64,000 bases of DNA from assembly GCA_047495785.1 (NCBI GenBank), contig JBLDXI010000009.1, forward strand, positions 2,170,001 to 2,234,000, written 5' to 3'. This document shows, in pieces, positions 1-64,000 of this stretch; the stretch's first letter is position 1; the number at the start of each line of letters is the position of its first letter. Below the pieces are notes generated by a model. The model was not told the origin of the DNA and did no database searches. It was given only the letters and a program-made list of their open reading frames with translations. Source of the DNA: Lepidodermella squamata (Eukaryota; Animalia; Gastrotricha). Both the position numbers and the translations under genes were made by a program.

Positions 1-273
1 AGCGAATAGCGCCCATGTCAAGCCGGAGTAACCACCTCCGTGGAGAAGAACTACCAGCAGCGATGCATCCGATGGACCGCAAGAATGGATTTTGAATGAA
101 GAGCCTGGATCGTCCTCGAATTTGATATCCTGAGAATCGCTGAAATATGTTGTCCAAGGCAGTGGGGTGAAATCGACCTCCCGCCTACCAGCCCCGGCGC
201 CTCGACCAGGTGGGCCTCGGGGCGGCAACCGATGACCATCTCCAAGCGCCGATTTCAGAAGTGGAGAAGCCAT
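1..273 (-). CDS. PPME1: Protein phosphatase methylesterase 1 (PME-1), 5' part; runs off the window
   Basis: Not in the ORF track. Manual translation from ATG 273: MASPLLKSALGDGHRLPPRGPPG...DFTPLPWTTYFSD...LVVLLHGGGYSGLTWALFA, matching the PME-1 N-terminus (DFSPVPWSQYF; LLLHGGGHSALSW). Confidence 0.9.
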   Translation of the reverse strand, partial: MASPLLKSALGDGHRLPPRGPPGRGAGAGRREVDFTPLPWTTYFSDSQDIKFEDDPGSSFKIHSCGPSDASLLVVLLHGGGYSGLTWALFA

Positions 274-409
274 TAATAAAATATCTAATCGAAAAATCAG
301 AGAAAGTTTACAATCACCAACTTAAATCTAGATATAAAAACGCAAATTGAGCTCATGCTATTCTGAGATTGCTACAAAAATATCGAGGCAGGCAGCAATA
401 CAAAAAGAA

Positions 410-3033
410 TCATATTTTCCGCCTAGATTTCGCTGCTGGGACAAAATCTTCATCCTCAGCAATAAAATCGGCGAGATCCTCGCTCGTGTAGTCATAGGAG
501 ATTGTTGAAGCGTTACTCGATGAGGGTTTTACTTCATCGGCATCTGCGCCATCTGAATTCGCTAGCAATTCTAATACATCACCGGGAATTTCTTCAGGTC
601 GATCTTTCGGATGAACGTAATCGGTTATGAGAGCCTGATTATCAGCCTAGAATGATCCAAAATTAAGATGGAAATCTTCAATCTAATTATGGCCTCACAT
701 TAAATTCGTCAACTTTCATCTCCGAAAATGATTCTTTCGTCAAGCCAGCTTTTGAGAGAGTTGTCAGCTTATTTTGAACCATGCTCCTATTAAAGATGAG
801 TTCATCAAAGAAACGAGTCGGTTTTCCAGTAACTAACCAAACAACATCGTCAGAAGTGTTTTTAGCGATCAAATATTGAACATTCACACAGTTCCTCTGG
901 CCAATACGATGGCATCGATCTTCGGCTTGGACAAGTATCTATGATTTGAAACACAATTTGGACTTGGCTTTAACAAATGAGGGTTCGAAATTACCCCAGG
1001 GTTCCAGAAGAGTTCGGCGAAAACAACGAGAGATGCCACAGACATGTCGATGCCAGTGGCAGCTGCTGTTATAGAAAGTAAAGATACTCGACATTCGTCA
1101 CTTCTAGCGAATCGATGGATGCAATTGAGCCGCTCTTCGCTAGAAACAGTGCCGTCAATTCGAATATATCCAACACCCTTCAAACGCAAAATATAATTTC
1201 TATAATTTTGAAGTTTAAAACGTTAATACCTCTTCATTCATGAGGTGCTCGATAGCATCGAGCATTTCCATATGATGGGCAAATACAACAAACTTCCTAT
1301 TAGGATCTTGCAGCAAGTCGGAAATGTAGCATCTAACAGCTTGAAGCTTGATTTTCGCAGTTTCATGAAAATACCGCATTAGCGCTGCCCGGAAAGCATT
1401 TTTCTAAAAACACGAGGCTTGATTTAGCATCCAATTTGCAAAAATCAAAGTAAATCACTTACGTCATTCTTCGCTGCGTCGCAAACATTTGCAGCGTTAT
1501 TGAATTCTTTGCTGGATTTCACGGCAGAGGGATCCAATATTACGATTTGGCGCATTTTCGCCGGCAGCTGATCCAGCACGTCTTTCTTAATCCGCCTGAA
1601 TAAAATTACCCATCAAAAGATTTGAGGAACCAATTTGCTCATATATAAAAACCTGATCATTGCCACGTGCTCCATGACAATTTGAAGTTCTCGCATATTT
1701 GAAGACCCGGAATAATCGACGCCCCACTGCTTCGGTTTCGGGTCACAATATCGATCTCCAAAAGGCTTGAAAGCCGAAAACACATCGGGTCGAACGGCTT
1801 GCAGCTGGGTGAAAAGCTCGTTTGGCCGTGATAACGCAGGAGTTCCAGACAAGAGTACTACTCTTTTGCAGCTCTGATAGGCAATAGTTGAGTAAAATTA
1901 TATGGGGTGCAAAGTTGAATTAACCTTTAAAACTTGAAGCGCGGCTTTGGTCCGCGCTGAAGTTGGGCATTTTATCATGTGAGATTCGTCCAAAATAGCG
2001 ACTCGAAGTCGCCTTTCTGAAAGCTCGTCTTTTCGTTTCAAAACCATTTCATATGACGCGATTATAACTTTGTTGTCCGGGTAAATCATGTCTTTTGCCG
2101 TTTCAATGACTTGGATCGTTTCTCCTTTGCCCAAAAACGGAAGCCATCGACATAGCGCCTAATTTACATCAATTATCCTTCGATCAGTGATAAAAAATAA
2201 AAAGTTGAACTTACTTCCTGCCAAACGTACTTCACTGAGGAAGGAACGATGATTAGTAGCGGCCATTCGGCGAAATAGTAAGCAGCAAGGCCTATGCCTT
2301 GAATAGTTTTTCCGAGACCCATGTCGTCGGCTATCAAAACTCTGCCATTATGTCGAATCCCAAACATGATGCCATCCCTTTGAAAAGGCATCAGAGCATT
2401 CACTAGTTTTTCACCCAATATCGAAAGATCGATTGGTTCAGACTCGGGAAGAACTGCTCCGTTTCTTTTAGCAATCAAGCTTACTACATACTGAGGCAGC
2501 GCCGTGATCTGAACAGCTGGAACGGCACGGGCTAGTTGCAAAAATTTGGAATAATCCGTCAAATCGAAGTTCCACTTTTTGCTAACAGGATCGTAAACTT
2601 TCGAAGGGATTTGTTTCATTATGTTCACGATATCTTGGTTATAACCAACATCGACTTCAAATCGTGATATTGATAGCAGCTGGATGCTGCCGAAAACTAC
2701 TGGAGCTTTTTTGACGGGAGCAGCGGATGCTGGAGCAACTGGTTTAGTTGGAAGGCTTGTGCCTGATTGTTGGGGAAGCGCAGGCCGAGGGTTTGAATAA
2801 AACGAAATCGGTTTAACTGGTTGAGCAGGTCGTTCGACATTGTTAAACGAAGGTGCTCGGGGCACCAATGCAGGAATGTTAGCAACTCCGTTGTTTGTCG
2901 AGTTAATTTTGGCGGCATCACTTAGAGGCGGTGGATGTTTCACAGGTGATGCTTGTTTCTCTTGCAAACGTTTCAGAGCTTTCAGTCTGTTTTCTTCGAT
3001 ACGCTGCCGCTGCTCGGCCGTCAATTCACTCAT
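410..3033 (-). CDS. SMARCAL1: SMARCAL1/HARP SNF2-family annealing helicase (multi-exon)
   Basis: N-terminal RPA-binding motif [17 protein letters not shown], one HARP domain (RFEVDVGY...[10 protein letters not shown]), [46 protein letters not shown]. Short introns; stop TGA at 410-412. Confidence 0.95.
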
Positions 3034-3244
3034 TGTTAAGTAAAATTACTACTCTCAATAATGAAACGACAGTCTTAGGCAAACAATATCTTGATTTTAA
3101 TCGTAAAAAAAATCAACTAGAACGGTATTAAATAGCGCAACAGATTTGTCGGGCGTCAAACGCAACACTTTAAAGCAGCAACAATCGGATTCATAATGGA
3201 TTAGAACACTCCAAGAATTTGATTGTATAAATATTTTGCATAGA

Positions 3245-4050
3245 TTACGCAATGTTTATAACAGCATCATGGGCATTAGCGTGATGACTGTGGAGATTGC
3301 TTTCGGTCCTCGCAGGAGGATAGATTGACTGTACCATTTGGTGAGCGGAGTTTATGTCTTGTAATAATGTCTCAAGCTCTGCGATCTTGGAAGCATTCGT
3401 GTTGTATGTATGCCTGATAAGACTTCGGTAGAATTGGATGCCGAATACAAGGGCCACAGCTACCACCGGAACAATGAGAAGACTCGAAAATAGAGCAGGA
3501 AAATATGGCTTTTCCGCCTGGGAGTAACAAAGTTTGATCCAAATAATGACCAGCAGTTCGCTAAAAAACAGAACGATACCTGAAGGGCAAAATTGATCAA
3601 ATAACATGACAAATGGAATAAAATTTTGAGTGACTAACCAACAGCAGTTGATAAGATCCAAGACAGTGATATGTAAAATCGCATGCGCTGAAGAATGTCG
3701 ACTGATTGCGGACGAGCAGCAAGAAAATGGAGCTCTTTCAGAGGCTGAACGTGAGGTGCGATGCAAATACTCAGCAGTAGGGCTATGAGATGCACTGTAA
3801 CTAGAAGAACGGTCATTCCACCGTATACACATAACAGAGGTAACGGCAATCGGTCAGGTAAGGTTATCTCGACGAGGGTGACGATTGCAAAACCTGCAAG
3901 CAATGCTGAGGTTCTGCTGACAGCCTTCAGCTTATTTGTAGTAACATCAACGTCTTTCCATTGTAATAGTAATCGTTCCTTTTCATTTTGAGGCATCAAA
4001 TTTATAGCATCTTTAATCTGCGACACCGTGGGATCATGAAAAGTATCCAT
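3245..4050 (-). CDS. ORAI: Orai/CRAC calcium channel subunit (2 coding exons)
   Basis: TM1 KLKAVSRTSALLAGFAIVTLVE (E106 equivalent), TM2 LLVTVHLIALLLSICI, TM3 GIVLFFSEL, TM4 VFGIQFYRSL; intron at about 3580-3638. Confidence 0.92.
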
Positions 4051-4827
4051 CCTAGAAAGTACAGAAATTCAAATAGGTATCAAATATTAAAAAATCATTG
4101 CCGGGACACAAAACACAAAAGTCAAATGCATTCAAATCTGCGGGTCTCCCTTACCAGCGAATAGTTATACCTACAATAGTTGCACTTGTATAAATGTGGC
4201 TCATGGGGAGAAAATTGTCGAAATAATAAACATGGAAGAGAATTATGAGTTATGCATCAAAAAGATCAGTCCGAAACTGATGACAAATGATTAAGTTGAA
4301 TTTTCAGTTTCTGCGTTGTGAACGGACAGTTGGGATGCACTATACATTGCGGTAGGAGAATCCTCAGGGCGCGATTTTCAAACTAAAAGCGCCACACGCC
4401 GCACAAACGGTAAAGTAAGATGTATCAGCTTTGAGGTTTCTATCACCTATCACGATGAGTGATTTAACCTCTGAAACGGAATATCATCTCATACAATAAA
4501 GTGCAAAACACTAATCTTGATTCTTTGAAGATAGGGAAAAGTTCAGCACAGGGCAAGCCCCAAGCCCAAGGCCAAAGACGCAGACTGGAGACTGGCTGAT
4601 ATGAATTTGAATGAATTTGAATATGAATTTGATTCATTTACTATCACTTTTCACCCTTTCCCGTACGACGGACGACGGAAAGTTCTGAAGTAATAACATG
4701 TTTGCAAGTGATTGAAAAACGAACAAAAAACTTATTTCTTTACTGAACGATCACCGATGCGAGTAACAAATCTATAACGCAATAGCAAGGGATTGACGTG
4801 TCAAGTAAATATATGAGCATATCGAGC

Positions 4828-6360
4828 ATCTCACTTCATCTCAGTGCTGTCCGACTTGTATCAAAACAGCTTTGCCCGTCTCCGTGTCGGTAAATCATCA
4901 ACTGAGCCGTTCGACCTAGAGCAAGGCGTTAAACAAGGTGACGCTCTATCGCCACTCCTCTTCTCCATACTGATCAGCGACTTGCCGGACTTCCTTTCAA
5001 AATGCGGCGTCAATAGCGAGGCAAAAATCAACAACGAGACGGCGCTAGCGGCACTGAAATTTGCTGATGATACCACTGGTCTTTCCAGAAGTGTCGCTAA
5101 TATGCAAAGACTAATCAACGCTGTCGACAGTTTCGCTAAACTCCGTGGTATGGAAATTAACACGTCCAAAACGAAGATTGTTATCTTTTGCAAACGGCGC
5201 ACTGACTTTATCTTGTCTATTGCCAAGGCTTTCTCGCTCAACGGTATCCAAATCGAGTGCGTATGGACGTTCAAATACCTTGGAATTCCGCTTGCATTCA
5301 ACCTGAACTGGAGAGAGGCCACCTCAACAGGTATATCTCGCGGTCTAACGACCTTTGCGGCGATAAAGAGGAGAGGGATCCACATTGCTCAACTGAAAAG
5401 GTCACAGTTGGACACACTGATCGATGTAAAGATATATGGCTCAGCACTGTATGGCGCTCAGTTGTGGGGCGCCTTTACCGGAGCGGACATCGATAGGCCG
5501 TTGCTTAGAACCCACAAGCTAGCCTGGGGACTTAACTCCTGTACTTCGAACATAAGGACGTCTTGCGAACTGGGGCTAAAGTCGAAAACGACGCAAGCCC
5601 GCATGATGAGTACCGCCTTCTTCCTCAAGTTGAGTAACAGCCGCAATGCGCTGGCAAGAGCGGCTTTCTCAGGGTTACTAGAAAATGACTACAAATTCAA
5701 CCCGATCATCAGGGTCTCCCAACTCCTACGAGCCAGCGCACCCAATTTCGAATGGATTACTGGCCTGTCGCCGCGAGAAATGGCCTCGATGGAACGCTCT
5801 TTACAGGAAAAGGCGGCAATGTTGACAGAGCAGCAAACAATGGAGTGCATGAGGGATAAATACATCATTGGCCCGAGCCTATCGTTTGGCAGCTTGGAGA
5901 AATATGGAACCAGCCTGCGGAAGGATCTAACGAGGGTTGTTGTCCAAATTAGAACCGGTTCTGCCTTCAAACCATTTAAATTGATATCAAAAGGGGCCTC
6001 TACCATCTGCTGTATTGAGTGCGGCGCACCGGTGCTGATCTCAATGGTAACGGAACACCTGACTGAAGACTGCGCTGGCTGCCCCGTTCCCTCGGTCTTC
6101 AGAGCAATGCATCTTCAAAATGTCAACCTATGGGATATTGCAAATGACACGGAGAGGAGGCTACTTGTCACCGCCCTGAAGAAATCGCTGCAGAAGTTCA
6201 AATCTGTTTATTATTCAAATGTTATAATTTTAAATAATAATGTGTGAAAAGTAGACTAAGTTGTATTATGTAACTCTGCTAGTTCGCTATATCTACTGAG
6301 TACTATTTTTTTGATTGGATCAGTGATCGGTCAATAAAGAAACGATTGTTGTTGTTGTTG
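4828..6360 (+). mobile_element. 5'-truncated non-LTR retrotransposon (LINE; RTE/CR1-L2-like), with (TTG)n tail and TSD
   Basis: RT motifs GVKQGDALSPLLF, KFADD, FKYLG; C-terminal CxxC...H...C; AATAAA followed by TTGTTGTTGTTGTTG; flanked by GCATATCGAGC at 4817-4827 and 6360-6370. Confidence 0.93.
4829..6247 (+). CDS. LINE ORF2 C-terminal half (reverse transcriptase), open from the truncation point
   Basis: Uninterrupted frame SHFISVLSDLYQNSF...; the ORF track gives 4844..6247. Confidence 0.88.
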   Translation, partial: SHFISVLSDLYQNSFARLRVGKSSTEPFDLEQGVKQGDALSPLLFSILISDLPDFLSKCGVNSEAKINNETALAALKFADDTTGLSRSVANMQRLINAVDSFAKLRGMEINTSKTKIVIFCKRRTDFILSIAKAFSLNGIQIECVWTFKYLGIPLAFNLNWREATSTGISRGLTTFAAIKRRGIHIAQLKRSQLDTLIDVKIYGSALYGAQLWGAFTGADIDRPLLRTHKLAWGLNSCTSNIRTSCELGLKSKTTQARMMSTAFFLKLSNSRNALARAAFSGLLENDYKFNPIIRVSQLLRASAPNFEWITGLSPREMASMERSLQEKAAMLTEQQTMECMRDKYIIGPSLSFGSLEKYGTSLRKDLTRVVVQIRTGSAFKPFKLISKGASTICCIECGAPVLISMVTEHLTEDCAGCPVPSVFRAMHLQNVNLWDIANDTERRLLVTALKKSLQKFKSVYYSNVIILNNNV

Positions 6361-6642
6361 CATATCGAGCCAAGTCCCAGTTTTCGAAAAAAAATCCAAG
6401 TAGCAGGCAATTTTTCACGTATATTACGCACCATATCATCGTAATCATCAAAGATAGCTTCGTTGATCTAAAAAATGAAATGTCGTAAAATCAAATTTTT
6501 TTGTTGCCCGCGAAAAAAAGTTCGCCGGCTGCTCGCGGGGTCAGTTTTGCGTTTTTGCTCTTTTGACGTGGGTGAGAAACTTGGCTTCGCTTAGTTTGCC
6601 GTTTGTCATCGGCTTTAGTTACATCGTTTGAAAAAGTTTAGA

Positions 6643-9600
6643 ATGAGCTTTCTAACATCCTCGAAGAAGAGCTCTATTGAAATGGAGCGTGAGCGCTTCG
6701 AGCATATGCAGGCTGCCAGTATTCAGAAAGCCATCAATTCCGGGGAAAATCCTGTGAAAGAAAAACATTCACGTAACGCGGTTTTGGCCTCCTTTGAAGA
6801 CAGAGGTGCTGGACTATTCTGGAGCCTCGTCTCGCGATTACCATTGCAAGGTATATATTTTCTATCCCCGGATTAATGCAATTGTATCTAATGCCATAAT
6901 TCCCGATTCGTTATTTAGCTGACCAGGTTGTTTGTTGGAAATTCTGTCATGTTTTGCATCGATTGCTGAGAGAAGGACATCAACAAGTTATTCCTGATTC
7001 AATCAGATGGATAGATCGTTTGATTGAGCTGGGGAAGCTATGGGCTCACCTTCGTGATGGGTATTCATTAATATTTTTTAGTTGCGTAATGACTTACCTT
7101 ATCAATCTCACAGATTTGGACCGTTGAATGATGCTTACGTTCGACTGTTGGTGCAGCGGCTCAAGTTTCACAAGAAAAATCCCGATATACCGGGAAATTT
7201 TCATTTGTCAGAGTCTAACGTGGAAAGGCTTGTCACAAAAGCTGATGTCAATGTTCAGTTCGAGGTAGTTCTCGACATGATGGACTACCTTGACGAAATT
7301 TTGAACCTTGGAAATGTTTGCTTTCGTTAATGCCGATTTGCATTTTTATATCAATTTGACTTCATTAGAAAATATTCCAATCTATCGACTCCGCCCGCCT
7401 GAATTCGATGACAGTTCAAGGGCAGTGTCGCTTGGCTCCTTTAATTTTTAGTATCCAAGACTCTTGCTCTCTATACGACTACATGGTTCGGTTGATGTTT
7501 GAACTTCACAGAAGTAATCATTATTTATTAATTTTAAGCAAAATAATTTGAATCATTCCGTTGCATCTTAGGAATATCCCCTGATTCGCTTAGCGATCAT
7601 CGACGCAGATTCTCGACTATATTTAATGAGTTGAAAAAATTCTACGAGAAACTACTGAACATGCAATATTTTAAAAACCTGGTTCAAATTCCTTCTCTTC
7701 CGGAGGTTTGATGACATTTAATATTAGCATGTGCTGTTATTTAATTCAATCAATTTATAGAAATGTCCAGATTTTCTTTCGTACGCCAACTTACAAAAGC
7801 ATCAGACGCCTGTTGTTGTTTTGAGGGAAGAAGAATCCCCTGTTAACGCGGAACCTGCTGCGCCACCAAAACCTGCGGTGGATCCATTTTTAGTTGATTT
7901 ATCAGCTCCAGCTCCTGTGGTTCAATCTCAACCGAAAAATTTGTTTGCAGACGATCCTTTCACTGCTCCCCCTAAAACTGAGACGTCGCGTCAAAACGGA
8001 TCAGCTGATACGTCCCGTGAGAAAGTTATGATTGAACAGTTAACAGCGTCAATGCGAGACCTGGAAACTCGTCTTGAATTTGCTATTAACGAAATAAGTG
8101 GAAGAGATGCTCATATTGAAGAGCTCACCACTGAAAGACAGCGATTGAGTTTCGAACTTGAACACCTTCGAAATGAGCTGGAGCAGTTGAAAAAGCAGGT
8201 CGAAGCTGCTGAACGTGTCAAACAAGAAGCTGTTGCTGCGGTGGAGGCTAAATTTCAGAAGCTCAAGGACTTGCACAAACAACTGACGGATGAGCACGTT
8301 GCTTTACTGCGGCAACATGGCGAATTGAAAAAGAATTTAACTGCTTCTCAAAACAACACCAAGCAACTTGAGGCTAAATTAGCCGAATTGGTCAGGCAGC
8401 GAGAAGCCCACGATGATGCGTTTAAGCAGGGTAGCGAACAAACTGCAGCTCTGCAAAGTGTAATTACAACACTTGAAGCAAGAAACACTGAATTGGCCGG
8501 GCAGGTAAATAACGCCGAGGCTTCTGCTCGTCAACTAGGAGGAAAGCTCAAGTCGTGGCCGGACCAAGTCATGTCACTCATTGCAGCAGAAGAAATAAAG
8601 GATATTCAAAGATCCATTACTCTGATTTCATCAGAAGAGGCTTTCAATGGACTATCTTGCCCGCCAAATTATCTTCAAACGTGTTTGACCGATTTTGCCG
8701 CGAGAATGGACGAATTTCGTAGCTCTGGCGAAGCGTACGCTAGTGGAGACAGAGAAAGTGTGTTATTTGCCGTCTTCATTATTCGATCGATTTACTTTAT
8801 TTTTATGCAGACTTGTGGCAGTCTTTCGGCTCGGCAATTCACACATTTGGGCGAGATGCTTGTGCTCTATTGGTCGCTCTCAAGTGTGTTTCCAATTCAG
8901 ATGTTGACTTGGCAGATGCTCTGGCCGCCTGCGCCACTGGTTTATCTGGCCTGTCGACCGCCTGTCTACAAGCAGTTGTTGACAGTATGTTTTAATAAGG
9001 AGAGGCATGTTTACCTTGGCATATTTCACGCGCTTGTGTTTGCAGAAAACATCGCAGCTGCCCTAAGTGCGTTGGAGCCGTGTCGCCTGTCGACCTCTGA
9101 AGCCTCTGAACATGCAAAGAGGCTTATGCCACGCGGGGCAGACATGCGCCCCGAAGATTTGTCCGACCTATTGGAAAACGAAATGCAAAGTATGCATGAA
9201 GCTATTGAAGTCGCCTCCTCGAAGATTGAGGTCTTGAAAAATTGAAAATGCGAAATCCTCCTTAACGAATTTTTTAATTTCAGGAAATGTTGAACCGGTC
9301 TCGAGAGTCAGCTACTGGTGTTAGACTTGAGGTCAACGAACGTATTTTGGATGCTTGCACACAGTTGATGTTAGCTGTTCGTCAATTGATCATATCATCA
9401 CGTGATTTACAGCGAGAGATAACGTCTCATCAGCAAGGCGGATCGTTGAAAGAATATTATAACCGTAATAGTAAATGGACTGAAGGTCTTATTTCTGCTT
9501 CAAAATCAGTCGGATCCGCGGCTAATGGCCTTGTTAAATCCGCCGATAGCGCAATTGCCGGGTCTGGTGGCCGTTTAGAGGAGCTTATTGTATGGTCGCA

Positions 9601-10222
9601 AGAAATTGCAGCCTCGACTGTTCAACTGGTTTGCGCCAGCCGCGTTAAAGCCCCGGCTGAATCAGCAAAATTACCGTCACTGCTGACGTCTAGCCGAGGT
9701 GTCAGCCAGGCAACTGCGACTGTTGTTGGTCAGGTGAAAGCCTGCATTCGACTTCTCGACGAACAGGACACGCTGTCTGAATTGTCGAAATTATCGCTTC
9801 ACGACACGAAACGACGGGAAATGGATAGTCAAGTTCGTGTTTTGGAGCTCGAGTCGTTGCTGACTAAGGAACGCGAACGGCTTGCAGCCCTCAGACGTCA
9901 GCATTATCAACTAGCTGGCGAAAATAATGACGAAAACGGCAATGAAAATGTTAGTAATTCATTCGCGATTTTACATTAAATTTATTTCAATATTTGTTGA
10001 CGATATTGCCCAGCTTATGGATGGCTCTTTTGTTGAAAATGATTTGGCCGACGTAAAATTTGTTGAGGTGTCAGCTGTTTTCTATAGTTTGCATTTATTT
10101 CGATTGAATGCATGGGTTGAATCCTCGAAAATAATTTGATTACTTTATTAACTGCATGATAATTTGAAAAATAATTTAGCTGATATTTAAACAAGTTTTT
10201 TCTGTTTCAGGGAGCGAAATAA
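6643..10222 (+). CDS. HIP1: Huntingtin-interacting protein 1 / HIP1R / Sla2 (ANTH, coiled coil, I/LWEQ)
   Basis: SIQKAINSGENPVKEKHSR, VVCWKFCHVLHRLLREGH, NSMTVQGQCRLAPLI, LEVNERILDAC, YYNRNSKWTEGLISASK, QEIAASTVQLVCASRVKA, REMDSQVRVLELE. Last mini-exon 10211-10222. Confidence 0.93.
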
Positions 10223-11902
10223 TGGACGAGCCATGGTGCTACCAACTACCAATTTATATAATGATGGACAGATTTAACCTTACAAAATACAATCGCCGAC
10301 ATTCTGCTTATTTGTAATCATTGCTAAGATTCCAACCATCTCGTAAATTCTGAGTTGTGAATTACTTATCTATCACATTAATAAATGACCAGAGCTGCTG
10401 TTCTTACTGTAGCCTGATATTATCCACCTTGTTTTCTTCAACGGCTTTGGTTCGGGAAAGTTCTCTCTTGCTCTTCTCTTCTCTTTCGAGTCGGTTTCTA
10501 GTCGCAATTTTTTACGCAGGCTTGAAGTATCAGTCACCAATTGAACCATGATGATCATCTCTTGCTTTGAGATATTTGTCGCTGACTAATATAATTCTAG
10601 CCATTCTGGAAAAAGCTTGCTTGCAACTGCGAACAACGAACAATCCAAGCCCTATCTGCTATAAATATTGTTACTTTTTCTATGTATGTACCGCGATTCT
10701 TAAGAAGGAACGCGTCAAGTGTAATGTAAACATTTCGATCGAGTAATTTATATACACATATCTATATATTTGTTGATGAATTATTTTCTTTGATTATTTC
10801 TGATTTTTTTTCTGAGCATTATCACGCTGGTTTTAGCACCTTTTCAATGTGCCTTTGTCGCGATTGAAAGAAACCACTCACACCTTGCTGCGTATATATA
10901 TTATATCTTTTATTGCCCAATTCAATCGAATGCTGGTAAAAACACAAACTGTTTGTTCATTTTCTGCTACACTTTGTCAGCTTTTCAAGATATGCTGTAA
11001 TAACAATAATTTATGACCGCCTGTTATCTATTGAAATTATTATGACCCTGCTATGTGACAGCATAGATAAATAAATACTTCTTTCATTGGAATGTGCAGG
11101 TTTTTTTGTCGCTAAATGACCGCCTTCCTTTGATGAATAGAGCTAAACGTGGGCGTTATCTCGTTAAAGACTAGACGAGTCATTCTGAGCTACGAAAAAA
11201 TGAAATCAGAAATCAGTGCATTGGAAAGCTCAACGAGCGGCGATCAGAGAGCCAGTGTGTTAATAATTAATGAAAATAAGAGTACTAAAAGCTGAATTCG
11301 AGCCACGCTGCGCCCGTGAGTAAAATTCGATGGCTTATTTCAGCGTGTAAGCCAACATAATTTTATTTAATGTTCTGCCGCATGCACACAATCTGGCGGT
11401 AGAGTCGTATATAATTTTTCTGAAGAAAAATATTGGATGAACAATTTGCCAAATTCATTAAACAAATCTAGAAAATGTTTGCACAGCTTTTTCCTGGCTC
11501 ACTTTAAAGAAGATACGCTACCCTGCATTTCTTGGAAAACTACCGGTATTATAGGCGTGAGACGATGGTTGCCTTCCCACCACAACCTGCGGTGATAACA
11601 TTTTTTCTGCTAATACGAATGGGGCGTTGGCGTCACTTGGGCTGGTCTTTTCGCCGATATGCTACCCAATGAGGAATGGGTACTATTATTTTCCGCCGAT
11701 AACATAAAACATTACTATTATCGAGATAATTACAATACGAACGTGACGCAAGTCGACTTTCTTCCCAACAATCAAATGGACTCGTTCATAGTAATAGTTT
11801 CGTACCCACCCACTTTTATGATAGCCGCTAACAGCGCACCTGTGGCCAGCAAAAACCTTGTTTTATTCTTACCAAAAATAGGTTTTCTAAAAAATATTCG
11901 CA

Positions 11903-14282
11903 ATGGCAGAAAGTCCTACTCTGAAAGATTTGAGAACGTTTGCCAATGACGTGGCAACTGGCCATGAACGCATTGTTCGAACGGTGAAAGGTCTTGAGGA
12001 TGATATCGCCAGGCTTTCGCAACAGCTCAGAGACCGCGAGGCTGATCTGGCTAAATTGGATGACGATTCTCAGCGATTGAGAAACCGAGCTGAAGACGCC
12101 CAGCAGCGCACTGAAGAGCTAGAACGGCAAATCGAGGCGATAACTGCAGAGACGCGCCGTCTCGCCGCACAAAAGCAGCAGCTCGAAGCTCAAAAAGCCA
12201 TACAGGATGAAAAGGTTGAACAATTGCAGCAGCAATTAGCTCAAGTTAGGATGAATGCTGACGAAAGAGAACGCATCAGCAGCGAACTGGAGCAACAGGT
12301 TGCTGAGTTGGGTGATCGGTGCGCAAATGCCGAGGCGAAGGCTGAGGAAATGCGACGAAAAGCGATGTCAGTCATCACCGGAGGAGACTTTGTCGACGGC
12401 GCTGTTGATCCATATTTTCTTGCTACTTCGCCAGCATTGACCGCCTCGACTCCCCGTGCTGGCAATAGAAACAGTCTTGCAATGACCGGAAGTGTACCCA
12501 ATACAGCCGGAATGATAGGCAGCTTCGACGTTTTTACATTTCCAGCTAATCAAACGACTCCAATGCCGACTTCTGCGAGTGCCAATGGAACGTTTTTCCC
12601 GAATGGAGAGGAAGCTATCGAACCTATCCATGCGCCAGCGGCCGCTGCCGGTCCGAATGTATTCGTTCAAACTTCAAATCAGCCCGCTAGTACCTTCGCC
12701 CCAGGGCAAGGCCTCACATGCACCCCTGAATACCTGAACCAAGCTATGCTGGCTTATAACTCGAGGCTCAATGAGCTAAAACAAGCCGTTGAAGAGTCAA
12801 ATACAGGTGGCGGTGATGGTAAGTCGATCCGCATATAAAATATCTGGAAATTATAGATTATTTACCATTTTTTCAGAAAATGATAACTTCGAAAAAGTAG
12901 GCCGAGCTCTGAAGGCATACGTTGATGAAAGCCGGCGGACAATGCTCGCTATTAGTTGCATTCCGCCTGGTAGCGACCTTAAACAATACGACGAACTTCA
13001 GGCCAAAGCGAGGCAACTACAAGAAGAAACTGCACGAGTCGCCCGCGCCGTCGCAGCCCAGGCGGCTGCTGGTGGGGAAGTGAGCAAGCCGAAACAGCGA
13101 GAAGTTATGGCAGAACTTGAACGTTGCCAGGGCACAACAGCTGATGCTCTAAGGATGGCGAATCGATTACTTCCGAAGGGAAATGACGTGAATCCCGATG
13201 ACATCGCAGCTTTACTGGACGAAGAGATGAAGCTAATGCACGCTGCAATCGCGAATTCTATCGCTAGACTTGAGGTATTATTGAATTAACCGACGTTGGG
13301 GCTGAATTTCACTGTTTTTTCGATAGGATATTCAACAAAAAGTTCGGAAGACGGAAAAAGAGGGCTGGAAACTGGAAGTTGATGATCGTATTCTTGCAGC
13401 CTGTAAGCAACTCGCTAAAGCCATTCAAGAAATTACTGAGGCTGCAGCGGCTTTACAGGAAGAGATCGAGAAACATGAAAAGGCAACAACTTGATCAGTG
13501 ATTTTTAACCGAATTTTAATTTAATTCCTCCGACAGGGTGCTTTGCCAACGCTTGAGTTCTACAAGCGGAACGTAAGATGGGCTCAAGGCCTAATTTCAT
13601 CTGCGAAAGAAATCACTCAAGCTTCAATCGGATTTGTGTATGTTCTCGAAGTCAACATATTTTTTCAATCCTTCAAATTGATGTCTCTTTCAGGAAAGCA
13701 GCCGATGAGGCTATAACATACGGTAAATGGGAGGAACTATTAGCGTGGACCGAAGAGGTCTCTGCCGCTACTATTCGACTGGCTGTTGCTAGCCGAGTGA
13801 AGGCACCTCGTAATTCGAGGGCCCTATCAAACGTGATGACAGGCACGCGAAATGTTTCTCAAGCAACTGCCGCCGTAGTCCTGCAAGTTCGGCAGAGTTT
13901 GGAATTGTTAAAACAACAAGAGGCTCAAGAGCAGCAGCAGTATGAGAAATACGTTGAAGGTCTTGGTTTCTACGAAACGAACAAGCTGGAGATGGAGAGT
14001 AAAATCGCGGCGAAACGGCTGGAGGCTGAGCTTGAAAGGGAGCAGTCGCGGTTACGCGCTTTAAGGCGGCGACATGCGAAACTAGTACCGGGGGATGAAG
14101 GTAAAAAAATGGCAATGCAGAACGAGCGAGAATTCATGCAGCGATCTGTGCATGGAAATGTCAACAGCACATCGGGTTTCGCTAAGCAGATCCTGTCTGC
14201 GGGACCTAATCAAACCGAACGCTTCTTCCCTCAAGATAGCGAGTCCACGACGCCGACTGGCACCTACAATGGCTTTTTGTGA
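11903..14282 (+). CDS. HIP1-derived paralog: coiled coil, low-complexity linker and I/LWEQ (THATCH) domain; no ANTH seen
   Basis: LEVDDRILAAC, EFYKRNVRWAQGLISS, EEVSAATIRLAVASRVKA, EMESKIAAKRLEAELERE. Introns at ~12818-12876, 13275-13327, 13483-13536, ~13637-13693. Confidence 0.8.
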
Positions 14283-14564
14283 TTCGTTTTTTTTTGCTAT
14301 AAAAACTCCATTTATTTTCAACCAAAACATAACCGCATTCTTTCACGAAAATTAAAGTGCTTGCTTAAAGAATTCGAGCTTAACTACATGATGTGATCGT
14401 CATTTCGTGTCAAAACCAATAAAAACCTATGAATTACTGTATAACAACAGGGAGACATTGTTTTATTGATTATCAGCGGTAAAAAACACAGGAGCATTGC
14501 CTTTTCTTAACACAGATAAGTATAAAATATATTAAAAGCAGCACTAAAACGTCGATTTTCCGAG

Positions 14565-15584
14565 CTAATTGTGTTTCAACTTTTTGTTCAAAGCTTCTTC
14601 GTTGAGAACTGCCTCGTCCCAAGGGCCAGAAATCGTGCTGAAAAATGAATAAAATGAATTGAGGTTCGAAGAAATCATTCTTAAAGCTAACCTTTTGAGT
14701 GGCTGCATTGCAACAAGCACGGCCGGGCAAATAAAACTGATCAGCACGACGATTGTAACGTACAACAACGTGAAAAGATGCGAAATTCGCCACAATAAAA
14801 CAACAGAAATGAACACGTGAAACAAGGTGTAGGTAACGGCGCCGAATTTCGACTGTTCCTTGATCGCGCAGCTGAGTTCAGGAGCCAGCGCGAACAGCCC
14901 CACCGCGAAAACGATGAAGCCGAAGCAGTGGAACGGGGTGGCTAATCGCGAGGACAAGCAAGTTGCCCCGAAAATGGCCGCATTGAACGAAAGCACATCC
15001 GAAACACTAAATAGGATTTAAATAAATAGGAAATTTGGGATTTTTAGTAGACTTACATTGGAGCGTTAGCGACTCCGTAGTTATGAACGATAAGATGAGC
15101 AATCATCATCAAAAAAGTCATGCAGTAAATGGTATCCGAGCTGATTGTTGACGTCAGAGTTTGAATAATCGGGCTGAATATGTACGAAAACGTGAGCATC
15201 AGCAGCAAACTTCGGCAGTTGTAAACAATAGTCGATAGGGAAGTTGAGCTGCGGCGGAGGAAGACGTAGCATGAGTAGGTAACAAACAAAATTGCCATGC
15301 AAATCGATAGCAGCGAGAATGGGTCCATTTTCCCGCTAGCCAGATCAACAAAAACAGCGACGAGCCAGATAACGCGCGACAAGGCTTGCGCTAGACCGCC
15401 GGTTTGGAATACAACACTCGAATAATTGTACTCGTGAACATTTACTGTAAAAAATATTATTAAGGAGGATTTTCAGATTTGTAAATGACTCACTATTTCG
15501 TTTGAGCTCGTCTAAAAAAGAATCATCGACGTAATTATCTGGCACGCTTTGATGCTCGTATAGAACTTTGCGCCATTTCTTCAT
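14565..15584 (-). CDS. PIGC: Phosphatidylinositol N-acetylglucosaminyltransferase subunit C (GPI2)
   Basis: [67 protein letters not shown]. Confidence 0.93.
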
Positions 15585-15671
15585 TGTGTTTTAAAAAAAT
15601 CTAAAGCTAACTACACATAATAGAAATTATAATCCATTAAATCATGAGAGAATAATTTTATTAATTGTCAA

Positions 15672-18003
15672 TTAAAGAATTCCGAATTCGTCCAGTTCAA
15701 GCATGGGAGTGGCAGAGGTTTGTCTAGAATTTGCGGCCGGTGAGTCGAAATCATCGGCAATATTCGTCGACTTGGGTACCGGGGTCGCAGTTTGACTAGG
15801 TGTGTTTTGATTGGCAGATGGCATGCAGTTGCCATCTGGATACCGCCTACGAAACCGCTCGACAGTATCCGGTTCCAGCAAACGCACCCCATCAGTTTGG
15901 TTTCCAAGAGTTATCCAATTTTTTTGGAAATTATGCGGCTAAAAATAATAAAAAAATGACTGGATTAAAGCTCGTCAAATGTTAAGCTAACCCTGCCGAA
16001 AAGCTCCAGCTTTCGGGTACCAGGTGAAAGACGTTCAATGAGACCGTAAATTTCATCGGGCTTACGACTGGTTTCTCGAACCTCGGACACTATCACATCG
16101 CAGTCCAGCAACCGACCCGTTTGTTGGTACATAGCAGCTGGTTTCCCTTTAACCGCTACCAGGCAGTGTTCCTTGCCGTGGTTCAACCAGTGCCCGGTTC
16201 GTCCCGTTCGAATGAGGCGTTGTAGCTGGTTTGTCTTGACCCAAACTACTTCGTCGACTCGTTCATATCCCCACAGGCGTAAACATTGCCGGCCAAGTTC
16301 CATAGCACGACCCGTTACCCATAGAAAGAAAAATCCATCATCTTGTAGGCCTATAAATAAAAATATGAAAGCGCTCCAATAAAATAAAAAATAAAAATAA
16401 AAAAAAAGCAAAAAACATGTGGCCACTGGGAGGATCGAACTCACGACCTTCGCGTTATTAGCACGACGCTCTAACCAACTGAGCTAAGCGGCCAGACACA
16501 TACAAGGGGCGTTTCAAGCTTTTTATGCGCCATTATCGTGTATATACATGCTGTAATTCTATTGACTATAAGCCACGTTGGTATACACTTACAAGGAATG
16601 TTGAGGCGCCTCATTTCATCATCTGACATAGTTCCATACGGCAACTCCATGTGAATATCCCAAGGCGGGTCAGCCATGATGACCGCAAATTTGCCTAGAA
16701 CTGTCATATCGAAAAATCGCAGGTCGCATTGAATCCATTGAGGCGGGAGCAGTGAAACCGCCTGATATTCCGGAAAAATCGGGTACGGCTGAGGGACGCT
16801 AGGTTGAGACGGCGGGGGTCCTCGAGGGTCCGGAGGCGGGTAGTCGATAGAATAATGAACATATTTGCAGGTATCCATGTGAAAGCAAGTGTTCAGAAAC
16901 GAGCAATCGCCTAGAGATTCGTCAGTATGGCGTCGAATCAGTCGACGAAAATGAAGCCGTTTGCAGTAGAAAGGAACGCCGGGTTGGCTGTGGCGGCGGC
17001 ATTCTTGAAGCGTGCCGTGTTCGCAGAACTTTTTCACGGTTTCGCCCTTGCTGCGGCCTTTGAACATTTCAGCGACCATGCGCTGCCGGACTGAAGGGGC
17101 GTTGACAATTTGAAGCAGCTCTTCACTCAAAGCCAGTTGCTTCTCGCATGCCGTTGGCATCGCGAGCAATTTTTCAAGGGACTGCGCTGATGTAGAGCTA
17201 GATGTCACCTCTTTGGGAGCTAAATAATACAAATATAAGGAATTATAAATAATTTCTAACTAATTTCGTTTAACGTTTTTTTTTACAGGAAATTTCAAAT
17301 TTCCAGCGTTGTTAAAAAAGTTTCACTCGGTTTCAATTTTGAAACTGATCCCCGTTGACTCAGTTAACTATTTCCACGTGTCTCATTACGTGAAGAAATG
17401 AGGAAAGAATGGACATTTTTGTATGAAACGGATCTTTTTCGGGTCGATATCAGCAAATTAGCCGGTCAAAATTTTTTAACAGGCGAAGGCAATTTCAGGG
17501 GAAATATCAAAGATGGAAATAGTCAACCGACCTGGCGTTTGCTCAGCCTCTTCGGCTAGTAGAATTCCAATAACCTTGAAGTCGACATCGACAACTGATT
17601 TTTCTGCAATGCGGATGAGATTAGCCGTCGATAGTTTCTCCAGAATATTCGCAACATCTTCGAGAGGAAGACTTTTCTGCCAATTTTTCACCAGGTTAGC
17701 GTGGATAGTTGCGTAAGAAGCGGGCAAGTCTATCACAGCTTCGTTGAGTAGGCGAAGAACAGCTACTTCTGGCTCGGTTGAGAACTGAGAAGTTTCGAGA
17801 ATTTGGCCATGGAATTTGGGTGGTTTCGTCAGAAAATCAGCGTCCTTTGAAATATCAGGCTCAATTTGTGAAATGAGTGAATGCAAATTATCAAGGCGAC
17901 GTCTCCTGGCCTCCTTCCGATCGCTTATCAGACTGGACCGTTTTCGAATTTTCAACAAATCATGCCAAACATTTTCACCAGTGTGGGTGCCTAGGCCAGT
18001 CAT
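15672..18003 (-). CDS. METTL3: m6A methyltransferase catalytic subunit
   Basis: CCCH fingers ([21 protein letters not shown]), catalytic DPPW ([17 protein letters not shown]), [52 protein letters not shown]. Confidence 0.96.
16420..16493 (-). tRNA. tRNA-Ile (anticodon AAT) inside METTL3 intron 16351-16592
   Basis: Reverse complement GGCCGCTTAGCTCAGTTGGTTAGAGCGTCGTGCTAATAACGCGAAGGTCGTGAGTTCGATCCTCCCAGTGGCCA; A and B boxes, cloverleaf, followed by oligo-T. Confidence 0.95.
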
Positions 18004-18419
18004 GCACAAGCAGAACAAATACTCTAAAACAAATCCGCAACAAGTTTTCATTTCAATTAATCAAGTAAAAAAGGCAGATGATTTAGATGCCAAATATTTA
18101 TTTATTGATATATATAGTTTTCAGATATTTCATTCAAGTATAATTATGATGTAAGAATGACAATAGTGCGAACGGCAAGAATTCATTTTCAGCCTAAATA
18201 CGGCTTGAGCACGAGTTTGACAAGAGTCGATGAAGATTCGAAATAATACAGTCAAAATATTAACTGACTCGCAAAATGCAATGAGGTCAGAAAAACAAGT
18301 AATACAAAATGCAAGTCATGAAAACGATACGTGATCCACCACTCATTTTCGATTTGAAGTTAATAAGAAACAGAAACGCAAAAATGCAAAGTTTGTTCGT
18401 TTGATTTCGCTCGATTTGC

Positions 18420-21400
18420 TCACAGATAATACAACTTGTTCCAGAGATTGCGGTGGGTCTCGGAATGGACGTGCTGACCGACTAGGAAAGCCAGCTTGTG
18501 CGCGTAGTGGCACGGAGCAACGACACGAATGGTTCCCGGCCAGTTGTAGTACAAATGACTAAGACGGTACGCCAGCTGATGGTGGTGATCGGGCTGAAGA
18601 GTGGTCGACTCATGAATAATATTGTAGCGGGTTGGCGTAACTGTGCCCTGGCGAACGGACTGGGCAATTACGTAGAAATCGTACGCCTTGGGATTCGTGA
18701 TAGTATTGTCGACAACAGTACCCGGGGTGGGATTGTTGATTTGTGGGCCCCGGATGGCAAAGAAGCGGGGGCGGATTCGTTTCTGGACGACGATAACCGA
18801 CATTTTCGGTTGGTAGTCGGGTCCGAATTGCTTAGCCACCTCTTTCAGCTGCTGAACCTCGCTATCGTGTACGGCTTTTAGCTGATTGTCTGCAACGCCG
18901 TCGCGGTAAAAAAGAATAATCGCAGGCAGGACGCCGTTTTTCGAGTGGTAAGTCTTGATAGCTTCAGACAGGCAGACGACTAGATGATGAGAAAGCTCGC
19001 CGCGAGCGTCATGGCCAAACGAACGTGAGTAGAACTTAGTGAATGTTGGGTCAATTGTAGCGACGAAACCGCCGACTGATTTGCCTCGAGCTGCCGAGTC
19101 GTGGTACGTGTCGAAGCCGCAAATCATCGCAGTCTTGCACGGAATCGGGACGCTCCACAACGCACCGCCCAACTTGACGCAAACTTGCTGCATGATTTTG
19201 GTGACGACACTCATCATACCCTTGCGCAGCGTGTTCACAACAACGCACTGAAACGACAAAAACAGTAAATATTTGAAACCAGTGACAAATAAACGGCCAA
19301 TTTTTCGAAAATCCAATACAGTTATTCAATCAAATTTTTAAGCTCTGATTTCCAGCTTTAAGAAGCTAGATTTATATATATTATAGGCAAGTTCAGCTTT
19401 TCTACGACTATCGTTGCAAGAAGTGCGGCCACGCAATTCGATTAGCTCTCGAGTTAAAAGGGCATCATGGTAACGACAAAAACGTCTCAGAGTTAGCGTT
19501 TACTGCTGTTGGCGGCGACGGTGACAGAGGTACATTATTTTTGATAAACTGATAAACTGATTTTTCACTTGTTTTGATTCATTTCGGGTCTAATCTCATC
19601 TAAAGTGGCGGTCAAAATTATAGAGCAGCCCCCATACGTCAACTTTGGGATCTTCCATTCAATATGAAAAGACATAATTCATATTGAGCGTCGTCAAAAA
19701 TTTTGCGAAGCATGTCATAGCAGGTATCAGTACGCATGACACGATGAATGATGTCCATGTTCAACAACAGCTCGTTCTCGTACTTCGAGTAGGCGACCCC
19801 TCAGGCGAAGCGGCTGTGGATCCAAACGACGGTTCCAATCGGACAAAATCTGACGGGCCTTTTCACAGTTGGCGACACGGCGACCGAAATCGGTATAACG
19901 CTGCATACGGTTCGTCGGGTTGAGACGGGTGATCTCGCCGAATTCCTTCATCAGGCGGAAATCAGCACGCTGGGCGTCGGTCAAACCGGTCATGAAACAC
20001 AACTCCGGGACCAACTTGTTAACACGGCCTTCCTCCTTAATACGACGAGCCATTTTTCGCGGACGGGTGACGAGCAGAGGCTGCTTTACGTCTTCCTTCG
20101 GATCAATGTTGTTCCGGCGAGCATCGTCAAAAATTTTGCGAAGCATATCATAGCAAGTGTCGGTACGCATGACGCGATGAATGATGTCCATGTTCAACAG
20201 CAGCTCGTTCTCGTACTTAGTGATCGTCATCGCGTAACCAGGCCATATTGTCATACCGAAATTCTGCATGTTGATTGCAGCGGCCGGGTCGAAGAAATCC
20301 CTCTTGGACTGCTTCAGCTCGAGAGCGGTTTGCATGTGTCGAATGGCAATGTCCAGGATACGAACCGCCTCGTCCGAGTCGGGTGAAACCTCGCCAGTTC
20401 GGCGAACTCGGAGGTTGATGGTCGCACTTCATCTTTCTGCTATTACTAGGCCTTAGCATTGCCATCATTCTTAAACTATCAGTGGGATCGAGCTCGTCAA
20501 ATAATTTGGGAATATCAACGGCGGTACTAAGGGGCCCGGAATTGAGCCAATCAAAATTATCCGAAAAGGAAAGGAGAATTATAAATATCGTCGACCACAT
20601 TGAAACGGAAAAGCCCCGGGTATCATGCCGGTTATAGATTATAAAGTGGCGGTCAAAATTATAGAGCACCCCATGCGACGAAACATCGGGCGATTTGATC
20701 TCCCTGATAACTTCCGCAATTTTCAGTCCGATTTGAATTATTGCAATGATGACCCCTGATCCCCTGATCCACTTATTCCAAGTATGGTTCCTTTCATTTT
20801 TACCTTCAAACTGCGTCTAACCCCAAAATTACTGTCTGTTATATGCTCGGGTCAGTCAAAATTATAGAGCACCCATGCTTCGATAAATTTTCATGAGCAT
20901 TAGATGAACTTTCCTAGCCGATTGAAGGCATTTCATGGGTCAACAGTAAGCTCCGACTCTTATGTGAGATCCATTTTGTTTATGTCGATCAGGAAAAATT
21001 AATAAAATCAAATTTTTTGACTGTAGAAAGAATTTATGGTTTTTCAGAGCACTAAAATGCTTCTGCAACTGGTTTCTTGGATTCAACTGGCCATTTCCAT
21101 CACGGAAATGTCCCTAGCCGCACTGGAGTAACAACAAATCCCAACTGGAAAAGCTGTTTTGCAATATTGCCGGCGAATATGAACGCACGCGCGATACTTT
21201 TCAGCTAGTCTGTAAAGTTACAAAACTGTCTGAACACGAGAGACTTAGGTGAATTTTGAAGCTTTAGCTTCATTCTTTCAAAATAACATTTTTCAGATTT
21301 TAGAGACTGTTTTTCGGGTAAAAAAATTGGTCTAAACGCCATGTTGCGGACAGACATTTTCAAAATGTAAATTTTGGGTATTAAATTTTACTACTGTTTC

Positions 21401-24202
21401 TCCTTTTATAAAATGGTATGGTGATATGTGTTTCTAAGACCGTAGGATGACTGAATCACTGAATTTTGGGGAAAATTGTGTGCACTTCGTTCAACATAGT
21501 CCACATTCGAAAAAAAACCATGTTGCGGACAGACTTTTTTTAGAAAGGGTGGCGGCATGAAATTTTCGTCTATCGCAATCAAAAAATATGCATTCGATAG
21601 AGCTAGGTTCACTTAATAAGTCAAACACTATGGAGCGGACCTGTTAGCCTTTTGTCAATTTTGCGGAATTTCAAAAGGAAACAAAAAGGAAAAAACGAAT
21701 TTTCAGCACTTTGTAACAATATTTGTTAGTTACTGAAACGTATCAACTCTTGTTTTTGATGAGTTTTACCAGCTATGGGTTGACTTGAAATAAAAAATAG
21801 CCACCATGACTATCCCAACGCACGATGGTAGTTTTTTTGCGAAAATGTGGTTTGACGTGTCTGTCCGCAACACCGTCAAACCAGGTGGGTAGGTAAATTT
21901 TTGGGTGTTTTGGTGTTGTTCGAAAAATTCCTCGGTTAAAATAAGGGCGATGTAGGGTGTTTCCAAATGACTTTAAGCATTGATGTATTTTTGGGGAATT
22001 AAATAAAGGCTTTTTTGTTGAGGACAGACATTTGCGACAAAGTCATGGAATGACCCATAAGCATTCAAATTTTGATAATCCAACATCTTATGTATATCTA
22101 AAACAGGTATAATTACGAACCTGAGATGGAATGCCGACGTCGACGAGGGTGAACTTCTTGATTGCTTCGTAGATCTGGCGATCCTTGCGGCCCAGCAGAC
22201 ACATGATCAGCTTGACGTTAGGCAACGTCGAAGCTTGCTGACAGGCAGCCTTGTAGCCATCAGCACGGGTGTTGTCGATTGGCAGAGGTTTAGGCGGCGG
22301 GCACTGATATTATTAAAAATAAAATTGTTAAATTTAAATACATTTTGGGCAATGAAAAAGTTGATTTCTCCAGTTATTTTAAAGAAACATGACAACAGGT
22401 AGACGATTCTATAGCTTTAAACTTTCACGCGCATTCCGAATGGCTTTCCAATTTCCCGAGTGCAGGATATACCCAATAAGAGAAATACGAAAAAATTACT
22501 AACCTGAATGCCAAGCCCAGATCCAATGCGGCAGACAGCGTCAGAAAGTTCGCGGGCGGCTTGTTCGTCACGACGCGGGAAGATCAGGACCCACGGATCC
22601 ATCGGCTGAGGGTCGCATGCCTTCATGTTCTTAATTGCGTTCGACCATTCCGCGCTCTGGTCAGGGCGAATTGGAGCACTGCCGGTGGACAGCTCAATTG
22701 GCGGGAGTAGGCGACCCCTCAGGCGAAGCGGCTGTGGATCCAAGCGAAGGTTCCAATCAGACAAAATCTGACGGGCCTTTTCACAGTTGGCGACACGGCG
22801 ACCGAAGTCGGTGTATCGCTGCATACGGTTCGTCGGGTTGAGACGGGTGATCTCGCCGAATTCCTTCATCAGGCGGAAATCAGCACGCTGGGCGTCGGTC
22901 AAACCGGTCATGAAACACAACTCCGGAACCAACTTGTCGACACGGCCTTCCTCCTTAATACGACGAGCCATTTTTCGAGGACGAGTGACCAGCAGCGGCT
23001 GCTTCACGTCTTGAATGACCACGTTGTATTGGGTACGCATGTAGTCGGCGATCGAAATCTGCTCGCCCTTGCGCTCGAACTTGGTTAGCGGGCAATTTTC
23101 TGGCGGCCACAAGATGTCATCGATCGTGTGCGTCTTGTTGTTGTACTTGGTCAAGACGATGGTTCCAATCAGCTCCTTGGCAACGGCTTCCTTCGGATCA
23201 ATGTTGTTCCGGCGAGCATCGTCAAAAATTTTGCGGAGCATATCATAGCAAGTATCGGTACGCATGACGCGATGAATAATATCCATGTTCAGCAACAGCT
23301 CATTCTCATACTTCGTAATCGTCATCGCGTACCCAGGCCAAATTGTCATGCCGAAATTCTGCATGTTAATAGCTGCGGCTGGGTCGAAGAAATCCCTCTT
23401 GGACTGCTTCAGCTCGAGAGCAGTTTGCATGTGTCGAATGGCAATGTCCAGGATACGAACCGCCTCGTCCGAGTCGGGCGAAACCTCGCCAGTTCGGCGA
23501 ACTCGGAGGTTGATGGTCGCCCCATCACTCTCGCGCTTCGAATGCCACATGTTCTCCTGTAAAAGACACAGTTTACAACTAGTTTACAAAATAAATATTT
23601 CCTGAAACCAATAACTAGGTTTCAACAGGCTACAAATTAACTGTATAAAATACTTACCTCACCCAAATTTTTTGGCGTGATCAAATTCGCGCCATTAAAC
23701 GAGAAAACCTCGCCGATTTTGTCTTTATGCGCGCGCACAAGTTGACCGCGCAGGCTGAGGAAGTCGATCTCGGGCTCGAAATCGACATGATACTCATACA
23801 TACACCAAGTCGGGCCGCCCTGAATTTTGAAGAAATTCGAAACCAATTCCACCGGTTCGCCCATCTTGCCTAAAATAGCAAACACAAAACATACATTAAA
23901 AATATCGCGTTTGCATAACTTGAATTACCTTGAGTACTAGTCACATTTTGCGGCCTGGTCAGAGGGATGACGATTGATTCCATACGACGTGCTCTTGCGG
24001 CCTGAAGGCGCTCCATGCGGCCCTTGGCGTCGACCGGACCAGACTGTTCGCGACCGCGTGGGGCGATTCCACCACGCGGCATCGCGGTTGTGGCTTCGGA
24101 TTTCGAGACATCACTTGGGGCGTCTGGGCCAGGAGTCGTAAGACCCTCGCCGGCGTCCCCGCGGCCGCGAGCGCGACCACGAGCTCGACCCGCTGTTTCC
24201 AT
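18420..24202 (-). CDS. PIWI: PIWI-clade Argonaute, slicer residues retained
   Basis: N-terminal GRARGRARG, PAZ (VLTKYNNKT...LVPELC), MID (YEAIKK...IPSQCV; KLGG), PIWI (GFDTYH, YRDGV, HLYYNWPGTIRV, YAHKLA, LYYL). Exons ~23929-24202, ~23658-23870, 22504-23557, 22121-22303, 18420-19247. Confidence 0.96.
19601..20877 (+). repeat. Tc1/mariner-like terminal motif, three direct copies
   Basis: TAAAGTGGCGGTCAAAATTATAGAGCA is identical at 19601 and 20642; the core GTCAAAATTATAGAGCACCCATG recurs at 20855. The repeat is direct observation; the Tc1 identity is inferred. Confidence 0.7.
19686..20425 (-). pseudogene. Three rearranged Piwi coding fragments inside Piwi intron 19248-22120
   Basis: 19686-19787 matches ~23214-23315; 19787-20094 matches 22705-23012; 20092-20425 matches 23187-23520. 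Confidence 0.93.
21342..22029. repeat. Dispersed 14-mer TGTTGCGGACAGAC, four copies (one inverted); probable transposon remnant
   Basis: Direct copies at 21342, 21521 and 22016 (1 mismatch); inverted copy at 21859-21872. Confidence 0.7.
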
Positions 24203-25499
24203 TTTTTTCTTTAAATCGAACAAAAGTTACCTAAACAAATCAATGACATAAAACATAAAAATCAATACAGGCAGAATACAGGCATGGAAAAAGCTTGATC
24301 ACAAAACGAACAACTGAAATGAGCGCCGACGGAAATTCAGACTGAGATTGGAGATGAAGATCTTACGTCACGCAAATTCCAGATGGTGATCGTAATTCAA
24401 GACAATGGTGTGAGTAATGCGCTAGCGTGTGCGGCGCAATGCGTGCGCAGTCTTGAAGTTAAGCACAATAACGGAACAACAATAGGCCTATCAAATTACT
24501 AGGCGGCGGAGTTATGAACAACTTCACAAAACCGTGCTAACATTTCTGAATTCTATTTGAAATGCTTGTAATTTTCGGTCGCCGAAAATCAACTTTAGCG
24601 CCGCGGTAATAAATATAGCAATAGATGTAACGCCGCCGGGCAAACAGTGAAAACATAGATTAACATGTAAAGGATTCTGCTGTCATCTAATAGGCATATA
24701 ATGAGGAATTACAGAGCCTTGTCACGGTTCACATAGAAATTTATTACCGCTATCGTAAGAGGTGCAAGAGACCGGAATAGCCATGTTATTGTGACTAGCG
24801 AACAGTGGCAAGAAGGCCACAGTTTATTGCAATGAAAATGATAGCGCTGAAAATGGCCGCTTTCATGAGAGATGTACATTCAGCGTATCACAGATAACAG
24901 AAGACACCAGACTACGCCAACGTTGATATTATACAATCGTCCGATGGCTCCCTAATGCTGGCATTATTTGCATTTGCATTGCACAATGTTTGGCGAGATT
25001 TTTTTCTTGTGCGCTGCATATTAACCATGTTCACAAAGGTTTTATTGTTATCACGCAAATCAGGTCGCAAATACGCCGCATTGCATCTATAGGAAATCCC
25101 AAGAATTTCCCTGGAAAAATTTAGGAATTCAGCTGTTTCCGGCAATGATTCCGTAAAATTCAGAGAGAGCGGGTAAAATTGAGCTATGTACTTAACTTGT
25201 GTTGCGGATTCATAGCGCGATCACGCCCGAAAAAAATTTGATTCCATAGCCTGCTTTCAACGCCGACTTCAAAAAATTCGGAGAAGCTCACTTTTGTTTC
25301 CAACATTTATGCGATTATTTGAGAATATTTTCGCATCATGCAGCAATTCGAACCAAAAATTCAATTTCGGCAAATTAAAAATGGCTTATTAAGCTGCTTA
25401 TTTTCATTCGTTTCTTAATGAGGGAGAAAAAACGCTAATCAGCCCCTCACTAAACAAAGTTAAGAGACTGCAATCATGCCATTTTTATGGGGTAGCAAT

Positions 25500-26610
25500 A
25501 AAACAGGCATGTTTGTGTGCTAGTGCGCGCAAACATGGAAGTGTTGGTCATATAATTTTGAAACGCACTGTATCTGGTCATCACCGAACACTAACAACAA
25601 ACCACAAACTGTTATTCGACAATCAGGTTGTTTCTAACTGAAATGGCGAATGGAAGAGTGATTCGGCAGATTCCTTAGTGCAATCCTTAGTCCTCCTAAG
25701 TAACAGCATGCGCAAAAACCGACAATAGAAAAATGACCCCAAAGAAGTGTTTACAAACAGAATAGACGTAACTATACATTAAGAACAAACTTAAAACATA
25801 TCATACAACACATTCTCGCAAACACCACCACCAATTGAAAGCGTATCAAGGCCAATTATCGCATCAGCAGCATTCAGATTAAACTTGTTTTAGAGATCAA
25901 TAGTTCATGCTTGAGCAATTGAAGCAGTCAACGTCATGGCTCTAATTCAAGGGAGGCAGGGAGGCACAGAGACAAGGAAAACGGAGAAGAAATGTGATCA
26001 ACAAGTCCACTGCGGTCAAACTTGAAATGATTTAGACCAGGAGAGACATTTAGACCCGATTTAAAAAAATTAGTAAGTCTCGGGACACCAAGAGGTTTGG
26101 AACATGATGAGACATCAGATAACGATAACAACGTGCACAAAAAAAGATCAAAGAAATTGAACAAATGGCGGCCCGCATGTGCACACGAACCGGCACGCAT
26201 GTGGGGATAATTTTTTACCTTTAATCTCCAGCTTCGGTTACAATTTTGTATTCATTTTACTGAAATTCATCATGACCATTATTAATGATTTCAAGGTTAT
26301 TTCTAGTACCTTTTGGCGCGCTTTGACGCAAAAACCCTCGAAGCGCACCCAAGGTCCGTCATCCCTTATTTCGAAGCGAAAAACAGCGAAAGAGATGTTA
26401 CCAACCACACCGAAACCAAACCAACTTTGGAAAGGCGGTGTTTGTGAGCCACAAGCCATCCACATCCATGTACCGGAAATGGGCGACGGGCGCTAAAAAG
26501 TGCAAACCTTGTCCGCCGTAACCGCAGGGGCAGCTTCAGAGTAATGCAGAGGAGGCAATCTGTGCTGCCCGCTAATGGATGTTTCTCTGGGACATATGGA
26601 CTAAGGAATA
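25500..26610 (+). mobile_element. Highly decayed piggyBac-like transposase remnant
   Basis: Collinear motif relics across stops and frameshifts: MFVC*...SYNFETH; NHKLLFDNQ...SMRKNR...PKE in one frame (25600-25750); TNRHACGDNF; Cys-rich tail. Confidence 0.55.
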
Positions 26611-26863
26611 AGTAGTAGTTTATCATCCGGGAAATACTTCGAAACTTAAAGGGAATGCTATCTCTCAATGGAACTGCTTGGTGTCCGAGCAGCTGGTCTA
26701 ACTTGCTATCTGCCATTGGTTTAAATATGTTGAAAACTGAGAGTTATTATTCATAATATGTATTTGGTCTTTGGTCATTACCGCGAGTCATCGTGTATTT
26801 GCCATTTAGGAAGCGTATCTTCTTATTTATTGTTCTTTTTACGACTTTTAGGGTCATTTTACC

Positions 26864-28499
26864 ATGGCTTATTACCTGATCACCGCAGTGTTTGCTGGCC
26901 TGTTGTATGGAATTCATCGATTTGTGATCGATAAATTTTATAATTTGCCACCTGGCCCTACGCCATGGCCTTATTTGGGTGAACTAGTTATCATTACCGG
27001 AAGAAATCATGCTAACAAGTTCACTTAACAGGAAATCTTTATCACTTGATTTCTCTTGGAAAAAGGCGTCCCTGGGAGCTCTACTTGCAATTGGCTGAAA
27101 CCTACGGGCCGGTGTTCACATTTTATTTTGGTCAGTTAAGGTGGACTATAGTGACTGGAACCGAAGCGACTCAGGAACTACTGGTCAAGCAAGGAAAAAC
27201 TTTTTCATCCCGACCAATAACCGAGCTTCCTGGGATGGAAGAACTTAAACCTGGAGTGATATTCTGTAACGGAGATGAATGGGTGAAACGGCGCAGATTT
27301 TGCATTCGAACCATGCGGGATTTCGGAATGGGTATTCCGTCGTACCAAATTACCGCATAAATCCATTGAATTTATGTCTATAAAGGAAAAATGGCGATAT
27401 CAGAACGAATTCACGAGGAAATAGGTCATCTGATTGCCGAAATAGACTCTTACAAAGACAAACCATTTGATCCTCGTCAACTTCTTGCCAATGCTGTGTC
27501 AAACATAATTTGCTCTATAGTCTTTGGAAAGAGGTTAGCTGGAATTTGTATATCTTTGTTTATATAAAACTAGCCGCAAACACATTTAGGTTTGATTACG
27601 GCGATCCGGAATTTGTTCGTCTATCTCTTCAACTTCAACGAATATTCAACAGGAAATTTACTGACAACGCTATTTTTATCATCATTCCAGCCTTGCGTTA
27701 CATCATGAAACCTAAGCAATCGAAGGATTTGATAGTATTTCAGGACATGATGACAGAAATGGTTGCGAAATCAGTAGCCGACCATCGAAAAGACTACAAC
27801 CCGGACAACATGAGGGATTTTATTGATTTATTTATTCAAAACGAGCTCGAAGAGGATGGAATTGACATGGAAGCGTTTACGTTTGTAATGTTGGATATGT
27901 TTGTTGCTGGTACCGAAACTACGGCAACTGCTTTAAATTGGAGTTGGCTGTTTTTGGCTCGCGATCCCGATGTTCAGAAGCGATGCCAAAATTTGATTGA
28001 CTCGGTAATCGACACGGATCGTTATCCCAATTTATCAGACCGACCTAAAATGGTTTACATTGATGCTGTTATGAACGAAGTGTTGAGACATGCCTCGGTA
28101 TTTCCGTCCGGAGCTATGCACTGCAACGTCGGAGAGAAAGCTACCTTGGCGGGCTATGACATTCCTGCTAATTCGATAATTTCTTTCAGCATTGCTGCGC
28201 AGCACCGTGATCCTAAGTATTGGGTCAATGCCAATGAATTCATCCCTGATAGATGGCTAGACCCCACAGGTACAGCTATTGTCAGCCACTCAAGCCATTT
28301 CCTGCCATTTGGACTCGGACCACGCGTGTGCCTGGGCGAGTCTCTTGCCAAAGCTGAATTCTTTATTTTTGTCGTTTCGATTTTACACCGCTTCAATCTC
28401 ACTCTGGTTAATCCGTCTTCCGTTGATCTGAATGCCGGTAGTTCGGGAGTTACACACGTTCCACCCCGATACGAAATTATTGCGACAAGGCGCAATTGA
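26864..28499 (+). CDS. Cytochrome P450, CYP2 clan (copy a; 3 introns)
   Basis: LPPGP, WxxxR, AGTETT, EVLR, PDRW, FGLGPRVCLG; introns 26979-27031, 27332-27385, 27534-27589. Confidence 0.93.
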
Positions 28500-28718
28500 A
28501 TTGAGATGTTCCACGAAGGACTAAACAAGCATCCAAACTGTGCAATAATGTTATATTTAAAAATCTCTCTGATGTATTGTTTTTTGTTTTCAGAATGGTA
28601 GCGTAATATACATAATTTATATCGGAAACATTTTAGGAAGGATTCTCTCAATATTATTTGTCAACGAAGTATGATCATTAAACTCAATTTTTTGATTATT
28701 TATAGGTCATTGTTGGTT

Positions 28719-30244
28719 ATGTTTTTGTTTTTACTGCTTGTTTTTGCATTGATCGTTGTGCTGATTCTAATTTACGGTCTTCATGTTTACTTACTCGATA
28801 TACGATATCGTTTACCTCCTGGGCCACCACCGTTGCCTTTCTACGGAAATATGCTGCGATTGAAAGAAGGACAACCAAAACCCTGGCTCATTTTCAGAGA
28901 TATTTCAGCTAAATATGGTTCTATTTCAACGTTTTACCTCGGCATGTTTCGAATGATTCTTCTGGAAGGACCTGCAGCAATCAAAGACGCTTTAGTTTCA
29001 CAGCAAAAAGATTTCAGTAATCGAGCAACTCTATTTTTTCCTGGATTCGAGCATTATCCGCCAGGATTGATTTCTGCTAGTGGCGATATTTGGTCGAGGA
29101 GGCGAAAATTCTCCGAGTTGGCTTTTCACGAGATTGGCTTGGCCCGGATTGAAGAAATCATTCGGGCCGAAGTCGCGCATTTTGCCGATGAAATTGGCGA
29201 ACGAACATTTCGACCTTTCAACCCGCAACCTCACATTGCAAGTGCTTCCTCTAACGTAATGTGTGCTATGGTATTTGGAAAACGTTTCCAGTACGACGAT
29301 CCTGAACATATTCAATTTCTATCAGAATTGGATAAAATGAATAGAGGTCGTTTCAAGGGCAATCTAAATCACTTCGCCTTCCCTTTCCTGCAATATTTCT
29401 ATAAACCTGTTCAAGTTTTGGAGGCTCAGCAATTGCGCCATGTAATTGCTGAGCGCATTGACAATGCAATCGAAGATCATCGGACAGATATCAAGGTGGA
29501 TCTTCTACGCGACTTTGTCGATGTTTTCATCAAATACGAATTTTCTGACGACGGTGTCGATTTTGAATCGTTCGTCGAGGTTATGACGGATTTTTTTATT
29601 GGCGGTGCTGAAACAACGGCTACAGCTTTAAGCTGGTCTGTTCTGTACTTATCTACCTATCATGACATTCAAAGAAGATGTCACGACGCCATTGACCGGG
29701 TTATTGACTCCGATCGGTTACCATCCGCCGAAGATCGGCCTAAACTAGCCTATATCGACGCAGTGATGTGCGAAGTTTTACGGCATGCTACTATTCTGCC
29801 TTTGGCGCTATTTCACGGAATTATCGATAACGAAAAAGTTGAGCTGTCGAGTATGAAGAGTCATATTATATCCTAATGAAAAAAATTGAAATTTCATTTT
29901 GCGCAGGCTATGACATTCCGCAACGATCTATCATTGCGTACAATTTATGGGCCCTTCACCACGACCCGATTTATTGGACCGAGCCTGACTTATTCAACCC
30001 AGAAAGATGGCTTGATCCGAATGGAAAACTGCTGAGCCATTCTTCTTATTTCATGCCGTTCGGGGCTGGTCCTCGCACTTGTATCGGCGAGCAACTGGCA
30101 CGTACTAAATATTTTATTTTTCTCGTGGCGCTACTTCAACGTTATAACTTTGCGTTGGCCGATGCCAAGGTCACCCTTGACAGCGGAGTTCCGGGTTTTA
30201 CTTACGCTCCGCCTAAATATAAAGTTATCGCCACGAGACGTTGA
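28719..30244 (+). CDS. Cytochrome P450, CYP2 clan (copy b; 1 intron)
   Basis: LPPGP, GGAETT, EVLR, PERW, FGAGPRTCIG; intron ~29851-29907. Confidence 0.92.
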
Positions 30245-30639
30245 TGAAAAATTGGCGTTTCTTATTTTTTCTTATTTATCATCTTTCTCTCTCTTTCATC
30301 TTCAAAATCATGTTGTGTGTTTTCACGACCGTTTGACAGCAAGTTTTATTTATTTACAAACTGCTTGATAGAAAAATCCGTTGTTCTATTGTTGCTGCTA
30401 GTCACGGATGGTACCAATTTCTACAGAGATTTGATGCATGACTTGGGTTGACTTTCGGTTTGTATCTGAATTTTATCTAAATGAAAATAAATGTCTGTTA
30501 CCGAATGGTTAAGGCTTTTTCAGGGTGGGTTGATGACACGGACAATGGCTGGATAATTATCTGGGCCAGCGTAAGTGTTGCTTGCTGATTTCACTTAACT
30601 TTCTGGAATTTCGATTCAATCCGTTTTTTTGCTATTTAG

Positions 30640-32452
30640 ATGGACTCATTTGAAGTTTTTAAAAGATTAACAGCTGGAGTAAAATTTGACTATGGCAGAT
30701 TCAGGAAAGATGCTGAACAATTGAAGGTTGATGCTCTGGTGCTAGATTTTGCTTTTAAACATATTTATATCTATTTTCTAGCTTCTGCGGCCTAAATCGG
30801 TTGAAAAACCTGTCGAGCCGCCAAAGCCGAAGTTACCACTTGGATCAAAAGTTGACGAGGCCACGCGAATTCGCGGCGAACATAAAATTCACGTATCTGG
30901 CTCTGATATTCCGAAACCGGTCGAAGCATTTGAAAGTCTGGGTGACACGGTCGACCCTCGTCTCATAACTGCGGTGCGTGAAGTCTTCAAATTCAAACAG
31001 CCAACGCCAATTCAGATGCAAACATGGCCAGTTATGATGGCCTCTCGAGAAATAATGGCCTGTGCACCCACTGGTTCCGGCAAGACTGTCGCCTTCTTAC
31101 TTCCAGTGGTCAATCATATCATTAAAGCCAAAAAAGAGGCGAATTATGAGCGTGGTATCCGGGCTTTGATTCTAGCCCCAACTCGAGAGTTGGCTAAACA
31201 GACCTATCTGGAGGGCCTGAGGATGACTGAAGGAACGGGCGTTAACATCAGCTACCTTAATAAAGTTACTACAAACGCGGCTTGGGCGAAGAAGGTCGCT
31301 AAGCGGGTTGATTGCCTAGTCACCACGCCGAATCGGTTGATTTTTCTGTTGCAACAAGATCCGCCACTAATTTCCTTACATCACGTTCAATGGCTGGTGG
31401 TCGATGAGTGCGATCGGCTGTTTGAAGCTGATGCTCAGGCTGAGCAGAACGAGAAGGCGAAAGGCAAAAAACGGAACCAAGGTAACCGCCCGTTACGTTC
31501 TTTCCGAGACCAACTCGGTATCATTTTCGGCGCTTGCGATTCGATGAAGCTGAGGCGGGCGCTTTTCAGCGCGACTTTCAGCCCGGAAGTCGAGGAATGG
31601 TGCCGTTTGAACTTGGACAACGTCGTCGAGGTTTACGTTGGCGCTAAAAACACAACAGCTGAGTCTGTTAAGCAGGAATTGATTTTCACTGGAGATGAAC
31701 ATGGGAAATTAATCGCATTGCGTAACATCGTTCAAACCGCCTTCGAACCACCCATGTTGATTTTCGTTCAATCTAAAGAGCGAGCGAAGGAATTATTTGC
31801 CGAGCTGGTCTATGACGGTATTAATGTCGAAGCAATCCACAGCGACCGAACGCAAGCTCAGCGAGAAAATGTTGTTCAAGCCTTCCGCGAGGGAAAAATT
31901 TGGGTGCTAATTTGTACCGAATTGATGGGTCGTGGTATCGATTTTAAGGGAGTTCGTTGCGTCGTTAATTACGACTTGCCGACCAGCCCCATCGCTTATA
32001 TCCACCGCGTTGGTCGAACAGGTCGTATGGGCCGGGCTGGTCATGCGATTTCGTTTTTCACGAAGCAGGACGCGCCTTTCATTCGGGGTATAGCTTCAGT
32101 TTTGGCGGAATCTGGCTGCGAAGTCCCTGAGTTTTTCCTGAAGCTGCCTAAAGATTCTGAAGTAGATCTGCGAACTAAGGAAGAGCGGGCTAAGTCGAGG
32201 AAACGAGAATTCAAGAAACAAAGCAACCACCCTAGTCACAAGTCAAAATCGAAAAAGCCTAAAATGACGGTTCCTCAGCGTGAAACGATTCGAACCGCCC
32301 CGCAACCCGAGTTGAGTAAAATCCACAAGAAGAAGTGAGTGCTTTGTTTTTCCAAACTCTTTGATAATTTGCAATTATTTTCCAGGAGAATGCTCAAGAA
32401 AGCTCGTTTTGAGCACAAACGACCTCGCAACACTGCTGAAAGTTCTTCATGA
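30640..32452 (+). CDS. DDX52: DEAD-box RNA helicase DDX52/Rok1
   Basis: MDSFEVFKRLTAGVKFD N-terminus, PTPIQMQ, APTGSGKT, PTRELA, DECD, SAT, WVLICTELMGRGIDFKGV, HRVGRTGR. Confidence 0.93.
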
Positions 32453-32558
32453 TGAATATTTGCTCCAAAGAATTCTTTGTTGTATTGCAATAAAAGATAT
32501 GATATGAATACAGCTATAACCTCGAGTTTTTTTGTTATTCTTAGAATTTGGCTGGAAG

Positions 32559-34231
32559 ATGATTTTAATGATATTACTAGCCCTTGTGGCTGCTCTCTTC
32601 TTGTATGGAATTCATGCGTACGTGTTGGACAAGCGATATCGCTTACCCCCTGGGCCTAGGCCACTCCCTTTCATTGGCAATGCGCCGTTGTTTTTCAAAG
32701 AGAAACGAGGTTGGATGGTGTTTCATAATTTATCGAAAGAATACGGCCCGGTATTCACGTTCTACATCGGCCAAATGCGCCTTGTATCTCTAAATAGCGC
32801 CAAGTCAGTCAACGAAGTGCTTGTGCAACAGGGTAAAGCTTTCAGTGATCGACCGATAACAATAACGCCGGGGTTTGAAAATATTAAGTTGGGCGTTGCG
32901 CTAGCCGATGGTAAAGAATGGCAAGTGCGGCGACGCTTTTGTCTTAAGGCAATGCGTGATTTTGGCATGGGTAAAACCGCAATAGTCGAAAATATCCACG
33001 ACGAAACTCGGTTGTTCTTGGATGAAATCAACAATCGCGTCGGTTCCCCTTTCGAGGCAAAACTGTTACTGAGCAATTCGATTTCAAACGTGATTTGCTC
33101 GCTGGTTTTTGGCAAGCGATTCAACTATGACGACCCACGTTTTATCGAACTGGTCGAAAAAATGTCGTTTATTTTCAACGAGTCATTTGTTGCTCGGTTT
33201 ATTCTCTTTGCTTTGCCAGCAATTCGACACGTTTTCCGACCAAAACAAGCCGATGTTGCCATTGCCCTCCAAAGCTGCATCGCCAAGTTGCTGAAAGAAG
33301 CTGTCGACGAGCATCGGAAAGACTTCAACGAAAATAATATTCGAGATTTCCCGGATTTATATATTCAATCTGAACTTGGGCCTATCGATGAATCGTTCGA
33401 TTTCGAGACCTTCGCCTTCATAATGGTGGATATGTTTGTTGCTGGTACTGAGACAACTGCAACTGCGCTGAATTGGACGTTGTATTTCCTGACCAAGCAA
33501 CCTGAGATCCAGCGCAAATGCCAAGAAGCAATTGACAAGGTTAGTGATTTTGAAATATTAATGGCGGGGCCCAAGCCCGATTTCGACCCGTACGCGTTCG
33601 GGCCGGCGGTCGAGTAACGACGCTCTACCACTCCGCGCTTGGGCCGCTCTAAAACGTGCCCGCAAGCGTCATCTACTGCTAACACATTTTCGACGAATTT
33701 TTAACGCGAGCACAAAAATGAAAATTTCTCTTCTATTAGGTCATTGGGACTGACAGATTGCCACTGTTGACCGATCGCCCGCAACTTGTTTATATCGAAG
33801 CCGTGATGTGTGAAGTCCTGCGACGTGCGACTGTCGCCCCGCTAGCCATAATGCATTGCAACTTGAACGCATCTGGGTCGATTGCTGGCTACGAAATTCC
33901 TGAGAAGACTCTCGTCTCCTACAACGTTTGGTCTGTGCATCATGACGCAGAATATTGGACCAATCCGTTCGAATTCAACCCTGATCGCTGGATTGATCCG
34001 AAAACCGGAAATTTACTCACCCACTCGACTCATTTCTTGGCGTTTGGCGCGGGTCCACGAATTTGCCTGGGCGAATCGCTAGCTCGAGTCGAGTATTTCA
34101 TGTTTTTGGTGGCTTTGCTGCAGCGTTTTTCATTCGAAATGGTTGATTCGGAAAACGTTCGAATGGAAAACAGCTCTTCTGGCGGGGCTCATTTTCCACC
34201 ACCGTACCAGGTCATCGCTTCCAAACGCTAA
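32559..34231 (+). CDS. Cytochrome P450, CYP2 clan (copy c; intron 33540-33739)
   Basis: LPPGP, AGTETT, EVLR, FGAGPRICLG; close paralog of copy d. Confidence 0.93.
33562..33645 (-). other. tRNA-like GC-rich structured element in the CYP-c intron (SINE head, pseudo-tRNA or Pol III ncRNA)
   Basis: 9-bp closing stem GGCCCAAGC/GCTTGGGCC, A-box-like AGTGGTAGAGC, B-box-like GGGTCGAAATC, ends CCGCCA; absent from the paralogous intron 36166-36219. Confidence 0.55.
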
Positions 34232-34346
34232 CAGTCAACTACAGCTGGACTTATAAGTATTGCTTGCAAATTTCGACTCTGTCGTAACTTTTTTCATGAT
34301 TTTCCATTTTCCTAATATATTTGATTGCCATTGCAAAATTGTAGGA

Positions 34347-34545
34347 AGATTAATTTAGTTATATTTTCCGGAATTGTTCTGGTACTTTCTCTACGGAGTG
34401 CATACATATTTTTGTTGGATATGCGTTTAAAGTTTACATCAGGGCCTACTTCTTCACCTTTATTCGGATGTGCCCTGCCTCAGCTGAAAATTATGAAATT
34501 CCATAAATTATCGAATGAGTTCGGCCCGGTCAATATGTCCCAAAG
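34347..34545 (+). pseudogene. Truncated CYP 5' remnant, sister of copy e
   Basis: ...LLDMRLKFTSGPTSSPLFG...FHKLSNEFGPVN parallels copy e (LLDKRYKLPPGPTPLPFFG...FHKFSKEFGPVN); upstream spacer matches 36712-36832. Confidence 0.85.
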
Positions 34546-34583
34546 TCTGAGCGATGAAGCCTGACTAATTTAACTTTTGCTCA

Positions 34584-34651
34584 AGCACTATCCAGCACCA
34601 TTCTGTCCCGCACCTGTTCAGCACCCATCCACCACAGTGCTGGATATTGCT
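34584..34651. repeat. 15-bp inverted repeat near the breakpoint of the CYP remnant
   Basis: AGCACTATCCAGCAC ... GTGCTGGATATTGCT (1 mismatch), with internal CAGCAC-like repeats. Confidence 0.6.
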
Positions 34652-35184
34652 GGGTTGGCCCGAGTCTATGTTGTTCCCGTCGACAGGATATAATTCAATG
34701 AGGGCTGGACAGCCAAACACCAAACAGCAAGCAACACGGGTGGCGATGTTAGGTATCGCAGAACTAAGATCATCAAGGAAAACAGGGAGGCCCTAATCCT
34801 CGGGAGAGCCTTCTAGCTATAAATCCTTCGCGGAACCAGTGAATTCATAATTTTTTGATTGATTTATATTTTTACGACGGGCGAAAAGCATCTGTTCAAC
34901 GTTTGGCCGTGAGATAAATAAGATGATTTTTGAGCCAACCGATCAGGTTTGGAATATTACGAATAACGACCAATCAGAACATTTTAGATTTTCATTCTCA
35001 GTCATTCTCTAATGTTCACTATGCAATTCTCGACATGATTCTCGACATGATGACAACGTATGTGTGGCACAGCCGTTCACTCTTTTTTATTTCCAATCCT
35101 CGCACGTTGGGCCATCTTGCTTTTTCCATCTTGCCCACCATAAGTACTGTTATTCTTCCATTTTTCATAGAATTTAGCTGGAAA

Positions 35185-36711
35185 ATGATTTTAATGATAA
35201 TACTTGTTCTACTGGTTGCGTTCTTCCTATATGGAATTCATGTATACGTGTTGGACAAGCGATATCGCCTACCCCCTGGGCCTAGGCCACTACCTTTTGT
35301 TGGAAATGCGCTGTTATTTTTCAAAGAGAGGCGAAATTGGATGATGTTTCACAAATTATCGAAAGAACACGGCCCGGTATTAACATTTTACCTCGGCCAA
35401 ATGCGCCTTGTATCACTGAATAGCGCCAAATCAATCAACGAAGCACTGGTACAACAAGCTAAAGTTTTCAGTGACCGACCGATATCAATAATGCCGGGGT
35501 TGGAAGGTCTTAAGGTGGGCGTTGGGCTAGCTGATGGCAAAGAGTGGCAAGTGCGGCGACGCTTTAGCCTCAAAGCAATGCGTGATTTTGGCATGGGCAA
35601 GACCGCAATTGTCGAAAATATCCACGATGAAACTCGCTTGTTCTTGGATGAAATCAACAATCGCGTCGGCTCGCCTTTCGAACCGAAACTGCTGTTGTCC
35701 AACTCGATTTCAAACGTGATTTGTTCATTTGTCTTCGGCAAGAGATTCAGTTATGACGACAAACGTTTTATTGAATTGGTGGACAAAATATCGTACATTT
35801 TCAATCAGTCCTTCGTTTCTCGGTTCCTTTTCTTCGCTTTCCCGGCGATTAGATACTTGATCCGACCACAACAAGCCGAAGTTGGGATTGCCCTTCAAAA
35901 TTGCGTCGCCAAGATGTTGAAAGATGCTGTCGACGAACATCGGAAAGATTTCAACGAGAATAATATTCGAGATTTCCCGGATTTATTTATTCAATCTGAA
36001 CTTGGACCTACCGATGAATCATTTGACTTTGATACCTTTGCTTATATTATGGTGGATATGTTTGTTGCTGGTACTGAGACAACCGCAACTGCGCTGAATT
36101 GGACGCTGTTTTTCCTGACGAAACAACCCGGCATTCAGCGCAAGTGCCAAGAAGCAATTGACAAGGTTAGTGATTTTGAAATAATGAAAGCGGAAAAATG
36201 AAGATTTCTCATCAAATAGGTCATTGGGACTGACAGATTGCCGTTGTTAACCGATCGCCCGCAGTTGGTTTATATCGACGCTGTGATGTGTGAAGTTCTC
36301 CGGCGTGCCACTATCGCCCCACTAGCTCTTATGCACTGTAACTTGAACGCATCTGGGTCCGTTGCTGGATACGAAATTCCGGAAAAAACTTTAGTCTCCT
36401 ACAACGTTTGGGCGGTTCACCACGACCCGGATTATTGGACCGATCCATTCGAGTTCAACCCTGATCGTTGGATTGATCCGCAGACCGGAAATTTACTTAC
36501 GCATTCGACTCATTTCATGGCGTTTGGCATTGGTCCTCGAATTTGCCTGGGCGAATCGCTAGCTCGCGTGGAGTATTTTATGTTTTTGGTGGCTTTGCTG
36601 CAGCGTTTTTCTTTCGAAATGGTCGATTGTGACAACGTTCGAATGGAAAACAGCTCATCTGGCGGGGCTCATTTTCCACCACCGTACCATGTCATCGCTT
36701 CCACACGCTAG
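35185..36711 (+). CDS. Cytochrome P450, CYP2 clan (copy d; intron 36166-36219)
   Basis: LPPGP, AGTETT, EVLR, FGIGPRICLG. Confidence 0.93.
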
Positions 36712-36832
36712 CGTTCAATTTCAGCCGGACACACAAGTATTGCTTGCTAACATTGACCATGTCGTGTCATTTTTCCATGATTTTCTTAATTTAATCTATA
36801 TTTGACTTCCATTATAAAATTTAGGATCTAAA

Positions 36833-38302
36833 ATGATTTTAGTAATATTGGCCTTATTATTATTATTGGCACTCTTTTACGGCGTGCATTCTTATTTGCT
36901 CGATAAACGTTACAAGTTGCCTCCAGGACCGACCCCTTTACCATTCTTCGGAAACGTCCTACTTCTGCTGAAAATCAAGAAATTATGGCTTGTGTTTCAT
37001 AAATTTTCGAAAGAATTCGGCCCGGTCAACACGTTCTACATGGGTCAATCTCGTTTCATTTCCCTGAATACAGTTGAAACAATCCAAGAAGCTATTGTTC
37101 AGCAGTCGAAGATTTTCAGTGATAGACCTACCAGTTTCATTCCTGGCTTCGAGAAAACTCCGCCTGGAATCATTTTTGCGGATGGAAAATTGTGGCAAAA
37201 TCGTCGCCGGTTAAGCCTGAGAGCTCTTCGAGATTTCGGGATGGGAAAAGGCGATATTGTTGAAAGGATTCATGACGAAGTAAATTATTTCCTCGATGAA
37301 ATTGCTAGAAAGGAAAATGTGCCGTTTGAGCCGAAAATTCTTCTATCAAATACTATTTCTAACGTCATTTGCTCGCTGGTTTTTGGCCGGAGATTCAATT
37401 ACGACGACGAAAGCTTCCTCGAAATAGTGGAAACAATTCAGTTTTTGATTCGGTCCAACATAGCGAAACGTTTCGTCTTTTTTGCCCTACCCTTCATTCG
37501 CCATTTTTCTTCGCCAGAACAACATCATGTGAATATGGAACTTCACAAGAGGCTTGTATCTCTGCTGAAAATTGCAGTAGAAGAGCACAGGAAAGATTTT
37601 ACTCCCGGGGTAATTCGAGATTTTCCGGATATGTTCATAAATTCCGAGTTGGGATCAAGCGATGAAGCGCTTGATTTTGATTCGTTTGCTTACATGATGA
37701 TCGATATGTTCGCTGCTGGTACCGAAACAACTTCCACGGTAATAAATTGGACCCTACTTTATTTGACCAAACACCCTGAGATGCAACAAAAATGCCATGA
37801 GGCCATTGATAGCGTCATTGGAACTGATCGATTACCAGTTTTAGCTGACCGGCCTGATTTGGTATACGTAGACGCGGTTGTTCATGAGGTGTTAAGGCAC
37901 GCAACTGTTGGGCCTATGGCGTTGTTTCACGCAAACCGTAACGAGGCTGGAAGAGTCAGTGGCTTTGAGATACCTAAAAAATCGATTGTTGTCTACAACG
38001 TTTGGGCTGTTCATCATGATCAGAAATATTGGGAGGATTCGGACGTTTTCAGACCTGAACGGTGGATCGACCCGATATCCGGAAAATTACTGAATCATTC
38101 GTCTCATTTTATGCCGTTCGGAATAGGACCAAGAATTTGCCTAGGAGAATCGCTGGCTCGCGTTGAATATTTCATTTTCATTGTTGCTCTATTGCAGCGA
38201 TTCAGTTTTAAGCTGGCCACCGAGGATGTCTCATTGGACGAGGGCACCGCTGGAGCTACGCACGCTCCGCCTGAATATAAAATAATCGCAACCAAGCGCT
38301 GA
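36833..38302 (+). CDS. Cytochrome P450, CYP2 clan (copy e; intronless, 489 aa)
   Basis: Complete ORF with LPPGP, AGTETT, EVLR, PERW, FGIGPRICLG. Confidence 0.95.
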   Translation: MILVILALLLLLALFYGVHSYLLDKRYKLPPGPTPLPFFGNVLLLLKIKKLWLVFHKFSKEFGPVNTFYMGQSRFISLNTVETIQEAIVQQSKIFSDRPTSFIPGFEKTPPGIIFADGKLWQNRRRLSLRALRDFGMGKGDIVERIHDEVNYFLDEIARKENVPFEPKILLSNTISNVICSLVFGRRFNYDDESFLEIVETIQFLIRSNIAKRFVFFALPFIRHFSSPEQHHVNMELHKRLVSLLKIAVEEHRKDFTPGVIRDFPDMFINSELGSSDEALDFDSFAYMMIDMFAAGTETTSTVINWTLLYLTKHPEMQQKCHEAIDSVIGTDRLPVLADRPDLVYVDAVVHEVLRHATVGPMALFHANRNEAGRVSGFEIPKKSIVVYNVWAVHHDQKYWEDSDVFRPERWIDPISGKLLNHSSHFMPFGIGPRICLGESLARVEYFIFIVALLQRFSFKLATEDVSLDEGTAGATHAPPEYKIIATKR

Positions 38303-38420
38303 TTTATTTACTTGATTTTTACTTCTAAATCGCTTGCAGTAACAAGTTTTCTTTTGATTTGTCAGCTTAAACCAGAAAATTCTGTATGATTAATATAGAT
38401 TCTTGTAAATTATTTGAAGT

Positions 38421-41400
38421 ATGATATTCCTGTTGGCATCAGCTTCGGGCTTGCTGTTTTTGCTCTACGGCATTCACGCTTACATTCTCGATAGGCGTTA
38501 TCGACTGCCCCCGGGACCCAGGCCCGTTCCTTTTCTAGGCAATGTGCTTCACCTGACTGCAAATTTGCGAAAAGGCAACTGGTTTTCATTCAGAAAGCTT
38601 TCGCAGCGATATGGACCGGTGGTGACTTTCTACGTTGGACAGTACCGCATGATTTTGCTTCACGGTCCTGAAGTCATTAATGAGGCGCTGGTTCAGCAGA
38701 GCAAAATATTCAGCGATAGACCGATCACAGTTATGCCTGGAGCAGAGGATATACCTACAGGTTTGTTGCCGTGTTATCTTAACTAAAGTTTATTACCAAA
38801 TCAGCTAAATCTCGGAATGGAAGTAAAAGATAGCCAAAGTCCCGAATATCAGAAGTGATGTATCATTCATTGAGGCTTCATTTAAATACTTACCTATTTC
38901 GAATTCAAATTAAATTGAAGCTGGCGCTAAAGTTTTATTAGACAGCAGTTCAAGTCATCAAAAAAGCTGTCCGCAATTTTTCGGCGGGCGCCCGCGACCT
39001 TGGCGACGTGCCGGGGTGGGCTCAATGTTGTCAACACGCGGCCACGGCCTCGACCGCGACCACGCCCTCGCACAGCTGGCTCCGCAACTGCTACAGCCTC
39101 TGATAGGCTTCGCAACACTTCTCGCTTTTGACATCCACTATTGTTGCTATTACTGGAAAGACTGCGGCCGGGTGGCTCGCGATTCTTCATCGTCGTACTC
39201 GATCGAAAGTAACTTAGTTATATAGCTTGTAAATCAACAGTCCAACGCCTTTCCTAAATCGATTTCGACTTCGCAATGACATTCATAGCCTAGCTAGGTT
39301 CGGATCTTTGAGACTAGGGTTCGGTTGCAACTCATCTTTCATTTTGTTCGATGAAGAGAGCGTATAAGTCATTATTTAAGTTGAAAGGCAGTAAGCCTTG
39401 TGGATGAGCTAGCTATTTACCTTGACTACGTCCTTGGCATTCAGTGATGGTCAGGCAATATCGCTGTAAAATTTCCGAACCTTTTCAACAATTACACAAG
39501 TAATAGCGCTCGACGATGGCGTTTTATTAACAACTTTATTGTGGCTAACCGGTCCCGGAGTACGCCCTCAGTGATTTCTTGGAGTTTTTCGGCCCAGTTT
39601 TCTTCGTTCAGGATCTACTGGAGATTCCTTAAAGCTTTGCCGATGTCTTTTCCGAACTTGGAGGATAGACTTCGTTAACAAACTGAGTCAAAGTTGGTTT
39701 GGTTCGGTGCTAGACGAAGGCCGATCAAAACACCTAATAAGTAAGGTTTTGAAGCAAAGGTTTTTTCAGGAAATTATCTGCATACGCCATCGCTTCCATA
39801 TACGGCTTCTCCTTGACAGAAATCGGGAGAAGCAGATGAATGTGGCGACCGCTGAGAACACGCGCCCGCTCAGAAGTCAGCGCAGTTATCATCACTCTGA
39901 GCCCTTTAGCCATCGCATACAAAGCAAGGGCCAACAAGTGCGAGATGCTTTTAGCTAGTTCTGCTTTAGAAGCGATCGATCGTCTTCATTCCGAACGCCA
40001 AAGCCGCCTGCTGCTCCTGGAATGACTGATCCGACTTACCTGGTTGCCGCTGCAGACTCGGGACCCATTCCAACGGTTCTCGCGGCGTAGCCTTGTCGAA
40101 ACCGGACAAAGGTGGTAGCTGTAGCTTGTCGTGCAGTTGCGAATGCGTGACCTCGAGAACAGATCGCTTCATTTCCGCTTCCGTGCGAGCAATATCTTCG
40201 TCGACTTCGCGTTCGATCGCATCCCAGTCAGTCGTTGGACAGAGATTGTCGATGCTTCCATCGCCAAAGAAAAAATCTTCGAACATGGATTTGAGGGTTT
40301 TCACGTAGAAATCAAATCTCTTCACACCTTGGAAGAAGCGGGCTATCAGACGGGGCAGTGTTAAGGCAAAATGAGACCTCCATGAGAGAAAACAGTTCTT
40401 GAGAAAAAACGGACATATTCATGTTACAATGGATTCCACACCGACTGCGGCGTAACAAAAATTGGCTTCGAGAATGGCATTCCAACTGCAATAGGAGTTG
40501 CAGGGGAGTGTATTAAAAGTTTCCAGGATATCGCGCAGGCTCACTTTACGCTTGGGTTGGTTTGATTCCGCAATCGCTTTAGTGAGTTCAGCCATGAATT
40601 CGGTGTCAGTGAGTGTGTTGATCGATGCTTCAGCGAGCTTTCGCTTTTCCCTGGAACAGCAGCAGCTTCTAAAAAAGATGGTCCAAGCGCAACCATCTTG
40701 ACGTCAATCGGCGTGAGCATCTTGTAGGTGTTTATAAGATCGACGGGCGATAACCCAGTTGTCCGATGTTTTGAAGTGCGAATAGAAAACAGAGCGCTTG
40801 TGACTTAGCGTGGCCCTTCGTCGAATTCGACGATGCGAAGACACTTGAGGAGAGTCGACTTCAAAGTTCGGTTAAACCTTTCACCGAGCCCATTTGCCTG
40901 AAAAAGACAAATAAAAAATCACGCCTACCCGAATGAATGAGTTTCAATGCGACACTTCACGCCAATGACCTTTTCAGTTTAAGATGTCTGAAATTATATT
41001 TTTCTTTTTTAGGCGTCCTATTTTCCAATGGCAAGGCTTGGCAAAGTCGCCGCAGATTCTGTCTGAAAGCCATGCGCGACTTTGGAATGGGCAAAATAGC
41101 GATAGTTGAGAAAATCCACGACGAGCTGCGATTTTTCCTTGACGAAATCGAAAGTCGAGCTGGGACACCCTTTGAAACTCGACCTCTGATAACGAACGCA
41201 GTTTCTAACATTATTTGCTCATTGGTTTTCGGAAAACGATTCACTTACAACGATGCGACTTTCATTGAATTGATGACCAAGCTGAATTACATTGTCTCCC
41301 GATCCTTCACCAGCCGCTTGCTGTACTTCATTTTGCCGTTTATCCGGTTTTTCAAAAGACCAGGCGATTTCGATATAGCGATCGATGTTGTGAATTGTAT

Positions 41401-42151
41401 CGCTAAAATTCTGAAGCAAGCTGTTGATGATCATCGCCAGGATTTCAGCGAAGCAAATATTCGCGATTTCCCGGATCTTTTCATCCAATCTGAGCTAGCT
41501 GCGCCTGATGAATCGATGGATTTTGCAACGTTTTCGAACATTATTGCAGACATGTTCGCCGCTGGAACTGAAACGACATCGACTGCCCTCAATTGGACGC
41601 TGTTGTACTTGAGTAAATTCCCTGAAATCCAGCGCAAATGTCACGAAGAAGTTGATAAAGTTATCGGGGCTAATCGCTTGCCTCAGTTAACAGATCGGCC
41701 TGATTTGATTTATCTCGACGCGGTCATGTGTGAAGTTTTACGGCATAGTTCCATCGCCCCACTGGCCTTATTACACGCTAATCTCGAGTCGATGGGGACG
41801 ATTCTTGGCTATGAAATCCCGAAAAAATCCATGGTTTCTTACAACATTTGGGCGTTGCATCATGATGAGACGTATTGGAAAGATCCGGAGAACTTCAGAC
41901 CCGATCGTTGGATTGATGGAAACTCGGGAAAACTACTCAGCCATTCTTCACATTACATGCCATTTGGAATCGGTCCCAGGATCTGCTTGGGTGAATCACT
42001 GGCCAAAGTTGAATATTTTATGTTCTTCACGGCAATGCTGCAGCGATTTTCATTCGAACTCAACAACCCTGATGCGGTTTCAATTCATGACGGAGTTCCC
42101 GGTTTTACCCACTGCCCGCCTCCTTATAAAATCATTGCTTGCCGTCGCTGA
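38421..42151 (+). CDS. Cytochrome P450, CYP2 clan (copy f; 2.25-kb intron 38761-41012)
   Basis: Exon 1 ends ...EDIPT G, exon 2 continues VLFSNGKAWQSRR, joined in frame at GT-AG; AGTETT, FGIGPRICLG. Confidence 0.9.
39734..40325 (-). mobile_element. Degenerate PIF1-like helicase fragment (Helitron-type) in the CYP-f intron
   Basis: SDQSFQEQQAAL...IDRF, then frameshifted GLRVMITALTSERARVLSGRHIHLLLPI (PIF1 motif Ia/Ib-like); Walker A missing. Confidence 0.55.
40690..40900 (-). mobile_element. Gypsy/Ginger-type integrase (rve) fragment in the CYP-f intron
   Basis: Not in the ORF track. Manual translation QANGLGERFNRTLKSTLLK...*VTSALFSIRTSKHRTTGLSPVDL matches PQxNGxxERxNRTLK...ALFAxRTSxHxSTGxSP. 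Confidence 0.8.
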
Positions 42152-42252
42152 CATGACAGATAAAAATACTCGTATACTTATTATTTTTGTCGAACCTCGA
42201 AGCTTTTGAAGTAAATCTTATTTATTTAATTTTTATAGACTTTTAATTTAAA

Positions 42253-45200
42253 ATGGCAGAATCTATGGAAGTCACCCCGTCTAAAATTGCGAGTCGATCG
42301 CCCAACGCTAAGGTCCAATCGCCTGGTAAGTCAACATCAGGCGCGGCCATATCTTCGGGCGCGGTCTCGAACAACCGAGTCGGTATTTCTATTTCGCTTC
42401 ACCCGTTGGTTCTACTCAACATTTCCGACCACTGGACCCGCACTAAAGCCGAGCTTATTCAGCAACAGGCAGCAGCTAACGCCGGCCAGGCTACGTCGAG
42501 TGCGCAATTGCTGTCGCAATCTTCACCGGTTATCGGCTGTATTGTTGGCAAACATTTCGGTCGTCGAGTTGAAATCGAAAGTTCATTCGAAATGATCTAT
42601 ACCAAGGTGGACAACCTATGCGTGATTGACAAAGAATTTTTTCTGATCAAGGAATCTCAATGTGAGCCGAATTTATTTATTATTCATTTTAAAAAGGGTC
42701 AAAAATTGAGATTCTAGCACTAAATTTTTGATAATAGAAAAAATTGAACTTGAAAGGAGGAAATAAAATTCGAGAACCAAATTTTCTTGAAGTTTTTAGG
42801 AGCCTCAAAATGTAATCCTAAATTTAAGGTGTGCCCTTCGCACATCCATTCAACAATTTTAAAATCCTGAAATAAATTTAAAATCAGTTGAAATTTACAT
42901 TTGCGATTCAATTTTGACGCCTCGTATAAAATAGTGTTTTGCATCTCTAATAAAAAGCCGAAACGAACTATAAACCGAAGCTTTTTATTTCTGGAAGATC
43001 AAGAGCGTAATGAATAGTTTGTATATCACGGTGTCTTGAATAGGCAGAAAGAAATAATAACAACGAAATATATAAAATTAAAAGTGGCACTTCCGGTAAT
43101 CTGTCTTAATTTGTCATTTAATAATTCTCACCCGCAAGCCATTTTGTATGTCTAAAATTTGAATTAAGCCGAAGTAAGAATTGAATCCAAGCATATCCGA
43201 GAGTTATTAACCTCAAGTCGAAAGCAATCACCGTAAATGGCGGAAATAAGATCGTTCAAATTGTTCGCGTTTCTTATCGGCTCCGGTAGGGTTATGAAGT
43301 CAGGCTCCAATCCGACAGGTCCTTCAGCTAAGCCATCGCCGACTCGCAAAAGCCATTCGGGGAAGCCGGCGATAGCAGGGTCATCAATAACTCGCATGTT
43401 CTTCGACAAAGTTAAATTGCGAACCTGAGGCCAGAAATGAGATCGAGAAAGCGGTTGTTCAACGATACGATGGCGACCACCCTTTGGAACAACAGGTAGA
43501 CACTGTCGAAAATCACCGCCGATAACAACTGTTAGCCCGCCAAATAGTGACTGATTTTGTCTGATGTCCTTCAAAGTTCAAAGTTCGATTGACGGCCTCG
43601 AAGGTGTAGCGACTCATCATAGGCCCTTCATCCCAGATTAGAAGTTTTGCTCGACGAATCAATTTAGCCAGAGCCGACTGTGCTGATATGGAGCATGTAG
43701 ACGACTCGTGAATGTTGATGGGTATTTTGAAACGGAAGTGAGCTGTTCTGCCACCGGTCAACAACAGGGCTGCTATCCCAGAAGAGGCACAGGCAATGGC
43801 GATTTCACCTCGAGAGCGAACCGAGGCAAGCAGTAAATTGAATAGATAGGTTTTACCGCAACCTCCATGAGCTTGCAGCATGAAAACATTAGGCTCGTTA
43901 TGGAATACGGCGTTCTCGATTTCGTCCTTAGCCGTCCGTTGTTCGTCATTAAGCTGAGGCGTTTTCTCCAGGCCAAACACTTTTAATTGCTCGCGATCAT
44001 ATTCGGTCTCCTCACGAATCAATTCGAACATTTGCTCCTCGGCGGCAGCAAGAGGCATCTCAGGGAAATCTGAGAGCGACTTGCTGTGGTAATTAAGGCT
44101 TATCTCGATTTGAGCCAGCGCTCGATTGCGAATTCGATCGGTGATGTGATTAATGCCGTCGTTATGCATGAAATCTTCGCAAAAATGTGTTTCGAATTGC
44201 TGCCAAAGTAAATGCGGGTTGGGAGGATTCGAATAGATAAGATGCATTGCAAACAATTTCCGCAGTTGTCCTGGCATCTGAAATTGCACGGCCTCGAGTA
44301 AACTGTGTTCAACGTCATCATCATTTTCCACGAGACTTCGAGCTCGGCATGCGTCGATGAAAGTAGGGTGAACTGTTCCAGCAACAGTTCTCAAAGCCTC
44401 GAACGAAGTGGGACCCTTAACCACGTGCAACAGTAGTCGCAGGTAGTAAACTTCTTGATGGGGCGAGCAGGTGTAACACGGCCAACGTTGCCATGACCCT
44501 TTTTCCTGGGTTTCCATTGCTTAATCTTGGGATGCCACGTGAATTCGCGACAAATTTCGGGGTAGGTAAATCGTCTGGCTCGCGGATCAATTTGGCAGAT
44601 TTCGAAGAATGCGGTCAATTTAGTTCGACCTATCTCACGGAATTTGAGCCGAAATACACGTGAACAAAGATCAGGACGATCAGAGGCTGATTGAGTAAGA
44701 ACGCCGTTTACGTCACGGTTTAACTCGGATTCAATTTCGGGCCAAGTCGGGTTACAGGTCATAGTGACGAAAAACCCTGGATGCCCGAAATTGCGGACCA
44801 AAGCCATTGCATTTTGGTCAGTTTGCTACATAAACCGTGGAGATCCGATGAATGAAGACGGCAAAACGGTGAGTTGACCGACGCGGTTCAAATCGCGATC
44901 ACCTTCTGCAACAGCGTCAGTGAAGCCTTGGTACAAATCCGCTCGTAAAATATTTTGATTGTATTTGAGAAAGTTTAACCGCTGAGTTTCGATCTTGACC
45001 CACGAATCGACAATATACTCTTGAAATAGCCGGCCGTAAAGTTGAAGAAAACTGCCTTCTCTCATCATGAGACGATAAGAGTAATATTCCATGGCGGTGA
45101 TATGACTACCCCGGTACCCATGGTTTATCGGAATGTCGTCGGTATATCCAAGATCGCCCCGAGGAAAGAGAAGAGGATAACGTAAAGGGCCGTAATTCGG

Positions 45201-46371
45201 ATGGCGTTCGTTAATACGATTCAAATTACCACCCCTCAGACGAAGAACAATATCACGACATTTCGCTTCGGGGTCCCAGTCAGCACCAGGTAGAATAACA
45301 GCCAACTCTTTCGCATTAGGTAAATTGTAACGACGACGGTCAACGTCACGATCGGTTTTCAATAGAACTGAGATGTTGTTCGTACTTCTTAGTAGCTCAG
45401 CAGCATACTTATAAATATGCACGTACGGGTTAGATTGGTGCATTAATTCTCTTAGAGTTGAAACGATGACAGGATTTAGGTCTCGCATATGGCTCAATCG
45501 ATTGTTGATTTCGTTGTCAGAATCGTAAATATAGAGTTGGGCAAATTTCGGTATATCATATTCTGGTTCTAAAGCGCCGTCTCAATTATTTACGTTGATT
45601 TTTCATGATTTTTTATTTCAGTTAAGGAGGTTTTTGCAAACCTTGACGTTATCGGCTGGTATGTCACCGCCGAATCATTGACTGATGATGTTCGTCACCT
45701 GCACAAACAAGTTCTCGACTTCATGGAGAGCCCTCTAATGCTGATGCTGAACCCGTTGGCGCCACGAGGCTCCGATTTACCCGTCACCGTGTTGGAATCT
45801 ATCGTCGAATTTGAAACCGGCCAGCCTGTAGTCACATTCTCAGAGGTCGACTATTCACTCATCACCGAGCAATCGGAACGCATCGGTCTCGATCACATGG
45901 CTAAGATGGTTGAAACAACTTCAGACACGTCGGTCGTCACGGATCACCTGGTCAATCAATACAACGCGATTAAGATGCTTCACGGCCGGATTCGCATCGT
46001 ATCGGAGTACGTGACTGCTGTTGCTGCTGGCACGTTGCCAGCTGATTGGGACCTGTTGAGGGAGGTCGCCTCAGTCGTTCATTCGTTGCCTGTGGTCGAT
46101 ACTAACTCAACCGAAATTAACAACGCTTTCTATGCGGTAAGCATTTTCGATTAAAACCTTAATTCTGATCTATTTATGTCTATCTACAGCAAGCTAACGA
46201 TGTTTCTTTGGTCAACTACCTTGGCGTTATGACCAAGGGCTGTTTAGCTCTACAAAAGGTTCGTGAGAATTTCAATTATTTTTATAAAATTGCGCCAACG
46301 AATTTAATTTATAGATGGTTACAAAGCTAAATGTTGTCTATCAACGCCGCTACGGTAAAGGGTTCTTCTGA
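42253..46371 (+). CDS. COPS6: COP9 signalosome subunit 6
   Basis: [61 protein letters not shown]-terminal GFF; exons 42253-42661, 45622-46136, 46190-46258, 46315-46371. Confidence 0.94.
43164..45580 (-). mobile_element. Defective Helitron RepHel fragment in COPS6 intron 1
   Basis: [93 protein letters not shown]; stops and frameshifts; termini not identified. Confidence 0.93.
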
Positions 46372-46965
46372 TCTTCCGGTGAAAGAGTACGTGATAAAGA
46401 CTCTGGAATTTCCTGTGAATTTTGTGGCATTTTGAAACACTTCGTTGAATTTTTCAATGTATCGCTTCTTTCAAAGAAGACTAATAAATAATGATTTATG
46501 CTGGTTTATTGCTGATTTTTTCACGAAGAAGCCTTGTATTTATTACGTGAAATGTATCATAATTTTTATATTTTGATATTTTTATCTTTCATCCGTAGCC
46601 AACTTTACCCGAAGCAGAAGCGAAATAGGTTTATTGAATGTCGGACCTAATTTATTGCAGTAATTTCAGAGGTGTTGAGCGAAAAAATTATTCGGTAGTT
46701 GTATCTGAGTATGATTATCAGTCTTGAAATTCCGTTTACCTATAAAAGCTATCCTGGTTATGATCGTCGACTGAAAAATGACATTTTTGAAATTTTTAAT
46801 CCGCTGAAACTTGCAAATTAATGTTGAAGATATTCATTTGACCCATTTTAAATTGGCTAAAATATCTGGAAGCTTTGTGGTTGTAGAATGGCAATCAGGA
46901 CGAAATTTGCATATAGGCGGCGCAGAGAATACTGCTGAATCACAAAATAAAAAAAAGGAATTTGA

Positions 46966-47566
46966 TTACTTCCGTTTTATTGATATCGTGATTTCACAGT
47001 TCGCATTAACAAATTCGTGCCAGAGAAATTTAGCAAAAATGGCAAGATAGCACAACAAGAGGACAACAAAAGGAAAACGTGAGCAAAAATTTGAGAAACT
47101 GGAGAAAATTTCCAGCGTAGCGAGACCTAATAATGTGCGAATGATCGCGATAACAACGGGCAGTTTCAGGCAGAAAAATGTGCCGTTGCGGTAGAGCCGC
47201 CACTGGCGAACCGGCTTCCAGCCCCATTTCACCGTAACGCGATCGTTGTAGGGCGCATTGCAAACGCAACAAATGAGATTTGAACGAACCTGTTGGAAAT
47301 AATTTATTCGTAAAAGTCAAAAATGAAAGCTTAGTATAACCAACCGAGTTGAGCGAGCGTTGCTTGTCGCGGCCACCCTCCGCGCGCTGAACCGAGAAGA
47401 ACCATTCTTTAAGGCAGCCACCGTGGACGTGGCGGACACTGCCGCGGCAGTTGCATAGGTCTGCGTATAGTTCATCGCCGCCTTGATCGAGGCCGACGTC
47501 GAAGCAAATTCGACACTCGGCGCTGTTCAAACCAGTGCTCGATGAATCGATGAAAGACTCGAGCAT
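46966..47566 (-). CDS. Small MARCH-like RING-CH (C4HC3) protein with two TM segments (1 intron, ~47290-47344)
   Basis: CRICF...CNCRGSVRHVHGGCLKEW...CCVCNAPY followed by hydrophobic helices. Confidence 0.82.
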
Positions 47567-47687
47567 AAATACGCGTGTAAATAACCGAGAATCTCAACCA
47601 CAACAAATTATTATGTTTTCAAACAATCTAAGAAATATCGATATATGGTATTAAAATCAATGAATTTAATTGCGTAGAAAAAAATCG

Positions 47688-48236
47688 CTAAACAATGGTG
47701 ACGATGACGTCTTTGTTAGTTGCTGCGAAGCCGAGGAACCAAATTAAGGCCGACGATGCGTACAGCAATAATGCGCACATGTGAACGAGTGATATCTTGA
47801 CGTTGAACGAAAAAGTGATCAACAAAATAAAAACTGCGGCGTAGAGGAGTACGGTGATGAAATGGCGCTGCAGTCGCCACAACCGAAGAGGCCGCCATTT
47901 GTACGTGACAGTCACGCGGTCAGAGTAGGGCGCGTTGCAAACGCTGCAGCGCGGGCGCCGGGCGAAAACTGATGCGACCAGCTGCCAATCATCGCCCGCC
48001 ATCGATTGGCGCTGTTTTTGCAGCCAATCACGCAGGCACTCGATGTGAACGTAGCCAACACTGCCGCGGCATTGGCAAAGGTCGGCGTACAACGTCGTTG
48101 TCGTCGCGTCTCCGTCATCGTAGCAAATTTGACACATAGCCGGTTCAGGCTGCTGGTTGTTAATGCTCACCGCCGGCGACATCGCATTCACGTTTGATTG
48201 ATTATTAGTACTGTTTCGAGCAGTTTCGTCTTCCAT
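47688..48236 (-). CDS. Small MARCH-like RING-CH protein with two TM segments (intronless paralog)
   Basis: CQICY...CQCRGSVGYVHIECLRDW...CSVCNAPY, then two hydrophobic helices. Confidence 0.86.
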   Translation of the reverse strand: MEDETARNSTNNQSNVNAMSPAVSINNQQPEPAMCQICYDDGDATTTTLYADLCQCRGSVGYVHIECLRDWLQKQRQSMAGDDWQLVASVFARRPRCSVCNAPYSDRVTVTYKWRPLRLWRLQRHFITVLLYAAVFILLITFSFNVKISLVHMCALLLYASSALIWFLGFAATNKDVIVTIV

Positions 48237-49341
48237 ACATGCGAGAGAAAATTCGCTTTATGATAAAAGTCGAATTTCTCATTTTTGGCTTAACAATGTC
48301 GCTTCTATATTTGCTCTTTATTCACGTGAGCCATCTCTTGTTTGCTTAAAGTTTGAACTATTCGGGAAGTAAAACATGGTGCAGTGGCCTGACGCATCAT
48401 AATCATGCCACCAAATGTATCAGGGCGCGTGCCATAATCGCGTTGAACTTTAGACTTCATATAGATATGAGGCGCGCGCTTTACCTGAGACGAAGCGACG
48501 AGACTATATAATTAGGTGTTGAGTACTGGCCGCCTTTGATTGTCTGCAACACAATTAGACAATATTTATGCGAGCGTGGCCAATCCTTTCGTATCATCTT
48601 GTCAAACATCTTGCAATGCGGCATACGGCCGCTTCAAATTTCGAATTTTCTAATTAATTATGTTCCAAAAATCAATTTTTTGTGATTTGAAAGATTTAAA
48701 ATTGAGACCGGATTGAATCATCGTAAATACTCGCTTCAATTTTCTCGAGCTTCCCAGTCACATTGGTCCGCATACCGTAGATGATAATTAGGATTCATAA
48801 TTTTCTTCAGAAAATAATACTGATGAAAGGATATTCAAAAAATGCTGCCGTGTTCCATGTCCGAAATTTTTAATTTTTTTTGCCACCGCGCTTGCTTTGA
48901 AAGCGCCGAATGAATTTCACTTGTTGTTTTTATTGAAGACGCGCTGCTGCTTATTTACCAGTCTGGTTTATTAATAGATCGCTTCTCGTGATTATGCGCA
49001 GATGCGCGGCGTAGCAATATTATTTTCTTTTCAGAAATATTACCACCAGGCAGGTAATATAATAAACAAGATGATTATTTTTAAGTAAACAACACTGAGC
49101 ATCTTATAGAAAAACACGAGAACCAAGAGAGGACCGCAGCGCTCAAGCAGCCACTTTTCGTGCATGCCTTCATTCAGATTTCGATTTCATTACCTGCCCA
49201 GATGACCACTTCATCAAAATTATTGCTACGCACCAGAAAATTACCAATTTCAGTGCGACCCGTGTTCTCAACAATTTCTATTCCCTTCGTAGAAATTTAT
49301 TTTTATAATTGGTCTTCCACTCAAAATCCGGTAATTAATCA

Positions 49342-50511
49342 ATGGTCGAAGCAAGCACTGAGCCGCATCGGGGCATAACCGTTGGAAACACCTTAATAAA
49401 ACCCGCCATTTTACCGATTTACAAACAAGGCGAACCTAGTGATGATTGCACCAAACTGCTCGAGCAAACTATGTCAAATGCCACGACGCCGATTTTCTTC
49501 CAACGAAATGGCCAGGTCATTATCGGAACGGGGTTTTTCTATCGAAATTCAGTACAAAATGACAAGGGCCTTAATATGCTGGTCTCAATTAACCAACCCA
49601 ACTCGCCGAATAGACCTGTTTCCGCAACTGGTATCAAACCCATTTCGGATACAGAGCAAAGTGAAATTAATGAATCGATCAGCTATTACATTGCTAAATT
49701 CAGTTCAATAATTCGCTATTTTGCTAAGAAATTATCGATATTATACCACCGTATAGTATCGATGATTTTCAGAAGCGAAGCTCGGAAAATTGATCAAATT
49801 TCGAGCGCTCTTATGAATTATCCACCAGTTTATTTGGTTACAACTAAGTCGATCTTTCAAAACTCGAACACTGCCGAGTCCGGTTGCGATCTTGATCAGC
49901 TTTATTTTTCGTTTTTCTACCGCGTCTCGCCGAAATTCGACCGCGTGTTTTCGGGTCGTTTTCAGCTCAGTGATATTTGTGAACACCCTACGGAAGACCT
50001 GGCGGCTATCGATGTTTGCAAGCTGCTTACGTCGACAGGCAGTGATGACGATAAGTTCAACCTACGGCAAATTTGCTGCTTGAATTCAAGCCAAATTCGA
50101 AGCGATCAGTATTTGGCAGAGAATTTCGGAGTTGCTGAACGTGTGACTCTATTTGGATTTTGTTACAATTATTGCAGCGACGGCGAGCAGCAGTGGCTTG
50201 AAGAAGACCCAATCGCAAGGACGGGATTCACCGCGTTCCCTCCTGCTAAAAATTTTCATTGCCGAAATGAGGGCATTGTATCGATGATAAGCCATTCCGG
50301 GTTCGATTGCGGCGCGCCGATTATGATGCGGAAGGGCGGAGCTAATAGCGGAGGTGAATCGTGTTTTCTTGGCATCTTGCGCCAATGGCACTCGATGGAA
50401 TCGTTAACCGGTCACGACAACGGCGAGCAGCATAGAATGATTTTGGGGAAATACGTCAAAGCTGGCTTACTGCTCAATATCGATTGTTGGCTGCCGCTGA
50501 GAAAAAAATGA
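49342..50511 (+). CDS. Intronless trypsin-like fold protein resembling bacterial serine proteases; catalytic His and Ser replaced
   Basis: GTGFFY, VYLVTTKS, HPTEDLAAID, VTLFGF, PIARTGFTAFPP, SHSGFDCGAPI, FLGIL, LGKYVKA. Confidence 0.65.
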   Translation: MVEASTEPHRGITVGNTLIKPAILPIYKQGEPSDDCTKLLEQTMSNATTPIFFQRNGQVIIGTGFFYRNSVQNDKGLNMLVSINQPNSPNRPVSATGIKPISDTEQSEINESISYYIAKFSSIIRYFAKKLSILYHRIVSMIFRSEARKIDQISSALMNYPPVYLVTTKSIFQNSNTAESGCDLDQLYFSFFYRVSPKFDRVFSGRFQLSDICEHPTEDLAAIDVCKLLTSTGSDDDKFNLRQICCLNSSQIRSDQYLAENFGVAERVTLFGFCYNYCSDGEQQWLEEDPIARTGFTAFPPAKNFHCRNEGIVSMISHSGFDCGAPIMMRKGGANSGGESCFLGILRQWHSMESLTGHDNGEQHRMILGKYVKAGLLLNIDCWLPLRKK

Positions 50512-50966
50512 CACAACTACAATCATTCCTATATTTTTAAAGTATTTTATTTTCAAAATTTAGCAAAATGGCAGCACAGTGATACTCCTATAGATTTATT
50601 TGTATCCCTAAATTAAAGAAATTAATAAAAAATGAGTCTCATTTAAATTTCCAAGTTTTTTTTAATATTGCACGGAAAATGTTCTCGATTTTCAGTTCAC
50701 TTTTTCACATGCCTGCGGTAATCTCATCCTCAAATGACACGACAATTCCTTTAGCTCGGTTTTTTCTTAAAGCTTAAGAATGCCGTGGGCGGTATACATT
50801 ATCATACGGTCTAGCTTGAAAGTAGAAATCCCTCGCCTCTTCGTGGCTTTGCGGCACTCGAGGCAGCGAGACAACATTCACTCACCTGAATAATCGATGA
50901 TTCGGGAAAAAGCAGCTCATAATTTTTACTTGCGCATTCGGGGGTAAAAACTTTATTTGAATTTCG

Positions 50967-52307
50967 ATGTCGAGCGCCACTTTAGCTGCTTTTGCAGTCC
51001 ATTTTCTCGCGGTATTAGGGTTAGTCCAAATGAGCTACGATTTGAAAAATAACATTAAGCTGTTCTCTTTCAGATTAAGCCTCGCCTATACTACTGTATG
51101 CTACAATTCTACGCAAACATCGAAACGATACTGCTTCTCGGATGGTCCGCCATTCAACGCGATTCCTCTACCAGCTGACCCGTTCAACGACATTCCACCT
51201 AAATTTCATCTGTTCAGGGATAACATTAACAATTCGAAAGTTATAAACTCAAGCCGAGAGATCAATCTCAATCATGGGCTCGTAGTCATTGCACATGGTT
51301 GGATGGGAAATTATGAGAATACGAAACCCTGGAACAAACCGATTATGGAAAATTTGTTCACTATAATGGTATGACTTATATTTCAACATCAGAGTTCGAA
51401 TTATTTCTTGCAATAATTTATTATAGCCAAATGTGAGCATTTTGTTCGTCGAGTGGGAAAAGGGGGCGGCATGGTCGGGTTGGCAACCATATGATACCCC
51501 GGCATCGAATACCCGGGCTACCGCAGCAGCGATAGTCGATTTTCTGCTGGCTAATCCAAAATTCAACGCCAGCAGGGCCCATTGCATAGGATTCAGTCTT
51601 GGCAGGTAGATTGTTGCTTTGAAGTTAGGAAAATTTTCGAATTTCATTTATTTCAAGTCATGTTTGTGGATTCGCTGGAAAACGTTTAGCCGCCTCAGGC
51701 TTCGAAAAAGGCTGGGGCCGAATCAGCATTCTTGACCCAGCTTGGCCAACTTTTGACGTGGAAAACCCTTCAGCTAGGGCCGATAAAGGCGACGGAGAAT
51801 TCGTTGATGTTATTCATAGTGAGATTTATAAATAATTGCAAACAATTTCAAATTTAAATTGATTTTATAGCTTCACGCCTCGGGTTAGGACGCCCAATTG
51901 GCGACATTGATTTTTTCGTGTCTGGTGCTACGACGCAGCCTGGATGTTCGCGAATTTCCGGACGCCGCAAACGCCGGTGGGTGATAGATGCTATAGTCGA
52001 TTGGATCAGCGATGCAGTCATGTGCAGCCACATTCGTGCCGCTCAAATTTACGCTGAAACCATCCTGCGGCGTCCCAACTTCAACCTGACCGGCGTCTTG
52101 ACTGATGTCACGCGAACGGGGCCAGGGTCGTGCACTTTCTCGAAATTCTGCCCCTGCGCTTCGTTGAGCGAGTATCAAAAAGGCCAATGTCGTCAATGTG
52201 AGCTGAAGAATTCACAGGTTATAGGCTACTGGTCATTTATGCGCCCAAGCCAAGGTAGTTTCTACGGCGAGCTGGCTGAAAAGGCCCCCTTCTGCGTTGA
52301 AGCCTGA
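50967..52307 (+). CDS. Pancreatic lipase-like secreted lipase (multi-exon)
   Basis: Signal peptide, IAHGW, HCIGFSLGSH (GxSxG), LDPAWP, FVDVIHT, IGDIDFF, CSHIRA. Confidence 0.9.
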
Positions 52308-52657
52308 CGCAAATAAATAATATCCTACCAGTCATCAATCAAAAATTTGACCTATCGAATAGTATTGAATTAAATGTCGTGTTTGACTTCATAGTGGCGT
52401 GTTTTTGTGCGCAAAGGTCATCTGGGGTCAGGTGCTGGGTTAAAAAAACGAGCGTTCTTTGCATGCGGTTTTTTATTACAAAAGCGCTGCTCCTTTCATC
52501 TTGCCGGTAAAAACAAGCTGCACGAAAAAGCGGTCATGCGATCAAAAAAGGTGTTTTTCAATCGAGCGATGATAAATAGCTCGGCTTTTTATCAAAACGA
52601 TACGACACATTTTCTCTACGTCGCCGCATAAAATAAACAAATTAGCGCACGGACAAA

Positions 52658-53779
52658 ATGCCCAAGTTCAACGTGAGCGATGCTTACTCGTGGTTTACGA
52701 AATTTTTCGATCGACGCGACAGCTCAGCAAAGTCAGAGGAGCAATTTGAAAATGGTAAAAATAATTTTTATAATTTTAATCATAAATGCAAATTAAAAAT
52801 TTCAGATGAGCAAGAAGAGTTCGAAAAGGAAAATGAACGAAAGGAAAAGTTGGAATCAACTTACAAGGACATCCTGAGGCGAAATACAGCATTCCACGAT
52901 ATTATGACGGCTTTCAATGTTTTGCTAGCCGATGAAGGCGGTAAATTGATGCATTTGAAAGAGGAATCTCGCGAGCTGCTTCACTGGGCGTTTCAACAAC
53001 GCGAATCAGCCGACAAATTTCGCGAATGTCGCAAAAAAGATTTCCTAAGCGTACTCGAGGCGTTAGTTGATCGATTGGCTTCGAAGGTCGAGCAGCTAGC
53101 CGCTGAAAAAGATTGGCTGTTGGGCAAGCAGAAAGAACAGGACACAGTTAGAGATGAACTGATGCGAGCCCGTGGCGACACTCTTCGCCACGTTTTGAAG
53201 GACATGCAAACAGAGTTATTCTCGAAAATTTCAGAACTCGGCTTGGATCGATTTGCCTGCTACAAGTCAGGAAAAAACGGCATAATCCAGCAGCGCCATT
53301 CTAACCCCTTCTACAATGTTGAGGCTGAGAAGAAGCTGATGGACGATTTCTGGAAACAGCTAACGCTGGTCAATGATTTTGTCTCTGACAGCGAGACACG
53401 GTTAGGAAAACTGACCGAAACCGACAAAAAATTGGGCCAAGAAATTCAAGCCCAAAAGCGACGTCTATCTGAACTACGTCAACAGATGGATGTCAATCTA
53501 CTGCGATTTGTCTCTGAAAACGAGAGCCTGCTCCATGGCGCTGCTTTCCAGCTTCAAGTCGTCGAGCTGTTGACAGTCATTCGCCGTTTGACGGATTTGG
53601 TCGAGCAGCTGCAGAGCGAAATCATGCGGCTGAAATGTCAGCGAGTTCGCGTTGAAATCGGCCTGGAAATTCTGCGAAGTGAGGACGTTGATTTGGGCCG
53701 AGCTGTCGGTGAACTCGGCAAATACATTCGCTTCATCGAAAGTGTTACAAACCCCTCAGTTTTGGTCTCATCGAATTGA
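52658..53779 (+). CDS. Uncharacterised coiled-coil protein (probable in-frame 51-nt intron 52755-52805)
   Basis: 373-codon ORF rich in E/K/L/Q heptads; AATAAA downstream. Confidence 0.7.
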   Translation: MPKFNVSDAYSWFTKFFDRRDSSAKSEEQFENGKNNFYNFNHKCKLKISDEQEEFEKENERKEKLESTYKDILRRNTAFHDIMTAFNVLLADEGGKLMHLKEESRELLHWAFQQRESADKFRECRKKDFLSVLEALVDRLASKVEQLAAEKDWLLGKQKEQDTVRDELMRARGDTLRHVLKDMQTELFSKISELGLDRFACYKSGKNGIIQQRHSNPFYNVEAEKKLMDDFWKQLTLVNDFVSDSETRLGKLTETDKKLGQEIQAQKRRLSELRQQMDVNLLRFVSENESLLHGAAFQLQVVELLTVIRRLTDLVEQLQSEIMRLKCQRVRVEIGLEILRSEDVDLGRAVGELGKYIRFIESVTNPSVLVSSN

Positions 53780-54369
53780 TTATAGCTTTTAACTGGACGA
53801 TTTCCCTTTCAATTTATATCAATTTTTACCGTTTATACTAGCGAATTCAGGTCCATAGTTTACAACAAGACTAAATAAAAATAAGTGCGTTGTCAAGTTC
53901 ATCGTTTTTCCACTTGATACTTTTCACACCTTTCTTGAAGTGGTGGTATATCATTTCGCCTGGCTTTTATTAGGGGATGCGCAAAATTTGCCAAAATGTT
54001 ACCGCATCGTGAATAGCTGTAATAAATGTGCCACAGGTCGCATTCTGTGCGCCATTTTTTTCTCAAAAAGCGCAACCTTATTTTGTCCAACCTGGTCAGA
54101 ATCGGGGTGTAATTATTATCGCCCTCCTCGGTATAAATTCATCATTATAATCATCATCATCATCAATAAAAACATGACGAAAACGTTGCTATGCGCGTCA
54201 GCCACCCCTCGCTGGTTGATGAAAAAAACTACCGGCGCCTATTATTCTTCAACCGCGGCAGGTAATCGCGTTTTTTTGCTGCCCACAAGGTGCGCGGTTT
54301 TACGTCAATAAATTTTATTCGACGCAATCAAAACCGCTTAACAGTGCAAATAATTCTCAGGATTCCGAA

Positions 54370-54966
54370 ATGATCATCTTCATTGCCCATATTTTCGCCG
54401 CTTTTTACGAACTGCTGCAGCGCAGCAACGGCTATGTTGATCCTGTTATCAAGGAGCGAGAGGAGAAGCGACGCGAACAAGAAGCTAAAGACGAAGCTGA
54501 AATCGAGCTTCGCCAGAAAGGTTTAAAGAATTTTTTTAATTTCACTCTTCCAATTTGTTTCATTTCAGTGACATTATTCAACGGCTACAACCAATTCATT
54601 TTTGAGAAGCTGGACGATTTCGCTGACAAGATAGCCACGGCCGAGAGCAAAATTCCTAATGACAATGAGCTAGTAGCTGGTGCGATCGCCTTGCTTGAGA
54701 AAAGTTACGAAACCTTGAAACAGCAAATCGAATACAGCGAGCCCGCTCGTTCGGCGTTTGCCCAATCAACAAGTGCGGCTGAGCTGGAACGCCGAGTTGC
54801 CAACCTGCGTCGCAAGGCTGAGCAGACTCTCAAGAAAGGCGAAGCGTTGAAATCTGAAATCGAAGCTATCTCCAACGATTTTGCGCCTCTGAATGAAAAA
54901 TGGCGCCAGATTAGGGAGGAGCTGGTCAGCGAATCTCACCAATTCGGCAAATCAGTGTCGGTTTAA
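54370..54966 (+). CDS. Uncharacterised coiled-coil protein (probable in-frame 48-nt intron 54521-54568)
   Basis: Hydrophobic N-terminus, then E/K/A-rich helices. Confidence 0.65.
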   Translation: MIIFIAHIFAAFYELLQRSNGYVDPVIKEREEKRREQEAKDEAEIELRQKGLKNFFNFTLPICFISVTLFNGYNQFIFEKLDDFADKIATAESKIPNDNELVAGAIALLEKSYETLKQQIEYSEPARSAFAQSTSAAELERRVANLRRKAEQTLKKGEALKSEIEAISNDFAPLNEKWRQIREELVSESHQFGKSVSV

Positions 54967-55330
54967 TGAAATACCATCTCGATCAACAGACTTTCGAACC
55001 TTTCTTTTATCCACTTTCTTCGATAGAAAACAGCACGCAAAATTTCAAATTATTTATTTTTTATTCTTTTTCAAAGATGACATTCAGGTCGTGAATTTTA
55101 ATAAAGCACTCTGCCATCAAATTTCTTGAATATTTCTTGATTTATCACACGATCACGAAATGGAATGTGCAAATATAAAAGTTGCCATCACACTCAACAG
55201 CAGCGTCAGAAAAAAATAAGTCGTACACTAGAACAAAAAAGCAGCACAAATATTATGATGGATTTATATATCAGCTCGTAATTTCTTCTCGTAAGTTTTT
55301 GCTCTCATCAGCTCGGAAAAGAAACACCAA

Positions 55331-57715
55331 TCAACAACCCGAAACGTCCTTAGGCTTGGCATTCGGTTTCCGGTAGAATCGCTCATCAGATGGCGAAAAT
55401 CCTTTTTCAGGTGCGCCGAAAACCGCCCAGGACGGGGTAGGAGCTGCATAGTCCAGCGCGTCAAAATCGCTGCGGTTTGACGCGATCAATTCATGGAATT
55501 TCTCGTAGTCAATCCACGTATGCCACTCATCGCCGATTTTGAATCGCTTATGCGATATCAACATGCACATTGAATGCGCATGCTCAGACGCCAGCGCGTA
55601 GTCATCGCCCAACATATCAGCCAGTTTTTGCGTGAAGGTCACAACTTCCTCGAGCCACGGGACATTTTTCATCGTCAACTTCGACGTGCCTTTCGCGGGT
55701 TCGCCGCAATAAGTGACACCCTTGATTTCGATAAACGACGGCTTGCCACGCCTGATCAAATTCGCATAGCCCTGAAAATACCAAATATTAAAAAAAATCA
55801 GAATAAATTTCAATATTTTAAAAAATTCAACTTCAAACTTCAATATTTTAAAAAAAGTAACCTTAAATTTCAATATTTTAAAATATTTAACCTTAAATAT
55901 TAATATTTTAAAATATTTAACCTTAAATTTAAAAATTTAAAAAAATCCGCCTTAAATTTCAAAATTTCAATAAATGATACATCCGCCTTAAATATTTAAT
56001 AATTTTACCTCGAGTTCTTCCATATTCCATTCCTTGACTAGAGTAAGTCTGAAAACCGTTCGCTGTTTCTTCTCAGCCAGCGCGTCAATCGAGTCTAAGA
56101 ATCGATCCCAGAAGTCTGAGAACAGCGGTCGGTCGATTTTCTTCAAACTCTCCTTATTCGGCGCATCAATCGACACGTACAACTGGGTGACCGGCTTCAA
56201 ATTGCGAATCGCATCCGGGAACTGCGCATTCGTGACCAGAAAAGTTGAAATACGCCGTTCGTGCAGTAAATCGACCAGCTTATTGATCTCCGGGTACATG
56301 ATCGGCTCGCCGACCAAACTCAACGCGCAGTGGCGGATTTTCATCGCCTCCTCAAATCGATCCTCCCTAACGCCGGGCACGCCTTTCAGCTGTTTAATCA
56401 TAGCAATGTGGTTATTGATAGCACCTTCAACGATCGTCAACGCGTCGTCCATTTTCCACTTCCATTCCGTTCCGACCGGGTTCGTGTGATGGCGCCAGCA
56501 GAATACGCACTTATTAGCGCAGGCCAGCGATGGCGTGGTCTCCATGCACCGGTGAGATTCAATGCCGTAGAACGAGTGTTTGTAACACCCTCCACGGCCG
56601 CGCAACATCGCCTTGGTCCAACGGCACAATTTCACGCCTGAATGGCTTCCAATCACCTTGTAGCCCTGTTTGGTCAAAGATTCTCGGATCAGAGGTGTCA
56701 CCATTTCCTTTTCCTCGCCAGGCGCTTTCGTCGAACCGGCTAGTTTCCTCGCCTTCGGAACGGGCTTTTCCTTGCGGTTTCGAAGCGACGGTGCGACCAA
56801 ATCTTCAACATCCCCAGCCTCTTCAACGTGCTCGAATGGCTCGTCACCCGAGTCGCTTTCATAGTTAATTTCATCATTAGAGCTGCAGTCTCCGTTTTGA
56901 GCGGCCGCGCAATCACATAGAGCGTCATCCCCCTTACAACAGCTTTGAGCTTTGCCATTCGATGTAGCAGTTTCAGCGGTTTTAACCGGTGGGTTATACG
57001 TAAAATGTAAGAAATTCGTTAACAGTTCAATCACAATCTTCTCCTCGGTTCGCGTTTCCGTCGACGAGTCAATCAAAGTCACGCCGATAAGACGCTCCGC
57101 CCCCAGGTCGGCAAAAGCGGCATCCAGTTGCTTCGGAGCTTGGTTATACATCTGTCTCGCGTAAGCCGAGTCACCGAAACCAACAACGGCGAATCGAAGG
57201 TGAGCGAGGTGGTTTTTGCTGACTCGGAAGTCCGAAGCAGCGTCGACCAAATAGTCGAAAAACCACTCGCAGCCGGGTGGCGGGCGACCCTCGCTGAAGG
57301 TTGACATGAAAACGACGATGGTTGTGCCGGGTTTCAAGCTGGTAAAGCCCTCCGGGTCGCATTTTGTCATATCTTTTATGGTGACAACAAAATCTTGCCG
57401 CAAACTAAGCTTCTCCTGGAATTTCAGAGCCATGCTCTGGAAATACAAAAATAATGAAAAATCCACCTTAATCATTGTTCAAATTCTACCTTGGCCCGGC
57501 CTCCAGACGTTCCGTAGATGACAATAACGTCCTTTTTGTTCAGATCAACAGGCACATGCTATATTAATAATGAATTTAATGGCGGCTGATTTTTGATATA
57601 AAAAATAGCTTACATATCGCCCAAGGAAGGCCTTGGCAACCAAAACCAGAAAAATAATGAAAAGGACAACAAAAACGGCCAGTGGAGCCGGAAGACCGGC
57701 TATAACTGCCAACAT
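55331..57715 (-). CDS. TYW1: tRNA wybutosine-synthesis radical SAM enzyme (TM, flavodoxin, radical SAM)
   Basis: LTKQGYKVIGSHSGVKLCRWTK, CANKCVFCWRH, HCALSLVGEPIMYP, FLVTNAQFP, FIEIKGVTYCG; N-terminal TM and flavodoxin domain. Confidence 0.95.
55781..55995. repeat. AT-rich 30-bp minisatellite (~6-7 copies) in a TYW1 intron
   Basis: Unit approximately CCTTAAATTTCAATATTTTAAAATATTTAA. Confidence 0.85.
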
Positions 57716-58317
57716 TTACAAAAACAAACCTAGCATAAAAAAATCAATCGTTTAAAATGCTGCAATGATTCTCTCTTTATTTCTTCGATAGGTACGATTT
57801 TGAGCAAAAAACAGCTGATTCTCAGATAACTAGGTCGTTTTTCTTTCATCTTATCATCATACATAATTTGAATTAAAAGCGTAAAATCCGTGAATAAATA
57901 AACTTCGCATTTTGCTTTAAAGAAAGGCGAGAAAACGCAGGATGGTTTTCTGAATTTAATTTCAGTGATACACAAGATAAAGCGGCGGAGTGTCGAGAAA
58001 GAAATCAGCCAAAGTTTCACACAAATTTTATCCGCTTTCGCAATTATTAGTCCGGACTGAGCACGACGCATAGCACAACAAATCTCGAAATATAAGGAAT
58101 TCAAGTGAAACAATCTGGTGACAAAAAACTGATGTTATTATACAACGAAAACATGATAATTAAAAACAGCTCAATATATATCTCGAAATTCTACGAGCAA
58201 GAGAATTTCACATTTTTGCAATTCGTCTTTCAGGCTCTATTTCAAATCGTAACAAAACATAAACGAAAGACTTGGCGCTTTTAAAGTGGTGCGGATCTAT
58301 AGACAAAACAAGGCACA

Positions 58318-61300
58318 TTATACACACGAAGTTGCTTCGCAAGTCGCGTTTTCATTCGAAGCGGCTAAAGCTTGCAATTCAATGCCTACTTCAGGCTTAG
58401 GAACAGTTGCTGGCACCAAATGTGGCGCGCTACACTGCGGTGAAGACGTGTTTAACAACGCCAAGCCGCAACGGACGCGAATTCTACGGCATATATTTTT
58501 CAGCGCGCCTAAAATATGCGAAAAGCCTATTTCAGGTCCAATTGTTTTAGAAACTAGCGGATGGTCTGAGGCGAGAGATGTCAGGAGTGGAGACACGAAT
58601 ATCGGATAGCCAAGCGGTTGGTCGCAACTCGAGTTGATCATATTCCGCAATACTTGCCTCGCGTTTTGAATCGAACCACGCTCTGGGTTTCGATTTCGGT
58701 AGAAAATCAGCTCTTGCTGCTGGCCGGCCCAAAGCCCGCGAACGCATTCTGAGTTCACTTTCACCAGACGAAACGCGAGTTGGGTGTACCGCAGGCTGAT
58801 CAGGCGGAAATCGTCCATAGCCGCGTCATCTTGAATCTGGCGAAGAGCTGTCATTGAGCTGCGACCGGCAAGAATCGACGCTCGCCATTGCGGGTCGGCT
58901 TCGTGGGAAATCAACCCAGTCGCATCATTGTCCAATCCGTCCATTGCTGTGTAAATCACCGAAGGGTCGGTATCTTCCGACCCGCCCGAGACGAAATACT
59001 CCTGCAATAGACGAATGGCGAGGCGAATTGAGGGCGCGACGACCTTTTGCAGCAATTCAACATCAGCCAATACCCAATCGTCCCTAGCCGCAGTTAGGCG
59101 AAGATCACCCTTGAGCATCGCATGAATGCCATGCAGCAAAAATTCGGTGGTAGTCAGTGACCCTCGAGCTGCCGTTGCCAACAGACGCCGACCAACGACT
59201 GCCAGCATGAAAGAAAACGCGATTAGCCGACGCTGGGATTCGGGGACTGCATTCGAATCAGACGCAGTAGAGTGTTCAGATTGGTGAGATAGAGAATTGA
59301 CATTTGTCAACTCGTTATGGCAGACTGATGCGCAAGGTTCGGCTGTTGGATTTTCGGCACTAGTTTGAGGCTGATTGGCTCGTTCGAGTCGGCTGTTACG
59401 GCGAGCAATACATTCGCGAACAAAAGACCCGTAGCGGTCGGAAAATCTTCGCAGACTGACTCCACCTTAAAATATTAGAAAATTATAGAAATGTAATAAG
59501 ATTAAATGATCAAGCAAAATTTAGGGAATTAATTTAAGCAAGGCTTCTCGAACTCAGTCATCGCACCATTTCCGGTCACCGCACAATGGAAAAGTAGTAA
59601 TCGAAATAAAGCATTTTTACTAAAATTTCAAGTATTTTCGGGCAGCTCTTCGGCGAAATCCTCAATAATCTTCGAAAATACTGAATTATTATATTATTTT
59701 ACGCCGAAAATTCTGTTAACAAAAAATAAAGTGGCCGGTAAAAGTGAAAATTTCCTCAGTGAGCGGTTTCTGAAGCGTTGAAATTTAAGCAAATTTGAAA
59801 ATAATCATGGGGTTCAGGGAAAAATTTGGGGTTGGGGTTTGAAAAATCCAGCTTAAATATGTAGTTAACTGCTCTAATTTCCCGTTTTTCAGTCACCCAA
59901 ACAACACAAATAGCCTACCTAGCAAAACGTCGTAATCATCGCTGACTGATGGAGCAAATGACATGTCTAAATCGCAATATTTGCTATGTGGCTCCGATAG
60001 AATCGTCGTAATCGTTGTTTGAACAGCCTCGCTCGACAGCCACGCGTCAAGGCGATTCGAATGAAGCGCGTAGAAAATCAACGATCTAACGTAATGCGAT
60101 AGAAATAGCCGTTTCAAATCATGCGAATCCAACAGGGTATGCGCTGGAGTTTCAGCCACACTGTAACCGGGCAGGACGTATTTCGACGCAATGACTCGCC
60201 ACGCGAGCCAACGCTGCTGAAACGTCGCGTTGAATGACAGGAAATTCGGCAAACGACCTGGGTTGCAACAGCAGAAAGACCGGTCAGAACCAGGCCATTC
60301 GCAAATCGCCTCCAGCTCTCGTTGCTGGCAATACGTACCCCTTAACTCTAAACCCCTCAGTTGAAACGTGACTAAACCGTTTCCGATCTCGACGATATGG
60401 ACCAGGGCGTTAAGGTGGTCGCTAGCGAGGATGAAACAATCGCCGGCATTGACCTCACCCCACCGGCCTAATATCAAACAGTCGCCGGCTAAATGCCGCC
60501 TTAACGACATAGCCAGTTGTTCGTAAAACACCGAATTCAAGTTATCAGGCGTGTCAGTTTGACTCGCAATAGGCCCCCGATCGCCGATGGATTGTAACTG
60601 AGACGCTAGCCGAGTATTCGAGTTATCCAACCGGCGAGTGTAGTAAGTTCTCTCCCAAAATTTGAGAGGACGCGGGTAGGACATGAGGAAGATCACCGAC
60701 CCCATGAATGGCTGAATCGGGGCGGAGATGAATGACGCTAACGCGGTTTGGCCAAGTAGGAATGCAGAATGTGGCAGTGATAACGGGTGAAAGAGCGCGT
60801 GGCAAACAGAGCCCCATGAAACTTGCCACGGAGCGCTGTAAACGATAACAAAATGCGCCTTCAGTGCCAACTCTCGCAGGCGATAGAAGCAAAACGAGGT
60901 GAGGAAGAGGTCAAATAGCAGTGTTTCACTTCGGAATGACGTCGAATGGGCAAGGTCGAAGTTGAATAGCAAGTGAGTGAACAAAATCAGCACCCATTGA
61001 TGGCCAGTTCCAGCATATGCCTGCCGAAACGCTCTCATCGCGAATAGACTCAACAACACTGCCCCGCCGACTGGGGTAAATTTCTCGGCTAAATACGTGG
61101 CGTAATTAGAAGAACCGGCCCAGTTGGACGGAGCGACTGAAATATTAACCGCACCCATCAGCAATATCACCAACAAAACATTTCGCTCGAAAAACGTCAA
61201 AATCGCCCACAGCCTTTCGTAAGCAGTCAACGGTGGTGGTTTTAAGGAGGCTGCATACGGCGTCCAACTCGACCTTAAAATCGGCGCCGCGACAAATCGC

Positions 61301-64000
61301 CACGGCAATTCGTGTCTCAGTTCGGGCAAAATGTAGTGAAGAAACAACCCCAAGAGTGCCTCGATATATATTAAGGTAGTTAATAGGGGTGGTCTATTGC
61401 CGCGATTTGACAACAGGGTGGAGACTTGGAGCGAAAAGACCAAAGCACCGGCAAGTAGTGTGACTAATATATCAGCCCGTAATCGGCTCATCATCGTCAC
61501 TCGCATTTGTTCGAACAACGGATCGTCCTCCTCATCATCATCGCCCTGCTTTTCACCCGGATTTTCGCCACTTTTCAGTGGCACCTGCTCGCTTTGATCA
61601 CACTCAACCGCGCGGTTTGCTCGGTTTTTCATCGTGGATTTTCGTTTTCTCGCTCGAAAATAGCGTTGGCAAGAAGTTAAAACCATGCTGAGAAATGAAG
61701 GCACCTCCGAGGGCTGTCGGCTCAAATGGTAAGAAAACGGTACGCAAATCGCGCAGAACACGGCTAGCCAAACCGAACGTTCCGCGTCTCGATCAATCAA
61801 CGTCAGATACGCAAATGGGGTAAGAACAGCGATCGAAATTAACGATCGAGCAACAGAAGTGATCCCACCGATTAGGCTTCCCAACCCAGATCCGCCGAAT
61901 AAATGAATATTGATTTGTTCGAGAAAACACGTCGTCGCCGTATTCAATTGCGCGAAAACGCCCAACGCGAACAAAATCGGGAAAATCAACAACAATATTC
62001 TTAAAATCGACGCGACACAAGTAACGAGCCAACTCGGGGGCGGTAAAGTCATGCCCCACATTGACAGAGAATTAGGTGTAGCCATCGGCATCCAGGTTGT
62101 TGACAGTAATAAAAACGAAGTCAGGCAGAAAAAAACTGGTCTGGTATAGGGCGTGAGTGGGTTGAAGCCGTGAACTGGCGACGCTGGGTCAGGTTGCACA
62201 GATTTGAATAGGGAAAATTGCGACGACGCCAAAACTACGACTAGGAGGAGAAATTCCAGATCGTGAAAGAAACCGTTAATGAGCAGTTGTCCGGCTAGGA
62301 TGGAACACGCCGCGGCTAGTAAGCCAACGAGGACGATTTCCCACAACGATCGCGTCGTGTCCATGAAAGCCATCAGTGAAAGGCGGTCGAAGTGAAGTTG
62401 CAAATCGAATTTGAGCTTTCCACGGTCGATTCGACACGTCACCCGACGCCGCTGTCTGACATGAGCACTCAAGGCCGAAGTCGAAGACGTCAAACGATTC
62501 GCTGGCACTCGAACTGGTTGACCAGCAAGAGTGCCCTAAATAGCAAAATCAAAATAATAAAAAAATCCTCCTTAAAAATTTCTCATTTCAAACCTGGCGA
62601 GTGAGCAGTCCTGTGACTAATCTCTCAAAGCTAGAAAATCGAGGAGGTCCGCCTCGACCAACAAGCCGCGTGAAAGTTTCATTTCCTTCACCAGCACCCG
62701 ATCGCTCATTGAGAAGGTAAGAATTCGGCGTCGAAACGGAGTCATTATCCCCGGCTGAAACGTTGACAGTGCTCGACGAGCTAGGAGAGTCATCATTAGG
62801 TAATGACGATGACATGCGAAGTCGAGTCGCTGAACTCTGGTTGCCATCGTTGTTTCTACCCGGGTGACGGACTGTTTCATGTTGCCGCTGCAACCTCTCT
62901 AACCTCCGATGTAATTCATGAAGCTCTAGGTCAGTCTCCTGCGATTCAGGATCAGCTAACCGTAATTCACCTAACAGCGTCCTCAGATCAGCCAATTGAG
63001 CCCGTAGTGATGGTCGGCGTACGTGACGATGGTGTTGCCGCGAAGGAGCTGCGACAATTTGTTGATTCTGAGCGTTTTCCTCCTCATTTTCGAACAACCA
63101 TTTCAGAGAAATTGCATCTTCCGTTGAGGTTCGATTAACTGTAGTTTCATCATCTGCAATGTAGTCAGCGTCTTGAGCTATTGACGACGAAGTCTTCCGT
63201 CTCTGACCGTAAATCCCACGGTCGCGATGAAGAAGCTCACGCTGCACTTCGAGGGGTAAATTTGTTTGAGAAAAACGAGCTACATCAACCATTTGTGACT
63301 CGGATTTAACGAAATCAAGAGCGCCAACTGAGTCGTCAAGCCGGCGATTCAGACCCATTGTAACAGTACTACTGACACTCTGATTCGCCCGGCCCTCTGA
63401 AACTCCAGCTGGTAGGAATGGCGTAGATTGAGCTGTGACTTTATTCATCCTATAATGCGGTTGCTCTTGGATTTGAATTTCTTTGCCTATAGTGTCGGCA
63501 ATCGTCGTACTGTCCGCTGAGGGTGATCTCAATGAAAGTAACGGCAAGGCTTGAAGAGAAGTACCACCGATTTCAGTGTCTATAAAAAGGTCAATAATGT
63601 CGATTCTAGTCAGAAAATTGAGAAAATATACCTGAAAAAGGTTCGTCCAAAGTAGGTTGTGAAAGCGCGGTTTCATTAGGGTACCATAAACGGTGATGAA
63701 GACGCATCGAAGGGGGAAGATTTGGAATAGCTCTGAAAAAACCACCTGCCCCTGCTAGACCATCCGCTGACTCCGCGGCCGGAGATGAAGCAGCGACTGG
63801 CTCTTTGAGGAAAGAAACATCATCCAGCCGAGTCTCAGCTATTATAACGCGACGCCGGGGTAGTAAAGTAGCAGAAGCTGCCCGTGATTTTGACGTTGTA
63901 TCAGTAGCTGAATGAGCGCGTCGTAATGTTCTTCTAGACGGTAGTCGTGCTAATATATGCTGCAAGGCATAGGACGGTGGTCTCCTTCGACCTGAGGGTC
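58318..64000 (-). CDS. PCNX: Pecanex (multi-exon; 5' end beyond the window)
   Basis: SLFKSVQPDPASPVHG, APWQVSWGS, RPLKFWER, NLNSVFYE, TFQLRGLELRGTYCQQRELEAI, ERGSIQNARQVLRNMINSSCDQPLGYPIFVSPL. Confidence 0.95.

What the first reader, a model, noticed from the sequence alone, without database searches (positions are those of the whole stretch)
19601..20674. Piwi intron carries a stitched cassette of Piwi coding fragments between Tc1-like end repeats
Seen: the 2873-nt Piwi intron (most introns here are ~55 nt) contains three out-of-order pieces of Piwi coding sequence. They are joined by 1-3 nt microhomology; the AAG junction at 20092-20094 deletes 59 PAZ codons in frame. A 10-bp fold-back (TCAATATGAA/TTCATATTGA, 19659-19687) abuts the first piece, and identical 27-bp repeats at 19601 and 20642 bracket the set. 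Inference: either a Pack-type DNA transposon captured the host silencing gene, so piRNAs made against the element would also hit Piwi mRNA (TE counter-defence or Piwi autoregulation), or this is a templated-insertion repair scar at a transposon break.
Basis: partly seen in the sequence, partly recalled or inferred. Interest (0 to 1): 0.88.

Follow-up and report, generated by a model that had tools for sequence, protein, structure and literature searches.

The report
Piwi-copy repair scar in Piwi intron
An unusually long intron of a Piwi gene holds a real, recently made patchwork of three fragments copied from other Piwi gene copies, beside the end of a Tc1-type transposon; it is most likely an inert DNA-repair scar, not a mobile element that captured the host's silencing gene.

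Summary
A minus-strand Piwi gene has a 2873-nt intron (19248-22120); the same intron is about 75 nt in a related species. It contains three abutting, same-sense pieces of the PAZ exon (A 20088-20425, B 19787-20094, C 19686-19787). They are joined by 1-3 nt microhomology, with an in-frame 177-nt gap, a 10-bp fold-back at the C edge, and 27-nt identical repeats at 19601 and 20642.

New here:
- Of 44 substitutions against the resident exon, 42 are synonymous (dN/dS 0.011). A, C and the resident exon are three distinct versions. The pieces were therefore copied recently (at most about 1% neutral decay) from other functional Piwi copies, not from the neighbouring exon.
- The flanking repeats look like Tc1/Bari-type transposon ends (a TA flank, and a 12-nt match to the Bari1 terminus). 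Both are left ends in direct orientation, and no inverted partner, transposase or complete target-site duplication was found.

Best reading: a microhomology-mediated templated insertion at a transposon-end break, probably inert. A mobile Pack-type element is not supported. A small-RNA role, genomic copy number and the donor loci could not be tested, because this genome is absent from the searchable collections. An earlier scan note (s1-374274) made the same synonymous-variant observation on this same stretch.

The parts
18420..24223 (-). Piwi gene, the only one in the window. It has an RG-rich N-terminus, a Piwi_N exon, the PAZ exon (about 23556-22507), a linker/MID exon (22309-22121) and the Piwi-domain exon (19247-18420).
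   Evidence: Pfam PAZ 1e-26, Piwi 3e-76, Piwi_N 3e-6. tblastn with related and distant Piwi proteins finds only this gene and the cassette. Closest named relatives are animal Piwi/Siwi proteins at no more than 38% identity.
19248..22120 (-). Phase-0 intron of 2873 nt between the linker/MID exon and the Piwi-domain exon. It is a lineage-specific expansion.
   Evidence: GT..AG boundaries read. The orthologous intron in two related metagenome contigs (L001, L002) sits at the same codon and is about 75 nt.
19601..19631 (+). Repeat copy 1: a TA followed by a Tc1/Bari-like terminal sequence (left-end orientation, interior to the right).
   Evidence: 27 nt identical and 30 of 31 to copy 2. Shares a 12-nt exact stretch with the Bari1 terminus printed in PMC8834629. 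29 of 30 nt, again after a TA, occur in an unrelated animal contig, L028.
19659..19687 (.). Perfect 10-bp fold-back with a 9-nt loop. Its second arm overlaps piece C by 2 nt.
   Evidence: one of only 4 such hairpins in 64 kb.
19686..19787 (-). Piece C, homologous to PAZ-exon 23214-23315. It is out of frame with A-B.
   Evidence: 89% identical to the resident exon and 92-93% to piece A. All 11 differences from the exon and 7 of the 8 differences from A (the 8th lies in the junction codon, outside the 33 scored codons) are synonymous in the Piwi frame.
19787..20094 (-). Piece B, homologous to PAZ-exon 22705-23012.
   Evidence: 95.5% identity; 12 synonymous and 2 non-synonymous differences; a 110-nt stretch is identical to the resident exon.
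20088..20425 (-). Piece A, homologous to PAZ-exon 23183-23520. It joins B at AAG (20092-20094), skipping 177 nt (59 codons) in frame.
   Evidence: 94.1% identity. 19 of 19 true differences are synonymous; the apparent 20th belongs to the B side of the junction. The skipped segment has no GT..AG ends, so it is not a spliced intron (junction sequences).
20426..20641 (.). 216 nt of unassigned filler between piece A and repeat copy 2.
   Evidence: No match elsewhere in the window by blastn or tblastx, and no Pfam hit.
20642..20672 (+). Repeat copy 2: a TA followed by the Tc1/Bari-like terminal sequence, in the same orientation as copy 1.
   Evidence: Sequence on either side of the 31-mer is not significantly similar to the flanks of copy 1 (P about 0.6).
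20845..20875 (+). Repeat copy 3: core only, 203 nt inside copy 2. It is placed like an inner transposase-binding direct repeat of an IR/DR-type Tc1 element.
   Evidence: Direct-repeat binding sites in Bari, Sleeping Beauty and Minos are described in PMC8834629.
22705..23520 (-). Stretch of the resident PAZ exon that is homologous to the three pieces. It is not their direct source.

Best explanation
The cassette is a real, recent and probably inert scar of double-strand-break repair. A break at or just inside the left end of a Tc1/Bari-like transposon lying in this intron was repaired by a poorly processive, microhomology-primed copying process. Candidates are synthesis-dependent or polymerase-theta-type end joining, or MMBIR/abortive gap repair.

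Inferred order of events, read on the plus strand:
1. A 10-nt snap-back.
2. About 100 nt copied from one Piwi gene copy (piece C).
3. A switch, on 1 nt of homology, to a second Piwi copy, with about 300 nt copied (piece B).
4. A 177-nt jump forward on an AAG, then 338 nt copied (piece A).
5. 216 nt from an unidentified source.
6. Rejoining at the transposon end, which left that 27-31-nt end on both sides.

The donors were other functional Piwi copies (paralogues, homeologues or very divergent alleles), not the exon 3 kb away. The whole block is removed with the intron.

Shown: the anatomy, the junctions, the synonymous-only divergence, the recency, the transposon-end character of the repeats and the lack of an inverted end. 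Inferred: the enzyme or pathway, the single-event order, the existence and location of the donor genes, and the lack of function.
For: Donors and recency:
- Over 245 codons there are 42 synonymous and 2 non-synonymous changes, dN/dS 0.011. dS to the resident exon is 0.32 for A, 0.19 for B and about 1.2 for C; A versus C is 0.53.
- A copy of the resident exon decaying neutrally would give about 64% non-synonymous changes (P about 2e-16).
- Non-synonymous change bounds neutral decay since insertion at about 1.1% per site or less (per-site list).
- The A-B reading frame is still open for 233 codons.

Template switching:
- All six piece ends lie inside one 1-kb exon and none is at an exon boundary.
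- Junctions have 1-3 nt of microhomology.
- An exact fold-back sits on the C edge.
- These features match published junction types: polymerase-theta snap-back and templated extension (PMC4912351) and gap-filling capture at TIR transposons, with a median of 2 bp microhomology (PMC8277862).

Transposon end:
- The homology starts sharply at TA|AAGTGG in both window copies and in the unrelated contig L028.
- There is a 12-nt exact match, in the same register from the terminus, with Bari1.
- A core copy lies 203 nt inward, like an inner direct repeat.

Context:
- The intron is about 75 nt in relatives, so the 2.8 kb was gained in this lineage.
- The intron also holds a second short repeat family and a second fold-back.
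Against: - The donor Piwi genes were not found. The window holds only one Piwi gene, and this genome's proteins are absent from the collections. Their existence rests on the substitution pattern alone.
- Why a break in a Piwi intron should be filled mainly with Piwi sequence is not explained by a random filler model. It may reflect homology-assisted pairing with paralogues, abundant germline Piwi transcripts, or partly ascertainment, since only pieces with a homologue in the window can be recognised.
- Templated insertions of 100-340 nt per segment are long for classical polymerase-theta repair.
- The two flanking ends could be two independent solo transposon ends rather than a duplication made by the event (cannot separate these).
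- Lack of function is assumed, not shown.
Confidence: 0.6

Rival explanations
1. A mobile Pack-type Tc1/mariner element captured Piwi fragments, transposes as a unit, and yields piRNAs or siRNAs that hit Piwi mRNA. This would be transposon counter-defence, as TART-A does with nxf2.
For: - The flanking repeats do look like Tc1/Bari ends.
- The Piwi pieces are antisense to the direction in which such an end would drive transcription, so an end-initiated plus-strand transcript would be antisense to Piwi mRNA.
- Perfect matches of 38-110 nt to the resident exon exist.
- There is a precedent for capture of a piRNA-pathway gene by a transposon (PMC7785250).
- First-stage notes report Tc1/IS630 elements elsewhere in this genome (untested).
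Against: - Both ends are left ends in direct orientation. No inverted partner exists in 64 kb, even at 7 of 25 mismatches.
- No TA-flanked right end, no transposase and no second copy in the window.
- Two direct ends cannot be excised as a unit by a Tc1-type transposase (established knowledge of the family).
- In animals, single-copy captures are mostly transposition-independent (PMC8277862).
- No small-RNA data are available.
Confidence: 0.08
2. RNA-templated variant: the pieces are cDNA fragments of abundant germline Piwi-paralogue mRNAs, made by a retroelement reverse transcriptase with template jumps. They were captured at the break, or inserted with a 27-31-nt target duplication.
For: - All pieces lie within one exon, so an mRNA source is not excluded.
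- Reverse transcriptases jump templates at microhomology.
- An RVT_1 open reading frame lies in the window at 4844-6247.
- The near-perfect 27-31-nt direct repeat could be a long target-site duplication.
Against: - There is no poly(A) or retroelement tail at either edge.
- No exon-exon junction is present to prove an RNA origin.
- The duplicated sequence is itself a DNA-transposon end that occurs a third time nearby.
Confidence: 0.12
3. Collapse of an ancestral tandem array of three Piwi genes. Deletions fused the 5' half of one gene to the 3' exon of another and left exon remnants in the hybrid intron.
For: - The order A-B, then C, then the Piwi-domain exon is colinear with a tandem array.
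- It would explain why Piwi sequence lies inside Piwi.
- The three versions differ as old paralogues would.
- In a related organism two Piwi versions are a mosaic of identical and divergent blocks, suggesting paralogue exchange.
Against: - All six piece ends fall inside one 1-kb exon. None coincides with an exon boundary, and no other exon or intron remnant is detectable by blastn or tblastx.
- At least four independent recent deletions would be needed.
- The remnants show almost no neutral decay.
Confidence: 0.07
4. Artefact: a chimeric read (for example from whole-genome amplification) or an assembler mis-join between Piwi paralogues or haplotypes.
For: - Fold-back and microhomology chimeras are typical of amplification artefacts.
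- First-stage notes list many microhomology and fold-back junctions elsewhere in this genome (untested).
- No read-level data are available.
Against: - Junction overlaps of 1-3 nt cannot arise from k-mer or overlap assembly errors.
- Three donors stitched within 740 nt and embedded in 2.8 kb of unique intron is not the usual pattern of haplotype duplication.
- Unique chimeric reads rarely reach a consensus.
Confidence: 0.06

Closest known systems
Single-copy Pack-TIRs made by transposition-independent gap filling in animals (Tan et al. 2021, PMC8277862)
   Same: Host gene fragments sit inside or beside a TIR-transposon sequence. Breakpoint microhomology is 1-3 nt (their median is 2 bp). The block appears single-copy. 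The location is within a few kb of a homologous gene.
   Different: Here only left ends are present, in direct orientation, so it is not a Pack-TIR by structure. The filler has three pieces from at least two donors. The donors are not the neighbouring exon but diverged functional copies.
Polymerase-theta-mediated end joining, synthesis-dependent MMEJ and MMBIR templated insertions (PMC4912351, PMC2943611, PMC5068794)
   Same: Snap-back fold-back at a junction, serial template switches on 1-3 nt of homology, and short copied stretches.
   Different: The copied segments (100-340 nt) and the total insert (about 1 kb) are longer than typical theta-mediated inserts. The templates lie in trans, in paralogous genes. 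The enzyme is not identified.
TART-A capture of nxf2 in Drosophila melanogaster (Ellison et al. 2020, PMC7785250)
   Same: A fragment of a piRNA-pathway gene is associated with a transposon sequence, with the potential for antisense small RNAs against the host gene.
   Different: TART-A is an active, multicopy retroelement with demonstrated antisense piRNAs. Here there is no evidence of mobility, copy number or small RNAs, and the block lies inside the target gene's own intron in sense orientation.
AT-chX repeats derived from vasa exons, and Su(Ste)/Stellate (Kotov et al. 2019, PMC6486647)
   Same: Fragments of a germline gene's coding sequence are copied elsewhere and could make piRNAs against the parent.
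   Different: Those are amplified repeat arrays with measured piRNAs. This is one cassette with nothing measured.
Bari1 and IR/DR-type Tc1 elements (PMC8834629)
   Same: A TA-flanked terminus containing the same 12-nt core at the same distance from the end, with a repeated binding-site-like core about 200 nt inward.
   Different: No transposase gene and no right end. Only about 31 nt is recognisable, and the interior is unrelated.

Membership tests
Pack-type TIR transposon (Pack-TIR / Pack-MULE-like) | Two terminal inverted repeats of one transposon family flank the captured DNA | tested here: not met
   All three copies of the end motif are on the plus strand. No reverse-strand copy exists in 64 kb at up to 7 of 25 mismatches. 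There is no significant inverted or direct repeat at the intron ends.
Pack-type TIR transposon (Pack-TIR / Pack-MULE-like) | Target-site duplication (TA for Tc1/mariner) on both sides of the unit | tested here: inconclusive
   A TA precedes each left end. With no right end, a matching TA cannot be assigned.
Pack-type TIR transposon (Pack-TIR / Pack-MULE-like) | Internal host-gene fragments and no transposase | tested here: met
   Three Piwi pieces. No transposase domain in any intron reading frame of 40 aa or more at E up to 1.
Pack-type TIR transposon (Pack-TIR / Pack-MULE-like) | More than one genomic copy (for the mobile kind) | not testable with these tools
   No copy elsewhere in the window. 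The genome itself is not in any searchable collection.
Tc1/mariner (Bari-like) terminal sequence | Homology begins at a TA, and the terminal motif resembles a known family terminus | tested here: met
   Sharp TA|AAGTGG start in two window copies and in L028. 12-nt exact and 14 of 17 match to the Bari1 left end printed in PMC8834629, Table 1.
Tc1/mariner (Bari-like) terminal sequence | DDE transposase gene between the ends (autonomous element) | tested here: not met
   No Pfam transposase domain in the intron. At best this is a non-autonomous or truncated remnant.
Microhomology-mediated templated insertion (TMEJ / SD-MMEJ / MMBIR scar) | Inserted segments are copies of sequence elsewhere, joined with short microhomology | tested here: met
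   Three segments homologous to the PAZ exon, with junction overlaps of 3, 1 and 2 nt.
Microhomology-mediated templated insertion (TMEJ / SD-MMEJ / MMBIR scar) | Exact template(s) identifiable | tested here: inconclusive
   The only homologue in reach differs at 4.5-11% of sites, all silent, so the true templates lie outside the window.
Transposon- or repeat-borne anti-host piRNA source (TART-A/nxf2, AT-chX/vasa type) | Small RNAs antisense to the host gene arise from the captured fragment | not testable with these tools
   No small-RNA or transcript data. The orientation is sense to the host gene and antisense to the transposon end.

The most novel reading that the evidence does not exclude
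The Tc1/Bari-like left end at 19601 acts as a weak promoter, as Bari ends do. It would drive a plus-strand transcript through the cassette that is antisense to the PAZ exons of all Piwi copies. Paired with the sense pre-mRNA, this would feed small-RNA production against Piwi itself. That would be either a transposon-derived anti-Piwi module or a self-limiting feedback on Piwi dosage, built from fragments of sister Piwi genes.
Probability: 0.07. Interest if true: 0.85.

Novelty: new member of a known kind. Interest (0 to 1): 0.4.

Why it matters
If the best reading holds, this is a well-preserved natural example of multi-step template switching during break repair at a DNA-transposon end in an under-sampled animal lineage. 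The junctions are still legible.

The silent-site pattern also gives an indirect result. This genome should carry at least two more functional Piwi copies whose protein sequence is identical over these stretches despite dS of 0.2 to more than 0.5.

It shows how a 75-nt intron can grow to 2.9 kb, and how coding fragments of a gene family can be scattered among its members.

It would matter much more if the block were transcribed antisense and made small RNAs against Piwi. That would be a second, independent case of a transposon-linked sequence aimed at the piRNA machinery. Nothing tested here supports that, and the structure argues against mobility.

Tried and rejected
- Exact-protein look-ups of the cassette reading frame and of the PAZ exon in public assemblies found nothing on record.
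- Protein searches with the PAZ exon gave a nearest relative at 69% identity, from one ENA metagenome, and everything else was below 40%. The genome's own proteins and any paralogues are out of reach.
- A protein-pattern scan of JGI metagenomes was blank.
- An 18-mer scan of metagenome contigs gave 28 hits, about the number expected by chance. Only L028 extends the match, to 29 of 30 nt.
- A search for more Piwi remnants or other window sequence in the intron (blastn word 7, tblastx) found none.
- A search for TIRs or target duplications at the intron ends scored within the shuffled range.
- Pfam on ten intron reading frames at E up to 1 gave only sub-threshold zinc-ribbon noise.
- The idea that the 177-nt gap is a spliced intron of a donor mRNA was rejected. 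No GT..AG or GC..AG fits within the 3-nt junction ambiguity.
- The idea that the flanks of the two 31-mers are homologous (a larger duplication, or two full element copies) is not significant.
- The organism could not be identified. DDX52 is 50-58% identical to many animal phyla and 74% to the same unnamed metagenome organism. Rfam finds only a tRNA.
- 'Argonaute' occurs in no note.
Full report
**What is there**

The region holds one Piwi gene on the minus strand. Pfam finds Piwi_N, PAZ and Piwi domains in successive reading frames. tblastn with a related protein and with distant Piwi proteins finds only this gene and the cassette in the 64 kb. The nearest named proteins are animal Piwi/Siwi proteins at 38% identity or less.

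The intron between the linker/MID exon (ending ...PSQ) and the Piwi-domain exon (starting CVVVN...) runs from 22120 (GT) to 19248 (AG), which is 2873 nt. Two contigs of a related organism from an ENA metagenome (69% protein identity) have an intron at exactly the same codon, and there it is about 75 nt. The extra 2.8 kb was therefore gained in this lineage.

**The cassette**

BLASTN of the intron against the window gives three matches to the PAZ exon and nothing else:

| Piece | Cassette | PAZ exon | Identity |
|---|---|---|---|
| A | 20088-20425 | 23183-23520 | 94.1% |
| B | 19787-20094 | 22705-23012 | 95.5% |
| C | 19686-19787 | 23214-23315 | 89.2% |

C is also 92-93% identical to the matching part of A. 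All three pieces are in the gene's sense orientation and abut directly.

- A and B join at an AAG (plus-strand CTT at 20092-20094) and skip 177 nt, which is 59 codons in frame. The skipped stretch is the core of the PAZ fold; Pfam sees only the last third of PAZ in the cassette frame.
- B and C share 1 nt.
- C and the next sequence share 2 nt with a perfect 10-bp fold-back (19659-19668 / 19678-19687).

Only four such hairpins exist in the whole window, and two of them are in this intron.

**The substitution pattern**

This is the main new result. Across 245 aligned codons there are 44 differences from the resident exon. Of these, 42 are synonymous and 2 are not. The apparent third non-synonymous change is simply the B side of the A/B junction.

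| Comparison | dS |
|---|---|
| A vs resident exon | 0.32 |
| B vs resident exon | 0.19 |
| C vs resident exon | about 1.2 (33 codons) |
| A vs C | 0.53 |

Overall dN/dS is 0.011. In the 102 nt that all three share, the resident exon, A and C each have private silent changes.

Suppose the cassette were a copy of the neighbouring exon that then drifted. About 64% of the differences should then be non-synonymous, and the probability of seeing 2 or fewer of 44 is about 2e-16. The divergence therefore accumulated while all three sequences were functional coding sequence. The pieces were then copied recently: the two non-synonymous changes bound neutral decay at about 0.35%, with a 95% upper limit of about 1.1% per site. 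The A-B frame is still open for 233 codons. C, although out of frame with A-B, differs only silently in the Piwi frame, so selection on the cassette itself cannot explain the pattern.

The simplest reading is that this genome has at least two more functional Piwi copies (paralogues, homeologues or extremely divergent alleles) and that these were the templates. They are not in the window, and the genome is not in any collection I could search. They remain inferred. A first-stage note on the same stretch (s1-374274) had noticed the synonymous pattern, and my counts confirm it.

**The flanking repeats**

The 27-nt identical repeat (30 of 31) at 19601 and 20642, and a core copy at 20845, are all on the plus strand. 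No reverse-strand copy exists in the window, even at 7 of 25 mismatches.

Similarity starts sharply at TA|AAGTGG and does not extend significantly into either flank. The same 29 of 30 nt, again preceded by TA, occur once in an unrelated animal contig that carries a B-box/NHL gene (L028). The other 27 hits of that scan are chance-level.

The motif shares a 12-nt exact core, in the same register from the terminus, with the left end of Bari1. That sequence is printed in Table 1 of PMC8834629. The review also describes Bari-type ends as short inverted repeats plus direct-repeat transposase-binding sites, which fits the core copy 203 nt inward of 20642.

So 'Tc1-like end' is supported. However, these are two left ends in direct orientation, with no right end, no transposase domain, and no terminal repeat or duplication at the intron borders. 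Two explanations remain open:
- They are two solo ends of one family.
- A single end had its first 27-31 nt duplicated by the insertion event, like a long target duplication.

**Mechanism**

The following features fit one episode of microhomology-primed, poorly processive copying with repeated template switches at a break in or at a transposon end:
- Pieces of 100-340 nt.
- All six ends inside one exon, and none at an exon boundary.
- Direct abutment with 1-3 nt overlaps.
- A snap-back at one edge.
- A position 57-85 nt inside a transposon end.

This is the process described for polymerase-theta and synthesis-dependent end joining (PMC4912351, PMC2943611). It is also described for transposition-independent gap filling, which produces most single-copy gene captures at TIR transposons in animals (PMC8277862: cis bias, median 2-bp microhomology).

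A collapse of a tandem Piwi array by deletions would need at least four recent deletions, all ending inside the same exon, and would leave no other remnant. I rate it unlikely. An RNA or cDNA template cannot be excluded, because no exon junction is spanned. The 177-nt gap has no splice-site ends.

**Why Piwi inside Piwi?**

This is not settled. Possibilities are:
- Homology-assisted pairing of the resected break region with paralogues. The Piwi-domain exon is only 400 nt away from the break.
- Abundant germline Piwi transcripts.
- Ascertainment, because the 216-nt unassigned filler (20426-20641) may come from a gene that is not in the window.

In the related organism two Piwi versions are 86% identical in protein and 85% in DNA, but as a mosaic of 100% and 50-70% blocks. 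That hints that Piwi copies exchange sequence in this lineage.

**Function**

The pieces are sense to the host gene, so the pre-mRNA carries no antisense Piwi sequence. C and A are direct repeats, not inverted, so no hairpin RNA forms.

A transcript started at that end (Bari ends have weak promoter activity) would be antisense to Piwi mRNA and would contain perfect matches of 38-110 nt to the resident exon. This resembles TART-A/nxf2 (PMC7785250) and AT-chX/vasa (PMC6486647), but nothing here tests it. I give it about 7%.

**Artefact**

Overlaps of 1-3 nt are not what assemblers produce, and the block sits in unique sequence. Without reads, an amplification chimera cannot be excluded. First-stage notes mention many microhomology and fold-back junctions elsewhere in this genome (untested). 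Those could point either to a genome-wide repair habit or to a library artefact.

**Verdict**

- This is a new member of a known kind (filler capture at a DNA-transposon end), with an informative twist: the donors were other functional Piwi copies.
- Interest is moderate.

Noticed in passing
window 21334-22042: A second short repeat family lies in the same intron. A 14-17-nt core (TGTTGCGGACAGAC) occurs four times, three on the plus strand and one on the minus, against 0.3 expected. The minus copy sits in the loop of another perfect 10-bp fold-back at 21848-21883. It may be miniature-element debris or further repair junctions.
   Followed up: partly
L001:10001-11633 and L002:1418-3047: Two Piwi N-PAZ-MID reading frames come from one ENA metagenome sample (86% protein identity). 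They alternate between blocks of 100% and 50-70% DNA identity, and both contigs end in the same 141 nt inside the Piwi-domain exon (an assembly-graph node). This suggests two paralogues or haplotypes sharing a 3' half, or gene conversion.
   Followed up: partly
L028:4647-4676: An unrelated animal metagenome contig carrying a B-box/NHL (TRIM-like) gene has 29 of 30 nt of the same TA-flanked transposon-end motif. This suggests a widely spread, possibly horizontally transferred, Tc1/Bari-like family.
   Followed up: partly
window 19899-20008 vs 22817-22926: A 110-nt stretch of piece B is identical to the resident exon, while the silent sites on either side differ at about 17-26%. This may be a gene-conversion tract between Piwi copies.
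   Followed up: no
window 27510-42151: A tandem cluster of at least four cytochrome P450 genes flanks a DDX52-type DEAD-box helicase (30974-32338). The P450-DDX52-P450 order is conserved in the related metagenome organism (L031, L032).
   Followed up: partly
window 4844-6247: A reading frame with a reverse-transcriptase (RVT_1) domain, so a retroelement lies about 13 kb from the Piwi gene.
   Followed up: no
window 16420-16493: A tRNA gene (Rfam 60.7 bits) on the minus strand sits at the edge of the MT-A70 (METTL3-like) reading frame, just downstream of Piwi.
   Followed up: no
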